Shown one piece after another: positions 1 through 64,000 of a stretch of DNA of 64,000 nt. The position numbers were made by a program, and so were the translations under genes. Source of the stretch: an uncultured Pseudomonadales bacterium (GTDB taxonomy: Bacteria > Patescibacteriota > Microgenomatia > UBA1400 > PJMF01); the NCBI GenBank assembly GCA_964455555.1, contig CAYVXV010000002.1:67677-131676 (forward strand). Direction: 5' to 3'. A model generated the notes under the pieces. The model had not been told where the DNA came from. It saw only the letters and a list, made by a program, of their open reading frames with translations, and did not search any database. The stretch's first letter is position 1; every line of letters starts with the position of its first letter.

Positions 1-804
1 GCAAAAAGTGATTCGTCTTACAACTTTGCTCTACTCAAAGACCTAGTTGCGATGGTTTTGAATAAAATTGCTAACTCAATCTTTCCACAATTGCCATTAT
101 TAAGCCTAGTTATTGTTTTATCTACATTTTACGTTATCGCTAAAAGAGCTAGGAGCGAAGTTGTATTGTTTCTAACCACTATATTAACAGCTCCTTTTTG
201 GTTGCTGGCAATTCAGCCAAGAGATACCTACTACACCCTGTTTGGCTTAGGGATGGTGATTTACATAGCTTTTGTTATCAGTTTAACTTTCTTAAAGAAG
301 AGCTGGAGAATTATACTTAGCGCTGCTTTTCTAGCAATCTTTGCTGCTTCAAACATTATCCAACTAAATGCTTACAGAAAGGACAATTTGCATTCCTTTG
401 CTATTCAAGCGGATACGATGCTAAGAGACCAATTGGAGTTGCTAGATAAAACATATGAATTAGCCAATGGCCAGCCTTTTACAATTTCTAGTTTTACCAA
501 TCCATACCTTTACAATACGACTTGGTCATTTCTTTACGGTTGGTATGGCAAAAACAACTATGGATACACCCCAAAGTTTGTGGGATCTGATCAGTCAGGT
601 ATCTATGGAGGTGAATTGCTTGAGGCTGCCGGCAACACTGGTGCTATTCACTTTTCTATTATTGAACCAAGCGCCGGAATTGCCGATGTATTTTTGACTG
701 ATTTTATTAGTTCTCAAGAGGAGTTGTCGGGGCAGGCTAAAGACAGCTTCGTGTTTGGCGGCATTACCCTAGTATATAGAGATAATTCGGAACCTGAAGA
801 CTAA
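1..804 (+). CDS. 3' part of a polytopic membrane protein; the reading frame is open from the window start, so the gene begins upstream. Possibly another GT-C-like protein, with TM helices then a soluble C-terminal domain.
   Basis: Frame 1 has no stop between nt 1 and 804. Several hydrophobic helices are followed by a hydrophilic C-terminal domain, as in the neighbouring GT-C proteins. Confidence 0.45.
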   Translation, partial: AKSDSSYNFALLKDLVAMVLNKIANSIFPQLPLLSLVIVLSTFYVIAKRARSEVVLFLTTILTAPFWLLAIQPRDTYYTLFGLGMVIYIAFVISLTFLKKSWRIILSAAFLAIFAASNIIQLNAYRKDNLHSFAIQADTMLRDQLELLDKTYELANGQPFTISSFTNPYLYNTTWSFLYGWYGKNNYGYTPKFVGSDQSGIYGGELLEAAGNTGAIHFSIIEPSAGIADVFLTDFISSQEELSGQAKDSFVFGGITLVYRDNSEPED

Positions 805-2510
805 TCTTTGCAGACTCTGTTTTCCATATAAAGCGCTGCATCATATGCATAAACATATGTATGGACATCGTTCGTTGCCTTGCCCTGATAAAGAATTTTT
901 GCTCCATCTATTGATTCATTTGTCACATAGACAGAGGGTAAGCCTGCTATTATACCCTTGCAGCCTTGGTTTTCTATTGAGGTTTTATAGGCAGTGATTT
1001 GATCGAGTTCGACGGTATGTCTAAAATTTGCACCATCGGCAGAATCCAAGACAGCCAATTCTTGATATAATTCAGGATCCATATCGGTGTAAAAAGCATA
1101 AAACATCAGCGGGTCGGAATAAAATGGTTTAAGATTTACAAGCGTCTCCTCAGGTAGCGTCTGAAGATACTGATGAAGCTCGGGCAAGTAGGATTGATAC
1201 CGGTACTCGTTTTGAACAACATGAACACCAAAATACTCTGTGAAATAGATGAAAGAGTAACCGATGACAAACAAACTGATTGCTCCATAAAAGAGGTTTT
1301 TGTGGAGTGACTTATCAAGATATGTGCTCACAACTCTAATACCATAAATTATCGTTAGAAGTACAAAAGGAAAGAAGGCGGAAATTCGCACCTTTTGAGG
1401 TTCGCCAACAAGTGCAGCTGGTATTGGAGCGAGAAGAAGGCCGGCGATGATAACGGATTTTGCCGTCAGTGAAAGATTTTTATCTTTACGAAGTATTAGC
1501 GCTGCTAGTCCTAAAATAAAGAAGGGATATAGGACAGGGAAGAATTGCCCAAATCCGTTCACAGTCAAAAAGTCGTTGTCTGTCTCACCAATGCTGACTA
1601 AAAAATCCGGTGAAAAGCTCATCAAATACCTCTTGGATAGCTCTCTAAATATATGAACCGGCTTGTTAGCTGCGAGATAACACACTGAAGCAGGAAACTG
1701 CATGCTGCAGAAGGCTCTCTTTTCATCAATAACCAGAGAAACAGCAGGATCTGATGTAATGCCAACCTGGTCAAACCGAGTATTATTTACACCTACAATA
1801 TTTGGACTAAACAGAGGAAGTACTGTTATGGCAAAGGCTGCAAAAAATATAAGATTGGTTTTTTTTAATTTTGCCCTAAGATACAAGGTTGCTGCGACAG
1901 CTAAAATAATTACGATAGTAATCGGACGATAGGCTATGTAGCTGTACCAGGTTAAGCCAAAGGATATTCCAGCAAGAATCCTCCAGATAGGGCGATCACT
2001 CTTTAACATTTTGAAAATAAGTGCTAATCCCAAGGTAAAGAAAAGAAGTGCGAGATTGGATTCAAACCCAAAGCGGCTTAGAAAAAAAGGCCAGGGGCTT
2101 ACAGCTGTAATAAAAGCGCCTAAAAGTGCTAGTTTGCGGCCGAATTCAAGTTCTAGAAACAACCAATAAACAGCAATTATAAGCAGTGTTCCGGCTATTA
2201 AGGAAGGGATACGGATAGCTAGCAAAGAAAGCCCAAAAACTGCTACAGAAGGCATATCCAGGTAGGCCATAGCGGGCAGCTTCTCATCACCAAAACCTTC
2301 AAAAACTAGTGGCCACTTGTTGCCATGTTCATCAGCCCCTGTTTCAAGCAAAGACTTTGCCAGATAACCAAAGTGCAGCTCATCTATTAAAGCCCCCTTT
2401 GGTGCTGAATCTATTTTCCAAGCCCTAAGCAAAAAACCGAGCAAAACTATTAATAATATTGCTAAAACTGGTATATATCTTTTAAGTCGGGAGAAAATAT
2501 TTGAAAGCAT
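801..2510 (-). CDS. GT-C fold membrane glycosyltransferase, GT39/GT83 (PMT/ArnT)-like
   Basis: The N-terminus has TM1 followed by ...SAPKGALIDELHFGY..., the acidic DE motif typical of GT-C first extracytoplasmic loops. About 11 further TM helices and a C-terminal soluble domain. Confidence 0.7.
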   Translation of the reverse strand: MLSNIFSRLKRYIPVLAILLIVLLGFLLRAWKIDSAPKGALIDELHFGYLAKSLLETGADEHGNKWPLVFEGFGDEKLPAMAYLDMPSVAVFGLSLLAIRIPSLIAGTLLIIAVYWLFLELEFGRKLALLGAFITAVSPWPFFLSRFGFESNLALLFFTLGLALIFKMLKSDRPIWRILAGISFGLTWYSYIAYRPITIVIILAVAATLYLRAKLKKTNLIFFAAFAITVLPLFSPNIVGVNNTRFDQVGITSDPAVSLVIDEKRAFCSMQFPASVCYLAANKPVHIFRELSKRYLMSFSPDFLVSIGETDNDFLTVNGFGQFFPVLYPFFILGLAALILRKDKNLSLTAKSVIIAGLLLAPIPAALVGEPQKVRISAFFPFVLLTIIYGIRVVSTYLDKSLHKNLFYGAISLFVIGYSFIYFTEYFGVHVVQNEYRYQSYLPELHQYLQTLPEETLVNLKPFYSDPLMFYAFYTDMDPELYQELAVLDSADGANFRHTVELDQITAYKTSIENQGCKGIIAGLPSVYVTNESIDGAKILYQGKATNDVHTYVYAYDAALYMENRVCKD

Positions 2511-2524
2511 TTTTAAATTATAAC

Positions 2525-4348
2525 TTACTTTGTAAAGAAGGTTTGGCAGAATTGGACATCTGAGAGTTTTTCCACAGACAATCTATTTTCTTTTAAATTA
2601 GAATATTCAGGTAGATCAAGTCCAGAGCAGAATCGGTCATTAAATATCCTGAAACGAGTTCCGCTATCCACCAGTGATTTTATTTCTACAACAGAACCAT
2701 TAAATTCCGGAGTGTCACAGGGCAGATTGAAAAAATCGATAGCTACGATTGTGTCATCCCTGATATCTCCCCATTCCTTTGGGCATGATTCGATAATTCT
2801 GATTCTGCCATTATCTATCAGCCTATCTCTGGATTTAGCAGCCTGATTCATAGCTTCTTGGCTGTCAACTTTTACTAGCTGATTATATGTTTGAATATAA
2901 TCAAAGGTAGAATCTGTTCTATCTGTAACTAGTATAAACGGCCGGTCACTCTCGCGAAGCACGTAGTTGGCCAGCACTCGTTCTGAAAATCCGGGATGGA
3001 CTGTTTGAGTAATAGGATATCTATAAAAATAGATATAGAATAAGGGTGCAGTCAGGATAGTATAAACTGCCAATACTAATAGCCCATACTTCATGCCTAA
3101 TTTCTTGAGTACGTAGCCCAGTGCCACTCCTATCATTAACACAAGGCCAAGAAAAGAAAAAGCTCCTCTAAAGGTAATCCATACTTCCCCATTTCTAATC
3201 ACGTTTGTTACTGTGCCAGCGAGGGTTATACCGATAATGAAAAGAGCGCCTACCCTATATTTGGCACTTTGGGTGGCAACGAAAGCAAAGAATGAAAAAA
3301 TCACAAAAATATCAACCCAGTGAAAAAATCCATGATCGACAACAGAGAAGGTATCTATTCTAGCATTTCCGCTGAGGAACAACCTCTCAGGATTAAACGA
3401 CTTAAGCAGCCTCTCTACAATTATTTCTGAATATGCAGTAACTTTATTGCTGAAAACCTGATTTAAAGGCGAGTCGAAAGACAATCTTCTTTTTTCATCC
3501 ACTGTTCTCTCTATAACATCCTGACCGACAATTGTAATCTCATTTGACCGTACGACGGCCGTGATAGAGTTTAACCGATACATGTAGGCTGCTGACAACA
3601 ATGCAGCTAAAAGCACAATAATAAGAGATGGAACATTTGCTTTTAAAGAGGTTAGGAATTTTTGAACGACTGATTGGGTATTTATAATTCTAACATCATT
3701 AAAATAATGATTAAGAAAAATTGCTAAGAAAACAACAGTTGCGAGTGGTAAGAGTATCGGCTTGTGGCCTTGATACTGCATGAACCCCCAAAAGAAAGGT
3801 AAAAAAGCCAAGAGTTTCTTATAACCTTTTAAATGAAGCATTAATGTAATGCCAAGCAGATAGAAAAACACACTGAAAAGAGAATCAAAAGCAGTCCTGG
3901 AAAACTGAAAGATCCAAGGATTTAGTGTGGCGGCCAGGCCAACAGTTAATAAATACTCTTTTTTCTTGAAAAAATAAAAGGCGATTAGTGCCATTAAAAC
4001 CGGCACCAAACTACCAAGTATGACTGGAACAATCTTGTGAGCCAACACTGGTTGGTTGGGAAATAACAATAATCCGGGCACCAATGTGGTACTGGTTAAT
4101 TCGGTGTACATTCCGTCTGAAGGTGCGAAATACCAAGGGCGCCAATTGCCCGCAAGATTAGTTCCGTACTCTAGAATATGCTGAGCCTCGGCTGCATAGA
4201 TAATTTCATCATAGGTAGCTCCCGCTGGTATGGAATCGATTTTGTACCACTTTAAGGTCAAGTTGACCAAGAAAATGATTAGTACCAGAGTTAGTAACTT
4301 GTGTTCTCGCAGCCATTTGTTCATAACACTATCTAATAACTTAACCAA
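2525..4348 (-). CDS. GT-C fold membrane glycosyltransferase, GT39/GT83-like
   Basis: TM1 then ...PAGATYDEIIYA... (DE motif). Polytopic, about 600 aa, with a C-terminal soluble domain. The alternative Met at 4324 would remove the 16-nt overlap with the upstream gene. Confidence 0.65.
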   Translation of the reverse strand: MVKLLDSVMNKWLREHKLLTLVLIIFLVNLTLKWYKIDSIPAGATYDEIIYAAEAQHILEYGTNLAGNWRPWYFAPSDGMYTELTSTTLVPGLLLFPNQPVLAHKIVPVILGSLVPVLMALIAFYFFKKKEYLLTVGLAATLNPWIFQFSRTAFDSLFSVFFYLLGITLMLHLKGYKKLLAFLPFFWGFMQYQGHKPILLPLATVVFLAIFLNHYFNDVRIINTQSVVQKFLTSLKANVPSLIIVLLAALLSAAYMYRLNSITAVVRSNEITIVGQDVIERTVDEKRRLSFDSPLNQVFSNKVTAYSEIIVERLLKSFNPERLFLSGNARIDTFSVVDHGFFHWVDIFVIFSFFAFVATQSAKYRVGALFIIGITLAGTVTNVIRNGEVWITFRGAFSFLGLVLMIGVALGYVLKKLGMKYGLLVLAVYTILTAPLFYIYFYRYPITQTVHPGFSERVLANYVLRESDRPFILVTDRTDSTFDYIQTYNQLVKVDSQEAMNQAAKSRDRLIDNGRIRIIESCPKEWGDIRDDTIVAIDFFNLPCDTPEFNGSVVEIKSLVDSGTRFRIFNDRFCSGLDLPEYSNLKENRLSVEKLSDVQFCQTFFTK

Positions 4349-5772
4349 TATACTTTCCAGGGAGAACTTGGAATCTCATATAACTCTCTAAGTTTTGCCT
4401 CCTTAAATGCCTGCATAGAAAATGATTGATCATCTCTTACAGTATCATAATCACTGGTTGAGACAACAAATAAATGCTCGGAGACATCATATTCACTCGG
4501 TGCCCTCAAACCTGCCCCATTCATCCTTACAACGTCACGGTAGGTTTCTGCCAGCGGACCACGGTCTGGGCTAGAGAGCGCGGCTACATTGGCATTATTT
4601 AGTTGATTTGTCTTAATAGTCTGCTCAATGTAATCGGCCGCCTTGGTAAATGAATAAAGGTCGGGATGAATTTTAGTGACGGTGAGCTGCCCCCAAATAC
4701 TCAACAAAGACCCCAGCACTAGTAGGGCAAGCACTGTGCTTGCTATCAGCTGAGCAATTTTCTCTTTTCTTGAAAAGACCAACCAGACCAATAAAAAGCC
4801 TAATGCAGGATAAACATATCGGTCTTCAAAGTCAGTAAAAAAAATTCCACCAGTTAATAAGGTTATTACAGGTGTTAGCCAAACAAGGTGCTTATAAGAT
4901 CTGTGTTTGATATCTAAGGCTGCAAGTAGGATAACTGCTGCTCCAACGAGATATTGCAGCGGTTTCTGGATAACAATCGTTTGAATGAATACAACAGCGT
5001 TTCTGTAAAGGTTGGGAAATATGTCTGCCAGCGATAGGTCCGATTCAACATGAGGCGTATTTCCTCCTAGTAAATATCTGGTTATAAATAATCCGGGGGG
5101 ATGACGCAGATCAAAAAGAAGAAAAGGCAAAAATGGCAGAGAATACCCCAGGAGTAATAAAAGCGCTTGTGTGAGGTTTTTAGATTTATATTCCAAAAAG
5201 GCAATAATCAACACAAAAGGCGTGGTCGCTAAGAATGCTAAATAATGATGATGAAAAAGCAGACCTAGAAAAATACCAGTTAAAAGTAACCCCCATCCCT
5301 TAAGTTGACTTCGATAAAAAAATGATAATAATCCAAGCGAGGCCCAAAGCATAACAAAATGAGGGTTCCACGCCCATCTACTCATTTCAACCAACGGATA
5401 CCATAAGATGATTAGTACTGCCGCCAAAAATGTTTGTTTGGGGTTAATTTTATTTGCTAAAATCAATAGTAAGAAAGCTGTAATTATTCCCCAAAAGGCA
5501 GTGCCATAAACAGGGCCCATGGGGGTAAAATTCACGGCTGCTGCAAAGGGCATCACCATGTAATAGGTAAGAGAACTGAAGACCTTATCTCCTTCGCTGG
5601 AAATAGGCCCGACTAAAGAAATCTTGCGTTCTGAGAAATACTGCTCCATTCTTGCTAGGTCGCTTGATTCGTCTCTGGTAAAGCGTGCAGTGTGGTCCAG
5701 GTTGTAAAGTCTAGTAATCAACACTAAAACTACAAACAACGTGAGACAGAAGATATTTGTTTTAGACAACAT
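4333..5772 (-). CDS. GT-C fold membrane glycosyltransferase, ArnT/PMT-like
   Basis: TM1 then ...LDHTARFTRDESSD... (acidic motif); polytopic membrane protein. Confidence 0.6.
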   Translation of the reverse strand: MLSKTNIFCLTLFVVLVLITRLYNLDHTARFTRDESSDLARMEQYFSERKISLVGPISSEGDKVFSSLTYYMVMPFAAAVNFTPMGPVYGTAFWGIITAFLLLILANKINPKQTFLAAVLIILWYPLVEMSRWAWNPHFVMLWASLGLLSFFYRSQLKGWGLLLTGIFLGLLFHHHYLAFLATTPFVLIIAFLEYKSKNLTQALLLLLGYSLPFLPFLLFDLRHPPGLFITRYLLGGNTPHVESDLSLADIFPNLYRNAVVFIQTIVIQKPLQYLVGAAVILLAALDIKHRSYKHLVWLTPVITLLTGGIFFTDFEDRYVYPALGFLLVWLVFSRKEKIAQLIASTVLALLVLGSLLSIWGQLTVTKIHPDLYSFTKAADYIEQTIKTNQLNNANVAALSSPDRGPLAETYRDVVRMNGAGLRAPSEYDVSEHLFVVSTSDYDTVRDDQSFSMQAFKEAKLRELYEIPSSPWKVYWLSY

Positions 5773-5823
5773 AGCAAAATTATTTTACAGCATTTTCTAG
5801 TTGGCCGGATAGGCTTTATTTAT

Positions 5824-7482
5824 CTAGTTCTTGAGCAACACAAATCCTGGTGTTTCTCCATCATCAAAATATGTTTGCTCAACTACCGTAAGATTTTTTG
5901 GCCTTTCCTCACGGCAATCTGCCGGAGCGACATATAGGGTTGATTCAGTATAGTTCGGCAAGAGACACCGCTCTTGATTAAAGTTGAACTTGCCAATAGA
6001 GTATTCTGCTTGATATCTGGCCAGTGGCTTATTTTGAACCTCTTGGATGCTTATAAGACCTACTTGCCACAGGTATATATACATTTCCCTTAAATCACTG
6101 GTAACCACAGCGCGCTCGTAATCCGCTTGATACTCTGCTATAACGGGAGCCACAATCTCATAGTTTCTGCTTCTGGTTGTAGAATTCAGCTTTGGCATAA
6201 CTACAAAAAACTGCTGAGAAAAGTAACCTATACTCCAGGTGTATCCAAATATTAGGGCTGCAACCGCTCCAAAGAGCAAATACTTATTAGATTTTTTTAT
6301 CAGTTCTAATAACCTCTGTAGTCCCAAAGTAACAAAAATTATCATTGGAATAATCAAAGTGAATGACCTAATGCTACTCGGAATCTCCTCATTAGTCATA
6401 GCAGCAGGAATCGGCGATAATAAAATCAAAAACCCACAGAGAATAGCTAGACCTCTATAGCTTCTTTTGAAAACTAGTTGATAAATACCAAGTGGAATAA
6501 CTGCTAATTCAATAAGATAGAACAAACCATGATAAGGTACAGCGAATCTTTTTGTAGCTCCTCCTAGTGTAAAGAAGAAATTCAGGTCAAAATGAGCCAA
6601 ATAGTTTCTAGCAAAATATTGCAGGTACATTACCGGCTTGTTATAAAAACTTCGCAGTAACAGCAACGGTGTTTCACCCGTACTTTTTGTGGTCATCTCG
6701 TGAATCAGGGCTTTGGGTAAGTCATCACTTATCAGGCCAATAGCTGAAAATCTAACCATAGCCCCACCAGCTGTTAACGCAAATAAAAGCGTTGTTGTCC
6801 CGAAAATAACGAGATGACGCCTTATCTGCTGCGATTCTTTATACCTGGAAATAGCAAGACAAAAGTTGAAAAAATAAAAACCCATCAAAACTATTTTTGC
6901 CGCGTGATAGCTATACATAGCAAGTCCGGCAGTCAGTGAAAAGAGCAAAAGATTCTTAATAGTGATCTTTTTTGACTCTATAAGATGTTTAAAGGCGATT
7001 AAATTTCCAAGAATAAAAAATAAGCTTAGTATCACCTCTTGAGTCGCTCTCGAATTCATGATGTGCCAAGGCGAAATGGCAAATAGCAGCATGCCCAGCA
7101 AGGCCAACCAACGCTTCCCTGTGTACTTATGAAGGAACAAATAAAAGAGTGCTATTGAACCTGTTCCAATTAAAACAGAGGGAAGCCTTGAAGTTGCTGT
7201 GCTCATGCCGAACAAAGCGAAAGAAACAGCTTGCAAATATGAGTAAAGAGCAGGTTTTCCATCTATTAACGAATGCAGATAAAGAGGAAATCGTCTGCCG
7301 TCTTCATCCATGCCTGTTTCAAGAATTGCAGCACTATTGATATAAAATGAGGCCTCATCAGATTGCAGGCCTCGGGGAATCGTTTCCAGGTTAACGACCC
7401 TTATTAGAAAGGCAAAAACAAGGATTGAGCCAAATGCTAGTTTAAATAATAAATTATCGCTATCTTTCAATAATCTTTTCAT
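5824..7482 (-). CDS. GT-C fold membrane glycosyltransferase, GT39/GT83 (ArnT/PMT)-like
   Basis: ...ETIPRGLQSDEASFY... immediately after TM1, then ...GMDEDGRRFP...; about 12 TM helices. Confidence 0.7.
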   Translation of the reverse strand: MKRLLKDSDNLLFKLAFGSILVFAFLIRVVNLETIPRGLQSDEASFYINSAAILETGMDEDGRRFPLYLHSLIDGKPALYSYLQAVSFALFGMSTATSRLPSVLIGTGSIALFYLFLHKYTGKRWLALLGMLLFAISPWHIMNSRATQEVILSLFFILGNLIAFKHLIESKKITIKNLLLFSLTAGLAMYSYHAAKIVLMGFYFFNFCLAISRYKESQQIRRHLVIFGTTTLLFALTAGGAMVRFSAIGLISDDLPKALIHEMTTKSTGETPLLLLRSFYNKPVMYLQYFARNYLAHFDLNFFFTLGGATKRFAVPYHGLFYLIELAVIPLGIYQLVFKRSYRGLAILCGFLILLSPIPAAMTNEEIPSSIRSFTLIIPMIIFVTLGLQRLLELIKKSNKYLLFGAVAALIFGYTWSIGYFSQQFFVVMPKLNSTTRSRNYEIVAPVIAEYQADYERAVVTSDLREMYIYLWQVGLISIQEVQNKPLARYQAEYSIGKFNFNQERCLLPNYTESTLYVAPADCREERPKNLTVVEQTYFDDGETPGFVLLKN

Positions 7483-7484
7483 TA

Positions 7485-9416
7485 TTATTCCTTAAATCTG
7501 TATAAGTTAATTCTATCAGCACGTTCGATAAATTTAATCTGTGGAGCGTCCAATTCTTTTTCGCAGATTATGTAGTCAATATTTTTATCTCCTCTAAAGC
7601 CCCGGGCATCTCCAAGTTTTTTTATTTCCTCTTCCAACCTCCTGTTTCTGTCTTTTATGTCCAAGCCTAAGATTTCAATTTGAACATCATTTGCTAGAAC
7701 TACTTTGGCACCTGTAATTCCCACAACAAGGGAGGTTCTAAAATATCTATTGTCGGCTGGACATATAGCAACCTTGTCTTCTGGCTTAATGATGCCAAGC
7801 ATAGCCAACTCGTTTGCCGATATATACTCTGATTTATCTATTTTTTCATAAGTTGTTTTGATATAGGCAGGCAGGGTAGCAATTAACAAAAGTCCTATTA
7901 TCAGAATTATCCAGGTTCGATCCCAAATGTTTTTATCTTTAAATATTTTATGAATCCCAGTCATAACAGCTGCGGCGAAGATATTTGCAAAAAATAAGGC
8001 ATAATACCAAAATTGAATCGTATTCCACGGAATCCCTTTTTGAATAAACAATAAAGGAAACAGAGAAGAACCAATAAAACCAATAATTACGAAATAATAA
8101 ACAATATTGAACTTGAGACGTTTTAAAATTAGAAATACCGGCAGCAAAAACATTATTGCCCTAGTACCTAAATTTCCAGAATAGAATATTAATAGCTCTT
8201 TGGCTCGAATATAGAGCAGTTGACCCAAATAACCCTTGTCTCGATAATGATCCTTCAGAAATTTCCAGCGGATGTTGTTTACCCGATCCGGAGATTCAAT
8301 CATCGTGTCAAGGTACCAAAGAGGCTTATAACTCAGCATGCCGGTCTTAAAGCCAGTTATTAACCATATGAATGGTGCTGAAATCAACAATAACACAGCA
8401 CCATAAATAAAAACTCTCAGGTTCTTTTTTAAGACTAGCTCTGCCAATAAGTATGCACCATAAAGTAGTCCCAAAACAACAAAGCTATAACTCTTAAAAC
8501 CCAGGCTTGAGCTAAGAATAAGAATGATTAACAAATGAACATAAAGAGCTTTTTGCTGGTTTTTTAAGCCGAAGGCCTTATGCAGCAAAATAAGAATTAG
8601 AGCTACCAAAGACAATGAATAGATCATTTGGGGATTTACCATCATGGCAAAAGTCTGGCTGACCCAAAAACTAGATTCTCCCCAAGTATTTCCTCGAATA
8701 AAAAAAGGAATTAAATAAGCAAAGCTACCGCCAAAAAAGGTAAAGAAAATCAGGTAAGCACCCATAACTTTCGATTTAAAAGCCTGTCCGAGTGCTGTTA
8801 GGCTTCCAGCCAAAAGAGCGGTTAATATCAAAGGAAAAAACTGAAAATAAAGCCTGAATATATCTAGTTTAAATGTACTGTGAAGTGAGGCAATCAACAG
8901 GTCGTAGAAATAGTGGTAATTAGTGACGGTCAAAGAATAGTCGGAAGGGTGCTCAGGAGGGATAGATACGGTGAGTTTTTTTATCAGCGCTATGTGCCAA
9001 ATACTATCATGCAGCTGTCCAGCCTGGACAGTAATGCCTCCCCCAACAGGTAGCCAAGAGAAAGCAATAGAAAAGTACAAACTCAGAGTGGCAAATATAG
9101 CAAAAATAGTAAAATATTTATTCCTGGAGGCCTGGAAAATTAGTGACTTGAGTAACAGAATACTATTTTTAAACTCAATTAACCCTAGAGATACCATCAA
9201 TGCTGAAAAGTAATAGATGCTAGTTCCAATAAGGTGTCCGCCAAAAAATAAAACTGCCGCAGTAACTGCAAAACCGGTTATTACACTCAAGGTTAGTTTC
9301 TCTAAATTGCTTAGTTTAAGGGGCAGATTCTTAATAAACAAAAGACCGCTTGGAACAAAATGAAGATAAAGTACAATTGGTGTGATTAATAATAGTAGCA
9401 GTTGCATTGCAGCCAT
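7485..9416 (-). CDS. Large polytopic membrane protein with about 14 or more TM helices and a roughly 100-aa C-terminal soluble domain; candidate GT-C-like enzyme, function unknown
   Basis: 643-aa ORF, hydrophobic throughout, no recognisable catalytic motif. First gene of the minus-strand operon that ends at 801. Confidence 0.5.
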   Translation of the reverse strand: MAAMQLLLLLITPIVLYLHFVPSGLLFIKNLPLKLSNLEKLTLSVITGFAVTAAVLFFGGHLIGTSIYYFSALMVSLGLIEFKNSILLLKSLIFQASRNKYFTIFAIFATLSLYFSIAFSWLPVGGGITVQAGQLHDSIWHIALIKKLTVSIPPEHPSDYSLTVTNYHYFYDLLIASLHSTFKLDIFRLYFQFFPLILTALLAGSLTALGQAFKSKVMGAYLIFFTFFGGSFAYLIPFFIRGNTWGESSFWVSQTFAMMVNPQMIYSLSLVALILILLHKAFGLKNQQKALYVHLLIILILSSSLGFKSYSFVVLGLLYGAYLLAELVLKKNLRVFIYGAVLLLISAPFIWLITGFKTGMLSYKPLWYLDTMIESPDRVNNIRWKFLKDHYRDKGYLGQLLYIRAKELLIFYSGNLGTRAIMFLLPVFLILKRLKFNIVYYFVIIGFIGSSLFPLLFIQKGIPWNTIQFWYYALFFANIFAAAVMTGIHKIFKDKNIWDRTWIILIIGLLLIATLPAYIKTTYEKIDKSEYISANELAMLGIIKPEDKVAICPADNRYFRTSLVVGITGAKVVLANDVQIEILGLDIKDRNRRLEEEIKKLGDARGFRGDKNIDYIICEKELDAPQIKFIERADRINLYRFKE

Positions 9417-9476
9417 GGATTGTTTTGCAGTATAAATTAAGTATATTATAGATGCACCGCAGTTTGGCTGTACACC

Positions 9477-11132
9477 ATGAGTAACTCAGAATATTGGTTT
9501 TTTCGCTTTCTCTACAGTAAAAGGTATCTGATTACCGCTATCAGTATAGTATTTATTGCTGCACTTATCAGGTTTTATAAGCTTGGCGAGATTCCTCATG
9601 GCTTAACCTGGGATGAGACGGCCATTGGCTACAATGGCTATGCTATTCTTACGACCCGCCGGGATGAGTGGCTCAATTTCCTGCCTGTTTCCTTCAAATC
9701 CTTTGGCGATTTTAAAGCTCCTATGGCTATCTACCTAAATGGCCCGTTTACCGCAGTGGCAGGATTAACGCCTTTCGGTGTCCGCTTGCCGTTTGCTTTA
9801 TCCGGAGTAATGGCGGTGGTTGGCCTCATGCTCCTTATCAAGGAGTTGTGGAGCCATGATAAACATGCCAAATTTTTTGCCTTGGCAGCTGGGGCGATCT
9901 TAACTTTTTCTCCCTGGCACATACACTTTACCCGCACAGGCTTTGAATCAGGTCTGATGCTAACGATGGTGATATTTGGGCTGCTATTTTTAAGGCTTGG
10001 CCTTACCTCCCGTATACCGGGTAGATCCTTGCTTTTTACAGGATCGGCTTTTATTCTTTTTGCCTTTAGCTTCTATACTTATCACAGCGCAAAGGTTTCC
10101 GTACCGCTTTTGGTACCTGTTTTCCTTCTTTTTCATTGGAGATATTTAAAGGCTCACAAACTGCAATTAGCCTTCGGAATAATAGCAGGGTTACTGCTGA
10201 TGGTGCCTTTAATAAAAGACACTTTTTGGGGCGAAGGATTGGAAAGAGCCGGCGTGACAGTGTTTGCCAGGTCGGAATCTCTTACTGAAGCCATTCTTCT
10301 GACAGGTAAACAATTTCTGATTCATTTAAGCCCACGCTTTTTATTATTTGGTGAATCAACTACGATGAGGCATGGCGACGGCACCTGGGGTGTGCTATTT
10401 CTTACCACTGCATTGGGAGCTATAACAGGATTTATAGCTGCTATTAAAGGAGTTTTTAGAGCAAAAAGACACAAAAAGGCTATGAGTCAAAAAACAAAAC
10501 TTGGTATTCTTTTCTTGTTTTGGGTAGCCCTGGGCCTCCTGCCGGCAGCAATAGCAACTGAAATACCTCACAGCAACCGTAGCTTAATGGCATTGCCCGG
10601 CTTTATTGGGCTGGCAATGGTTGGCTTGGATTTTGCCGCATCAGTATTACGCCGTTCCAAACTTAATCAAACCTGGAATGGTAGTAAAGGAGAGAAAAAC
10701 CTACTAGTTAAAGCAGCTATCGGTTCAGCCGCCCTGTTTCACTTTGTGTTTTTCTTTGCTTACGCCAATCATTATCTTAATGTTTTTGCAGCTGAATCAG
10801 CAGGCGCTTTTCAGGATGGTTATCTGGAAACTCTAGAATTGGTTAAAAGCTATGAGAAAGAAGTGAGCTCTATCATCATTTCCTCTAAATATGGCCAGCC
10901 ATACATCTACACTTTGTTCGCCAAGCAGGTTAGCCCGATTGCCTACAATGGCGGTGTCCTGGTTAGTTATCTTTTTCCGGATTCAGTTTCCATTAGCGAT
11001 TTAAACAGGGAGAATTCCTTAATAGTAGCCACTGCAGAAGATGAAGTTCCGTTTAAAAAAGCCGATCATCTTGTTTACGGCAGTGATGGAGAAATTCGGT
11101 TTGCCTTATTTATCACAGATAATGCAAACTAA
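9477..11132 (+). CDS. GT-C fold membrane glycosyltransferase, GT39/GT83-like
   Basis: TM1 then ...GEIPHGLTWDETAIGY... (DE motif); polytopic with a C-terminal soluble domain. Divergent from the 801-9416 operon. Confidence 0.65.
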   Translation: MSNSEYWFFRFLYSKRYLITAISIVFIAALIRFYKLGEIPHGLTWDETAIGYNGYAILTTRRDEWLNFLPVSFKSFGDFKAPMAIYLNGPFTAVAGLTPFGVRLPFALSGVMAVVGLMLLIKELWSHDKHAKFFALAAGAILTFSPWHIHFTRTGFESGLMLTMVIFGLLFLRLGLTSRIPGRSLLFTGSAFILFAFSFYTYHSAKVSVPLLVPVFLLFHWRYLKAHKLQLAFGIIAGLLLMVPLIKDTFWGEGLERAGVTVFARSESLTEAILLTGKQFLIHLSPRFLLFGESTTMRHGDGTWGVLFLTTALGAITGFIAAIKGVFRAKRHKKAMSQKTKLGILFLFWVALGLLPAAIATEIPHSNRSLMALPGFIGLAMVGLDFAASVLRRSKLNQTWNGSKGEKNLLVKAAIGSAALFHFVFFFAYANHYLNVFAAESAGAFQDGYLETLELVKSYEKEVSSIIISSKYGQPYIYTLFAKQVSPIAYNGGVLVSYLFPDSVSISDLNRENSLIVATAEDEVPFKKADHLVYGSDGEIRFALFITDNAN

Positions 11133-11842
11133 ACGAAATATTTTCCGCCAGAGAGTTTATAAATTCCCAGGTCTTTCAGGATGGTTAAGCCATATTTGCT
11201 GGAGCGCCAAAAATTAATCGATGAGGCTTCCTCAAAATACCTGACAGGCACAGCAATTTCGCCAATTTTGGCACCTTTAGCAATGGCTCCAAAAAGAATT
11301 TGAGAGTCAAAGGCAAAGTCATCAGTATAGCGGTGGAAGGGGAGCTTCTTTAGCAGTTTCTTGCTGAAAGCCCTAAAACCGGTGTGATACTCAGAAAGGT
11401 TCTGTCCCAAAAGAATGTTTTCCGTCATGGTCAAAAAGCGGTTGCCGGCATATTTATAACCGGGCATACCGCCGGCCAGCGCTTCTGCCCGTGTTCTGAT
11501 TCTGGAGCCGAGCATCACATCAAACCGCCCTTCAATAATTGGGCGCACCATTTCGCCAGTCAGAGTGCTGTCATACTGATAATCGGGGTGAATCATTACC
11601 ACTACGTCTGCACCTCTGGATAGAGCCAGGGTATAACAGGTTTTTTGATTGCCGCCATATCCTCGGTTTTGCGGGTGGGTAATCACCTCAAGGCCCAGCG
11701 CTTTGGCCACTTTCACCGTCTTATCTGAACTATTGTCGTCAACCAAAATAATCTCGTCCACCACTCCCTTGGGAATATCTTTGACTGTTTTCTTGAGTGT
11801 CTTGGCAGCGTTGTAGGCCGGCATAACGGCAATTACTTTCAT
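11129..11842 (-). CDS. GT2 polyprenyl-phosphate glycosyltransferase (DPM1/GtrB/ArnC-like), soluble type
   Basis: MKVIAVMPAYN...DEIILVDDNSSDKT...QNRGYGGN... gives the GT2 DxD/DD signature and the DPM1-like length of 237 aa. Its stop codon overlaps the stop of the convergent gene at 11132. Confidence 0.75.
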   Translation of the reverse strand: MKVIAVMPAYNAAKTLKKTVKDIPKGVVDEIILVDDNSSDKTVKVAKALGLEVITHPQNRGYGGNQKTCYTLALSRGADVVVMIHPDYQYDSTLTGEMVRPIIEGRFDVMLGSRIRTRAEALAGGMPGYKYAGNRFLTMTENILLGQNLSEYHTGFRAFSKKLLKKLPFHRYTDDFAFDSQILFGAIAKGAKIGEIAVPVRYFEEASSINFWRSSKYGLTILKDLGIYKLSGGKYFV

Positions 11843-13641
11843 GTTTTCCTTTTCTGATTAATAAAGATCAAGGCTGCGGCAGTTAAACCAACCATACTTG
11901 CCAGCCTACCTAGAATCACCGACAGAGTAGCTTGATGACTTATCTTGATATTATGTTCTCCTGGCTCTAGTTCAAATGCAATCAAACCGTCCTTTGAGGC
12001 AGTGTGTGCGACTTTAATATTATCTATATATACTGTCTGGCCCGGAAAATCAAACTGCTTGACTGTGACTTGAGCAATATCTTCTGCAAGAGCCATAAAT
12101 TCGATGCCGCTGTAGTCAACCTTGTACTCTCCAACAAGAATTTGTTCAGGAAAAACCAGTGGGAAATCCTGATCATCGAGTAGTTCACTACTGGCGTCTT
12201 TGGGGAGATACTCTGCAAAGGTATTAGTTGTTTTTTCTGCCCTGACTATGGCTTCCAGAGGAAAATTCAGGCGCATATTAACCCTGACATGATTGCGGTT
12301 CGTATACCAAGCAGCGGCAAAAGCCATGATTAGGAAAAAGACCCTGACTTCTAGTTTACGTGTTGTAGTCATGACTAACCCCAATGCCAACGAGCCAAAA
12401 AAGACGCTCAGCATCAGCAGCCTAAAAGGAAAATCCACGGTGGCCAGTTCGTTTGCCAACCGCCAAACAGGAGCTGAAATATCAAGCATGCCAATGATCG
12501 AAAGGCCGAAGAGACAGAGAACTCCTAAAGACAGCCACTTGTGCTCGTGAGTGCGCCTAAATATAACTGCCAATCCCAGCAGGCCGATACCCAGCCACTG
12601 GACAATCCCAACTTGAAAGGACAATTCTCCGTCTTTTGCATTTGTGGTGACCGGGCCATATCCCCAGGGGGAATATACCAATTGCTTAAAATTAACAAAA
12701 TACCGCTCAAACAGCTCACTATAACCGTTGCCGGCAGCTCTAGAACCGATTTCCGGCAAATAGCTTAACATCGGTAATAAATAGAATCCAGCCAATAAAC
12801 CGGCCAATACTGCCGACCCCAACAGATATAAAATATGCAGCTTTAAATCTTTTCCCCGGTTTTTAGCCAAGAGGACCAGCCCAAAGAGAGAAATAAAGGG
12901 AAGGATCATCACAAAAGTGATTAAATGGGAGAGCATAATTCCGGCAGCAGCTACCCCCGTTAAAACTACTCCCAAAACAGATTTCTCAGACAGTATCATC
13001 CAGAACCCTAAAAACAGGAGCGGCAGCAATGCCAAACTTAGGCTGGTGCCCACTGCGCCTGCCACCATGACGGCAAAAAACTGATAGGGTGCCCACATAT
13101 AGGCAATTGCTGCCAGAAACGCAGCCATCTTATCACGGGATATCCGGAAAACCAGCAGATACATTGCCAGCCCCGCTCCAATAAAGGACTTGATAAATAA
13201 GCCTTTCAGTATGAACTCTATTGAAAATCCTGCCGCTACAAACGGGGCGCTTAATATCCAAGGTAAATGATAGGAAAAGTAAAAAAGTGGATAGCCAATA
13301 CCTTCAGCAATTGGAAATATCCAGTTGGGCAAAAACATACCGGCTTTAAAGGCCTCTGAGTAGTGATAGAGCCTGGCAACCTGGTGCCAAATGTCATGGG
13401 CAGAAAACAAATCTGGCCCAAGAAGATCTTTCATGCCGAACAGCCCAGCCGCACATATTAAACCTATAACTGCTATGTGCCCGCACCAACCTTTTGTTGC
13501 AGACGAAATCTTCTCTGAAATATTAATCAATCCAGCCGTTTTGAACACAATCTTAATTAAATCATACTTGACCATGATATGATAGAGTTTATGATTTCTG
13601 TTGTCCTTGCTGTCCATAATGAGGAGAAAAACTTGCGCCAA
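11839..13641 (-). CDS. Polytopic membrane protein with a C-terminal beta-rich soluble domain (YfhO-like / GT-C-like candidate); start codon uncertain
   Basis: About 12 hydrophobic helices. The annotated 5' end (13641) overlaps the start of the divergent GT2 gene (13579). In-frame Met codons at 13617, 13575 or 13434, or a non-ATG start, are possible. Confidence 0.5.
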   Translation of the reverse strand: MAQVFLLIMDSKDNRNHKLYHIMVKYDLIKIVFKTAGLINISEKISSATKGWCGHIAVIGLICAAGLFGMKDLLGPDLFSAHDIWHQVARLYHYSEAFKAGMFLPNWIFPIAEGIGYPLFYFSYHLPWILSAPFVAAGFSIEFILKGLFIKSFIGAGLAMYLLVFRISRDKMAAFLAAIAYMWAPYQFFAVMVAGAVGTSLSLALLPLLFLGFWMILSEKSVLGVVLTGVAAAGIMLSHLITFVMILPFISLFGLVLLAKNRGKDLKLHILYLLGSAVLAGLLAGFYLLPMLSYLPEIGSRAAGNGYSELFERYFVNFKQLVYSPWGYGPVTTNAKDGELSFQVGIVQWLGIGLLGLAVIFRRTHEHKWLSLGVLCLFGLSIIGMLDISAPVWRLANELATVDFPFRLLMLSVFFGSLALGLVMTTTRKLEVRVFFLIMAFAAAWYTNRNHVRVNMRLNFPLEAIVRAEKTTNTFAEYLPKDASSELLDDQDFPLVFPEQILVGEYKVDYSGIEFMALAEDIAQVTVKQFDFPGQTVYIDNIKVAHTASKDGLIAFELEPGEHNIKISHQATLSVILGRLASMVGLTAAALIFINQKRKT

Positions 13642-14397
13642 TGCCTTAATTCGGTCTCAAACTTTGCTGATGAAATTATTATAGCCGACGGAGAATCTAC
13701 AGACGGTACTGTTGATATCGCCAAAGAATTTGACGCCAAAATTATTTCCACTACCAATAAACCAAATTTTCATATTAACAAGCAGATGGCAATGGATGCC
13801 GCAAATGGTGAAATTGTGCTTCAGCTGGATGCCGATGAAGCGGTAGATAATGAACTTAAGAAATTTATTTTAAAAGTTCATAAAAATCTTCAAGCAGGCA
13901 AAAAGCAGCCGGTAGCTTGGTGGCTCAAACGCAAAAATCTATTTTTAGGTCACTATTTAAGAAAAGGAGGTCAATACCCTGACCCCGTAATCAGGTTGTA
14001 TGTAAACGGCTTTGCCTCTCTTCCTCAAAAAGATGTCCATGAGCAGATGGAAGTAGAGGGGGAAGTGGGCTGGGCTGAGGGCCACCTAATTCATTACAGC
14101 AACCCCAGTTTTTCTGACTATATGAGAAAATTTAATACGTATACTTCTTTTAAAGCCTCACAGCTCAAGGATGGGGGGGTTACCATTAGTTTTAAAAACA
14201 GTATGAACTATTTAATAGCTAAACCGCTTTTTACATTTTTACTTCTATTTTTCAGGCACAAAGGATTTGTTGATGGCGTTCCTGGATTTGTTTTTGCCAT
14301 GATGAGCGGCTTGCATCATTTTTTTGCATACCTTAAGCTTTGGGAATTGTTTGAGCAGGAGAAGGCTGCCAAAGATTATGTTAAAAGTCCTAATTGA
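13579..14397 (+). CDS. GT2 family glycosyltransferase (WaaE/KdtX-like LPS-core type)
   Basis: MISVVLAVHNEEKNL...IIADGESTDGT...QLDADE... matches GT2 motifs, with a C-terminal ...GFVDGVPG... segment typical of this subfamily. Confidence 0.75.
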   Translation: MIEFMISVVLAVHNEEKNLRQCLNSVSNFADEIIIADGESTDGTVDIAKEFDAKIISTTNKPNFHINKQMAMDAANGEIVLQLDADEAVDNELKKFILKVHKNLQAGKKQPVAWWLKRKNLFLGHYLRKGGQYPDPVIRLYVNGFASLPQKDVHEQMEVEGEVGWAEGHLIHYSNPSFSDYMRKFNTYTSFKASQLKDGGVTISFKNSMNYLIAKPLFTFLLLFFRHKGFVDGVPGFVFAMMSGLHHFFAYLKLWELFEQEKAAKDYVKSPN

Positions 14398-15430
14398 TAC
14401 TTCGCCCCTGTCCAGCGAACATGCCTTGCGCGGCGTTGGAACCTATACGCGACAGCTTACAGAGGCTCTCGAAAATATTGGCGGCATTGAGGTAATCCGC
14501 TCGTCAACCTTAGAGAAGGGCCAATCTGTGAAGGCAGACGTAACTCATTATCCATTTTTCGATCTTTTTTTTGACACCCTCCCCATGGATCTAATCAGGC
14601 CAACCGTGGTGACTATTCATGATGTAATTCCTCTCAAGTTTCCGGAGCAATACCCCTCAGGAATAAAAGGTAATTTAAGATTTAATAAACAGAAACTGGC
14701 TCTTCGTACAGTTAATGCAATTGTGACTGATTCTGAGGCTTCAAAGCGTGACATTATTGATCTACTTGGTGTTCCTGAATTCAAAGTCCATGTAATTTAC
14801 TTGGCAGCCAGTCCTGATTTAGTTGCCCAGCCAGTAGCAAAGATTAAAGCTATCCGAAAAAAATATGGCCTTCCCCAAAAGTATGTCTTATATGTGGGCG
14901 ACATTAACTATAATAAAAACATTCCTCAGCTAATAAAAATGGTGAAGTACCTAGATTCTGACATGAAATTGGTATGTGTCGGCAAAAATTTTGTGGCACA
15001 AGATATTCCGGAGTGGAGCTGGATAGAAACCCAGCTAGCATTGAGCGATGTGGCAGACAGGGTTATATTTCTAAACACAGTCCTTACCGATTCTTTAGAA
15101 GACTTGGCAGCAATTTACAGCGGTGCTGTTTGCTATATTCAACCTTCTTTATATGAAGGCTTTGGTTTGCCCGTTCTTGAAGCTATGCAGTGCCGTACTC
15201 CAGTAATAGCCTCTGATGTTTCTTCTCTGCCAGAAGTTGGCGGTGAACATGCCTTGTATCTTGAGCCGACTGCAGAGAAGCTGGCAGAGAAAGTAATGGA
15301 GGTAAACTCCTGGTCTAAAACTAAACGACTTGCATGGACTAGGGGCGCTTACAAATGGAGCCAAAATTTCAGTTGGGAAAAAACAGCTAAAAAAACTGCA
15401 GAGATTTACAAACAAATAGCCCGCAAGTAA
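14378..15430 (+). CDS. GT4 family (GT-B) glycosyltransferase
   Basis: C-terminal ...YIQPSLYEGFGLPVLEAMQCRTPVIASDVSSLPEVGG... is the EX7E GT4 motif. The likely start MLKVLIDTSP at 14378 overlaps the upstream stop by 20 nt. Confidence 0.8.
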   Translation: MLKVLIDTSPLSSEHALRGVGTYTRQLTEALENIGGIEVIRSSTLEKGQSVKADVTHYPFFDLFFDTLPMDLIRPTVVTIHDVIPLKFPEQYPSGIKGNLRFNKQKLALRTVNAIVTDSEASKRDIIDLLGVPEFKVHVIYLAASPDLVAQPVAKIKAIRKKYGLPQKYVLYVGDINYNKNIPQLIKMVKYLDSDMKLVCVGKNFVAQDIPEWSWIETQLALSDVADRVIFLNTVLTDSLEDLAAIYSGAVCYIQPSLYEGFGLPVLEAMQCRTPVIASDVSSLPEVGGEHALYLEPTAEKLAEKVMEVNSWSKTKRLAWTRGAYKWSQNFSWEKTAKKTAEIYKQIARK

Positions 15431-15432
15431 TC

Positions 15433-16635
15433 ATGAAAAAAACCACAATCTGGATTTTGTCTGCTTTACTTTTCTGGTTTATTCTGCTCCAACTGACTGC
15501 TTTAAATGCCGGCCGGTTGGTGGCTTACGAACCTTCTTTTCCCTACGCTTACGACATCTTGGCCAAATTTAATTTACCTCAATGGTATTACTCCTGGGCT
15601 GGTTTTGATGGTGTCCACTATCTTACTATTGCCTTGAATGGTTATAAATATGCCGATTTAACTCAAGCCTTTTTTCCTCTGTTTCCTGGAATCTTGTCAG
15701 TTTTTGAGTCAATTGGCTTGAATCCGATTGCAGCAGGATTAATTTTAAACCTAACTTTACTGACTATGGCCTTGATACTGTTCTATAAATTGGTAAAACT
15801 TGACTTCAGTTATTCAGTAAGCAAAAAAGCTCTTTTGGCCTTGCTGTTGTTCCCAACCTCCTTCTTTTTCATCTCACTTTACACAGAGTCGCTGTTTCTG
15901 CTGACTGTAATCGGCGCCTTTCTGGCAGCCAGAAGGGGAAGATGGCTGCTGGCTGCTGGATTCACAATCTTGGCAACATCTTCAAGATTAGTCGGCATCA
16001 TGCTTGTACCTGCCCTGATAATGGAACTCTATTTACAGAAAAATAACCAAGTCTTTTTAGTCGACCTAATTAAAGACATCAGAAACAATAAGTTTGTAGA
16101 AACTTTTGTTTCAACGGCCAAAAACAATCTTAGGACAATTGCCCTGATTGGCGGTGGCTCTTTGGGGCTAATAATTTATATGAGTTTCCTATACAGAGAG
16201 TTTGGAGACCCGCTTTATTTTTATCACGTCCAATCAGAGTTCGGTGGAGGAAGGCAGGAAAACCTGATTATGTATCCTCAAGTTGTTTGGAGATATATTA
16301 ATATCCTCATCACAGCCCGCCCTTTTGACTGGAAATATTATTCTTATATCCTTGAAGCGATAGCCGGGGTAGGCGGCTTTTTTGGGCTAATGTATGCCCT
16401 TAAACATGTCCGGCTTTCATACGTTTTTTTCTCTCTGGGAATATTTATCATCCCCACCTTAACAGGAACCTTTTCCAGCCTGCCGCGCTATCTCTTGCCG
16501 GCTTTTGCCATATACATACTCTTGGCTAAGCTTCTTGAAACCCATACAATAAGCAGGTATACCTATTTCGGCATCTCAATGCTGCTTTTAGTCATTAATA
16601 CGATGCTCTTTATCCAAGGATATTGGGTGTCATAA
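15433..16635 (+). CDS. Polytopic membrane protein, PIG-V/GT76-like (Mannosyl_trans2-like) GT-C candidate
   Basis: ...WAGFDGVHYLTIALNGY... resembles the W-D-x-x-HY-x-IA-x-GY signature of PIG-V-type mannosyltransferases; about 10 TM helices. Confidence 0.4.
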   Translation: MKKTTIWILSALLFWFILLQLTALNAGRLVAYEPSFPYAYDILAKFNLPQWYYSWAGFDGVHYLTIALNGYKYADLTQAFFPLFPGILSVFESIGLNPIAAGLILNLTLLTMALILFYKLVKLDFSYSVSKKALLALLLFPTSFFFISLYTESLFLLTVIGAFLAARRGRWLLAAGFTILATSSRLVGIMLVPALIMELYLQKNNQVFLVDLIKDIRNNKFVETFVSTAKNNLRTIALIGGGSLGLIIYMSFLYREFGDPLYFYHVQSEFGGGRQENLIMYPQVVWRYINILITARPFDWKYYSYILEAIAGVGGFFGLMYALKHVRLSYVFFSLGIFIIPTLTGTFSSLPRYLLPAFAIYILLAKLLETHTISRYTYFGISMLLLVINTMLFIQGYWVS

Positions 16636-16644
16636 AAGGAAGAT

Positions 16645-17583
16645 ATGAAAATACTCGTTACCGGCGGCGCCGGCTTTATCGCCTCACATGTAGTAGATGC
16701 TTACGTAAACGCAGGCCATGAAGTGGTGGTAGTTGACAATCTTTCAACCGGACAGCTTGAGCATGTAAATCCCAACGCCAAGTTTCTTGAAGCAGATATT
16801 ACCGATAAAAACCTCATCCAAGCGATAATTGATACCGAAAAGCCTGAGGTAATAAACCATCACGCTGCTCATATTCAAGTAGGAAATTCTGTAAAGGACC
16901 CCCAATTCGATGCTGAAACTAATATTATTGGGCTGCTTCATATTATGGAGGCTGCTAAAGACGCGGAAATCAAAAAAGTAATTATGGCCTCAACCGGCGG
17001 AGCAATGTACGGCAATAAACAAACGCCGTTTACTGAAGAAATGAAAGAGGAGCCGCTTTCCCCTTACGGCGTTTCAAAACGGGCGGGTGAGCTTTACCTT
17101 AACTACTATCACGAGCTCTACAATATACCTTACGTGGTCCTTCGCTATTCCAATGTTTATGGCCCTAGGCAAAACCCTCATGGTGAATCAGGTGTGATAG
17201 CAATTTTCTCTGAGTACATTGCTGAAGGCAAGCAGCCTATTATCAATGGCGACGGCACCCACACCCGCGACTATGTTTATATAGATGATGTGGTTAAAGC
17301 AAATGTTATGGCTTTGGATACCGATTTTGTCGGTGAGCTAAATATCGGCACAGCAACAGAAATTTCCACTAACGAAGTATTTGAAAAAGTTGTTGCTGAG
17401 TTTGAGGCAGATATTAAAAAAGAACACGGGCCTGAACGGCCAGGAGAGCAAATAACCAGCTCACTGGCCTATGAAAAAGCCAGAGAGTCGCTTGGCTGGA
17501 CTCCCGAAGTGAACTTTGACGAAGGCGTGAAAAGAACGGTGGAGTGGTATAGAGGGAAAACTCATGGAAGCAATCAAAGCTGA
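16645..17583 (+). CDS. NAD-dependent sugar-nucleotide epimerase (GalE / UDP-glucose 4-epimerase-like SDR)
   Basis: MKILVTGGAGFIASH... Rossmann GxxGxxG motif and catalytic SPYGVSKRAGE (YxxxK). Good Shine-Dalgarno AAAGGAAG upstream. Confidence 0.8.
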   Translation: MKILVTGGAGFIASHVVDAYVNAGHEVVVVDNLSTGQLEHVNPNAKFLEADITDKNLIQAIIDTEKPEVINHHAAHIQVGNSVKDPQFDAETNIIGLLHIMEAAKDAEIKKVIMASTGGAMYGNKQTPFTEEMKEEPLSPYGVSKRAGELYLNYYHELYNIPYVVLRYSNVYGPRQNPHGESGVIAIFSEYIAEGKQPIINGDGTHTRDYVYIDDVVKANVMALDTDFVGELNIGTATEISTNEVFEKVVAEFEADIKKEHGPERPGEQITSSLAYEKARESLGWTPEVNFDEGVKRTVEWYRGKTHGSNQS

Positions 17584-17905
17584 TACTGATTATTTTATTA
17601 ACCAGCTTCAACATCTTCTTGAAATAGATGAGGACGAACCGGATAAAATCCTCCACAGTGAGGACGGGGCTTCTTCCAAATGGCGCACCGGCTGGTTCAC
17701 AGTGGTAGCGGGCAATCTGAAAAACTTAGTATATTTTGGCTTGGTAGATGACCCTTCGATAATAGAAATAATCAATAAAGCTGGTGAAGCCTGGATAAAT
17801 CCAGCATTTACAACAAAACCACTTACAACAAGAAAAGACATAGACCAAGGTAAAAGAGTGTTAGAAATAGTTTTAGATCATCTTAAATCTAAGAAAAGCA
17901 GCTAG
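17564..17905 (+). CDS. Hypothetical small acidic protein (113 aa)
   Basis: Overlaps the upstream epimerase stop by 20 nt, consistent with operon-style coupling. No recognisable motif. Confidence 0.45.
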   Translation: MEAIKADTDYFINQLQHLLEIDEDEPDKILHSEDGASSKWRTGWFTVVAGNLKNLVYFGLVDDPSIIEIINKAGEAWINPAFTTKPLTTRKDIDQGKRVLEIVLDHLKSKKSS

Positions 17906-17948
17906 CCTTCTACATTTTCCGCAACCAATTTCCATATATTGAAATTTG

Positions 17949-18021
17949 TGATGCTTCGCAGCCAGCATCAACCCGCCCGTCTCCCGCACCACCCCTGCGT
18001 CAACAACCATTGAGGCAGGGG
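17949..18021. terminator. Two stem-loops in the 152-nt gap between convergent genes: TGATGCT-N8-AGCATCA (17949-17970) and CCCCTGC-N16-GCAGGGG (17992-18021). Candidate bidirectional terminator.
   Basis: Perfect 7-bp inverted repeats seen in the sequence. No clean U-tract follows on either strand, so this is not a canonical terminator. Confidence 0.25.
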
Positions 18022-18057
18022 AGGGAAGACTTAATATTTTGAGATTGCCGGACAGCG

Positions 18058-19590
18058 CTACTTACTTTCTTCAAACTGGGAAAAAAGCCTAAACTCGTAT
18101 GCCATAAACCGGGGCAGCTCCTGGCACAGCAAATTTAAACCGGCATCGTCGTAAATGCTTTTAAGCAAATCGGTGTTCACAGCTTGATTCTGCCGGACTG
18201 CAGAGGAAGACTGATCCAAATATCTTTCCAGCACTTTAACTCCGAATGGTGTCAGTAATTCATTTGGTGCTCCGCGGTTAATTAAAGCAGCCACCAATAT
18301 TTCTGCATCAAAGCTTACTTTAGACTTCTCAACCTTGTGCAGGAGCTCAGAAACCGGTGTAGAATAGTAAAAATAGTGTTCAAGCCCAGGCGAGGAGCTC
18401 CTAAAAGGCTTTAAAAACAGCTTTTCAATCTCATCCGCGGTGAATGAATCATAGCCTAAGGTGCTGATTATGAATTGATCAACCGATTCGGCTGTTTCAG
18501 CATCCTGATGCATTGAATCAACTAATTTGTACGCAACTTTCTTTAGCATTGACTCCGTTTGCCCGCTTCGCTTACGGTTTCTAAAGTGCGGTTCAGCTTT
18601 TTCCAATGCAGCGCGAAGCGAAGAAGGATCTGCGCGCAGAGCTTGTTCCAGAGCGTTCAAAATTGCTTTAAAGCCATTTGGCTTTTCGCCATTTTTAATT
18701 GATGCAGCTTCTGCCTTTACCTCGGTTTCATCTTTTCCTGCCAAGTCCAAGTGTTGCACCCATTCTCGCTTACCATGCTGCTCTAACAACTTTGCAAATC
18801 GCTTCGAAGAACCAAACTCTTTGTTGGACATAATTACCAAGTATGGTAATAGATCATCTTCAGACAACAGTTCAAGCAATTCCAGCCAAACCGGCCTGCC
18901 GGTGGAGAACTTTTCTTTCAGCAAACCATTTTTGCCCGCGTAGCGGCGGATAACCTGAACAACCATCGGGCTTGGATGTGCCGTACTCTGCAGCCTGCGC
19001 AGGATAGCCTTTATCTCTTTTGCTTGAACATTTGAAAGAATTTCTTCAGCTTGGCGCCCAAACTGAGCAGTAAAAGTACCTGTTCTGCCGTTGGTGCCGG
19101 GGAGTAAATGCCTTATCTGCAAATAAAACAACATCAGTTCATTGGAAATAACCTCCTGATGAGTGCCCTCCTGCAGGGCATAGCTCCAATGCTTAGCGCA
19201 GAGATCATATAGAGGTTTAAAGTCTTCCTGCTGAACACCGGCTATTTCCTCAGCATCCTGGCCATAACCTAGATAAGCCAATTGAAGCTCAGCCACAAAT
19301 TCTAGCACAGTGCGCGATACTCTTGAATCACCTTGCGGCAGCTTGCTTAACGCCTCTATTGCATATAACAGCCAGAGATCGCGGTTTTTTGAAACAAAGC
19401 CATCCGGCAGTTTTAAAGCTGCGGATATTTCCAAAGCATACTCTGCTGCCAACTGCTCAGGGGCATTGGCTAAAAATGGAATGAGTTGCTCTGGATCAGC
19501 CAATACTTCAAGGCTAATAGACTGCTCTCTGCTGCGGGTGAATAGCTGGCGGTTTATTGCTCTTATATCAGTCTCTTTATGCTTGCTCAT
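18058..19590 (-). CDS. Hypothetical cytoplasmic alpha-helical protein (510 aa), no recognisable domain
   Basis: Long ORF on the opposite strand to its neighbours. Has an AAGGA Shine-Dalgarno 3-4 nt before the ATG. No TM helices, acidic. Confidence 0.6.
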   Translation of the reverse strand: MSKHKETDIRAINRQLFTRSREQSISLEVLADPEQLIPFLANAPEQLAAEYALEISAALKLPDGFVSKNRDLWLLYAIEALSKLPQGDSRVSRTVLEFVAELQLAYLGYGQDAEEIAGVQQEDFKPLYDLCAKHWSYALQEGTHQEVISNELMLFYLQIRHLLPGTNGRTGTFTAQFGRQAEEILSNVQAKEIKAILRRLQSTAHPSPMVVQVIRRYAGKNGLLKEKFSTGRPVWLELLELLSEDDLLPYLVIMSNKEFGSSKRFAKLLEQHGKREWVQHLDLAGKDETEVKAEAASIKNGEKPNGFKAILNALEQALRADPSSLRAALEKAEPHFRNRKRSGQTESMLKKVAYKLVDSMHQDAETAESVDQFIISTLGYDSFTADEIEKLFLKPFRSSSPGLEHYFYYSTPVSELLHKVEKSKVSFDAEILVAALINRGAPNELLTPFGVKVLERYLDQSSSAVRQNQAVNTDLLKSIYDDAGLNLLCQELPRFMAYEFRLFSQFEESK

Positions 19591-19649
19591 TTATCCTTTT
19601 GTTTTAGGTTGTATGAATTCTATCACTCCTTGCCAGAAGTACCAAATCG

Positions 19650-19655
19650 TATAAT
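19650..19655 (+). promoter_or_regulatory. TATAAT -10 hexamer upstream of GT2 gene 19683, flanked by the inverted repeat TCTATCA (19619-19625) / TGATAGA (19660-19666)
   Basis: Perfect consensus hexamer 27 nt before the ATG. The 7-bp inverted-repeat arms bracket it. Confidence 0.3.
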
Positions 19656-19682
19656 AATCTGATAGACCCTGCCTCATCAATA

Positions 19683-20360
19683 ATGCCAAAAAAACTTGCG
19701 CCAACTACCTGGATAATTGTCCCTAGCCTCAATGAAGCCAAGGATCTTCCAACTGTACTCAAAGCTATTAAGAAATATACTAAAAACTTTATTGTCATCG
19801 ATGACGGCTCCTCTGATCAGTCAGCCGCAGTTGCCCGCCGCTATACCCCATATGTTTTCCGCCATGAAATTAACCTCGGCAAGGGAGCAGCATTAATGAC
19901 CGGCTGCCAGTATGCCTTTAATGATAAAAAAGCCCAAGCTGTTATTTTTATAGACAGTGACAATCAGCATAATCCGGATCATCTGGCTAGTTTTCAAAAG
20001 GAGCTTGGCGATGGCCATGATATTGTTTTCGGTGTCCGGGATTTTACCAAGGACATGCCTCTCATTAAGATTATGGCCAACCGCTTTTCCTCTTGGATGA
20101 TTTATGTGCTCTTTGGCAGTTATATTCCGGATATTCCCAGCGGCTACAAGGCTCTTTCTCGGAAAGGCTTTCAAAAGATAGCCTGGTCCAGCAGCGATTA
20201 TGCAGTTGAATTGGAAATTGCCGCCAGAGTGGCTAAGTACAAGCTTAATTTTGCCACCATTCCGATAGATACCATCTATCTTGATTATGAGCGGGGCATG
20301 ACAGTGCTTCATGTGATAAAAATGATTAGTAAGGTAATAAGCTGGAGGGTAAGCCTATGA
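19683..20360 (+). CDS. GT2 polyprenyl-phosphate glycosyltransferase (DPM1/GtrB-like)
   Basis: ...TWIIVPSLNEAKDL...FIVIDDGSSDQS...IFIDSDNQHNP... matches GT2 DPM1-like motifs. Confidence 0.75.
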   Translation: MPKKLAPTTWIIVPSLNEAKDLPTVLKAIKKYTKNFIVIDDGSSDQSAAVARRYTPYVFRHEINLGKGAALMTGCQYAFNDKKAQAVIFIDSDNQHNPDHLASFQKELGDGHDIVFGVRDFTKDMPLIKIMANRFSSWMIYVLFGSYIPDIPSGYKALSRKGFQKIAWSSSDYAVELEIAARVAKYKLNFATIPIDTIYLDYERGMTVLHVIKMISKVISWRVSL

Positions 20361-20698
20361 GTATTTTCCAAGTAATAGCAGTGCTGTTTGCACTCTTTAT
20401 GCTTTATGTGATTAAGCTGCACCGAAACCGCAGAAGCATTGCCCAAACAGAAGCGTTTTTGTGGTTCTCTCTCTGGCTGTTGTTTATTGTCATCGCAATT
20501 TTTCCAGATTTGTTACTTGGCATCGCCCATGCCCTAACTTTCCAAAGAGTTTTCGACCTTTTAGTGGTCGCTGCTTTTATGATCTTGAGCGTGATGGTTT
20601 TTCTTGGCTACTTTAGGCAAAAGCGGCTGGAAGAAAGGCTGGAGCGTTATGTTAGAAAATCCGCTCTGGACAAAGGCAAAAAACAGCTAGTAAAGTAG
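20357..20698 (+). CDS. Small 3-TM membrane protein (DUF2304/GtrA-like partner of DPM1-type GT2)
   Basis: ATGA start/stop overlap with the GT2 gene at 19683. Three hydrophobic helices and a basic C-terminus. This is the typical genomic pairing. Confidence 0.45.
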   Translation: MSIFQVIAVLFALFMLYVIKLHRNRRSIAQTEAFLWFSLWLLFIVIAIFPDLLLGIAHALTFQRVFDLLVVAAFMILSVMVFLGYFRQKRLEERLERYVRKSALDKGKKQLVK

Positions 20699-20710
20699 TG
20701 AGATAAAGCC

Positions 20711-22472
<1,762 letters not shown>

Positions 22473-22473
<1 letters not shown>

Positions 22474-23615
22474 TGAATATTTTACAAGTATCTTCCTTTC
22501 TATATCCTGCACTTGCTTACGGCGGCACTGCTAAAGTGGTGTATGACCTGTCTCAAGAGCTCTCCAAAAATCATCAGGTAACAGTATATACCACTGATTC
22601 TTTTAATAATTCTCGAAGGCTCACTGAACAGGAAAAACTGCAGAGTAGTGAGTCTTTCACCATTAGGTATTTTAAAAACATCTTAAACTCATGGGCATAT
22701 AACCTGCGTTTTGTCACTGCCTTTGGTATGGTTTGGTATTTTTTATGGAATCACAAATCTTATGATGTGGTGCATATTCACGACATCTACCTCTTCCCAC
22801 AGCTAATGATTGCCTACCTGTGCCTGCTTTTTAATAAACCGCTCATTTATTCCCCACACGGAGTGCTTGACCCTATTCGCTCAGAGAAAAGAGGGTTGAT
22901 TAAAAGGTTGCTATGGCCCAGTGCAAAATATGTATTAGCTCACTCACAAGAAGTCGTCGCCACTTCCAAGAAAGAAAAAGCTGATTTAGAGCAGTTGGGA
23001 CTCAATAATGTGGTGGTAGTACCTAATGGTGTTGCTTTTGAGGCTGTAGAGGCATCTAACAAGTACAGCGCATTTGAAAACACCAAAAAGCTGGTACTCT
23101 TATATATTGGCAAACTCCATCCGCAGAAAGGGCTTGTAGATTTGGTAGAATCGCTTACAGATTTTCAGGATGAGTATCTACTATTATTAGCTGGGCCCGA
23201 TGATGGAGCTAAAGCACAGGTAGAAGCCATTATTAAAAGCAACCACTTGAGTAACGTGGAGTTTTTGGGTTTTGTTGACTCGGCTGAAAAAGAAGAACTT
23301 TTTAAACTGGCAGATGCTTTTGTCTACCCCTCACATACAGAGGGGTTCTCGATTAGTATTTTAGAAGCACTTTCGCATGGATTGCCAGCAGTTGTTACTA
23401 AAGCATGCAATTTTCCTGAAGTCGAGCAAAAGAGAGCTGGGTTTGTATTAAATAATCAAGACCTCACTGGAGAACTAGTAAATACTTGGAAAAAACTGAA
23501 AAATAAAAAAGGGCAATTAACCGTAATGAAACAAAATGCCAAAGAACTCATTAATAGAGCATACTCAATTGAGAAAATGGCGGGTAGAATGACAGATATC
23601 TATGAAGCTGCGTAA
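22473..23615 (+). CDS. GT4 family glycosyltransferase
   Basis: ...FVYPSHTEGFSISILEALSHGLPAVVT... (EX7E). Start MNILQVSS at 22473 with a TAATG overlap on the fcl stop. Confidence 0.8.
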
Positions 23616-24600
23616 GCCAATACTTGGTATTGTCCCATATGTTTTAATTGTCTTATTAGTACTTGGTGCTGAGTTTATTCAAGTTCCATATTTTCCACTG
23701 ATATCTGTAGTACTATTTTGGCTGAGCATTGTTTACCTACCATTTCCAAAAAAAATAGCAGCTAGAATTCAACAAACCCCACTTGTATACTTACTTCCCA
23801 TCTATTCTTTTATAGTTTACCTAATCATTCGGGTAATTAATCCTTACAATCTCTATCGATTTCAAGTCATCAAAGATTTTTGTCAAATAAATTCTCAAGC
23901 CTGCGGCAATGCTTCAGAGTGGTTTTATACCCTCAAGATCTACCGGCTAGTTACTCTTTCTCCACAGGTGTTTTTCTATCTCGGTGGAGTAATGCTGCTC
24001 ATTTATTATCATGCTGAAATTCGGCAGTGGGTGAAGAAAACCGCAAGCGGACAGGACATCATTTCACAGTTTTTCTTTTTATTGCTTTTTATCCTAATTA
24101 TAAATCATGGAGCTGGTGCCTTTAATACCATAGTAAATGGATTTGTTAAAACTACCTATGCCATAGATACTCAGCGCAATGAGCGTTTTGAGGAACACTT
24201 TGGCGGCAGGCAATCTATTGGCTTTATTTATTCTTTTGCCGAATTCATAAATAAATATGTGCATGAAAATGAAATTTTGTTTATTCCCCCGCAATCGGGC
24301 TCATTTGTAATTGAGGGTAACGCACAATACATTCGTTACTTTATTTATCCTAGAAAAACAACTTCTGCAGAAATAATTGAGGGTACTGAAATACCTGAAG
24401 ATGCGGATTGGATACTCATTACTTATGGTCTTGACTGGCATCAAGAGCATGTTTGGCCACGATTTACAATTCCGTCAGAAGACATTGAAAGAATTTATTT
24501 ACTTGATAGACCCACAGGAGAAGTTACTGAACTGGAAAACACGGAATACACCCCATCATATGAAACTGAACAGTATGGTTTAATTAAACTTAAAGAATAA
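23602..24600 (+). CDS. Hypothetical membrane protein (N-terminal TM helices, C-terminal soluble part)
   Basis: 332-aa ORF, AT-rich, no recognisable motif. Confidence 0.45.
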   Translation: MKLRKPILGIVPYVLIVLLVLGAEFIQVPYFPLISVVLFWLSIVYLPFPKKIAARIQQTPLVYLLPIYSFIVYLIIRVINPYNLYRFQVIKDFCQINSQACGNASEWFYTLKIYRLVTLSPQVFFYLGGVMLLIYYHAEIRQWVKKTASGQDIISQFFFLLLFILIINHGAGAFNTIVNGFVKTTYAIDTQRNERFEEHFGGRQSIGFIYSFAEFINKYVHENEILFIPPQSGSFVIEGNAQYIRYFIYPRKTTSAEIIEGTEIPEDADWILITYGLDWHQEHVWPRFTIPSEDIERIYLLDRPTGEVTELENTEYTPSYETEQYGLIKLKE

Positions 24601-24601
24601 T

Positions 24602-25948
24602 ATGACTCATATTTTATTTGCGATTATCATTGTAGTAATATCAATAGTAGGCGTATTATTTTCATTGCTTTTTACAGGAAAGAAGCTCAATATCGAATCT
24701 ATTGGTCTTTCCATGCTTCTAGGTCCACTAGCTGTTACATATACTCACTTTCTGGCATATCAATACTTAGATGTTCCATTCAACCTTAGAACTTTATTCG
24801 TCGTAATTGCCGGCTTAGTGCTTATTGGTATCCTGCTGTTATTCTTGCATGGCCAAAAACTCAGATTAGATATAAGACAGAGCACAGTCCGCTCTTTTTC
24901 TAAGCCGGCCAAGCTTCTCATTGGCGTAATTTCGCTTGTTATTGGCTTCGTATGGTTACAAAATTTGGTATGGCCAATTTTTGAATGGGACGCATTAACG
25001 CTCTATGATTTTAGAGGCAGAATCTTAGCCACCGAGGGTATGTTTACTCAGGACATACTTACAAAATACTTTTTTGGTTATCCACCGTTTACCTCATTGC
25101 TACATAGTTATGGATACATGGCAGGCGTAGTCTATATAAAAATCTGGTATGCATATTTATATACTGGCTTAATCCTCACCTTTTACGCTTGGTTGCGAAA
25201 AGACACCACGCGAATGCTGGCGTTGTTTGGGGCCTTGCTACTAGCAATTTCCCCCCATATCTTAAGCCATGGTCTCATCGCCTACACCAATTTACCCTAT
25301 GCACTCTATTTTTCATTGGGAAGTCTTTATATTTTAGACTGGCTGAAATCGGATAGTAGGGCAGCGTTACTGGTTGGGAGCATTATGGTTGCCGGGAGTA
25401 GCTGGGTACGCTTAACAGAACCATTTTGGGTAATAGCCATTTTACTTATAATTGCAGGGGTAGCATGGAAGAAAAAAGAAATTATAACTGGAGTATTTGC
25501 AGTGTTCTTGATTATTTTTGCACGTCAACCGTGGCTGCAGTTTCGAGCAGCTATTCATGACCTCAACACCAGCACTGCATTGAATCAGGTAGTGAATAAT
25601 GTTAATAAAGGCAGCGATAGCTATTTACAGTATTTATATAGCGTTCCAGAAGTAATTCCCTTTGTAGCTGAAGCGTTAGAGAAAGTAGTTGCTACATTTA
25701 TTCTTCTACTGCTACTAAGTTTGATGATAGTTGTTAAGAACCGAGACTACAATTTATTGCGATATCATATTGTCTGGCTAGCTGCTGTAGGGATAATTCT
25801 CTACGGAACCTTTGCACTCAGTGTTTCAACAGACTATTGGAACAAAATACCTGGCTCACTCACGAGAATGAGTATATTTTTGGTGATTTTCTTTGTTGCC
25901 ATTATTATAAAAACAACGCAACTAAGTCTAAATGAGTCTACAAAATGA
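24602..25948 (+). CDS. Polytopic membrane protein; candidate O-unit polymerase (Wzy-like) or other GT-C-like enzyme
   Basis: About 12 TM helices over 448 aa. Sits in a wzx/GT-containing polysaccharide cluster. No conserved catalytic motif identifiable by eye. Confidence 0.35.
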   Translation: MTHILFAIIIVVISIVGVLFSLLFTGKKLNIESIGLSMLLGPLAVTYTHFLAYQYLDVPFNLRTLFVVIAGLVLIGILLLFLHGQKLRLDIRQSTVRSFSKPAKLLIGVISLVIGFVWLQNLVWPIFEWDALTLYDFRGRILATEGMFTQDILTKYFFGYPPFTSLLHSYGYMAGVVYIKIWYAYLYTGLILTFYAWLRKDTTRMLALFGALLLAISPHILSHGLIAYTNLPYALYFSLGSLYILDWLKSDSRAALLVGSIMVAGSSWVRLTEPFWVIAILLIIAGVAWKKKEIITGVFAVFLIIFARQPWLQFRAAIHDLNTSTALNQVVNNVNKGSDSYLQYLYSVPEVIPFVAEALEKVVATFILLLLLSLMIVVKNRDYNLLRYHIVWLAAVGIILYGTFALSVSTDYWNKIPGSLTRMSIFLVIFFVAIIIKTTQLSLNESTK

Positions 25949-26958
25949 AAACTATAATCCTACACAATATCATCTCTAATAATTCGGTATATAAACTATC
26001 AAGCTATATTAAAAGACATAAAGAAGAGTTGGGAAATGTTGAGGTATGGTTTTGTGCTGAGACTGAGGACAATAGACAATGGACGCTGCAAGAAGAGATA
26101 GATTTTGAGTACACTGTACTTAGTGGTAATGAAATAAAGTTACGAGGAAAAGACCTTTTTACCTATTTTATAAACTGGAACATCTGGAAAAAACTTACTG
26201 CAGCTAATCCGGATAGATTAATCATCAACGGCTGGGACCAGTTTGCCTACCAACTCTCATTTTTTTGGGGCTGGCTCTATAAAAAGAAGCTCACACTGTG
26301 GAGTGGCAGCACTAAATACGAAAAAAGTTGGAGGAGAACACTCACAAAGCCATTGGTGAGGTGGTTTGTGTGGACTAGTGACAATTATATTGCCTATGGC
26401 ACTAGAGCAAAGGAATATTTAGTTTCCCTCGGTGCTCAAAGAGATAAAATTGAGATCTTTCTGAATGATGTCAATAAAGAGTACTTTACAACCCAGGCAA
26501 AGAAATTACGATTCCAAAAGGAAGTATTAGTATTAAAGGAAAAATATGGACTTACACAACAATTTAACTTGCTTTTTGTTGGGCAGTTTATTGAACGTAA
26601 AGGGATTCTAGATCTTTTGCAAACATATTGTAACTTAAAAGAGAGTGGCACGATTGATAAGTGGGGGTTAGTTTTAGTTGGGTCTGGACTGCTTGAAGAG
26701 AAAATGGGAGCTATAATTAAAGCAAGAAAAATTAAAGATGTGGTATTTCTTGGGCATGTGGATCAGTACGACTTGCCTGAGGTGTACGCAATATGCGATA
26801 TCTTGGTGTTGCCCTCCCGTGAAGAAGTGTGGGGGCTTGTGGTGAACGAGGCATTGTATTCTGGATTGACAGTTGTTGTCTCAAACGCGTGCGGATGTGT
26901 GCCAGATATTGTACAAGAACATAAAAAGGGTTACACTTTTAAAATAGAAAACGAGTAA
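25945..26958 (+). CDS. GT4-like (GT-B) glycosyltransferase
   Basis: ...VLPSREEVWGLVVNEALYSGLTVVVSNACG... is an EX7E-type C-terminal motif. Confidence 0.7.
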   Translation: MKTIILHNIISNNSVYKLSSYIKRHKEELGNVEVWFCAETEDNRQWTLQEEIDFEYTVLSGNEIKLRGKDLFTYFINWNIWKKLTAANPDRLIINGWDQFAYQLSFFWGWLYKKKLTLWSGSTKYEKSWRRTLTKPLVRWFVWTSDNYIAYGTRAKEYLVSLGAQRDKIEIFLNDVNKEYFTTQAKKLRFQKEVLVLKEKYGLTQQFNLLFVGQFIERKGILDLLQTYCNLKESGTIDKWGLVLVGSGLLEEKMGAIIKARKIKDVVFLGHVDQYDLPEVYAICDILVLPSREEVWGLVVNEALYSGLTVVVSNACGCVPDIVQEHKKGYTFKIENE

Positions 26959-26960
26959 GT

Positions 26961-28235
26961 ATGAAAAAGATTAGTGTTATAGGTTTGGGGTATGTTGGCC
27001 TTCCCACCCTAGTAGCAATTGCAAAATCTGAAAAATTTGAGGCTGTAGGTCTTGATGTAGATAAGAATAAGATTAAACAAATTAATGATGGCAATTGTCC
27101 AATTGACGATGATATTGTTGCTGAATATCTTAAATTTCATTCATTACATGTAAGCACAGACCCTAAAATTATAAAAGATAGTGATGTATTTATTATTTGT
27201 GTACCTACTCCAATATATGACGATTATTTACCAAACTATGAGTATGTTTTAGCTGCATCAAGTACGGTTGCAAAATATATAACAAAAGGCAGTCACGTAG
27301 TGCTTGAATCTACGGTCAACCCAGGTACTTCTGAAGAGCTAGTAGTGCCCCTACTCAATAAAGAAGCCAGGCTTACGGCAGGAAAAGATTTTAATGTTAC
27401 CCACTGCCCTGAAAGAATAAATCCAGGGGATAATAAGTGGACTATTTACAATATAAATCGTAATATTGGCTCAATTGATCAAAAACTTAATCATGAAATT
27501 GCTGAAATATACAGGCAGTTTTTACCCGAAATTGAGGTAAATGAAGTAAGTGAACTAAAAATTGCTGAGTCTACAAAAATACTTGAAAACACCTATCGTG
27601 ATGTTAATATTGCCCTCGTAAATGAAATTGCAAAATCATTTGATGTACTAGGCATTGACCTGAAAGAAACCATAGATGCATCGGCTAATAAACCATTTGG
27701 CTACATGCCGCATTGGCCAGGATGTGGTGTTGGTGGACACTGCATTGCAGTAGATCCTTATTTCCTTATAGATAGAGCAGCCAGAAGCGGGTTTAACCAT
27801 GAATTTCTAAAGCTGGCACGTGATATTAATAACAGTATGCCTGAATATACTGTTCGAAAACTGATTCTAACCCTAAACAAGTTGGGCATGCCAGTTAGGG
27901 GTACTAAAGTCGGACTCCTTGGCTTAACTTATAAACCAGACGTAGCAGATACAAGAGAAAGCCCGGCATTTCAAATTCTCTGGCGATTAGAAAAGCTTTA
28001 TGCTGATGTAACTACCTATGATCCATACGTAAAATCTGATACTGATAATTTAGAAGAAATTGTTAGCTCATCAACTGCCCTAGTTATTGCAACAAATCAT
28101 GATGTGATAGAAGCTAATCTTCTGAAACTGCTTAAAGATTCTAAGGTAAAGATCGTAATTGATGGACGAAACTGTCTAGACAAAAATTTAGTTAAAGAGC
28201 TAGGTATAGAATACAAGGGAATAGGAAGACAGTAA
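26961..28235 (+). CDS. wbpA: UDP-N-acetyl-D-glucosamine (or mannosamine) 6-dehydrogenase, WbpA/WecC family
   Basis: MKKISVIGLGYVGLP gives the N-terminal NAD fold and ...GCGVGGHCIAVDPYF... the catalytic Cys. Followed directly by WbpB/D/E homologues. Confidence 0.7.
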   Translation: MKKISVIGLGYVGLPTLVAIAKSEKFEAVGLDVDKNKIKQINDGNCPIDDDIVAEYLKFHSLHVSTDPKIIKDSDVFIICVPTPIYDDYLPNYEYVLAASSTVAKYITKGSHVVLESTVNPGTSEELVVPLLNKEARLTAGKDFNVTHCPERINPGDNKWTIYNINRNIGSIDQKLNHEIAEIYRQFLPEIEVNEVSELKIAESTKILENTYRDVNIALVNEIAKSFDVLGIDLKETIDASANKPFGYMPHWPGCGVGGHCIAVDPYFLIDRAARSGFNHEFLKLARDINNSMPEYTVRKLILTLNKLGMPVRGTKVGLLGLTYKPDVADTRESPAFQILWRLEKLYADVTTYDPYVKSDTDNLEEIVSSSTALVIATNHDVIEANLLKLLKDSKVKIVIDGRNCLDKNLVKELGIEYKGIGRQ

Positions 28236-29266
28236 TGAAAAAGATAAGTGTGGGTGTTATTGGTCTTGGAAGAATTTCACCTCGGCATATTGCAGATTCT
28301 ATCGATAAAATTGAGGCATTAGAACTTGCGGCCGTATGTGACATCGACGAGAGTACTTTTGAGCCATATCAAAACAGAGATATAGCATTTTACACTGGTT
28401 ACAATGACCTCATTAACGATAATAATGTGGACGTGGTTGCTATCGCCACCCCCAATGGATACCACTTTGAAATGGCTAAAGCAGTGGCTAAGGCTGGAAA
28501 GCACTGTGTATTGGAAAAACCTATAACCCAAGATCAAGAGACCGCACAACAACTCGTTGAGATTTTTGGAAATAGTGATGGCATTTTGTTTCCAGTTCTC
28601 CAAGTTCGCTTTAATCCAGTAATACAAAAAATTAAAGAGGTAATAAAAAATAATAACTTAGGTAAATTATTTTCTGCAACTTTAACTATCAGGTGGACCA
28701 GACCTCAGGAATATTTTGATGAGAGCGATTGGAAGGGAACAAAGGATATGGATGGTGGTTCATTGCTTACCCAAGCCATCCATTACATTGATGCTACGCA
28801 ATATATATTGGGTCCTGTAGATTCAGCCTTTGGAACAGTAGAAACAGCAGTAAGAGATATTGAAACTGAAGATACAGTTAAAGCACTTTTGTCTTTTAAA
28901 AATGGTTTTAACGGTCTCCTAGAATTTACAGTAGCAACATATCCACATAATTTAGAGTCTTCACTCATGATAATGGGAGAGACCGGAACTGTTAAAATTG
29001 GTGGTAAAGCTATGAATGAGCTCGAAGAGTGGCTGGTGGAAAATATGCCGCGGCCAAGTATTGAAAAGGGCTTAGATCCTAACGTATACGCCGGCGGCAA
29101 GTATACCGGCTCCTGTCCCAATCATTATAGAATTTACGAAAATGTGGTTGAGGTGCTTCAACATGAGAAAAAACCATATATTTCTGGACAAGATGCTGTA
29201 CATGCCATCGAAATTATTCGTGCCATTAAGTCCTCATCCAGCTCAGGAAAGGTTGAGAAAATATGA
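28235..29266 (+). CDS. wbpB: Gfo/Idh/MocA oxidoreductase, WbpB-like UDP-GlcNAcA 3-dehydrogenase
   Basis: MKKISVGVIGLGRISPRH...VLEKPI... is the Gfo/Idh/MocA N-terminal signature; position between the wbpA-like and wbpD-like genes. Confidence 0.65.
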   Translation: MKKISVGVIGLGRISPRHIADSIDKIEALELAAVCDIDESTFEPYQNRDIAFYTGYNDLINDNNVDVVAIATPNGYHFEMAKAVAKAGKHCVLEKPITQDQETAQQLVEIFGNSDGILFPVLQVRFNPVIQKIKEVIKNNNLGKLFSATLTIRWTRPQEYFDESDWKGTKDMDGGSLLTQAIHYIDATQYILGPVDSAFGTVETAVRDIETEDTVKALLSFKNGFNGLLEFTVATYPHNLESSLMIMGETGTVKIGGKAMNELEEWLVENMPRPSIEKGLDPNVYAGGKYTGSCPNHYRIYENVVEVLQHEKKPYISGQDAVHAIEIIRAIKSSSSSGKVEKI

Positions 29267-29832
29267 TGGAGGACTACTTTGCACACCAGTCTGCATTCAT
29301 TGATGAAGGAGCGAATGTTGGTAAAGGAGCACGGATTTGGCATAACACGCATGTAACAGAAACTGCCATAATTGGGGAGAAATCCAATGTTGGGCAGAAT
29401 TGCTTCGTGGCAGGAAAAGTTGGTAATAACTGCAAGCTGCAAAATAATGTTAACGTGTACCAAGGTGTCAAATTGGGCAATTATGTATTTTGCGGCCCAT
29501 CTATGACCTTTACCAATGATAAGTCTCCAAGAGCTCAATTTCCAAAAAATGGAGAGTATTTAGCAACAACAGTAGGTAATAATGTTACTTTTGGTGCTGG
29601 CTCTGTAATTCTTTCTAACATTTCCATAGGAGACTGGGCATTTATTGGTGCAGGCGCAGTTGTCACTAAAGATGTGCTAGATTACGCTTTAATAGTTGGC
29701 AATCCTGGAAAACAAATTGGCTGGGCATGTGAGTGTGGCTTATCTCTAGGGAATATGCATGATTCGGTTGTATGCAACAATTGCGGGAAAACATATCAAC
29801 TCAATGATAAGAAGGAACTTAAAAGAGTATGA
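29263..29832 (+). CDS. wbpD: Left-handed beta-helix (hexapeptide) N-acetyltransferase, WbpD-like
   Basis: Hexapeptide repeats (...IGEKSNVGQNCFVAGKVGNNCKLQNNVNV...); 189 aa, matching WbpD length; ATGA overlap with its neighbours. Confidence 0.65.
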   Translation: MMEDYFAHQSAFIDEGANVGKGARIWHNTHVTETAIIGEKSNVGQNCFVAGKVGNNCKLQNNVNVYQGVKLGNYVFCGPSMTFTNDKSPRAQFPKNGEYLATTVGNNVTFGAGSVILSNISIGDWAFIGAGAVVTKDVLDYALIVGNPGKQIGWACECGLSLGNMHDSVVCNNCGKTYQLNDKKELKRV

Positions 29833-30929
29833 GCAGAATTCCAATGGTAGATCTACAAGCTCAATATCAAAGTATTAAAGATGAAATTGATGCTGCTTTT
29901 TCTTCAGTAATTTCCGACACCGCCTTTGTTGGCGGAAAATACGTTAAACAGTTTGAAGAAGATTTGGCTGAGTATTTATCTGTACCGTATGTTATTGGAG
30001 TAAATTCGGGGACAGACGCACTCTTTCTTTCGCTTAAGGCACTTAATATAGGGAAGGGTGATGAAGTCATTACCACACCATTTACTTTCTTTGCTACTGC
30101 GGAAGTTATTGCCCAAACCGGTGCCACTCCCGTTTTTGTTGATATTAATCCTAATACATTTAACATTAATGTTGATTTAATAGAAGAAGCCATAACCAAA
30201 AATACCAAAGCAATTATACCTGTACATCTTTATGGTTTACCTGCAGAAATGAGTAAGCTAATGAAGATTGCAGATAAACATAAGCTTGAGGTAATCGAGG
30301 ACGCATGTCAAGCTATTGGTGCAAGAATTGGCAATAAAAGGGTTGGTACTATTGGCACTACTGGGTGCTTTAGCTTTTTTCCTTCAAAGAATTTAGGTGC
30401 CTATGGAGATGGCGGTGCTGTTGTAACACATGATAAAAACATATATAACAAAATTATTAAACTAAGAAATCATGGTTCTAAAAAGAAATACTTTAATGAA
30501 GAACTTGGGTTTAGCAGCAGATTAGATGGGCTACAGGCAGCAATACTGAGTGCAAAGCTGCCCTATTTAGATAAATGGAATGAACTACGAAGACACCATG
30601 CTCAGGGCTATTCAAAAGCACTAGCAGAAAATGAATCCCTGACTACTCCGAAATATGATTTTGATTCAGATAAGTACCATGTCTTTCATCAATACACAAT
30701 TAGAACTGAAAATAGAAGTAGAATACAAAACATCCTAGTTGAAAATGGTATCGATAGTATGATCTATTATCCTGTACCCCTTCATCTTCTTCCTGCATTT
30801 GAGTACCTTGGTTATACAGAGGGGGATTTTCCAGAAGCTGAAAAGGCAAGTAGTGCAGTGTTAAGTTTGCCGATGTATCCAGAATTACAACAAAGTATTA
30901 TCTCCATAATTACTGGCTCGATACAGTGA
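29829..30929 (+). CDS. wbpE: DegT/DnrJ/EryC1-type PLP-dependent sugar aminotransferase, WbpE-like
   Basis: ...VIGVNSGTDAL...CFSFFPSKNLGAYGDGGAV... gives the PLP-lysine motif of DegT family. Confidence 0.8.
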   Translation: MSRIPMVDLQAQYQSIKDEIDAAFSSVISDTAFVGGKYVKQFEEDLAEYLSVPYVIGVNSGTDALFLSLKALNIGKGDEVITTPFTFFATAEVIAQTGATPVFVDINPNTFNINVDLIEEAITKNTKAIIPVHLYGLPAEMSKLMKIADKHKLEVIEDACQAIGARIGNKRVGTIGTTGCFSFFPSKNLGAYGDGGAVVTHDKNIYNKIIKLRNHGSKKKYFNEELGFSSRLDGLQAAILSAKLPYLDKWNELRRHHAQGYSKALAENESLTTPKYDFDSDKYHVFHQYTIRTENRSRIQNILVENGIDSMIYYPVPLHLLPAFEYLGYTEGDFPEAEKASSAVLSLPMYPELQQSIISIITGSIQ

Positions 30930-31969
30930 AAATTTTTACTGGTTATACAAATATTGCAGGGCACAGCAGTAGTCTAGTAACGGAGCTGAGAAAGCGGAAT
31001 ATAGTAGCAACATTTATTTCATTTTCTCCACATAAATATGGTTACGATAGTAGTTTCCCTACATTAAATATTGAAAGATTTCAACTATCTCAAAAAAGCA
31101 TGTTTTCTCTTTCTGGTTTTATATCGAGACTTGAACTTTTAATCGTATTGATTGTGAATTTTATTAAAATAGGTTCAAATCATGACACCTTTGTTTTTTG
31201 GGCGGGAAAATCTTTGTTGCCAGGAAATCTTGACCTACCCATTTTAAAATTACTAAAAAAAAATGTGATTATGATATTTGTTGGTACCTTTGCCCGAGGT
31301 GGAGAATTTTCAAAACTGATTCAGGAAAGACCTTTCTCACCTTATTCAAATTATAAGCCAAATAGATTAATGGAATTTAGAAGGTCATTACAAATTAGGT
31401 TTATTGAAGTATTTTCAGATATTAGATATGCTCAAAAAGAATATGATCATTTTTTAACAAAGGACTATTTTAAGTATTTTCAGCCTTTTCCTACATACAG
31501 TAAAACTAATAGTAGAAATACATCAAATAGATTTAAAATAACCCATAGCCCTAGTAATCGTCATATTAAAGGAACTGAATATGTAATTAGTGCCATAAAT
31601 AAACTTAATAACTTTTATGATTTTGATTTTGAACTTCTTGAGAACATTCCTAATGATGAAGTTATCAAAAAATTATCTTCCAGTTCATTACATATTGACC
31701 AACTCCTACTTGGAGGCTATGGCACATCAGCTATTGAAGCAATGTCATTTGGAATACCTGTTGTTGCAAACATTAGTTGCATTGATAACAAAAGCAGTTG
31801 CCCTATCATACATGCAACACCAGATACATTATATGAGGTAATTGAAGATATTATTGTTAATAATAAAATTCCAGACAGCAAAACTTTGCAAAGATATGTT
31901 TTTAAGAATCACGATATTGAAATATTTACAAATAGGTTAGTGAGTGATATTCATGAAATTGAGTCGTAA
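30926..31969 (+). CDS. Hypothetical protein, possible GT-B-type glycosyltransferase
   Basis: C-terminal ...LLGGYGTSAIEAMSFGIPVVAN... resembles the GT-B nucleotide-sugar-binding motif. Very AT-rich, about 28% GC. Confidence 0.35.
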   Translation: MKIFTGYTNIAGHSSSLVTELRKRNIVATFISFSPHKYGYDSSFPTLNIERFQLSQKSMFSLSGFISRLELLIVLIVNFIKIGSNHDTFVFWAGKSLLPGNLDLPILKLLKKNVIMIFVGTFARGGEFSKLIQERPFSPYSNYKPNRLMEFRRSLQIRFIEVFSDIRYAQKEYDHFLTKDYFKYFQPFPTYSKTNSRNTSNRFKITHSPSNRHIKGTEYVISAINKLNNFYDFDFELLENIPNDEVIKKLSSSSLHIDQLLLGGYGTSAIEAMSFGIPVVANISCIDNKSSCPIIHATPDTLYEVIEDIIVNNKIPDSKTLQRYVFKNHDIEIFTNRLVSDIHEIES

Positions 31970-32475
31970 TTCTCAATATGTTTTACGATTTTTGCTGGAA
32001 CTCCCGCAAGTATTACATTCTCTTCCTTGAAAGATTTTGTTACTACCGCACCAGCAGCAACTATTGTATGTTCCCCTATTTCAACTTCTGGCAATATCAC
32101 AGCATTTGCACCAATCCAGCAATTTGATTTTATTTTGATTGGTTTAGCTCTGTTCCATATTTTAAAATTATTAACGTCATGGTTTGCTGAAATAATTTTT
32201 ACACCTGGTCCAATGTAAATATTATCTTGTAATACAATTCCATTAGCAGCCTGAGTGTAGCATCCGGGCATAAATCCTGGATAATATTTAGACTTGCCCA
32301 TGGTAATTTTGTTGTGGCTTGTGACAATAGACGACCAGTGTACTAACCAAGGGACATTTCCATTTATTCTTAGAATTCTTTGAAATAAGTAATATTGAAA
32401 ATACTTGGAAAATCCTAAAGACATAACTTTAGGTGGCAAAATTTTTTTTATGATTGTTTTTAGTAAAAGTTTCAT
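31951..32475 (-). CDS. Hexapeptide-repeat sugar O-acetyltransferase (WcaF/LacA/NodL-like)
   Basis: ...IGPGVKIISANHDVNNF...NCWIGANAVILPEVEIGEHTIVAAGAVVTKS... matches the LbH acetyltransferase signature. Confidence 0.7.
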   Translation of the reverse strand: MKLLLKTIIKKILPPKVMSLGFSKYFQYYLFQRILRINGNVPWLVHWSSIVTSHNKITMGKSKYYPGFMPGCYTQAANGIVLQDNIYIGPGVKIISANHDVNNFKIWNRAKPIKIKSNCWIGANAVILPEVEIGEHTIVAAGAVVTKSFKEENVILAGVPAKIVKHIENYDSIS

Positions 32476-32490
32476 ATTCTAATGGTTTTT

Positions 32491-33615
32491 CTAAGTATAT
32501 AGATTTAAGAGAATTTTTTCTTCCATTTCCCAATTAAATAATTTTCTTGCTGAAATAGCTTTTGCCTCCTGTTTGTGGACTGCTATTTTATTTAATTGAT
32601 TTAATAATTCCCCCAATTGTTCTTCATGTGGGGAAATAATCCAGCCACATTGATACTCTTCGACAATATTTTTCATTTCAGGGAAATCACTAACTATTAT
32701 TGGAGTACCACCATGGAGATACTCAAATATTTTATTGGGGAGTGATAGGTATACATTTTTACTGGTAGCTTTTGAAATATTAAACCCCACATCAAATTCA
32801 GAAGTGATGGAGGATATATCCTCCATAGGAACTGGAGGATGAAAATGTATATTTGAAAATCTATTACTATATGAAATAACTTTACTTTCCATCGAACCAA
32901 AACCTACAAATACAATATGGTGAGAAGTATTTTTACTAAAAGTTTCTAAAAGCAAATCAATATTTCTATTTGCTCCAAACATTCCAATAAGACCGAATAG
33001 GAGCCCATCTTTTTTTATGCCATACTTCTTTTTTAAATTATACTTACTGTTCTTAGGCTGCTTATAGATAGGGATATTTCGAATTACATGAATTTGACTT
33101 TTAGGAATTGAGTACAATTCAATATATTTATTACGTATTGAATTATTTACAACTATGATTGAATCAATAAATCGTAACGATATTTTTTCAATAATATAGA
33201 AAAATTTGAGAATATAAGAAGGTTCATCTCGTTCAGTTTCTAGTTCATGTGCATCGTAAATTAATTTACTACCTAAGATAAGCTTGGTTGTGACTCCTAT
33301 TAGCAATGTTTCTGTATTGTGACAATGAACTACCTGCGGCTTTTTTAAGACTACTTGAAAAAATGCCATGAATTGCCATAGCAAGTATGAAATGTGTTGG
33401 AATACGCTTCCAGGATTAAATAGGTGTGAAAGATTATTAAGTCGTAGTATCTTAGTCTTATTATTTAATTTTGTAATTTGAGGCAACTTTTTATCACGAA
33501 GAGCAGTAATAAGGTATAACTTCTCTGCGGAGTCTAAACCAGAGATGCTTTTCAACTCTTTTAATATCCTAGAGTCAAACTCCATAAAGTCATAGGTTAG
33601 GTGTACAACAGTCAT
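32491..33615 (-). CDS. GT4-like (GT-B) glycosyltransferase
   Basis: C-terminal ...LPNKIFEYLHGGTPIIVSDFPEM... (EX7E-like). N-terminal domain typical of GT4. Confidence 0.65.
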   Translation of the reverse strand: MTVVHLTYDFMEFDSRILKELKSISGLDSAEKLYLITALRDKKLPQITKLNNKTKILRLNNLSHLFNPGSVFQHISYLLWQFMAFFQVVLKKPQVVHCHNTETLLIGVTTKLILGSKLIYDAHELETERDEPSYILKFFYIIEKISLRFIDSIIVVNNSIRNKYIELYSIPKSQIHVIRNIPIYKQPKNSKYNLKKKYGIKKDGLLFGLIGMFGANRNIDLLLETFSKNTSHHIVFVGFGSMESKVISYSNRFSNIHFHPPVPMEDISSITSEFDVGFNISKATSKNVYLSLPNKIFEYLHGGTPIIVSDFPEMKNIVEEYQCGWIISPHEEQLGELLNQLNKIAVHKQEAKAISARKLFNWEMEEKILLNLYT

Positions 33616-34667
33616 TTGAGAAGTGCCCTTGCAATCTTTTCAGAACTTTTTCCATCACCATACAAATTATTTTCCATTTCCATTACTTGCAGTATTTTAT
33701 CGACTTTACTTTGTATATCTGCTGGTTCAGAAAGTATATTCCATCCTAGTTCAATTAATTCTCTCCACGCCGTGTCTTCCATAATTACAATAGCTCTCTT
33801 TTTTGCAAAATAGGCTTCTTTTTGCAAACCACCACTATCAGTTAAAACAAATGCACAGTTTTGTAATAAACCCATAATTTCAAAGTACCCTACGGGTTCA
33901 ATTACCTTGACATTATTTAGTAATCCATCTAATTTAAATGAGTTAATCCTTTTCTTTGTTCTTGGATGTATGGGTAATACTATTTGGTAATCGTTGGCCA
34001 ACTTATTTAATTGAGATAATATTATTCTTAAAGTTCTCTTATTATCTACGTTAAAATCTCGATGCAATGTACATAAAATGTATTTATTGGCTTCAAGTCC
34101 CAATTTTTTTGGAAACTTCTTATTAAATTGAGGCTCAAGTTTTAGATATAAATCATACATAACATCACCAGTTAAATAAACGTTATTTGAAATATTTTCT
34201 CTTCTTAAGTTGTCTACACATAATTTGCTTGGTGCAAAGTGCATCGTAGACAAGTGATCAGTCATTACTCGATTAATTTCTTCAGGCATATCGTTTGGAC
34301 TCATTCTTAAGCCTGCTTCAACATGTGCAACATCAATTTTCATTTTTCTCGCCACTAGAGCGCCTGCCGCAGTAGTGTTGGTATCACCATACACTACAAC
34401 CATGTCTGGCTTTTCTTTGGAAACAACCTCTTCAAAAGATCTCATTATTTCAGCCGTCATTACTGCATGGGAGGCTGACCCAATGTTTAGGTTGTATTTA
34501 GGTGAATGTATTTTAAGATGATCGAAAAAAACATCAGATAAAATCCTGTCATAATGCTGACCAGAGTTTACTAATACTTCCTCAATTCCCCGCTCAAGAA
34601 ATTTTGGCTGAACTGCTGCTTCTTTTATAAATTGTGGCCGTGCGCCAACTAGTGAAATTATTTTCAT
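33612..34667 (-). CDS. wbpI: UDP-N-acetylglucosamine 2-epimerase (non-hydrolysing), WecB/WbpI family
   Basis: MKIISLVGARPQFIKEAAV...VVVYGDTNTTAAGALVARKMKIDVAHVEAGLR... are WecB family signatures. Confidence 0.85.
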   Translation of the reverse strand: MKIISLVGARPQFIKEAAVQPKFLERGIEEVLVNSGQHYDRILSDVFFDHLKIHSPKYNLNIGSASHAVMTAEIMRSFEEVVSKEKPDMVVVYGDTNTTAAGALVARKMKIDVAHVEAGLRMSPNDMPEEINRVMTDHLSTMHFAPSKLCVDNLRRENISNNVYLTGDVMYDLYLKLEPQFNKKFPKKLGLEANKYILCTLHRDFNVDNKRTLRIILSQLNKLANDYQIVLPIHPRTKKRINSFKLDGLLNNVKVIEPVGYFEIMGLLQNCAFVLTDSGGLQKEAYFAKKRAIVIMEDTAWRELIELGWNILSEPADIQSKVDKILQVMEMENNLYGDGKSSEKIARALLK

Positions 34668-34677
34668 AGAAATTATA

Positions 34678-36237
34678 TTAGTTTTTAAATTTTAATTTTT
34701 TTGTGATTAAACTAACTGTATACACCACGTCGTTTCGCAATTCCTTTTGTATTAAAATAAAAGTGGTAAAAATAAGAGTGTAAACTCCTCCTGCAACTAA
34801 GATTTGAGGAAGACCTCTTGGATCAGGTTTTAAAATATACACAAATAAAACAACAGTTACTAATAAACCAATCAACTTTACATATATACTCAATGGGATT
34901 TTAAAACTCACCATCGTACTAATCAAAAATAAATTTCCAAGCATACTAAACAAATAAATTAATAATCCACTCCATACAGCACCAATTAATCCAAATTGAC
35001 TAACTAAAATGGTGCCTGCAATTATACTAAGGATAACAGCCCCGATTGCAATATATAGCCTTTCTTTTATTAGTCCCAATCCCGAAACAATGGTGCTTAA
35101 AAAACCATTTATTAGGTATATTATGAATCCAATTGCCATAATTCTCAAAGGTACGCTGGCGATACTCATCCACTTAGATCCAAATAATGTCTGAATTAGA
35201 GGCTCTGGGAACAAAAATATGAATAAGCAAAAGTACACTGATATCAAAGGACCAATTTTTAACATTTTTTCAGTAACTTGTGCCAACTGAGAGGGCGATT
35301 TTTCATGTAGTCCAGAAACGAGTGGTATAAATGATTTCCACAAGGGTACTAAAAAGATTTGAGGTACACCTACAATTGGAAGAATAATATTATAAGCACC
35401 AACAGCAGCTAATCCTGCAAAATAGGTCAAGAAAAAAATATTTATAAAACTTAAAATCGTTCCTGCGGTAGTGTTCAGAATACTTGGAATAGCGTAGGCA
35501 AGCATTTTATTAAAAAGAGCCCCATCCCATTTTGGCAACTCTATTATATGCCTGAAATCTAAAAAGAATTTCCCAAATATAATTATTGCAGTCAGCAGAT
35601 AGGCTAGCGACCAAAAAAGAAAGTACATATTAACTGAACTAACTCCTGAAAAATACAAATATGCAGTTCCTGCCAATACTAAGCCATAGTACAAAACATC
35701 AATTGCACTATAGATGTTTTCACGCTCATACCCGATATAAAATTTTCGAAAAGCACTTACTATGCTGTGTGATATAAAAAAAATAATACCAATTTTTAAT
35801 AAAGGAACAGCTAATATTTCCTTAAAATATAACTCTGCTAGCCAGTTAGTTGAAAAAAATATTGCAATACTTAACAATGCAGATGTTCCCATTTCAATTA
35901 TGAGATCATATGCAAAAGTGTTCCAGATTGACGATGGTTTATTATGTTTTTTAAATTTTGGAATAAAGTAAGCAACACTATAACCAAATCCCAAATCATT
36001 ATAGTTGCTCAAAATTGTAAACACTGCCATCACCGCATAAAACAACCCAAACATCTCTTGAGATAATGAGCGAGAGAGAAGCATGCGGATAAAATAACCC
36101 AAGGGTGCGCTTAGCAAAGCAAATAATAAGATTGTAATACTGCTTTTGGTGATTTTACCCCTTAATGCAGCTGTTTCATCAATACCAGTACCAACATCAA
36201 TTTCTGAGGCAGCTATTGTATTTTTTGGTTCTTGCAT
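34678..36237 (-). CDS. wzx: Wzx-type oligosaccharide flippase (MOP/PST family)
   Basis: 519 aa, about 14 TM helices, N-terminal PST-family pattern (...FIRMLLSRSLSQEMFGLFYAV...). Confidence 0.7.
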   Translation of the reverse strand: MQEPKNTIAASEIDVGTGIDETAALRGKITKSSITILLFALLSAPLGYFIRMLLSRSLSQEMFGLFYAVMAVFTILSNYNDLGFGYSVAYFIPKFKKHNKPSSIWNTFAYDLIIEMGTSALLSIAIFFSTNWLAELYFKEILAVPLLKIGIIFFISHSIVSAFRKFYIGYERENIYSAIDVLYYGLVLAGTAYLYFSGVSSVNMYFLFWSLAYLLTAIIIFGKFFLDFRHIIELPKWDGALFNKMLAYAIPSILNTTAGTILSFINIFFLTYFAGLAAVGAYNIILPIVGVPQIFLVPLWKSFIPLVSGLHEKSPSQLAQVTEKMLKIGPLISVYFCLFIFLFPEPLIQTLFGSKWMSIASVPLRIMAIGFIIYLINGFLSTIVSGLGLIKERLYIAIGAVILSIIAGTILVSQFGLIGAVWSGLLIYLFSMLGNLFLISTMVSFKIPLSIYVKLIGLLVTVVLFVYILKPDPRGLPQILVAGGVYTLIFTTFILIQKELRNDVVYTVSLITKKLKFKN

Positions 36238-36238
36238 A

Positions 36239-36934
36239 TCAGTTATTCGTACTTAGATTTTTAGATACAAATGTAAAGTTCCAATGATCTCTCCAAATTA
36301 ATTGGTAGCCACATTCTATTAAATACGAAATAGTATTCATTACCCCTCTCTTAGAATACGGCTGATCAAATTCGACACAAATTACAGCAATGCTTATCTT
36401 ATTTTCAATGATATCTTTTATTACTTTATGCTCCGCACCTTCAATGTCTAGTTTTAGCAAATCCAAATGATTGTGTCCGAGTTCATCCATAATTGAATTT
36501 AAACTCTTACATTCTGCTACAAAAAAACTATCTGTTTCTTGTAGGTTTAATATAGAGTGAGACACATGTGTTGGATCAGCGGGTTGGTAAAACTTCTTTT
36601 CTTCATCTTTATTCCAGATTCCATAGGGATAGAATTGCAATTTATCTGAAACAAATTGCTTAATATACTCAATTGACCTAGGCGTAGGATCAAATGCAAC
36701 AACCTTACATTTATACTCCTTAATAAGTTCTTTATCAAATGAAATATTTTCACCAACACCCGCTGAATAACAAATAGCATTTTCATCCAAAATGTTTGTT
36801 GGTATAAACCACCCACCATAGTCATCTCCATACTTTTTTACCACAGTGCGTGTCCTGGTATATAACAGATCAATAAAGTATAAAAATATCAGGTTTTGTA
36901 AATATGAAATAATATCTTTAGTCATAGTTGCCAT
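36239..36934 (-). CDS. FkbM-family SAM-dependent methyltransferase (sugar O-methyltransferase)
   Basis: ...DLLKLDIEGAEHKV... is the FkbM (Methyltransf_21) hallmark; ...CYSAGVGENISFD... is the SAM motif I. Confidence 0.8.
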   Translation of the reverse strand: MATMTKDIISYLQNLIFLYFIDLLYTRTRTVVKKYGDDYGGWFIPTNILDENAICYSAGVGENISFDKELIKEYKCKVVAFDPTPRSIEYIKQFVSDKLQFYPYGIWNKDEEKKFYQPADPTHVSHSILNLQETDSFFVAECKSLNSIMDELGHNHLDLLKLDIEGAEHKVIKDIIENKISIAVICVEFDQPYSKRGVMNTISYLIECGYQLIWRDHWNFTFVSKNLSTNN

Positions 36935-36943
36935 GGATACAAC

Positions 36944-36961
36944 TTATCATTTTTATGATAA
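36944..36961. promoter_or_regulatory. Perfect palindrome TTATCAT-TTTT-ATGATAA in the divergent promoter region; candidate operator for a dimeric regulator
   Basis: The 7+4+7 inverted repeat is read directly. It lies 10-30 nt upstream of the minus-strand ATG (36934) and about 70 nt upstream of the plus-strand ATG (37030). Confidence 0.3.
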
Positions 36962-37017
36962 TTGTGGCAGAACATAATTTTTTACTGTAATTATTAGTCA
37001 AGTCTACCGATTTAATG

Positions 37018-37023
37018 TACACT
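37018..37023 (+). promoter_or_regulatory. -10-like hexamer TACACT, 6 nt upstream of the ATG of 37030 (leaderless-type promoter)
   Basis: TGTACACT-taatct-ATG. The same architecture recurs at other operon starts. Confidence 0.3.
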
Positions 37024-37029
37024 TAATCT

Positions 37030-38307
37030 ATGGTTGTCAAATCCCTCTTTAAATCCCGCGGCCTCTACCAGTCCTTCATCATTATGGTGGGTTCTTTGGT
37101 GGCTTCCGGGCTCTCGGCTATTTCGCTTATTCTGATCACCCGTCAGCTGGGTCCAGCCAAGTTTGGCGAGTTCTCGGTTGGTTTTGCCATTTTGCTGATC
37201 TTGGTGCGCCTTAATGACCTGGGAATGACCAATGTGGTACAAAAATATGCTGCCAGGGAAGAGGACCGGGCCAAAGCCAACAAAATCTTTTCATTTGCCA
37301 CCCGGGTACGGCTCATCGGCACCCTAGTTATCTGGGTCTCGGGTTTGCTGCTGGCCCGACCTATTGCCGATCTGCTCAACTTCTCCGAACCGCTGATTAT
37401 TTATCTGGCTTTTTTCCTGAGCACCGGCATTTCCATGTACGAGCACATCCAGGCCATGCTGCAATCCCTGCACCGCTTTGGCCAGGCTGCCTGGATTAAT
37501 ATTCTGCAGGCAATTGCTAAGGTTCTCGGGGCAGCGGTGCTCTTCTTTACCGCTTCGCACGCCACAGTACCGATTTTTGCCTGGTATGTCTTTGCCCCTG
37601 CGCTGCCGCTTTTGTTCCTGCCCATTTACTTCCCTAAGTGGGTCAAGATCCGCCTCCAGGATAAATTCTCCGACCAGAAAAAACTGCTCACGGTGATGGC
37701 CGGCCACTCAGCGGTGGCTTTCATTGCTGCCGGTATTATTGAGAATATTGATGTCTTATTTGTTCAGCGCTATCTCAGTACCTATGAAGCCGGTTTGCTA
37801 GGTGGGGTTGGACGGGTGGCTTTGCTATTTTCTATCCTGGCTTATGCCCTGAGCTCGGTTTTAAACCCACGGGTGGCTAAATATACCAATGCCAAGGACC
37901 TCAGGGCTTTCTTTAAAAAAGCCTGGCTAATGGCAGGAGCTGCTATGTTGTTCCTGATTGCTTATCTGCCTTTTTCAAAACTGATCCTGCTTTATACCAT
38001 CGGCGAGCAATACCTACCCGGTCTCGATATCATGAATATTCTGGTGGCTTCATCACTTATGACGGTAGCAGTGGTGCCTTTTATTGCCTTTTTCTTTAGC
38101 ATTGACCGTCCCTGGTATTTTTCAGTCAGCGGCCTCACGCAGCTGGCAATAATCCTGGTTGGAAACGGTGTCTTTGTACCTATTTACGGTCTGGAGGCAG
38201 CTGCTTGGACCAGGCTTTTAGCCAGGGCATTTCTGTTTATTATGACCGCGGGCTTGGCGCTCTATTTTATGCGGGATATTAACGTCAAGAGAGGGGTAAA
38301 TGCTTAA
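37030..38307 (+). CDS. MOP-superfamily polysaccharide transporter (second Wzx-like flippase)
   Basis: 425 aa, about 12 TM helices, with ...ITRQLGPAKFGEFSVGFAI... the PST N-terminal motif. GC about 50%, in sharp contrast to the upstream wzx. Confidence 0.65.
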   Translation: MVVKSLFKSRGLYQSFIIMVGSLVASGLSAISLILITRQLGPAKFGEFSVGFAILLILVRLNDLGMTNVVQKYAAREEDRAKANKIFSFATRVRLIGTLVIWVSGLLLARPIADLLNFSEPLIIYLAFFLSTGISMYEHIQAMLQSLHRFGQAAWINILQAIAKVLGAAVLFFTASHATVPIFAWYVFAPALPLLFLPIYFPKWVKIRLQDKFSDQKKLLTVMAGHSAVAFIAAGIIENIDVLFVQRYLSTYEAGLLGGVGRVALLFSILAYALSSVLNPRVAKYTNAKDLRAFFKKAWLMAGAAMLFLIAYLPFSKLILLYTIGEQYLPGLDIMNILVASSLMTVAVVPFIAFFFSIDRPWYFSVSGLTQLAIILVGNGVFVPIYGLEAAAWTRLLARAFLFIMTAGLALYFMRDINVKRGVNA

Positions 38308-39898
38308 AAATCTGAGAGGTTTCTTTGACAAATATCCATGTGCATTATTTGCTCGCTTGGTATTGGGCTATTTGCTCCTAACCTTGCCAGCACTGCTATC
38401 AACCAATCATATTCTCTACAACTTAGAGCCATACCCTGATGGCCTCCTCTACGCACTCTCTGCCCGCAATGCTGCAGAGGGCAGGGGGCTGCAGCTGGTA
38501 AATGAGGACTCAGTCATCCCTATCTGGGTGCCGCCGCTCTATGCCTACTCACTTGTTCCCGGCTACGCACTATCCAGTTCTCCGAACATATATTACGTTA
38601 TAAATGTTTTATTTGGAGTGCTGGCACTTGTACTACTGATGTACCTAGCCAAGAAAATGTTTAAAAGCCCGCTGGCAGGGATAATTGCCGGGGGAGTTTA
38701 CCTGGCTCACGCTCTGGTGACCTGGGTAGCCAGTGTGCCCATGACCGAAAACTTGTCACCGCTGTTGCTGCTGATGGCTCTAACCGGTTTACTGCTGCCC
38801 AGAAGAAAAATCTGGCTGACGGTTTCCCTGGCTGGAATCCTTGGTTTATTTTTAACCCGCTATTCCGTGATCTTAACCGTCTTGATCCTGGCGGCTTTAC
38901 TGGTTGCGCGTTATGCTTGGGGCAAAAACCGTCAGCTTTATACCGTTTCAGCAATAGTAGGCCTTTTGGCCGCTTCGGCCGCAGCCCTGATACTTTCCAC
39001 TCTCAGCAGCCTGAATATATTTACTGTCGCCAGAAGCTTTGTCAGTGCCCTGATGAACGGCACCCAGTATTTCAACCTAGCATTTATCCCCAATAATTTT
39101 GTTCAATATTCTAAAAGCCTACTGGGCTTTCCCACTCAGTTTCTTTGGCAGAATAAGGCCTTTTCTTCAGCTGCCATCACCTTGCCCACACTAGGCTATC
39201 TTCTGCTTCAACTAAATCAAAGGGGTCTCAAGCAAAAATGGCAAAGTCTGGTAATTTTACTGGTTTTTCTATCCCAATACCCAATACTGTTGGTCTTTTA
39301 CACCGTTGATACCCGCTACAGCATTTTGGGCCTTCCGCTCTTGGCCTTAGGTGCAGCCGGTCTTTTTAGTTATCTCAAAAACAAGCATACTCTAAAGATT
39401 GCCGGAGTCGTCCTAGCCCTTATGCTGGGAATCCTAGGTGTAACCCAGCTACCGCTTTACCGCGAAATTTTAGCCAATAATATCCTGCACCGCTCTCAAG
39501 CTTGGCAGTATGAATCGATTCAGCACTTTAACAGTTTTTTTGAGACCAATAACAACCCTGAAGCTATACTTATCACTGCACTGCCGCCTCATTTAGTTGA
39601 AGCTTACCAAAACACTCCCTACAGGCTTTTGCCGCTTTCCGAAAAACAGGAATTTATGCAAAAGAAACTCGATGCCTGGGGCAGCGATGTTTTTTATGAA
39701 GACTTAACCCAAGAGTATGTCCTGAGGCTAGAGAGAGGAGAGCAAATATATATCTCCAATGCTTATATTACCCATCAACATGAAGTAGTTGAAGATTTTG
39801 AACGCTTGGGTCGGGAATTTAATTTAAAACAAGTTTCGGAGGGTTGTGATGGTGCCTGCAATCTTTATCTGCTTCAGCCGCTGCCTGTCCAAAATTAG
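38300..39898 (+). CDS. Polytopic membrane protein with a C-terminal soluble domain; possible GT-C-like enzyme
   Basis: 532 aa, about 12 TM helices. No DE motif; ...EPYPDGLLYALSARN... follows TM1. Its stop abuts the convergent bcp stop with a 1-nt gap. Confidence 0.45.
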   Translation: MLKNLRGFFDKYPCALFARLVLGYLLLTLPALLSTNHILYNLEPYPDGLLYALSARNAAEGRGLQLVNEDSVIPIWVPPLYAYSLVPGYALSSSPNIYYVINVLFGVLALVLLMYLAKKMFKSPLAGIIAGGVYLAHALVTWVASVPMTENLSPLLLLMALTGLLLPRRKIWLTVSLAGILGLFLTRYSVILTVLILAALLVARYAWGKNRQLYTVSAIVGLLAASAAALILSTLSSLNIFTVARSFVSALMNGTQYFNLAFIPNNFVQYSKSLLGFPTQFLWQNKAFSSAAITLPTLGYLLLQLNQRGLKQKWQSLVILLVFLSQYPILLVFYTVDTRYSILGLPLLALGAAGLFSYLKNKHTLKIAGVVLALMLGILGVTQLPLYREILANNILHRSQAWQYESIQHFNSFFETNNNPEAILITALPPHLVEAYQNTPYRLLPLSEKQEFMQKKLDAWGSDVFYEDLTQEYVLRLERGEQIYISNAYITHQHEVVEDFERLGREFNLKQVSEGCDGACNLYLLQPLPVQN

Positions 39899-39899
39899 C

Positions 39900-40343
39900 C
39901 TACTTAATTACTGTCCCTAAATAATCTAACACCTCTTTGGCATGATTATTGGGAGTAACCTTTTCCCAGACTTGGATAATCACTCCCTCGGGATCGATTA
40001 CAAAGGTACTGCGGATAACTTTTTCCTGCCAAACATCAAATGCTTTAATCAACTCCAGATCGGGATCAGACCAAAGCTCGAACCGAAGGCCCTGGTTCAG
40101 CCTAAATTTGGCATGAGACTCAACCGAGTCCCTGCTCACTCCAATCACCTCCACACCCAAATCCTCAAAACTGGAATGATAATCGCGAAAGGACTGAGCC
40201 TCCAGTGTACAGCCGGGTGTGTTGTCCCGGGGGTAAAAATACAGCACCACGTACTTGCCGCGTTTATGCATTAAGTTCACGCTATTGCCGTTGGAATCTT
40301 GTAGGTAAATGTGAGCTGGAGCCTGTTGTCCTGGTTGCAGCAT
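39900..40343 (-). CDS. bcp: Peroxiredoxin Bcp (thiol peroxidase, AhpC/TSA family)
   Basis: ...GKYVVLYFYPRDNTPGCTLEAQSF... carries the peroxidatic-Cys motif. ATG at 40343; the ORF-track start at 40367 is a TTG. Confidence 0.8.
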   Translation of the reverse strand: MLQPGQQAPAHIYLQDSNGNSVNLMHKRGKYVVLYFYPRDNTPGCTLEAQSFRDYHSSFEDLGVEVIGVSRDSVESHAKFRLNQGLRFELWSDPDLELIKAFDVWQEKVIRSTFVIDPEGVIIQVWEKVTPNNHAKEVLDYLGTVIK

Positions 40344-40358
40344 ACCTATTTTATAGCA
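40344..40358 (-). promoter_or_regulatory. Extended -10 TGcTATAAA immediately upstream (4-6 nt) of the bcp ATG; leaderless-type promoter
   Basis: The minus-strand sequence reads TGCTATAAAATAGGT-ATG. Confidence 0.35.
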
Positions 40359-40430
40359 CAAATACAATCATTTTGGAAGGGTGCATCAATCTATATTGCC
40401 TGCCTCACTTAGGCAGTTTAACTAAAATAC

Positions 40431-40898
40431 CTAGGTGTAGCTGCCCCTTTTTGGCGGAAGATGGCTGCGAGTTGGAGTTGAACCAATTTCTTGGCTTAAG
40501 TCAGACACCGGAGCTCCCGGAGCGGCTGTTGGTGTTGGCTGCGGCCCTGCTTCATTGTCTGGCATATACTCCGGGAGGGCAGGAATATTTAATTTATTTC
40601 CGGGATGAATTACCGACTGGAGTGTCATTCCATTCGCTTTGGCAATCTCTTCTGCAGCGTACATTAAATCTAGGCTTGCTTCAGAAACCCTATGCACATA
40701 ATTGGGGTAAACTTTTTTGGCAATCAGAAAAAATCCATCTCCCGGGACAATTTCGTAGGTGCGGGTTTCTGAACTAATTGGTTTGAGATTATCGGCTGGC
40801 AATGGTTTAGTGTCTGGCATCGGGGCAGCAACAGGCTTGCTTTCCCGATTCATTACTGCAACACCCATAGCAGCGGTCCCCACACCCAGAGCAGCCAA
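40431..40898 (-). CDS. LysM-domain protein, probably exported; start codon uncertain
   Basis: ...YEIVPGDGFFLIAKKVYPN...NKLNIP... is LysM-like. Hydrophobic N-terminus. The first in-frame start is TTG; the first ATG is at 40868. Confidence 0.5.
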   Translation of the reverse strand: MAALGVGTAAMGVAVMNRESKPVAAPMPDTKPLPADNLKPISSETRTYEIVPGDGFFLIAKKVYPNYVHRVSEASLDLMYAAEEIAKANGMTLQSVIHPGNKLNIPALPEYMPDNEAGPQPTPTAAPGAPVSDLSQEIGSTPTRSHLPPKRGSYT

Positions 40899-41095
40899 TA
40901 GTGTAGCTTTGAGCTTCTTGAAGCCCCTTGGTTTTTATTGATTTGATATGCTTCGGGAATTGCCATCTTGTTCCTCGCCTGGTCTGCTACTTTTTGTGAC
41001 TAACAAGGCAAATTGTCTATGCCCACATAGATTAATTCTACATTATAATGGCTGAAAGCATCAAATACTTACAGTCTATACTGTTCAGGCACCTC

Positions 41096-42613
41096 ATGAT
41101 GTCAAGTCTAAAAAAACACCTCGGAATAATCCTAATTTTGCTTCTAGCCTTCTTTGTCCGCCTGCCGCTGCTGAGCGGATCTCTCTGGATGGACGAAGCT
41201 GCCCAGGTGCTGGAAAGCGAACGGTCTTTTTTTGAACAAACCGATATTGTTCAGGACTTCCAGCCTCCCCTGATGCATTATTTACTACATTTTGCCCTTC
41301 AATTAAATGCTTCTGAGGCCTGGCTCAGGCTAGTTGGGGCTCTTTTGCCTGGGCTGATTACTATCTGGGCTACCTATCAAATTGGCAAGTTATTGTATTC
41401 CAAAAATGTCGGCCTGCTTACTAGCTTGCTGCTGTCCATTTCCTCGTTCCACGTTTTCTTTTCCCAGGAACTTAGACCCTACTCTCTACCAGCCATGTTT
41501 GCCCTGTTGTCCTGGCTGGCACTTCTTCAGTTCAGCCGGGCCAATTACAAAAAAATTATCTCCACACCGCTGGTTATGTTTACCGTTTTTACAATCCTCG
41601 GCTTATATTCTGGCTATCTTTACCCATTTTTGTTCTTCTCACAGTTAGTCTATTTACTGATCTTCTCCAGGCGTTTTGTGCCTCATATAGCCTTTACTGT
41701 CATCATGAGTGCTTTGGCATACCTGCCCTGGCTGCCAATGTTCCTCAGGCAACTTGAGGCAGGAGGACTGGTACGGGCGGAGTTGCCGGGTTGGGAAACC
41801 GCTGTCAGCACTCCTCAGCTTAAATCTTTGCCGCTAACTTTTGGCAAATTTATCTATGGCGTCATGGATCTGGAGTTGTCTGCTTTCTTCTTGGTGAGTT
41901 TAGCTGTGCTTATTGCGCTCGGCGCCGCACTCAAATTTTCCCGGCCGTTTACTAATTGGGTAAGGTTCGGCAAAGACAACCTGGCTTTGGTTGTCTGGCT
42001 GCTCCTGCCTTTTTTTACTGCCTGGATTGTTTCTTTCTTTGTCCCGGTGATTCAGCCGAAACGGCTTATGTTCCTTTTGCCGCCATTTTTGCTGGTCCTC
42101 AGTGTCTTTGCCACGGATTTTTGGAAGGACAACGTTAAATCATTTTTTCTCAAAAATGTTTCAGCCAGCTTATTAGTAGTCTATATATTTATTTCAATTG
42201 TCTCGCTCTACAGCTATTGGACAAAACCAGAGCTGCAAAGAGAAAATTGGCGCTCACTCCAGCAGGAAATTTCCATGAGCTTTCCGCCTAGCCAAACTGT
42301 GGTTGTTTTTTCTTTTCCAGAAGCAATCTCTGCCTGGAGATATTATGACCGCGGAAACTACCCTGTTTATGCCACCGGCTCTCTGCATATTCAAGATGCT
42401 CCAAATTTAACGGCCAGACTTCAACAACTGGATCGTTATGAATATTTGCTGGTTTTTGATTATTTAAGGGATCTTACCGACCCTGAAGACAGGCTTTTAT
42501 GGGAAATAAAAGAGCTGGGTTATCAGGAAACAGCTGTGCTGAACTATCCTAACATTGGCTTCATCAGGGTTTACACCAAAACAGGTGAATTTTTAGCTTC
42601 TGAAATAATTTAA
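41096..42613 (+). CDS. GT-C fold membrane glycosyltransferase (ArnT/PMT-like), paralogue A
   Basis: ...LLSGSLWMDEAAQV... gives the DE motif. Shares long collinear identity with 43685..45160 (for example SSxHxxFSQELRPxSL and PELQRENWR). Start MMSSLKKH at 41096 is preferred over 41048. Confidence 0.6.
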   Translation: MMSSLKKHLGIILILLLAFFVRLPLLSGSLWMDEAAQVLESERSFFEQTDIVQDFQPPLMHYLLHFALQLNASEAWLRLVGALLPGLITIWATYQIGKLLYSKNVGLLTSLLLSISSFHVFFSQELRPYSLPAMFALLSWLALLQFSRANYKKIISTPLVMFTVFTILGLYSGYLYPFLFFSQLVYLLIFSRRFVPHIAFTVIMSALAYLPWLPMFLRQLEAGGLVRAELPGWETAVSTPQLKSLPLTFGKFIYGVMDLELSAFFLVSLAVLIALGAALKFSRPFTNWVRFGKDNLALVVWLLLPFFTAWIVSFFVPVIQPKRLMFLLPPFLLVLSVFATDFWKDNVKSFFLKNVSASLLVVYIFISIVSLYSYWTKPELQRENWRSLQQEISMSFPPSQTVVVFSFPEAISAWRYYDRGNYPVYATGSLHIQDAPNLTARLQQLDRYEYLLVFDYLRDLTDPEDRLLWEIKELGYQETAVLNYPNIGFIRVYTKTGEFLASEII

Positions 42614-43585
42614 GGTTTCTGCTAAACCATCATGAAAATCAATTTGTGGCTCCCAGCCAAGCAACTCTTTGGCTTTTGAGATATCAGGCTGCCTGCGTGT
42701 CGGGTCGTCAAGCGGCAATTCCCGGAAATCCAAATCTGCTTTGCCTTTTCCTCCGCTCGCCTTGAAAATTAGCTCTGCCGTATCTAGGACTGTCAATTCT
42801 TTTGGGTTGCCCAGGTTTACCGTCTCACCTGCCAATCCTTCCTCAGCCAGCAACAACATTAACCCTCTAACCAGATCACTGACAAAACAATAAGACCGTG
42901 TTTGTAAACCGTCACCATAAATTGTCATAGGCTCCTTGTGCAGAGCCTGCATTGCTAAATTGGGGATAACTCGTCCATCACTGGGGTCCATCCGTGGTCC
43001 ATAAGTGTTGAATATCCTGGCCAGCCGGACATCCATATCATAATTTCTGTGAAAAACACCGCAAATTGCCTCTCCCATGCGTTTGGCCTCATCGTAGCAG
43101 GAGCGCGGCCCATTAGGATTAACATTGCCCCAATAGGTTTCCTGTTGAGGATGCTCCTTAGGATCGCCATAGACCTCTGATGTGCTGGCGTACAAAAACC
43201 GGGCAGAAGGGTTTTGGTTGCGAAGATAACTGAGCAAGTTGTGGGTTCCAGCTGTGTTAACCAGATAGGTTGCTACCGGATTTTCTTGATAGCGGGGAGG
43301 GCTGGCCGGAGAGGCTAAATGAAAGACAGCATCCAAATGCTGGCCTCCGGGCAGATAGTGCTCAGTCACAGTTGCGGCATCAGCACGGATAAAAACAAAA
43401 TTATCATGCAAAGATTCGGCAGCCAGGTCATTGTATAAATGTGCAATATTTTCCATTCTGCCGGTGAGCAGATTATCAACACCAATGACCAAAGCACCCG
43501 TCTTAAGAAGCGCATCTACCAGATGTGAGCCAATAAAACCTGCTGCACCGGTCACTAAAATGGTTTTTTTATAAAAATAATCCAT
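42593..43585 (-). CDS. UDP-glucuronate decarboxylase (UXS / ArnA C-terminal domain-like SDR)
   Basis: ILVTGAAGFIGSH, STSEVYGDP, CYDEAKRMGE, RIFNTYGPRM and YGDGLQTRSYCFVSDLV are UXS signatures. ATG at 43585; the upstream ORF-track start is GTG. About 52% GC. Confidence 0.85.
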   Translation of the reverse strand: MDYFYKKTILVTGAAGFIGSHLVDALLKTGALVIGVDNLLTGRMENIAHLYNDLAAESLHDNFVFIRADAATVTEHYLPGGQHLDAVFHLASPASPPRYQENPVATYLVNTAGTHNLLSYLRNQNPSARFLYASTSEVYGDPKEHPQQETYWGNVNPNGPRSCYDEAKRMGEAICGVFHRNYDMDVRLARIFNTYGPRMDPSDGRVIPNLAMQALHKEPMTIYGDGLQTRSYCFVSDLVRGLMLLLAEEGLAGETVNLGNPKELTVLDTAELIFKASGGKGKADLDFRELPLDDPTRRQPDISKAKELLGWEPQIDFHDGLAETLNYFRS

Positions 43586-43684
43586 GGTAGGGAAGTCTTT
43601 AAAATGCCTTTGTCCTAAAGGAGTATTCACGGTATGATTATATGGTTTAAATTTTTAAAGCTCAACTAGCGTTAATCTTTAAAC

Positions 43685-45160
43685 ATGAAAAAAATACTAA
43701 TCCGCAACACACCAGGCTTCAGTTTAGTTCTGATAGCCTTGTTGTTCAGATTGCCGCAACTCAATAGTTCCTTCTGGATGACTGAGGCAACTCAGGCTCT
43801 CGCTTCTCAAATCTCATTCTATGAGCAGTTTGTTGTCGGACAGAGTATTCAACCGCCTTTCTTCTTTCTAGTGTCCCATTTGGCCCAACTTATTTCACAT
43901 CAGGAATGGTGGCTAAGGCTGATCGTGGCCTTGATACCCGGTTTAATTACCGTATTTTTTACTTATAAAATAGGAGAAAAGCTTCATTCCTCCCTAACAG
44001 GCTCACTGGCAGCGCTGTTTCTGGCCACTAGCTCCCTGCATATTTATTTTTCCCAGGAGCTCAGGCCTCATTCGCTAGCTGCCATGCTAGCTTTAGTAAC
44101 CTGGTACTTGCTGGTAGAAAAGAAAATCGGCACCGACACAAGGCGCTACATACTTTTCGGAATCCTATCCGTTCTAGGTGTTTATACCACCTACTTTTAC
44201 ACTTACTTGATGATCGGCCAACTGATTTATGTTTATTTGACAGACAAAAAAGTTTTTCAAAAGGTTTTGATGGTTTTTGGCATCTCTGTCTTAGCCTTCA
44301 TGTCACAGATTCCCATCATGCTTAAACAGCTTGAATATTTGAGGACTATCCGTCAGGAACTCCCATCCATCGAAGAAGTAATTGTCCTGCCGTCACAAAG
44401 CTTCCTGCCATTTTTAATAGGAACATTTGTTTATGGCATTATGGAGTTTGACTTCAACCCAATGCAGAGTTTTCCAGGAATTCTAATAATTGCCATTGCT
44501 GCAATGCTGACCGCCATTAACTATACCTCGATGAAAAAGGAAACTATCAGAATGCTAAAGTTTTCCGCTTCGTCTTTCATAATTCCGGTCTTTGTCCTGC
44601 TATTAATCTCCTTGTTCTTGCCGGTAATACAGCCAAGGGGCGTTCTCTTTTTACTACCGGTTTTCTATCTCTATCTTTCTTCAATTACTACACCATATTT
44701 TAGCCAAACTATTGGCAACCTGAGGGGTGGGTTGGCAGTATTGGTAATCCTCACCATGGCACTGATTAATATTAGGGGAACGGTTGAATACAATATTACA
44801 CCAGAACTGCAGCGCGAAAACTGGCGCCAGCTTTACTTCCGGATTGCAAACAAATACCCAGGAGACAATGCTGCCCTCGTCTTTAAGCTGCCAGAGACGC
44901 CGGCTGCCATAAAATGGTACGACAAAAATTCAGAATATAAAGTTGTAACTCTCGAAAACCTACATGTAGATTATGTGCCGGACTTGGAACAGCGGCTTTC
45001 ACAAATTTCAGATTATGACACAGTCTTGGTTTTTAGTTATTTTGAATACTTAACAGATCCAGAGGACAAGGTAGGTCATACTATAGAAGACCTGGGATAC
45101 CGCAATTCCGGAAAATTCTTCCAACCAATAATTGGAGATGTGCGCATTTATACCCGCTAA
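43685..45160 (+). CDS. GT-C fold membrane glycosyltransferase (ArnT/PMT-like), paralogue B
   Basis: ...NSSFWMTEATQA... and collinear similarity to 41096..42613. Confidence 0.6.
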   Translation: MKKILIRNTPGFSLVLIALLFRLPQLNSSFWMTEATQALASQISFYEQFVVGQSIQPPFFFLVSHLAQLISHQEWWLRLIVALIPGLITVFFTYKIGEKLHSSLTGSLAALFLATSSLHIYFSQELRPHSLAAMLALVTWYLLVEKKIGTDTRRYILFGILSVLGVYTTYFYTYLMIGQLIYVYLTDKKVFQKVLMVFGISVLAFMSQIPIMLKQLEYLRTIRQELPSIEEVIVLPSQSFLPFLIGTFVYGIMEFDFNPMQSFPGILIIAIAAMLTAINYTSMKKETIRMLKFSASSFIIPVFVLLLISLFLPVIQPRGVLFLLPVFYLYLSSITTPYFSQTIGNLRGGLAVLVILTMALINIRGTVEYNITPELQRENWRQLYFRIANKYPGDNAALVFKLPETPAAIKWYDKNSEYKVVTLENLHVDYVPDLEQRLSQISDYDTVLVFSYFEYLTDPEDKVGHTIEDLGYRNSGKFFQPIIGDVRIYTR

Positions 45161-45168
45161 CTTTGTAT

Positions 45169-45174
45169 TAGAAT
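45169..45174 (+). promoter_or_regulatory. -10-like TAGAAT, 6 nt upstream of ATG 45181
   Basis: TGTATTAGAAT-gtagat-ATG. Confidence 0.3.
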
Positions 45175-45180
45175 GTAGAT

Positions 45181-46329
45181 ATGAAGCTAGGTATTGATAT
45201 TACCCCCGTGCTGTACAAGAGAGGAGTTTCGCGCTACACCAGCAACTTAGTTGCAGGATTAATTAAACACACCAACCTAAGCCTCCATTTATACGGTTCA
45301 AGCTTCCGCCAACATCAAGAGCTTGTCAAAGCTGCTGAGAACTTTCAGGCTTTTTCTACAAATAAAGTTAAAACAACTCTGCAGCACTATCCGCCAAGCC
45401 TACTAAGCCTGCTTTGGCGGGCCAACATAAACCCCATAGCTTCAACAGCCCCCAAGTTAGACGTTTTTCATTCCTGGGATTGGCTCCATCCTCCAGATAC
45501 AACTTTTCCTTTAGTTTCAACTATTCATGATTTAGCTATTTTAAAATTTCCCGAAACAGCCAATCCAAAAATTCTCAAAATGCATCAGCGTTCCTGGGAT
45601 GTGCTTAAGAAGAAACAGGCCCACATCATAGCCGTCAGCCGTTCAACAAAAAATGACATAGTAGAACTGCTCGGCTACCCCAGGTACTTGGTCCATGTAA
45701 TTTATGAAGCTTTGCCTACAGAAGTAAAAAACGTATCGGATCAGATGACCGAAGAGATCTATGAAGAAACTAAAATAAAGCTATTGCTGGATAAGCCCTT
45801 TGTATTTTTTGTCGGCACCCGCGAACCTAGAAAGAATCTCAAAAAACTAATCAAGGCCTGGGAGCCATTGGCTTCTCATTTTGATTTACTCATAGCCGGC
45901 AACACAGGCTGGGACGAATCAGAGAAACTGGATACCATTACCCTTCAGGAGAAGGGCTTAAGATTCCTGGGCAGGGTCAGCGACCAAGAATTGGCCGTAC
46001 TTTACTCCGAGGCAGCAGTTTTTGCCTATCCTTCGTTGTACGAGGGTTTCGGCCTGCCAATTTTAGAGGCGTTTAATTACGGCACTCCGGTAGTTACTTC
46101 AAATAATTCTGGAATGCTCGAGGTAGCAGGTAATGCTGCTGAACTAGTGGATCCAGAGTCAGTTGACAGCATCCGCGCAGGCTTGGAGAAAGTTTTGGGA
46201 GAAGGCTTGAGCGAACAACAAAAACGCCTGCAGCGAATGATCATCCGCCAACAGATGTTTAGTTGGCAAACAGTAGCCAATGAGACTCACCGGGTTTACC
46301 GGAAAGCTGTAGAAGACTTTAAGAATTAA
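45181..46329 (+). CDS. GT4 family glycosyltransferase
   Basis: ...FAYPSLYEGFGLPILEAFNYGTPVVTSNNSGMLEVAG... (EX7E). Confidence 0.8.
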   Translation: MKLGIDITPVLYKRGVSRYTSNLVAGLIKHTNLSLHLYGSSFRQHQELVKAAENFQAFSTNKVKTTLQHYPPSLLSLLWRANINPIASTAPKLDVFHSWDWLHPPDTTFPLVSTIHDLAILKFPETANPKILKMHQRSWDVLKKKQAHIIAVSRSTKNDIVELLGYPRYLVHVIYEALPTEVKNVSDQMTEEIYEETKIKLLLDKPFVFFVGTREPRKNLKKLIKAWEPLASHFDLLIAGNTGWDESEKLDTITLQEKGLRFLGRVSDQELAVLYSEAAVFAYPSLYEGFGLPILEAFNYGTPVVTSNNSGMLEVAGNAAELVDPESVDSIRAGLEKVLGEGLSEQQKRLQRMIIRQQMFSWQTVANETHRVYRKAVEDFKN

Positions 46330-46342
46330 ACAAAGGCAGTTT

Positions 46343-47524
46343 ATGGCGCATTTAGCAATCGACGGAAACGAAGCCAACGTTGCCAACCGGGTCGGCAGCA
46401 ATGTCTATGCTTACGAACTACTTACCGCCCTGGAAAAACTGATCGGGAAAAAGAAGGGCCTTGAGGTCACAGTGCTGCTTCGGTCTCAACCCCTGCATGA
46501 CATGCCCCCCGTTCGCGATGGTTGGAGCTATCAGGTATTAACACCTGGAAAATTTTGGACTCAGTGGGCTTTGCCGCTGCACTTATTCAATCACCGCAAT
46601 AAATACGACCTACACTTTAGCCCGGGGCATTATGCACCTCATAGTTCACCCATTCCCTTTGTATGCACAGTCATGGATACGGCTTACTTGGATTACCCAA
46701 ACCACTTTCGGTCTGCAGATCTTTTCCAACTGAAAATCTGGACAAAATTGGCAGTTTCAAAAGCTGCCAAAATTATTGCGATAAGTGAGGCAACAAAAGA
46801 TGATGTCATCCGGCATTATCACCGGCAGCCCGATGATGTAGTGGTTGCTTACCCTGCTTTTGAGTTAAAGAGAAAGAACCTTGTTGGACAGGAGGCCAAA
46901 GACTTCCTGGAGAGCAAGAAGATTACCGAGCCGTACTTGTTGTTTGTCGGCACCATCCAGCCACGGAAAAATATAATTGCTCTTGTTGAGGCCTTTGAAA
47001 TTTTTACCAGAATGGCAGCCAGCCGGACCTTGAAACAAAAAAGGTCGGGCCGCAAGCGGGCAAAAACCCAAGCAGCCAAACTGGTTTTAGCAGGAAAGAC
47101 CGGCTGGCTATCCGGGGAAACTTTAGAGCGGATTGATAACTCTCCTCTCAAAAACAGAATTGTCATAACCGGCTTTGTCACAGAGGCGCAAAAACAGCTT
47201 TTATATAAGAATGCTTTTGCCAGCGCTCTTGTCGGTCTTCATGAGGGGTTCGGTATTCCGCCGCTTGAGTCTATGGCACTCGGAACCCCAGTCCTGGTTT
47301 CCAATACAACCAGTCTGCCAGAGGTAGTAGGAGATGCAGGTTTTATGGCCAATCCACTGGATCCGCAGGATATCGCTGAAAAAATCTGGGAAGTTTACAC
47401 CCTGAGCGCAAAGGAAAAAGCCCTCAGTCGGAAAAGGGGCAAGGAGCAGGCGGCCAACTTTTCTTGGGAAGAATCAGCAAAAACAATCCTGAATACTCTG
47501 GAAGAGTTGATAGAAAAACAATAA
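46343..47524 (+). CDS. GT4 family glycosyltransferase
   Basis: ...LVGLHEGFGIPPLESMALGTPVLVSNTTSLPEVVG... (EX7E). Confidence 0.8.
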   Translation: MAHLAIDGNEANVANRVGSNVYAYELLTALEKLIGKKKGLEVTVLLRSQPLHDMPPVRDGWSYQVLTPGKFWTQWALPLHLFNHRNKYDLHFSPGHYAPHSSPIPFVCTVMDTAYLDYPNHFRSADLFQLKIWTKLAVSKAAKIIAISEATKDDVIRHYHRQPDDVVVAYPAFELKRKNLVGQEAKDFLESKKITEPYLLFVGTIQPRKNIIALVEAFEIFTRMAASRTLKQKRSGRKRAKTQAAKLVLAGKTGWLSGETLERIDNSPLKNRIVITGFVTEAQKQLLYKNAFASALVGLHEGFGIPPLESMALGTPVLVSNTTSLPEVVGDAGFMANPLDPQDIAEKIWEVYTLSAKEKALSRKRGKEQAANFSWEESAKTILNTLEELIEKQ

Positions 47525-47548
47525 TCTCAATCTCTCAGGAACTTTAAG

Positions 47549-48076
47549 GTGACCAAACACGCAACAACACTTATCAGCATCGACCCTGGTTATGACAGGA
47601 TCGGCTGGGCCATTGGCACACTAACCGGCACTAAATATATCTTGACCGCCTGCGGCTGCATTCAGACAGACCGCAAGGCAGAAATTTTCAGCCGCTACCT
47701 CCATTTTTCTGATGAGTTGTCTAAAATTATTCAAAAGTATTCTCCCTCTGCCGCTGCCATTGAAAGCATTTTCTTTTCCAAAAACCGCACCACAGCCATA
47801 AAGGTGAGTGAGGCGAGAGGTGTAATCATTGCAGCCTTGCTTCAAAACGGCGTCACCATTCATGAGTATAACCCCAGCGAAATAAAGCTTGCGGTTACCG
47901 GATATGGCAATGCAGACAAAATGGCCGTAGAAAAAATGGTGAGGATGCAAACGAATATAAAAGAGGGAAAAATTCTTGATGATGCCATCGATGCAATAGC
48001 TGTAGGTATGACTCATGCAGTTACTGCTCACATGCGCCAGGCCAAAGACGCCCTCAACAAAGCAAGTAGTTCGTAG
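47549..48076 (+). CDS. ruvC: Holliday junction resolvase RuvC (GTG start)
   Basis: ...LISIDPGYDRIGWAIG... is the RNase H-fold RuvC N-terminus; 175 aa; immediately upstream of ruvA and ruvB. Confidence 0.85.
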   Translation: MTKHATTLISIDPGYDRIGWAIGTLTGTKYILTACGCIQTDRKAEIFSRYLHFSDELSKIIQKYSPSAAAIESIFFSKNRTTAIKVSEARGVIIAALLQNGVTIHEYNPSEIKLAVTGYGNADKMAVEKMVRMQTNIKEGKILDDAIDAIAVGMTHAVTAHMRQAKDALNKASSS

Positions 48077-48088
48077 TATGCTTTCTTT

Positions 48089-48670
48089 ATGTTCGCATTT
48101 CTTTCCGGTACTCCGGTAATCCAAAAAAACAAACTGATTATGCTGGTTAATGGGGTTGGCTACGATGTTGACGTTAGCACAAGAACACTGCTTGCCGCTA
48201 CCAATGCAGACAGCTTTTCCCTTTACATCCACACCCACGTTCGGGAGGACAGAATTGAGCTTTATGGTTTCCAAACTATTGAGGCTAAGGAAATATTTAA
48301 CCTACTAATCGATGTATCAGGTGTCGGGCCTAAAACTGCACTAGCCATAACCGAAAGGGGCAGCCAAGCCCTGATTGAAGCAGTGCAGCAAGCCGATGTT
48401 TCTTTTTTTACCAAGGTTCCCAGGGTGGGCAAAAAGTCAGCCCAAAAAATTATCATTGAGTTAAAATCAAAACTTGGAGGCCTCAAAGAGTTGGACCTAG
48501 GACCGCAAACCCCTCTTCAAGAAGAGATTTCAGATGCATTGCTTTCACTGGGATTTGCCAAAACAGAGGTTTCTGCGGTAGTCAACAAGTTAGATGCCGC
48601 CGGCCTGACCTTGGAATCCGGCCTGCAGCAAGCCATTAAAGAACTCGGTTTAGCTAGGGCAAAGTCATGA
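48089..48670 (+). CDS. ruvA: Holliday junction DNA helicase subunit RuvA
   Basis: ...LVNGVGYDVDVS...LYGFQTIEAKEIFNLLIDVSGVGPKTALAI... gives the OB fold and HhH motifs of RuvA. Confidence 0.85.
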   Translation: MFAFLSGTPVIQKNKLIMLVNGVGYDVDVSTRTLLAATNADSFSLYIHTHVREDRIELYGFQTIEAKEIFNLLIDVSGVGPKTALAITERGSQALIEAVQQADVSFFTKVPRVGKKSAQKIIIELKSKLGGLKELDLGPQTPLQEEISDALLSLGFAKTEVSAVVNKLDAAGLTLESGLQQAIKELGLARAKS

Positions 48671-49677
48671 ACAACCTAGATATTCCTTCATCTCCCACCT
48701 TAAGCCCGGAAGAGGAGGTATTATTTACCTCACTTAGGGCCAGTGATTGGGCAGAATTTTTTGGCCAAAATCAAATAAAGAAATCACTTCAAATTGCTAT
48801 ACAGGCAGCGCTGCAACGAAGTGAGTCTATGGATCATGCTTTGCTCTATGGCCCTCCGGGATTGGGAAAAACAACCCTTACTCATCTGATTGCCAAAGAA
48901 CTAGGAGTAAATATCCGAGTTACATCGGGCACTGCTCTGACCAAAACCGGCGACCTAGCCGCTATCCTAACCAACCTAGAACCCGGTGATATTTTATTTA
49001 TTGATGAAATTCATCGCCTGCCCAAAAATGTAGAGGAAACCCTTTATCCGGCCATGGAGGATTTTGCCCTGGATATTGTTATCGGTAAGGGTCCGTCTGC
49101 CAGAACCATTCGCTTAGACCTGCCTAAATTTACTTTGATTGGAGCCACCACCCGGTTTGGGTTGCTCGCCGGCCCTTTCCGCGACCGCTTCGGCTTGGTT
49201 CACCGGCTTCAATATTATTCACCGAAAGCCTTGGGCACAATCCTTACCAAAGGTGCTGAAAAACTGTCTATAGATGTCAGCCCTCAGGCTGCAGCCGAGA
49301 TTGCCACCCGTTCACGCGGCACCCCTCGGATTGCCCTTAAACTGCTTAAGCGGGTTCGCGATTATGTTCAGGTAGAAGGTAGAACCCGCATAGAAGAAAA
49401 CGACGTAGAAAATGCTTTGGCCATGTTTGCAATCGATAAAAAAGGCTTAAGTGATTCCGACCGACATTTTCTGATGCAGATTATTGAGAAGCACCGCGGT
49501 GGGCCTGTTGGCATTTCTACGATTGCCGCCACCTTGAATGAGGATTCTCTTACTATAGAAGAGGTTTTTGAGCCATATCTGCTGCAGCTTGGTTTAATCC
49601 GCCGCACCCCTCAGGGAAGAATAATTACAAAAGCAGGCTACGAACACGTTGGTGTCAAATATCCAGAGCAAAAATAA
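48667..49677 (+). CDS. ruvB: Holliday junction ATP-dependent DNA helicase RuvB
   Basis: Walker A (...LLYGPPGLGKTTLTHLIA...), Walker B (...ILFIDEIHRL...) and sensor motifs. Confidence 0.9.
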   Translation: MNNLDIPSSPTLSPEEEVLFTSLRASDWAEFFGQNQIKKSLQIAIQAALQRSESMDHALLYGPPGLGKTTLTHLIAKELGVNIRVTSGTALTKTGDLAAILTNLEPGDILFIDEIHRLPKNVEETLYPAMEDFALDIVIGKGPSARTIRLDLPKFTLIGATTRFGLLAGPFRDRFGLVHRLQYYSPKALGTILTKGAEKLSIDVSPQAAAEIATRSRGTPRIALKLLKRVRDYVQVEGRTRIEENDVENALAMFAIDKKGLSDSDRHFLMQIIEKHRGGPVGISTIAATLNEDSLTIEEVFEPYLLQLGLIRRTPQGRIITKAGYEHVGVKYPEQK

Positions 49678-49730
49678 TTATCATTTCTTCGCGGCTAACC
49701 TGCTGGCAGCTCCTGTTTTAAGTTAAGTTC

Positions 49731-49739
49731 TGTTACAAT
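49731..49739 (+). promoter_or_regulatory. Extended -10 TGtTACAAT, 6 nt upstream of ATG 49746 (leaderless-type promoter)
   Basis: TGTTACAAT-gttttt-ATG; no Shine-Dalgarno sequence. Confidence 0.4.
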
Positions 49740-49745
49740 GTTTTT

Positions 49746-50357
49746 ATGACTGAAACTTCGCTCACCGGCCGCCGCTCTCTGCCAGAAAAAATTGTTAATC
49801 GTCTAAGTACTATCTGGCTGGAGTTCGTCACTGGCATCTTGTGGTGGTGTGTAGGATTTATACCACTTCATATTCTTAGAAGGTTTTTTTACCGACTGGC
49901 CGGCTTAACCTTCGGCAAAGGCAGCACAATTCACATGATGGCCAGGATTTATGATCCCCGAAATATCATCATCGGCAACGACACCATCATTGGCGAACGG
50001 GCTTCGCTTGATGGCCGTAAACAATTGAAAAACTCACAGGGAGGCCTTTATATCGGCAATCATGTTGACATTGCCTCAGAAGTTATGATTTGGACCAGCG
50101 AACATGACTTGTCAGATCCGGATATGAGGCCGATTGAAGAAAAAGTAATAATTGAAGACTATGTCTTTATTGGGCCGAGAGCAATTATCCTGCCTGGGGT
50201 TACTGTGGGAAGGGGAGCTGTTGTTGCTGCAGGAGCTGTAGTTACCAAAGATGTTGAGCCATTTACTATAGTGGGAGGAGTGCCAGCTGAAGAAATCGGC
50301 AAACGCAAAAATACCAACCCAACTTACACTTTAGGCAGGGCCCGCTTATTTCAATAG
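49746..50357 (+). CDS. Hexapeptide-repeat sugar O-acetyltransferase (WcaF-like) with an N-terminal TM segment
   Basis: ...IGNDTIIGERASLDG...IGNHVDIASEVMIW...IGPRAIILPGVTVGRGAVVAAGAVVTKDV... are LbH repeats. Confidence 0.7.
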   Translation: MTETSLTGRRSLPEKIVNRLSTIWLEFVTGILWWCVGFIPLHILRRFFYRLAGLTFGKGSTIHMMARIYDPRNIIIGNDTIIGERASLDGRKQLKNSQGGLYIGNHVDIASEVMIWTSEHDLSDPDMRPIEEKVIIEDYVFIGPRAIILPGVTVGRGAVVAAGAVVTKDVEPFTIVGGVPAEEIGKRKNTNPTYTLGRARLFQ

Positions 50358-50364
50358 GATTGTT

Positions 50365-51387
50365 ATGAAGAAAAAAGACACCCTTCTTTCGATAATTATT
50401 ATTTCCTACAGCACTGCAGATTTAACTATTCAAACCCTCGAATCGGTTGTCAGGGATCTGAATCGCTCAATGTTTCTTCATTCTGCCGCTGAAATCATTG
50501 TAATAGACAACAATTCTAAAGATGATTCCGTTAAGAAACTTAAAAGCTTTTCGAAAAATAATTCCGGTCTAAGTTTTAAATTAATTGAGAATTCAAAAAA
50601 CAATGGTTTTGCAGCTGCCAATAATCAGGGAATTGCAAAAGCTAAGGGCAAGTACCTGCTTTTGCTCAACTCGGATACCTTGGTTCAAGCCGGTGCTCTT
50701 GAAAGGATGGTCATGAGCTTTGAGGTCCTGGAGCCTGATCACGCAGCAAGCGTCCTAAACGCCTCAACCAAAAAACTAGACAAGCTCGGTATTTTGGCAG
50801 CCACACTTTTGAACTGGGATGGCTCATACCAACCCCAAGGTGGCAGCAGACCTTCGCTAATAAGTTTGGCTTGCCACATGTTCTTTTTTGACGACATCCC
50901 ACTGCTTGGCAGGTTATTGCCCTCAACTCAACATACCGGCAATAATTCAAGAAATTTCAGTCTGAACGCATACGAAGAAAACCAGCCGCTTAGGCCCAAG
51001 GCTTGGGTTGGTGGAACCGCCATGATGATTAGAAGGGCAGTAATAGATGAGATCGGAGATCTTGATGCCAACCTCTTTATGTACGGGGAGGACATGGAGT
51101 TCTGCCTTCGGGCCCGCAAGCATCACTGGGATATTGCTGAACACCCCACGGCCAGAGTCACCCACTTTCGAAATGCCAGCTCAAGCCGGGAAAAAGCCTT
51201 GATAGGAGAATTTAAAGGCTATTACTACATTTGGGCCAAGCACAAACCTCACTGGGAACAGCCATTTTTAAGGTTTATTTTGCAAATGGGCGCTCTCCTT
51301 AGAATGGTCTTTTTTGATACAATCAGGAAGGACAAAGACAAGGCTGCAGCTTACCGCTTGGCATTTAATGAAGTACCAAAGAAATAG
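50365..51387 (+). CDS. GT2 family glycosyltransferase
   Basis: ...LSIIIISYSTADLT...IVIDNNSKDDS...FAAANNQG...LLLNSDT... match GT2 motifs. Confidence 0.75.
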   Translation: MKKKDTLLSIIIISYSTADLTIQTLESVVRDLNRSMFLHSAAEIIVIDNNSKDDSVKKLKSFSKNNSGLSFKLIENSKNNGFAAANNQGIAKAKGKYLLLLNSDTLVQAGALERMVMSFEVLEPDHAASVLNASTKKLDKLGILAATLLNWDGSYQPQGGSRPSLISLACHMFFFDDIPLLGRLLPSTQHTGNNSRNFSLNAYEENQPLRPKAWVGGTAMMIRRAVIDEIGDLDANLFMYGEDMEFCLRARKHHWDIAEHPTARVTHFRNASSSREKALIGEFKGYYYIWAKHKPHWEQPFLRFILQMGALLRMVFFDTIRKDKDKAAAYRLAFNEVPKK

Positions 51388-51389
51388 TT

Positions 51390-53102
51390 ATGAGAAAAAA
51401 GACACAAAGCTGGATGAGCTGGCTGGACAATAATATATTACTGATTATCGGCGGCTTTCTTTTAGCCTTCATTCCTCTTTATCCAAAACTGCCTCTCTTT
51501 GAAGCTATCCCTGGTTACATTGTGCGGGTCAGAATTGAGGATGTACTGATTCTCTTTGCCTCATTCATCTGGTTTATTCAGGTGCTCAGAAAAAAAGTCT
51601 CCTGGAAGACTCCTCTTACTCCGGTAATCTTAGCCTATGCCGCAGTCGGCCTGCTCTCTACTATTTCTGCAGTCTTAGTTACCAAAACAGTACCCCTAAG
51701 CCCGCTTCATATCGGCAAGTCCCTGCTGCATTATTTCCGCTACCTGGAGTATTTTTCGCTCTTCTTTATCCTATCAGCAGCTGTCCGGAGAAAACGTGAC
51801 CTGAAAATCCTCCTTGTGGTAATCACTGTTACTTTGGTGAGTGTTGGCCTTTATGGCTATGGACAAAAATATTTCTACTGGCCGGTGTACTCAACCATGA
51901 ACCGAGAGTTCAGTAAGGGCATCCGCCTTTACCTAACAGAGCATGCCAGGGTTCAATCCACCTTTGGCGGCCATTATGACCTGGCAGCATACTTGGTAGT
52001 AATTTTGCCATTTTTACTATCGCTGGTTTACAGTATCAAAAACCGGAAACTGAGTTTCGCCACCTTCTTAGCCTTTTTTATTGGACTTTGGCTTTTAATC
52101 ACCAGTGCATCCAGAGCTTCGTTCGCTGCCTTTTTGGGCGGGGCAGTTGCAGTCGTTTTATTTTTTGCCTGGCAGAAAAGCAACCTAAAGAAAAAAATTT
52201 GGTATGCATTTTCAAGAATATTAGGCATTTTACTGCTCACATTTGTCATGTTAATTGCTTTTGGCGACGACATGTATGAGCGGTTGCTGCAAAGCCTTGA
52301 AGGCTACCCTGAGGTTCACAGCGCCTACATAGAGGTTGAAGATGTGGTCGAACAAATAGTCTACGATTATGTTCCTGCAGTTATTGATCTGCTCAGCTTT
52401 AAACCTGAAAAACCTGCCAATTCTCTCTCTACCGAAGAAGCTGAGATTCTGGTTGCCTCTGACCAAAGGCCTTCAGAGGTCAATCCCAAAGACACACCCA
52501 GCGACGTCTACGTAATTGTTCCCGATATTGTAAAAGTAGCTACAAAATCTGCAACTGGAGAGATAGAAATTGTTGAGGTAGAAACTGAACGGGTCTACTC
52601 GGAGAACGCCCTACGCTATGGACTTTCCTTGGCGATCAGACTGGATGAGCTCTGGCCAAAAGCCATTCAAGGTTTCATGCGCAATCCTCTTCTGGGCAGC
52701 GGCTACGCCACCCTCACAAAAGATACCGCCGGGCACTTTACAGAAGCCGAAAGCACTGACAACAACTACTTGAGGGTTTTGGGTGAAACCGGCCTGCTTG
52801 GATTTATTACCTTTTACGGCACAATTGCTTTTGCAATGTATTGGGCTTGGCTTCTCAATAAAAAATACTTCAAAAAGAACGCCTTATATAGTGCACTTGC
52901 AATAGGCTATTTGGGGGCTAGTATTGGGCTGCTTCTAAACGCCGTCTACATTGATGTTTATGCTTCGTCAAAGGTTGCGCTGGTTTATTGGGCTCTTACC
53001 GGAATTCTAATGGCCATAGCAATGACAGAGCTGCCAGAGTCAAAAAAAATGACAGACAATTTGAGTTTGCAGAATATTAAAAAATGGCTGCTGAAAAAAT
53101 GA
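51390..53102 (+). CDS. O-antigen ligase/polymerase-family (Wzy_C domain) polytopic membrane protein with a long C-terminal extension
   Basis: ...LITSASRASFAAFLGG... resembles the conserved SRG/SRAS loop of the O-antigen ligase family. About 10 TM helices plus a soluble acidic segment and two further TM helices. Confidence 0.5.
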   Translation: MRKKTQSWMSWLDNNILLIIGGFLLAFIPLYPKLPLFEAIPGYIVRVRIEDVLILFASFIWFIQVLRKKVSWKTPLTPVILAYAAVGLLSTISAVLVTKTVPLSPLHIGKSLLHYFRYLEYFSLFFILSAAVRRKRDLKILLVVITVTLVSVGLYGYGQKYFYWPVYSTMNREFSKGIRLYLTEHARVQSTFGGHYDLAAYLVVILPFLLSLVYSIKNRKLSFATFLAFFIGLWLLITSASRASFAAFLGGAVAVVLFFAWQKSNLKKKIWYAFSRILGILLLTFVMLIAFGDDMYERLLQSLEGYPEVHSAYIEVEDVVEQIVYDYVPAVIDLLSFKPEKPANSLSTEEAEILVASDQRPSEVNPKDTPSDVYVIVPDIVKVATKSATGEIEIVEVETERVYSENALRYGLSLAIRLDELWPKAIQGFMRNPLLGSGYATLTKDTAGHFTEAESTDNNYLRVLGETGLLGFITFYGTIAFAMYWAWLLNKKYFKKNALYSALAIGYLGASIGLLLNAVYIDVYASSKVALVYWALTGILMAIAMTELPESKKMTDNLSLQNIKKWLLKK

Positions 53103-54568
53103 AAAAGGTTTTCTTTAAGCACGGCTTGCTTTTGATTATTATCTTCGCCGCACTTGCGGTGCGGCTGTACCGCGTACATTATCCGCTTTTGGACTGGCAT
53201 AGTTGGAGGCAAGCCGACACGGCCTCGGTAACACAAAACTATCTGAATTACGGCATCGATCTGCTTAGGCCCACCTATCACGACCTGTCAAATATTCCCA
53301 ACGGTCTTGAAAACCCCGAGGGCTACCGGATGGTTGAGTTTCCGATTATTAATGCCGGCATTGCCAGTTTGATCAAAATATTACCAGCCCTGCCTTTAGT
53401 GCCAACCAGCCGAGTAGTTTCAATTCTCTTTTCCTTGGGAACTCTGGTATCTTTGTTTTTTCTTGTAAAAGATCTTTCCGGCAAGAAAGTGGCTTATATT
53501 ACAGCTGCTGTTTTTGCCTTTCTGCCTTATTCTGTCTACTACTCCCGAGTAATACTCCCCGAACCGCAGGTGCTTTGCTTCTCTGTATTCTCACTGATGG
53601 CTTTTAACAATTGGCTCAAGCACAAAAGAGCGAGTTGGTATATTTTATCGGTTATTAGCCTGGCTTTGGCATTTTTATTAAAGCCTTTTGTCGGTTTCTT
53701 TGCCCCGGCTTATCTGGCATTATCATGGTTTGCCTTTAAAAAGAAACTTTTCCTAAACCCATGGCTATATCTCTACAGCCTTCTAGCTGTAGCCCCATTT
53801 TTTGCTTGGAGAAACTGGATTACTCAGTTCCCTGAGGGCATCCCTTCCTCTGACTGGCTCTTTAACGGCAACGGCATCAGACTGCGGCCTGCTTGGTTTA
53901 GATGGCTGGGTTATGAACGCCTGACCAAACTAATGCTAGGGTTTACCGGCCTTGTTTTCATTCCCTTTGCTTTTGCCAAAGTGTCTAAAGATACCATTTT
54001 TTATATGGCTTGGTGGATCGGTGCCGCAGCATATTTGGTGGTTATAGCGACAGGCAACGTACAGCATGATTATTATCAGGCTCTGCTTATACCAATTCTT
54101 TCAGCTACAGTTGGAAAAGGGGTAGTGGCACTTTACCAGCAGGCTAAAAGTCTTTGGGAAAAAAAGTTTCCCCACCTGCGGCTCTATGGGCACTTGGCTT
54201 CATTCGCTCTGGTAAGCCTTCTTTTTATTCTGATGCTTTTTTTCAGTTGGCAGAACGTAAAAGGTAACTTTAATGTGAACAACTGGGAATACTACAGGGC
54301 AGGGCAAGTTGTTCAGGATAAAACACCTGAAGATGCATTGGTTATAGCCCCACAAATGGGTGATACGGCTTTTTTGTTCCAAACCAACAGAAAAGGCTGG
54401 CCGATAGGCGGAGGTATTGATGAAAAAATCCGCTTTGGAGCAACTCATTACGTCAGTGCCAGCTTTGATAAGGAGGCTCAGGAGCTTTCAGAAAAATATT
54501 TTGTAATTGAGAAAACAGAAGAGTACGTCCTCATTGACCTCACTACTCGTAGAGAGGCGCAACCATGA
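53099..54568 (+). CDS. GT-C fold membrane glycosyltransferase, GT39/GT83-like
   Basis: ...LLDWHSWRQADTASV... after TM1 is the conserved acidic loop. Polytopic. Start MKKVFFKH at 53099 (ATGA overlap with the upstream stop). Confidence 0.65.
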   Translation: MKKVFFKHGLLLIIIFAALAVRLYRVHYPLLDWHSWRQADTASVTQNYLNYGIDLLRPTYHDLSNIPNGLENPEGYRMVEFPIINAGIASLIKILPALPLVPTSRVVSILFSLGTLVSLFFLVKDLSGKKVAYITAAVFAFLPYSVYYSRVILPEPQVLCFSVFSLMAFNNWLKHKRASWYILSVISLALAFLLKPFVGFFAPAYLALSWFAFKKKLFLNPWLYLYSLLAVAPFFAWRNWITQFPEGIPSSDWLFNGNGIRLRPAWFRWLGYERLTKLMLGFTGLVFIPFAFAKVSKDTIFYMAWWIGAAAYLVVIATGNVQHDYYQALLIPILSATVGKGVVALYQQAKSLWEKKFPHLRLYGHLASFALVSLLFILMLFFSWQNVKGNFNVNNWEYYRAGQVVQDKTPEDALVIAPQMGDTAFLFQTNRKGWPIGGGIDEKIRFGATHYVSASFDKEAQELSEKYFVIEKTEEYVLIDLTTRREAQP

Positions 54569-55755
54569 AAGTTTTAATGCTGGCTCCTTATCTGCCTTAC
54601 CCCTTGTTGTCTGGCGGCCAAATACGCACCTACAACCTGCTTAAACAGCTTTCAAAAAACCACGAAATTACCTTATTTGCGCTTATTAAGCATGAGGAGG
54701 AGAAAGAGCATATAGCCGAGCTGGAAAAATACTGCACGAAGGTTCGCGTCTTTAAGCGGACCAGCAAGCCTTTTACCTTGGGCAATATTTTTAAAACTGC
54801 ATTTTCCAGATATCCCTTTCTGGTTATCCGCAATTATGTCCCAGAGGCTGTAAAAGCAATTAAGGAAGAACTTGCTTCAAAGCAATACGACCTAATCCAC
54901 GCGGAAACCTTTTACATGATGCCTCACATACCTGAGTCTTCCGTGCCGGTAATTTTGGTAGAACAAACAATAGAATATTTGGGCTATGAAAGTTTTGCAG
55001 AAAAAGCACTTTTCTTTCTAAAACCTTTTCTCAGATATGATATTGAGAAGATCAAGCGCTGGGAGCGCCACTACTGGAACCGCTGCCATACACTTATAGT
55101 CATGAGTCAAGAGGACAAGCGCTACCTGTCCAAACACGTTAAGAATCCGGGAAAAATTGAGGTTGTTGAAAACGGAGTTGACACCGATTGGTTTGATGAA
55201 AAAAGCCGCAATGAACCATCTGTGCCAACCTTGTTATCTGTCGGAACATTTAAGTGGCTTCCCAATGTAGAGGCTGTTGATTTCCTGGTCCAAAAAGTAT
55301 GGCCATTAGTTAAGGAAGCTTTGCCGGATGCCAAGCTACACATTGTAGGCAATGCACCTAGAAAAAGAGTGCTGGATTATCAAAAAGAGGATCCAAGCAT
55401 ACAAGTTCATGGAAGAGTAGAAGATATCAGGGATTCTTTCAACCAGGCGCATGTGCTGATAGCGCCGGTCTTCAGCGGCAAAGGCACACGCTACAAAATT
55501 CTGGAAGCAATGGCTTCGGGCACACCGATAGTCGCCACTAATATCGCGGTTGAGGGTGTAGGCGTAACTCAAAACAAACATGTGCTCATCAGTGATGAAG
55601 CCAAAGGGATGGCTGAGGCAGCAATAAAACTGATCAATAACCCAGAGAAACGCCTGGAGCTGGCTAATAATGGCCGGAAATTCATCCGCGAAAAATACGA
55701 CTGGTCACTTATCTCAAAAAAACTTGATACAATTTATCAGAATATCAACAACTAA
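54565..55755 (+). CDS. GT4 family glycosyltransferase
   Basis: ...MKVLMLAPYLPYPLLSGGQIRTYNL...; C-terminal ...IAPVFSGKGTRYKILEAMASGTPIVATN... Confidence 0.8.
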   Translation: MKVLMLAPYLPYPLLSGGQIRTYNLLKQLSKNHEITLFALIKHEEEKEHIAELEKYCTKVRVFKRTSKPFTLGNIFKTAFSRYPFLVIRNYVPEAVKAIKEELASKQYDLIHAETFYMMPHIPESSVPVILVEQTIEYLGYESFAEKALFFLKPFLRYDIEKIKRWERHYWNRCHTLIVMSQEDKRYLSKHVKNPGKIEVVENGVDTDWFDEKSRNEPSVPTLLSVGTFKWLPNVEAVDFLVQKVWPLVKEALPDAKLHIVGNAPRKRVLDYQKEDPSIQVHGRVEDIRDSFNQAHVLIAPVFSGKGTRYKILEAMASGTPIVATNIAVEGVGVTQNKHVLISDEAKGMAEAAIKLINNPEKRLELANNGRKFIREKYDWSLISKKLDTIYQNINN

Positions 55756-55756
55756 T

Positions 55757-56632
55757 ATGGCAAACAAACACGATCTTGAAATTATCATCACAACCTTTAA
55801 CAGTGAGTTTTGGCTGAAAAAAACTCTAACTACTTTAAAGGATTATTACTTAGACCATGCAAAATATGATGTCTCCGTCACAGTGGTAGACAATAATTCA
55901 GAGGACAACACGCTGTCCATGCTTAAAAAGGAGTATAAGTGGGTTAAGCTCATCGAGTTGGATGAGAATTTTGGCTTTGCTTTTGCCAACAACCGGGCGA
56001 TAGAAAGTTCCAAAGCGCGATACGTAATGTTGTTAAATTCAGATGTGGAATTTACAAACAGATCACGACTAGATGTTTTAATTGATTTTATGGACAAAAA
56101 CCCAAAGGCCGGAATTATCTCACCACGGGTTGAATTCACAGATGGCACTATCGACCCCGCCTGCCATCGGGGCGAACCAACTCTCTGGGCTTCCCTAACT
56201 TACTTCTCCAATTTGGAGTACTGGTTCCCAGAAAGCACATTGTTCGGCCGATATCACCAATATTATAAGGACCTAAAAGCAGTCCATTCCATAGATGCAG
56301 TGTCAGGAGCTGCACTGATTGCCAGAAAATCTGCTGTTGATGAGATTGGTCTATTAGATGAGCAGTTTTTTATGTATGCCGAAGACCTTGATTGGTGCAA
56401 ACGCTTCCGCGAAAGCGGATACGAAGTTATCTATCACCCGGAAGCTGTTGTCATCCATCATAAAAATAAATCTGGCATTAAAAGCACCTCACAGCAAATA
56501 GCAAAAAAGACCAGGAAACATTTCTATAACACCATGCTACAATACTATGACAAACACTATAAGAATAAGTATCCTCAATTCATGAGGAACCTGGTGCGTT
56601 ATTTATTAGTAATTAAAAAAGGAGCATTATAA
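55757..56632 (+). CDS. GT2 family glycosyltransferase
   Basis: ...LEIIITTFNSEFWL...VTVVDNNSEDNT...FAFANNRA...LLNSDVE... Start MANKHD at 55757, just after the upstream stop. Confidence 0.75.
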   Translation: MANKHDLEIIITTFNSEFWLKKTLTTLKDYYLDHAKYDVSVTVVDNNSEDNTLSMLKKEYKWVKLIELDENFGFAFANNRAIESSKARYVMLLNSDVEFTNRSRLDVLIDFMDKNPKAGIISPRVEFTDGTIDPACHRGEPTLWASLTYFSNLEYWFPESTLFGRYHQYYKDLKAVHSIDAVSGAALIARKSAVDEIGLLDEQFFMYAEDLDWCKRFRESGYEVIYHPEAVVIHHKNKSGIKSTSQQIAKKTRKHFYNTMLQYYDKHYKNKYPQFMRNLVRYLLVIKKGAL

Positions 56633-57102
56633 TGCATTCCCAAACCCACTTTGAAATTGAACAGCTGCGGATGAGAAATCTCGTTGACGGCGTGATGAGC
56701 ATCCTAGGCATCCTAGCGGCATTGCTGGTCGTAATCTTGCTGCCGTCACTTTTAGTTCGCTACGTTATTCCGCAAGAACAGCTTTTGACCGAACCCTTGA
56801 TCCTTGAACTAATTCCTGTTGTAGGTTTTGTATTATCCTTTGGCTACTTCCTTTATGCAGCTGTCAGATCATTCCAAAGAGCTGCCAGAGCAAGGGCTCT
56901 AGAAGCCAGTTTGGCTGGATATGGGGAAATGGTAAATGATTCTGAAATGATCAGCGAAGCTGAGCTGGCAGAACTGGAAGGCATTGTCGAAGAAGCACTT
57001 AAATCCAAATCTGCTAAAACAACCAGAAAAGCTGCAAGCGCAAAAAAAAGCACCAGAAAAACTCCGGCTAAAAGAACTGCCAGAGCTAGAAAAAGCAAAT
57101 AG
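56632..57102 (+). CDS. Small membrane protein (2 TM helices) with a Lys/Ala/Thr/Arg-rich, histone H1-like basic C-terminal tail
   Basis: TAATG overlap with the upstream gene. The tail reads ...KSKSAKTTRKAASAKKSTRKTPAKRTARARKSK. Last gene before a strong terminator. Confidence 0.5.
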   Translation: MHSQTHFEIEQLRMRNLVDGVMSILGILAALLVVILLPSLLVRYVIPQEQLLTEPLILELIPVVGFVLSFGYFLYAAVRSFQRAARARALEASLAGYGEMVNDSEMISEAELAELEGIVEEALKSKSAKTTRKAASAKKSTRKTPAKRTARARKSK

Positions 57103-57132
57103 TTTAATAAAAACTAAATAGCAATTTAACTT

Positions 57133-57170
57133 ACAGCCAGAGCTTCCCGCTCTGGCTGTAATGGTTTATT
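57133..57170 (+). terminator. Rho-independent terminator: ACAGCCAGAGC-TTCCC-GCTCTGGCTGT followed by a TTTATTATT tract
   Basis: Perfect 11-bp stem, 5-nt loop and a T-rich tail, read directly. The T-tract overlaps a TATTAT -10-like hexamer 8 nt before ATG 57181. Confidence 0.6.
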
Positions 57171-57180
57171 ATTAGAGAAT

Positions 57181-58281
57181 ATGAAAATCGGCATAGATTG
57201 CCGGCTGGCCGGCACCAAGCACGCTGGCATTGGCCGTTACATTGCAAACCTTCTCCAAGAATTAATCACTGAAAAAAATATCCACTGGGTGCTCTTTTTT
57301 TATGACAATCAACAGGCTGAGTCTGTACTCGGAAACCAACTCAAAGCTACCAACGTTTCCGTAGAGTATGTGCCTGTTAAACACTACACTTTTTCCGAGC
57401 AGATAAAGCTGCCAAAAATTTTTGCAAACAAGGAACTGGACTTGCTTCATGTCCCTCATTTTAATATTCCTGTGTTTTACCAGGGTAGGATGGTTGTAAC
57501 GATTCATGATCTATTGTGGCATCATCACCGTGGATTGCAGGTAACCACTTTGCCCTCCGGTCAATATTGGTTGAAGTACTTTTTTTACCGAACTGTAACC
57601 AGACAAGCAGTATTTAAGGCTGCCAAGGTTTTGGTTCCCGCTAAAGAAATTAAAAAAACTGTTACTCACTACTATCCGCACGCTCAATCGAAGATAGTGG
57701 TGACTACCGAGGGCGTGGAAGAAGTCTTCCTTAGTGCTAAAAGCAGTGTCAAAAGAGCTAAAAACACCTTGCTTTTTGTCGGCTCGCTTTATCCTCATAA
57801 AAATGTCAGGCTTATTATCTTAGCCCTTAAACTGTTGCCTGAGTACAAACTTCAGATTGTTGGCTCAAGATCTATTTTTCAGGAGGAGACAATGGAACTA
57901 ATCAGGGAAGCAGGTATTGCTGACCGGGTAGAATTCCTAGGCTATCTGGCAGACAGAGAACTGGCCAAGGTGTATTCCGCTACTACAGCCTTAGTGCAGC
58001 CGTCTTTTTCGGAAGGATTTGGTTTGACAGGGGTTGAGGCAATGGCGACCGGAACACCCGTTTTGGCTTCTGACATTCCAATATTTAAGGAAATTTATCA
58101 AGATGCCGCCATTTATTTTGACCCCTTCAGTACAAGCTCATTTGTAAAAGCAGTGAGAAAGCTGGAAAAACTAAACTTGCTTCAACACCAGAAAATTCTT
58201 AAAAAGGTGATAGAACCGTACCGCTGGAAATCTACCGCAGCCCAAACCACCGCCGCCTACCGCGAAGCGCTAGAGAAATAG
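57181..58281 (+). CDS. GT4 family glycosyltransferase
   Basis: ...LVQPSFSEGFGLTGVEAMATGTPVLASDIPIFKEI... (EX7E). Confidence 0.8.
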   Translation: MKIGIDCRLAGTKHAGIGRYIANLLQELITEKNIHWVLFFYDNQQAESVLGNQLKATNVSVEYVPVKHYTFSEQIKLPKIFANKELDLLHVPHFNIPVFYQGRMVVTIHDLLWHHHRGLQVTTLPSGQYWLKYFFYRTVTRQAVFKAAKVLVPAKEIKKTVTHYYPHAQSKIVVTTEGVEEVFLSAKSSVKRAKNTLLFVGSLYPHKNVRLIILALKLLPEYKLQIVGSRSIFQEETMELIREAGIADRVEFLGYLADRELAKVYSATTALVQPSFSEGFGLTGVEAMATGTPVLASDIPIFKEIYQDAAIYFDPFSTSSFVKAVRKLEKLNLLQHQKILKKVIEPYRWKSTAAQTTAAYREALEK

Positions 58282-58284
58282 GCC

Positions 58285-59511
58285 ATGCTCAAAAATCAGC
58301 CACAAGTTGCACTCGTATATGACAAAGTTAACACACCGTATGGCGGGGCTGAACATGTTCTACTAGCACTGAATGAGGCTTTTCCCAAATCACCCCTGTA
58401 CACAGCCGTTTATGATGCTAAAAGAGCCGCTTGGGCAAAGCCGTATAAGGTTGTACCTTCCTTTCTGCAAAAGCTTCCCGGAGCTAAAAGCCGCCACCAA
58501 TTTTTGGCAGCCCTAATGCCGCTAGCCTTTGAATCCTTTGATTTAGGTGGTTATGACATCGTAATCTCAGTAACTTCAGGAGAAGCGAAAGGCGTTTTAA
58601 CCAAGCCCAACCAACTTCACATCTGCTACCTGCTCACCCCGCCGCGCTATCTATACAGCCATCAGAAAGAATATTTGGACAGTTATTGGTTTTCACGCCT
58701 GCCTCTGCTGAGGCAAATTTCCGGATTGCTGCTGCGATATTTACAGTGGTGGGATCAGTCTGCAGCGCTCCGGCCTGATTTAATCATCCCAATTTCAAAT
58801 TTGGTGCGGGAGAGGGCTGAGGGCATATATAAAACGACCATTGAAAAACCAATCTATCCGCCGGTACCGGATATTCCGATGTCCAATGAGTCATTAGCTC
58901 TAAACTCATTTTATTTGGTTGCGTCAAGATTAGTGCCATATAAAAAAGTGGACATAGCTGTTTCATCCTGCAAAAAGCTGAATAAATGCCTAGTCATTGT
59001 CGGCGAGGGAACTGCCAATAAGAGCTTAATTGGCCTGGCTGGAGAAGCCGGTTCGGTCAGAAAGCAAAATGAAAGTTTAACCCGGTTTATTGAGCGCGCG
59101 CAGACGGAAAATAAAATAATACTTTTTACCAACAATTGTACAGAGGCGGAGCTAGGTCGCTTGTTCGCCAATGCGCGCGCCCTGCTGATGCCGGGGACTG
59201 AGGACTTTGGCATTACGGCAATGCAGGCAGGCATGATGGGCAAACCTGTGATTTTAACTGCGGACAGCGGTGCTGCTGAGCTGCTTAAAGAAGGGCGGCA
59301 TGCTATCTTTTTAAAGGAAGTAAGCCAGGCAGCTTTAGAAAATGCTATTCTTCGGCTCGAAAAATATAATTGGAATTCTGAATCCATGCGCAACAATGCA
59401 GAAAAGCATTCAGTCAAAAACTTTACTACCCAATTCTCAAAAAAAGTGTATGATTTGTTCATAACTTATCAAAATCCAGACCGAAAGGCTGTTTATGAGT
59501 TACCTAGATAA
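58285..59511 (+). CDS. GT4-like (GT-B) glycosyltransferase
   Basis: ...LLMPGTEDFGITAMQAGMMGKPVILTADSGAAELL...; GT-B topology. Confidence 0.65.
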   Translation: MLKNQPQVALVYDKVNTPYGGAEHVLLALNEAFPKSPLYTAVYDAKRAAWAKPYKVVPSFLQKLPGAKSRHQFLAALMPLAFESFDLGGYDIVISVTSGEAKGVLTKPNQLHICYLLTPPRYLYSHQKEYLDSYWFSRLPLLRQISGLLLRYLQWWDQSAALRPDLIIPISNLVRERAEGIYKTTIEKPIYPPVPDIPMSNESLALNSFYLVASRLVPYKKVDIAVSSCKKLNKCLVIVGEGTANKSLIGLAGEAGSVRKQNESLTRFIERAQTENKIILFTNNCTEAELGRLFANARALLMPGTEDFGITAMQAGMMGKPVILTADSGAAELLKEGRHAIFLKEVSQAALENAILRLEKYNWNSESMRNNAEKHSVKNFTTQFSKKVYDLFITYQNPDRKAVYELPR

Positions 59512-60598
59512 CACTTATGCTGTAGTTTTAGCTGGAGGTGGCGGTACCCGCCTTTGGCCTAAATCCAGAAAGCAAACCCCAAAGCAGTTCCTTAGGCTCA
59601 TGGGCAAAGACACCTTAATACAAATTACGGTAGCCAGAATTAGCAAACTAATTCCCTTCGAGCGCATTATTGTTGTTACAAACGAGCTCTACCTCGATGA
59701 AGTCGTCAAAGAACTTCCGGAGGTTCCCGAAAAAAACATTATCGCCGAACCGGAAAAGCGCGACACTGCACTGGCCATGCTGGTCGGGGCTCTCTATGCC
59801 AAAAGCATGAATAAGGATGCTGTTGTCATTAATTGTGCTTCTGACCACGTTGTCACCAATGAAAAAGAATTCATTAGGGTTATGAAGGCTGCAGCCGGAG
59901 TTGCAGCTGAAAATGGCAGCCTGGTTTCTGTTGGCATTACACCAAGCTACCCTGCAACCAGTTTCGGCTACATCAAAATCGGCGACGACCTTAAAAAGCT
60001 TAATGGCGGCCTGTCTTTATTTAAGGTTGACAGCTTTACAGAAAAACCAAAAGAGGCCACGGCCAGGGCATTTATCTCAACCGGCAAATACTTTTGGAAT
60101 GCCAACATGTACGTCTGGTCTTCTGATTCCTTGATCGAAGCCTTTAAAAAACATAAAAATGATTTACTGGAAAAAGCTAATCCACTTTTAGAAGCAAAGA
60201 GCAATGATTTTCTGTCTAAGCTGCCTGCAGTTTATAAAGATGCTGAAGCCATCTCTATTGATTACGCAATCTCAGAAAAAGCTGACAATCTTGTCCTCAT
60301 TCCCGGTGATTTTGGCTGGAATGACGTAGGAGATTGGAAAGTGGTCTATGACCTTGAGACCAAAAACCTCTCAGGCAATGCCATTTTCGGTGAAGGCACC
60401 GAGGTCCACGCCCTCTCAATCGAATCGCACAATAATCTCATACACACCAACGGCCGCCTGGTTGCCCTGGTGGGCATTAATGACCTCGTGGTCATCGATA
60501 CCGAGGAAATCCTCATGATCTGCCCCAAAAACAGGACGCAGGATGTGAAAAGGCTTGTTGATAGGCTGAAAGAAGAAAAAAGGCAGGAATACCTCTAA
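59495..60598 (+). CDS. manC: Mannose-1-phosphate guanylyltransferase (GDP-mannose pyrophosphorylase), nucleotidyltransferase domain only
   Basis: ...YAVVLAGGGGTRLWPKSRKQTPKQFL... is the ManC/CpsB signature. 367 aa with no C-terminal PMI/cupin domain. Confidence 0.75.
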   Translation: MSYLDNTYAVVLAGGGGTRLWPKSRKQTPKQFLRLMGKDTLIQITVARISKLIPFERIIVVTNELYLDEVVKELPEVPEKNIIAEPEKRDTALAMLVGALYAKSMNKDAVVINCASDHVVTNEKEFIRVMKAAAGVAAENGSLVSVGITPSYPATSFGYIKIGDDLKKLNGGLSLFKVDSFTEKPKEATARAFISTGKYFWNANMYVWSSDSLIEAFKKHKNDLLEKANPLLEAKSNDFLSKLPAVYKDAEAISIDYAISEKADNLVLIPGDFGWNDVGDWKVVYDLETKNLSGNAIFGEGTEVHALSIESHNNLIHTNGRLVALVGINDLVVIDTEEILMICPKNRTQDVKRLVDRLKEEKRQEYL

Positions 60599-60645
60599 AA
60601 AGTGTATGATATAGTGAAGATTATCTTTTTCGCTTAGACTTTATC

Positions 60646-61266
60646 ATGAATTACGACCAACAAAAACGCTTATTAGATATTATTGTGGCAAGCTTGCTTT
60701 TTGTTTTCTTTCTTCCCATTTGGGTGATCGTGCCCGTTCTCATTTACCTGGATTCAGGACTGCCAATAATTTTCCGCCACCGGCGGGTCGGTTTAAACGG
60801 CAGTGAATTTAATCTCTATAAATTCCGCTCGATGGTCCAGGGAGCTGATGAAATGCTGCACAACCATGATATGGAGCTGCTTAAAAAATTTAAAGAAAAT
60901 GATTGGAAAATCAAGGACGACCCCAGAATTACCCGGCTTGGAAAAGCCCTGCGCTCGCTGACAATTGATGAATTTCCTCAGCTATACAACGTCTTGAGGG
61001 GGGAGATGAGCATGGTTGGCCCGAGGGCTTACGTGAAAAGAGAGTTGAGTGAACAATCCAAGCGCTATCCGAAAACCCAACCTTATATCGAGGCTATTTT
61101 ATCTGTTAAGCCGGGAATTACCGGACCCTGGCAAACCAGCGGAAGAAACGAGGTGCCTTTTTCCAAGCGCGCTAAGATGGACGCCGAGTATGCCCGCACA
61201 CGGTCTATTTGGCATGATATCGTGATTCTTTTCCGAACTCCAAGGGCAATGATTTCCAAGTGGTAA
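60646..61266 (+). CDS. Small monotopic phosphoglycosyl transferase (PglC/WbaP C-terminal-type 'bacterial sugar transferase'); priming enzyme
   Basis: ...LLDIIVASLLFVFFLPIW..., ...NLYKFRSM... and ...MSMVGPRAY... are hallmarks of polyprenyl-phosphate hexose-1-phosphate transferases. Confidence 0.85.
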   Translation: MNYDQQKRLLDIIVASLLFVFFLPIWVIVPVLIYLDSGLPIIFRHRRVGLNGSEFNLYKFRSMVQGADEMLHNHDMELLKKFKENDWKIKDDPRITRLGKALRSLTIDEFPQLYNVLRGEMSMVGPRAYVKRELSEQSKRYPKTQPYIEAILSVKPGITGPWQTSGRNEVPFSKRAKMDAEYARTRSIWHDIVILFRTPRAMISKW

Positions 61267-61288
61267 CCTTCATAGGTTAATCCTTTTT
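61264..61288 (+). terminator. Weak intrinsic terminator candidate: TAACCT-TCAT-AGGTTA then ATCC-TTTTT
   Basis: 6-bp AT-rich stem overlapping the stop codon, followed by a T5 run. Confidence 0.3.
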
Positions 61289-61345
61289 GGCCTGGTTATT
61301 CCGAATAGTTGGCTAAACTGATAGCTTCCGCATAACTTCTGTTTT

Positions 61346-61354
61346 TGCTATACT
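61346..61354 (+). promoter_or_regulatory. Extended -10 TGcTATACT, 9 nt upstream of ATG 61364 (leaderless-type)
   Basis: TTTTTGCTATACT-gtacttctg-ATG. Confidence 0.4.
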
Positions 61355-61363
61355 GTACTTCTG

Positions 61364-63352
61364 ATGATTAATCTAGACAGATTCAAGCCATCATTCAAAA
61401 GAAAGCCTGCTTCCAGCGTTGATGCAAACCCCATTGCAGCTGAACAAACAGTTGCAACAGAACCAACTGTACAGTTGCCTTGGTTTAAAAGTATGAAAAA
61501 ATGGGAGCTTGGTTTGATAGTTGGTCTGCTGATCTTCACAATTCTGACAGCTGCAGTCGGTGCCTACACCTATGCGGTCGGTATGGAGCTCAAAACCCAG
61601 GCCCAAGTTTCCAGGGCACTCGCTCAACAGGCATATGACACCTTTAAAGGCCAAAATCTGCCTGAGTCAGAAGCCAGGCTGATTGAACTAGACCAGGAAT
61701 TAGCCAATGTCACAGCAAGCTACAAAAAACTATCTTTCTATCGATATGTGCCGGTTGTACGGAAATATTACATTGATGGCGAGCATGGTCTAGCAGCTGC
61801 TGCAGCTGGTTTATCAGCCGGCAAAAAATCATTAGCTGCCATCACTCCTTATGCTGACGTCCTAGGTTTCACTGGTGAGGAATCCTTTGAAGGAGGCACT
61901 ACCGAAGACAGAGTGAAGGTTTTATTGGAAACGTTGGATAAAGTTACCCCTATTCTTGAGGATATATCAGCAGATCTCCAGATAGTTGAATCAGAACTGG
62001 CCGAAATAAGCCCCCAGGATTATCCGGAATCTTTCCGAGGCATAGCTATCCGTGAGTATATTATCCAAGCTCATGACCTCAGCAGCGGGGCAGTGTCTGC
62101 GGTAACTGAATACCGACCGGTGCTTGAGGAACTTCCCAAGGTAGCGGGTGCAAACGGTGAAACCAAAAAATATGTAATTTTATTTCAAAATGACAACGAA
62201 CTAAGGCCAACGGGGGGCTTTTTAACAGCTTACTCGATTATTAATGTCACTGACGGCAAAGTAGAAGCAGAACGTTCTGATGATATTTACCAACTAGACC
62301 AAAAGTTCCGCAAAAACGAGCCAATTCCTGAAAAACTCGGCCGCTACCTGACAACGGAGCGGCGCTGGAATATCCGTGACATGAACATCTCTCCGGACTT
62401 TAAAGACAGCATGGATATTTTCTACGAACACTATCAACAAATCCCAGGAGAACCTGCAGACCAAATAGACGGCATTATTGCTGTAGACACAGAATTTCTT
62501 ACCAGCCTGATTAAAGTCTTGGGGCCGGTGCAGGTGCCCGGCTATGGCACTTTCACTGCAGAAAACGACCCAAGATGCGACTGCCCGCAAATCATCTATG
62601 TACTTTCTGAAATTATTACCAGGCCAACTCCTTTTATAAGAGAAGACCGCAAAGGCATATTGGGCCCGCTGATGAGCGCCACTTTAGCCAAAGCATACGC
62701 CGCACCCAAACAGCAGTGGCCTGATCTTTTCGGGACTGGCTTTGCCAGTATTAGGAACCGCCACGCCCAGTTTTATTTTCTTGATGAACAAGCTCAGAAC
62801 GCAGCAGAGGCTGCCAATGCCGCCGGAAGAATGACTGTTGAGGAAGACAGTGACTTTCTCGGCATAATCAATGCCAACTTGGGCGGTGCAAAATCAAACT
62901 TGTTCATCACCTACGATGTAAACCAGGAAGTCAGTGCACCTGAAGACGGCCTCATTACTAAAACCATCGAGATCACCTATAAAAACAACCGGAGGGCGGA
63001 CAACTGCAACTTAGAGGCGGGCTTGCTTTGCCTCAACTCCACTCTGCGGGACTGGACTAGGATCTATGTCCCTGAAGGCTCAGAACTAATTAGTGCTCAA
63101 GGCTTCACTCAAGAACCTGAGAGCTATGAAGAGAATGGCTTTACTGTCTTTGACGGCTTCTTTACCCTGGAGCCGCTGGCGCAAGCCAGGCTAAGGCTAA
63201 CCTACAAAGTTCCTTACAATGACACAGCAAACTACCAGTTGCTGATGTGGAAGCAGGGCGGCATTGAGTCATATTCGACACTCATAGACGTTACCGGTGG
63301 GCAGGAGCAAATGCTGGTCGAATACGATCTGAAGTATCAGACGCCCTTTTAA
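61364..63352 (+). CDS. Large N-terminally membrane-anchored, predicted extracytoplasmic protein (662 aa); function unknown (possibly DUF4012-like)
   Basis: A single TM helix (LGLIVGLLIFTILTAAVGAYTYAV) after about 50 residues, then a long hydrophilic domain containing ...RPTGGFLTAYS... Follows the priming transferase. Confidence 0.5.
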   Translation: MINLDRFKPSFKRKPASSVDANPIAAEQTVATEPTVQLPWFKSMKKWELGLIVGLLIFTILTAAVGAYTYAVGMELKTQAQVSRALAQQAYDTFKGQNLPESEARLIELDQELANVTASYKKLSFYRYVPVVRKYYIDGEHGLAAAAAGLSAGKKSLAAITPYADVLGFTGEESFEGGTTEDRVKVLLETLDKVTPILEDISADLQIVESELAEISPQDYPESFRGIAIREYIIQAHDLSSGAVSAVTEYRPVLEELPKVAGANGETKKYVILFQNDNELRPTGGFLTAYSIINVTDGKVEAERSDDIYQLDQKFRKNEPIPEKLGRYLTTERRWNIRDMNISPDFKDSMDIFYEHYQQIPGEPADQIDGIIAVDTEFLTSLIKVLGPVQVPGYGTFTAENDPRCDCPQIIYVLSEIITRPTPFIREDRKGILGPLMSATLAKAYAAPKQQWPDLFGTGFASIRNRHAQFYFLDEQAQNAAEAANAAGRMTVEEDSDFLGIINANLGGAKSNLFITYDVNQEVSAPEDGLITKTIEITYKNNRRADNCNLEAGLLCLNSTLRDWTRIYVPEGSELISAQGFTQEPESYEENGFTVFDGFFTLEPLAQARLRLTYKVPYNDTANYQLLMWKQGGIESYSTLIDVTGGQEQMLVEYDLKYQTPF

Positions 63353-63389
63353 CCGCCTTTTTAGCCGCCCTTTTAGCCTGACGTTCTCC

Positions 63390-63398
63390 TGATATACT
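63390..63398 (+). promoter_or_regulatory. Extended -10 TGaTATACT, 8 nt upstream of the recO ATG (leaderless-type)
   Basis: CCTGATATACT-aattctgt-ATG. Confidence 0.4.
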
Positions 63399-63406
63399 AA
63401 TTCTGT

Positions 63407-63949
63407 ATGAAATCAAGGACTTTCACTGTTTCCGGATTGGTTTTAAAAAGAGTGAATATCGGTGAAACCGATCGGATAGTTACTATCCTGACTCAAGAGC
63501 ATGGCAAATTGGTTTGTGTAGCCAAAGGAGTCCGCAAATTAAACTCATCCAAAGGCTCGGTGCTTGAACCTGGAAATTATGTTAAATCGCATCTGGTCTC
63601 AACAAAATCCTTGCCCATCCTCACGCAGGCTGTGATCATTGAAGACTGCAACGGCATGGCCTATTCCCTACACAGCTTCCGCTCGCTCTCGCAGCTGTTG
63701 GAAATTTTTGAAAAGCTTTTTGTCTCTGAAGAACTTGACCGCGAAACTTTTCTGCTGGTCATGGCCTTGCGCAAACGGATTATCACCAATCAGGCCTCTC
63801 CCGGAGCTATGAGGGTGATGTTGGGCAAACTGATCGCGCTTCTTGGTTATCAGCATCCCCAAGACTCAAAATATGACACTATCGGTGATTATATTTCGGC
63901 TCTTTCGGACAAACCGATGAGAAGCTATGAGTTTTTGCAGGTTAAATAA
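63407..63949 (+). CDS. recO: DNA repair protein RecO (short form)
   Basis: ...FTVSGLVLKRVNIGETDRIVTILTQEHGKLVCVAKGVRKL... is the RecO N-terminal OB-fold signature. Only 180 aa. Confidence 0.7.
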   Translation: MKSRTFTVSGLVLKRVNIGETDRIVTILTQEHGKLVCVAKGVRKLNSSKGSVLEPGNYVKSHLVSTKSLPILTQAVIIEDCNGMAYSLHSFRSLSQLLEIFEKLFVSEELDRETFLLVMALRKRIITNQASPGAMRVMLGKLIALLGYQHPQDSKYDTIGDYISALSDKPMRSYEFLQVK

Positions 63950-64000
63950 ACTCAAGTGTGTTAAAATATTTATATTCATTCCGCCTTTGGCAAGCGGCTT

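Follow-up and report, generated by a model that had tools for sequence, protein, structure and literature searches.

A canonical and a derived GT-C paralogue flanking a UDP-xylose synthase gene in a putative Microgenomates envelope glycan module

The 64-kb stretch of DNA analysed here (the window) carries two paralogous GT-C glycosyltransferase genes, A and B, on either side of an oppositely oriented UDP-xylose synthase (UXS) gene. The locus is probably a local version of an envelope glycan module of Microgenomates, with A as the canonical copy and B as a derived paralogue. We read it as an uncommon form of a cell-surface sugar pathway that is in other respects ordinary, not as an Arn-type pathway.

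Paralogue A (ORF 41048/41096..42613, + strand) represents the canonical type within a PMT_2-type family specific to Patescibacteria. The length of its database protein (P0001, 504 aa) would put the start at 41099. The gene converges with UXS, the two 3' ends overlapping by 21 nt, and lies off the ancestral slot. That slot is occupied by paralogue B (43685..45160, + strand), a diverged copy in which the first-loop Asp-Glu motif is without its Asp. The preliminary description of this DNA called the two ORFs collinear paralogues, and BLASTP indeed matches them along their whole length (490 residues, 36% identity, E = 5e-104); both carry the quoted motifs WMDEA/WMTEA, SSxH..FSQELRP.SL, PELQRENWR and LVF.Y...TDPED. 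Their placement in the GT-C superfamily also holds. Both match a profile of the ArnT/PMT group, scoring 34.7 (A) and 35.9 (B) bits against Pfam PMT_2, above its gathering cut-off of 26.1 bits; the predicted structure of A has a GT-C fold (pLDDT 93.7), and the GT-C helix layout is still present in that of B (pLDDT 87.6).

The gene between them (42593..43585 from the first ATG, - strand; the longest ORF begins at a GTG at 43630) encodes an SDR protein, a UDP-glucuronate decarboxylase of the UXS type. Its best solved relative is human UXS1 (2b69; 315 bits, E = 5e-93, ~51% identity over 305 aligned residues), the next-best family scores 161 bits, and STSEVYG, YDEAKR and QTRS are all present. The earlier assignment to a UXS-type decarboxylase, and not to a non-decarboxylating SDR family, is therefore borne out, but the accompanying label 'ArnA-C-terminal-like' is misleading, as ArnA scores ~75 bits. 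The sequence strongly indicates that the enzyme would convert UDP-glucuronate to UDP-xylose. No UDP-glucose dehydrogenase gene was found in the 64-kb window, whose sole nucleotide-sugar dehydrogenase belongs to the UDP-ManNAc/GlcNAc type. UXS and B diverge from a 99-bp spacer (43586..43684) with promoter-like sites, which are consensus matches only, on both strands (- strand, 43665-43637, 10/12 matches; + strand, 43610-43638).

Synteny was compared across 80 species-representative Patescibacteria (Microgenomates) loci and nine others. In the 80 genomes the block order is UXS, GT-C, GT4, GT4, ruvCAB, acetyltransferase, GT2, Wzy_C-like and PMT_2. A UXS orthologue (53-64% identity) lies upstream of the family GT-C in 55/61 informative loci (48 divergent, 7 co-directional; median gap 205 bp), so the link between UXS and GT-C is not accidental. 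The first GT4 gene is directly 3' of the GT-C in 69/71 loci, and ruvC is found downstream in 61/62. The same block follows B in the window, all on the + strand. The GT4 pair reported directly downstream of B is assigned as such by Pfam (GT4a, 45181..46329, Glycos_transf_1 and Glyco_transf_4; GT4b, 46343..47524, also from synteny). Next are ruvC-ruvA-ruvB (47549..49677; from Pfam labels of the orthologues in loci L001, L003, L004 and L007) and, each placed by synteny as well as by its family match, a hexapeptide-repeat (WcaF-like) O-acetyltransferase (49746..50357; NCBIfam WcaF, E = 1.4e-24), a GT2 glycosyltransferase (50365..51387; Pfam Glycos_transf_2), a Wzy_C (O-antigen ligase/polymerase-like) membrane protein (51390..53102; Pfam Wzy_C, 36.2 bits) and, at the block end, a second, distinct PMT_2-type GT-C (53084..54568; Pfam PMT_2, 51.3 bits). 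A MOP-family (Wzx-like) flippase gene (37030..38307, + strand; Pfam Polysacc_synt) has homologues upstream of UXS in many related loci.

None of the 80 species-representative loci has two copies of the family GT-C, each having one, and the A + UXS + B arrangement is unique among ~90 loci. An arrangement seen once, in a locus of mosaic appearance, could be a meaningless product of chance local rearrangement or of misassembly beside UXS, and the contigs of loci L006 and L008 end directly after the A-type gene. We find this scarcely credible. A and B are full-length ORFs, A retains 44/44 near-invariant residues, and its GC and GC3 match those of neighbouring genes; no flanking repeats or mobile-element marks were found around the locus. 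Both proteins are recorded on a single 164,957-bp NCBI contig and, being only 36% identical, are not a collapsed or duplicated assembly repeat.

The two paralogues differ sharply in their conservation. At the 44 near-invariant columns of the family (those >=97% conserved), changes number 0 in A and 13 in B, and 20 in P0122, the nearest B orthologue (55% identity; there is no other close one); the canonical mean is 0.45. All 13 positions changed in B are also changed in P0122. In the W[LM]DEA motif Glu is present in 171/171 sequences and Asp in 169/171, the exceptions being B (Thr) and P0122 (Leu); among 142 more representatives of 50% clusters, 132/136 retain Asp and 136/136 Glu. The changes in B include D33T, D54S, K251T and R323G, and E34 and the SQELR and QRENW motifs are kept. 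B sits on a long tree branch within a fast-diverged clade that has one other lineage only, and no further B-type cluster turned up when 1.84 billion representatives were searched exhaustively. The earlier proposal of 'two specialised GT-C enzymes' thus does not describe a conserved design, since no species-representative locus has two copies and B is without the Asp and 12 other residues.

Among canonical loci, GT-C identity could be fitted as 0.98 x neighbour identity - 11.8 (1687 locus pairs, residual sd 2.8). Measured against these loci, A evolves normally (z = -0.10), whereas B (z = -3.6) and the B-type gene of locus L004 (z = -4.7) do not; B compared with the L004 gene gives z = -0.9. At 55% identity B-type ORFs remain intact, and every one of the 4 nucleotide changes that separate the B-type genes of loci L004 and L005 is synonymous. 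These comparisons indicate that B-type genes are still under purifying selection since a burst of change. The burst would have occurred in the common ancestor of B and the one other lineage, with ordinary constraint afterwards. Besides the Asp of Asp-Glu, it would have cost B another Asp in the first loop, a conserved Lys and the Arg of the Lys-Arg pair. Such losses followed by ordinary constraint mark B as a derived paralogue, predicted either to catalyse its reaction differently or less well, or to act on another acceptor. Two other readings of B were rejected: a decaying pseudogene, because of the constraint since the burst and the intact B-type ORFs, and a second equivalent enzyme, because 13/44 near-invariant positions are changed, including the Asp of Asp-Glu. 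A keeps all family-invariant residues and the normal family rate, so it most likely performs the canonical polyprenyl-phosphate-sugar transferase reaction predicted for the family. A is closer to P0002, P0003 and P0004 than neighbouring genes predict (z = +3.2, +3.1 and +2.3), a pattern that lateral acquisition or a mosaic locus would explain as readily as an old duplication.

Among GT-C enzymes, Asp-Glu (or Asp-Asp) in the first loop is the signature of the active site (PMC7801869, PMC8698208, PMC11127046). D33/E34 would be equivalent to the catalytic pair of ArnT/Pmt1, judging from where they lie, just after TM1, from how conserved they are and from a weak match in hhalign (12.6% probability). 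Loss of the Asp is no proof of inactivity, as the Streptomyces coelicolor Pmt variant D113N is active and first-loop motif mutants of the Mycobacterium tuberculosis Pmt retain some activity (PMC8698208). B could nevertheless be a non-catalytic partner of A, for example in acceptor binding or as a scaffold, within a heterodimer like Pmt1-Pmt2 or EmbA-EmbB; GT-C paralogue dimers are known, and these two solved complexes are among the fold matches. The positions of catalytic type are replaced differently in B and P0122 (D33 by T or L, D54 by S or V, R323 by G or A), and other derived residues (G223L, W233I, K251T) are shared and fixed in both, as might be expected of a pseudoenzyme that retains its fold in the model and is under purifying selection. 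We hold such a role to be improbable, as B keeps E34, SQELR and QRENW and, in the L004/L005 lineage, a B-type gene fills the slot with no detectable A-type partner. No A-type copy lies within 8 kb of the B-type gene in those loci, and no database match has the identity expected of one, which suggests that B-type proteins may work alone.

The preliminary description read the trio as an Arn-like lipid-linked pentose route. In such a route a DPM1/ArnC-like GT2 would load the sugar of UDP-xylose, or a 4-keto-pentose derivative, onto polyprenyl phosphate, and after flipping A and B would use it outside the cell as specialised transferases for two different acceptors or positions. GT-C enzymes use lipid-phosphate donors (PMC11127046), and purifying selection on B after its burst fits a working enzyme of this kind. 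The part of this reading that stands is the UXS/GT-C adjacency in 55/61 loci, mainly divergent with a gap of ~200 bp, together with loci L077 and L080, where a DPM1/PpgS-like GT2 lies exactly between UXS and GT-C and would complete an ArnA/ArnC/ArnT-like triad. The window itself has two small DPM1-like GT2s, both candidate polyprenyl-phosphate sugar synthases with matches under the family cut-offs. One (19683..20360, + strand; NCBIfam PpgS, E = 2.2e-25; AglJ, E = 2.7e-20) is the closest ArnC analogue in the window and is 39-42% identical to the GT2s of L077 and L080; the other (11129..11842, - strand) matches AglJ (E = 7.6e-23) and PpgS (E = 3.5e-17). The part that does not stand is the local gene set: no ArnC-like GT2 or ArnB-like aminotransferase adjoins the A-UXS-B trio, a DPM1-like GT2 is adjacent in just 2/~55 loci, and those of the window are 21-30 kb off, the ArnC analogue being 21 kb away. 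A UXS-type enzyme, unlike ArnA, reduces the keto intermediate. UXS is equally tightly linked to two GT4s and a GT2, for which UDP-xylose could be a direct substrate. The open-access literature searched yielded no description of a bacterial polyprenyl-phosphate xylopyranose donor, and known lipid-linked pentofuranose donors come from PRPP, not from UDP-pentose (PMC11127046). Since, in addition, B is without the Asp of its first-loop motif and a single copy is the rule, we consider this route doubtful.

On the preferred reading of a local envelope glycan module, the family GT-C would be an integral-membrane transferase of GT-C fold, normally a single gene divergent from UXS, which, by analogy with enzymes of the same fold, would transfer a polyprenyl-phosphate-carried sugar to an acceptor on the membrane's outer face. 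The module would build or decorate a surface glycan or glycoprotein predicted to contain xylose, and xylose could enter it by either of two candidate routes, being carried to the GT-C on a lipid phosphate or transferred straight from UDP-xylose by the GT4 and GT2 enzymes.

Of the known systems, the Arn pathway (ArnA, ArnB, ArnC, ArnT; Ara4N on lipid A) likewise combines a decarboxylating UDP-GlcA SDR with a GT-C-fold membrane transferase, and ArnC-like GT2s occur elsewhere in the window and between UXS and GT-C in L077 and L080. It differs in that the SDR here is of UXS type and has no formyltransferase domain, ArnB, ArnD and ArnE/F genes are not adjacent, and the GT-C has no NCBIfam ArnT match and no PDB sequence match. 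To our knowledge Patescibacteria have no lipid A, so the acceptor must differ from that of Arn. The SDR itself resembles human/bacterial UDP-xylose synthase (UXS1; PDB 2b69, 4gll) across the whole catalytic domain, retaining the Thr-Ser-Glu, Tyr-x-x-x-Lys and Arg motifs, and is likewise a single-domain enzyme of ~330 aa. It differs in having no N-terminal membrane anchor and in being paired in the genome with a GT-C instead of a Golgi xylosyltransferase. GT39 protein O-mannosyltransferases (Pmt1/Pmt2/Pmt4 and bacterial Pmt) share with the GT-C family here the PMT_2 match and the Asp-Glu motif directly following TM1; they function as paralogue dimers, and databases call members of this family 'glycosyltransferase family 39'. 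Identity to them is just 11-14%, however, and the GT-Cs here have no Pfam PMT (PF02366) match, no MIR domain and a distinct C-terminal alpha/beta domain with the QRENW and TDPxD motifs. In three-component systems (GtrA/B/C; GT136; CsbB/GtcA/YfhO), a lipid-phosphate sugar synthase, a flippase and a GT-C decorate a glycan outside the membrane, GT136 with pentofuranose (Kelly et al. 2024, PMC11127046). The window, with >6 GT-Cs, two DPM1-like GT2s and MOP flippases, fits this logic, but the three components do not form one cluster, a PRPP-type synthase is absent, and the implied pentose is xylopyranose from UDP-xylose, an undocumented donor in those systems. EmbA/EmbB/EmbC and other GT-C paralogue sets are, like A and B, neighbouring and functionally diverged, but all Emb proteins retain the catalytic Asp-Asp pair, whereas B has lost its Asp.

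The three open reading frames that the preliminary description had placed here were confirmed, as was the paralogy of the outer two. Paralogue A (41048/41096..42613, +) corresponds to a database protein of 504 aa (P0001), which puts its start at 41099. It is followed by the decarboxylase gene (42593..43585, -, counted from the first ATG) and by paralogue B (43685..45160, +). A and B align over their full length with 36% identity (E = 5e-104), carry all the motifs proposed to be common to them, and in profile searches against the PMT families each scores above the Pfam PMT_2 threshold. Pfam also recognises the two GT4 genes said to lie downstream of B (GT4a, 45181..46329; GT4b, 46343..47524). 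A and the decarboxylase gene are convergent, with a 21-nt overlap of the stop-proximal ends on opposite strands (42593-42613), which leaves no space for a terminator between them. The decarboxylase gene and B are divergent, with a 99-bp spacer that contains promoter-like sites on both strands.

The decarboxylase had been called both UXS-type and ArnA-like. The first description is upheld, as the nearest solved relatives are UXS enzymes and not 4,6-dehydratases, epimerases or ArnA. Against all PDB sequences the top four matches are human UXS1 entries (315 bits, E = 5e-93), with about 51% identity across 305 aligned residues; GalE-like proteins come next at 161 bits, followed by dTDP-glucose 4,6-dehydratases at about 100-118 bits and ArnA at about 75 bits. 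The motifs GAAGFIGS (the GxxGxxG NAD site), ASTSEVYGDP (Thr-Ser-Glu), YDEAKR (Tyr-x-x-x-Lys) and QTRSY (Arg) align with their UXS1 counterparts, and we take their catalytic roles to be those generally attributed to them in UXS and ArnA. Since UXS1 is by far the best match and these motifs align, the gene is assigned as a UXS-type UDP-xylose synthase, which is its predicted activity. The top NCBIfam match is a dTDP-glucose dehydratase model, but at 148.6 bits it falls well under the cut-off of 365 and NCBIfam apparently holds no UXS model, so this match is no argument for a dehydratase. The likeness to ArnA extends to the decarboxylation of UDP-glucuronate, which is predicted for this enzyme, and not to sequence, which is far closer to UXS1. 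An ArnA C-terminal decarboxylase, which would release the UDP-4-keto-pentose, is ruled out by the NCBIfam ArnA score of 79.9 bits against a cut-off of 777, by the low PDB score, and by the architecture of the protein, a single domain of 330 aa that has no fused N-terminal formyltransferase domain.

The setting of these genes was compared in nine loci fetched through homologues of A and B and in 80 from species-representative genomes; the window's own genome was not among the scan results. The gene order is nearly constant: UXS, the family GT-C, GT4a, GT4b, ruvC-ruvA-ruvB, a hexapeptide acetyltransferase, a GT2, a Wzy_C-like protein and a second PMT_2 protein. Among the 61 loci with at least 2.5 kb of upstream sequence, 55 have a UXS orthologue (53-64% identical) upstream of the family GT-C, divergent in 48 and co-directional in 7, with a median gap of 205 bp. 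GT4a directly follows the GT-C in 69 of 71 loci and ruvC lies downstream in 61 of 62, while two family GT-C copies were found in none of 80. From these counts, the link between UXS and the GT-C is real and old, and its conserved state is a single GT-C. Two specialised GT-C enzymes, as had been envisaged, are not the conserved design: a second copy is absent from all 80 loci, and A and B are not equivalent, B being without the motif Asp.

In the window the ruvC-ruvA-ruvB genes (47549-49677) sit inside the glycan block, between the GT4 pair and the acetyltransferase, GT2 and Wzy_C genes. Such stable embedding of housekeeping genes is unusual in a glycan cluster and suggests that the block is core rather than variable. 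The contigs of two loci with the closest relatives of A (L006 and L008) end about 100 bp past the GT-C gene, perhaps because the assembly broke at a variable or repeated region immediately beyond it. Many of the 80 genome records carry the Patescibacteria-type block under titles such as 'uncultured Pseudomonadales', 'Vitreimonas sp.', 'Limisphaerales', 'Methylococcaceae' and 'TM6', and these look like misassignments or placeholders.

Homologues of A number more than 400, nearly all from Patescibacteria. Those with names belong to Pacebacteria, Woesebacteria or 'Paceibacterota', and many are automatically named 'glycosyltransferase family 39'. A has a polytopic membrane domain with GT-C architecture, and the C-terminal domain of the family is small and alpha/beta. 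Membership of the protein O-mannosyltransferases (GT39) was rejected: GT39 enzymes have an N-terminal PMT domain (PF02366) and a luminal MIR domain, whereas in the Pfam scan A and B match only PMT_2 (PF13231) and have neither. Membership of ArnT (GT83), the acceptor of which is lipid A phosphate, also failed at the sequence level, with no matching NCBIfam model and no PDB sequence match. The NCBIfam scan gave no meaningful match for A or B and holds no model for the family. The family profile matched no PDB sequence at E <= 1, including the solved GT-Cs; its sole match at E <= 10, PdaC, is spurious. The window's other PMT/PMT_2 protein also had no match in the PDB. The family thus comprises GT-C-fold enzymes that are not specifically ArnT.

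The family carries a near-invariant W-[LM]-D-E-A motif in the first extracytoplasmic loop, 10-12 residues past the first transmembrane helix, which in A reads W-M-D33-E34-A. Asp occupies the position of D33 in 169 of 171 and in 132 of 136 family sequences, and Glu that of E34 in all. Other invariant residues include D54, K251, D462, the K322-R323 pair and the SQELR and QRENW motifs. The hallmark of the GT-C active site is a pair of acidic residues in the first loop, Asp-Glu or Asp-Asp, as in ArnT (D55/E56), Pmt1 (D77/E78) and EmbA (D281/D282) (PMC7801869, PMC8698208, PMC11127046). From position and conservation, D33/E34 would be the equivalent of this catalytic pair. In hhalign, WMDEA aligned with the Asp-Glu pair of a window protein that matches Pfam PMT, in a weak match; alignments of the family with a 532-aa neighbour and with the downstream PMT_2 protein were uninformative.

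B occupies the ancestral slot, divergent from UXS and with GT4a next, and has lost the Asp of this motif while keeping the Glu. The pair is Thr-Glu in B and Leu-Glu in P0122, its sole close relative (55% identical), which is a single copy in the same slot of two related loci (L004 and L005). A word-indexed search for B-type genes returned one orthologue cluster. When 1.84 billion cluster representatives were searched exhaustively with HMMER, nothing beyond B's own cluster exceeded 40% identity except a P0122-type fragment, and no close relative emerged from a scan of JGI metagenomes. Both proteins are on long branches, with root-to-tip distances of 0.417 (B) and 0.460 (P0122) against 0.335 +/- 0.029 for the family. 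At the 44 columns with conservation of at least 97% among 169 canonical members, A has no changes, B has 13 and P0122 has 20, compared with a canonical mean of 0.45. Thirteen positions are altered in both B and P0122, among them D33 (T/L), D54 (S/V), Y129, G223, W233, K251 and R323 (G/A). The structural model of B has the same helix layout (pLDDT 87.6) and is less confident in the first loop and over residues 211-240, where the motifs are altered.

B is not decaying. Both B-type genes are intact at 55% identity, and the only differences between two population variants are 4 synonymous nucleotide changes. A regression fitted to 1687 pairs of canonical loci gave GT-C identity = 0.98 x mean neighbour identity - 11.8 (residual sd 2.8). 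Compared with canonical loci, A lies on this line (z = -0.10) while B and the L004 B-type protein fall well below it (z = -3.6 and -4.7), and B compared with the L004 protein does not (z = -0.9). This pattern indicates that the gene changed in a burst in the ancestor shared by the B-type lineage and has since evolved under normal constraint. No A-type copy was found within 8 kb of the B-type gene in the P0122 lineage, nor was one detectable among database homologues, so B-type proteins can apparently act alone, which tempers a reading of B as a dead enzyme. That reading is tempered further because some Pmt variants altered in the first-loop acidic motif retain activity (PMC8698208).

A groups with three A-like homologues (P0002, P0003 and P0004) that are 53-55% identical to it, each filling the canonical slot in its own genome. 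It is closer to them than the divergence of UXS or GT4a predicts (z = +3.2, +3.1 and +2.3), and the flippase upstream is also like those of their genomes. Of the candidates for an A-type copy in the P0122 lineage, those closest to A (these three and P0006) all occupy the canonical slot of other lineages. A recent duplication or mobile insertion is ruled out, as A has no flanking DNA repeats and no anomaly in GC or GC3. The history of A fits an old duplication with later loss of the A copy in the P0122 lineage; it also fits lateral gain of a canonical copy by a lineage in which the resident gene was already divergent. Just upstream of A is a 155-aa ORF (40431-40898, -) with no Pfam match, in which a C-terminal LysM-like stretch can be seen by eye (YEIVPGDGFFLIAKKV...IHPGNKLNIP). 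At the thresholds used, no similarity was detected between it and its positional counterpart in L004, an ORF of 194 aa.

GT-C enzymes take their sugar from lipid-phosphate donors, and the pentose route proposed earlier therefore needs a polyprenyl-phosphate xylose synthase. The window encodes two small DPM1/PpgS/AglJ-like GT2s (11129-11842 and 19683-20360), 21-30 kb distant. In two other loci a small DPM1/PpgS-like GT2 lies exactly between UXS and the GT-C, co-directional with the latter (L077, 2883-3596; L080, 9256-9933), and these proteins are 39-42% identical to that encoded at 19683-20360. In L077 and L080 the three genes make up the full triad of decarboxylase, lipid-phosphate GT2 and GT-C. 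Elsewhere the gap holds other genes, in several related genomes an ORF of 272-290 aa (L025, 9046-9918; L033, 6297-7115; L036, 1178-2041; L047, 765-1583) that to the eye seems to begin with a ribbon-helix-helix DNA-binding motif and to continue as a sugar-phosphate nucleotidyltransferase, possibly an unusual fusion and a candidate regulator-enzyme. UXS is linked as tightly to GT4a, GT4b and the GT2 as to the GT-C, and these enzymes could take UDP-xylose directly. The lipid-linked pentofuranose donors known so far derive from PRPP (PMC11127046). The open-access literature searched contained no report of a lipid-phosphate xylopyranose donor and nothing on UDP-xylose in Patescibacteria. No UDP-glucose dehydrogenase is encoded in the window, its sole nucleotide-sugar dehydrogenase (26961-28232) being of the UDP-ManNAc/GlcNAc type and part of a WbpABDE-like set.

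Entry of xylose by a lipid-linked route is in our estimate rather unlikely. The fuller proposal, which we consider unlikely, takes the UXS/GT-C pair as the mark of a lipid-linked xylopyranose route, new to the literature, that extends across Microgenomates. In it polyprenyl phosphate would be loaded from UDP-xylose, and a surface glycan or protein would be xylosylated by the GT-C on the outer side of the membrane; B in this lineage would be a variant lacking the motif Asp, with new chemistry or as a non-catalytic partner, and canonical A would have been retained or re-acquired. If xylose does ride a lipid carrier, the donors of GT-C enzymes would include a new type; if not, what remains is a glycan cluster of an ordinary kind in which one lineage has a duplication.

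The window as a whole is a very large glycan region, with at least six PMT_2 GT-Cs, several unannotated polytopic proteins, many GT4 and GT2 enzymes, two MOP flippases, a Wzy_C protein, the WbpABDE-like set and a PglC-like phosphoglycosyltransferase. Large polytopic membrane proteins are abundant (801-13641, 15433-16635, 18058-19590, 38300-39898 and 53084-54568). Besides A and B there are four PMT_2 proteins, one PTPS_related protein, one PIG-V-like protein and five ORFs of 479-643 aa without a Pfam match, and the polytopic proteins could be a large extracytoplasmic glycosyltransferase repertoire. The stretch at 26961-30929 and 33612-34667 holds the WbpA/WbpB/WbpD/WbpE-like set, made up of the nucleotide-sugar dehydrogenase, a GFO/IDH/MocA oxidoreductase, a hexapeptide acetyltransferase and a DegT aminotransferase; with a UDP-GlcNAc 2-epimerase-like gene nearby, this set suggests synthesis of a 2,3-diacetamido uronic acid. 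GC content beside this set, at 30-36 kb, is 0.32, compared with 0.38-0.48 in the rest of the window.

Most Patescibacteria (CPR) have yet to be cultivated, and next to nothing is known of the chemistry of their envelopes. In dozens of their species UXS comes firmly tied to a family-specific GT-C and to an unvarying glycosyltransferase set in which ruvCAB is embedded, which points to a core surface glycan, probably containing xylose, and supplies concrete enzymes for expression. Two features are unusual: the exceptionally conserved UXS/GT-C pairing in a block that embeds ruvCAB and, in this genome only, a canonical copy beside a diverged resident copy without the motif Asp. For the GT-C active site the two copies amount to a natural experiment, as A keeps every invariant residue and B lacks the hallmark Asp yet is under selection; the activities of the two would tell whether this residue is dispensable in the family. 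The Arn-like interpretation is partly supported, with the UXS-type decarboxylase beside GT-C paralogues as the part that stands. Of the components of an Arn-like system, decarboxylase and GT-C genes are neighbours in 55 of the 61 loci, only two loci have a DPM1-like GT2 between them, and no dedicated small flippase was identified. The block is best read as an uncharacterised, phylum-specific glycan module made of known kinds of parts and not as an Arn pathway.
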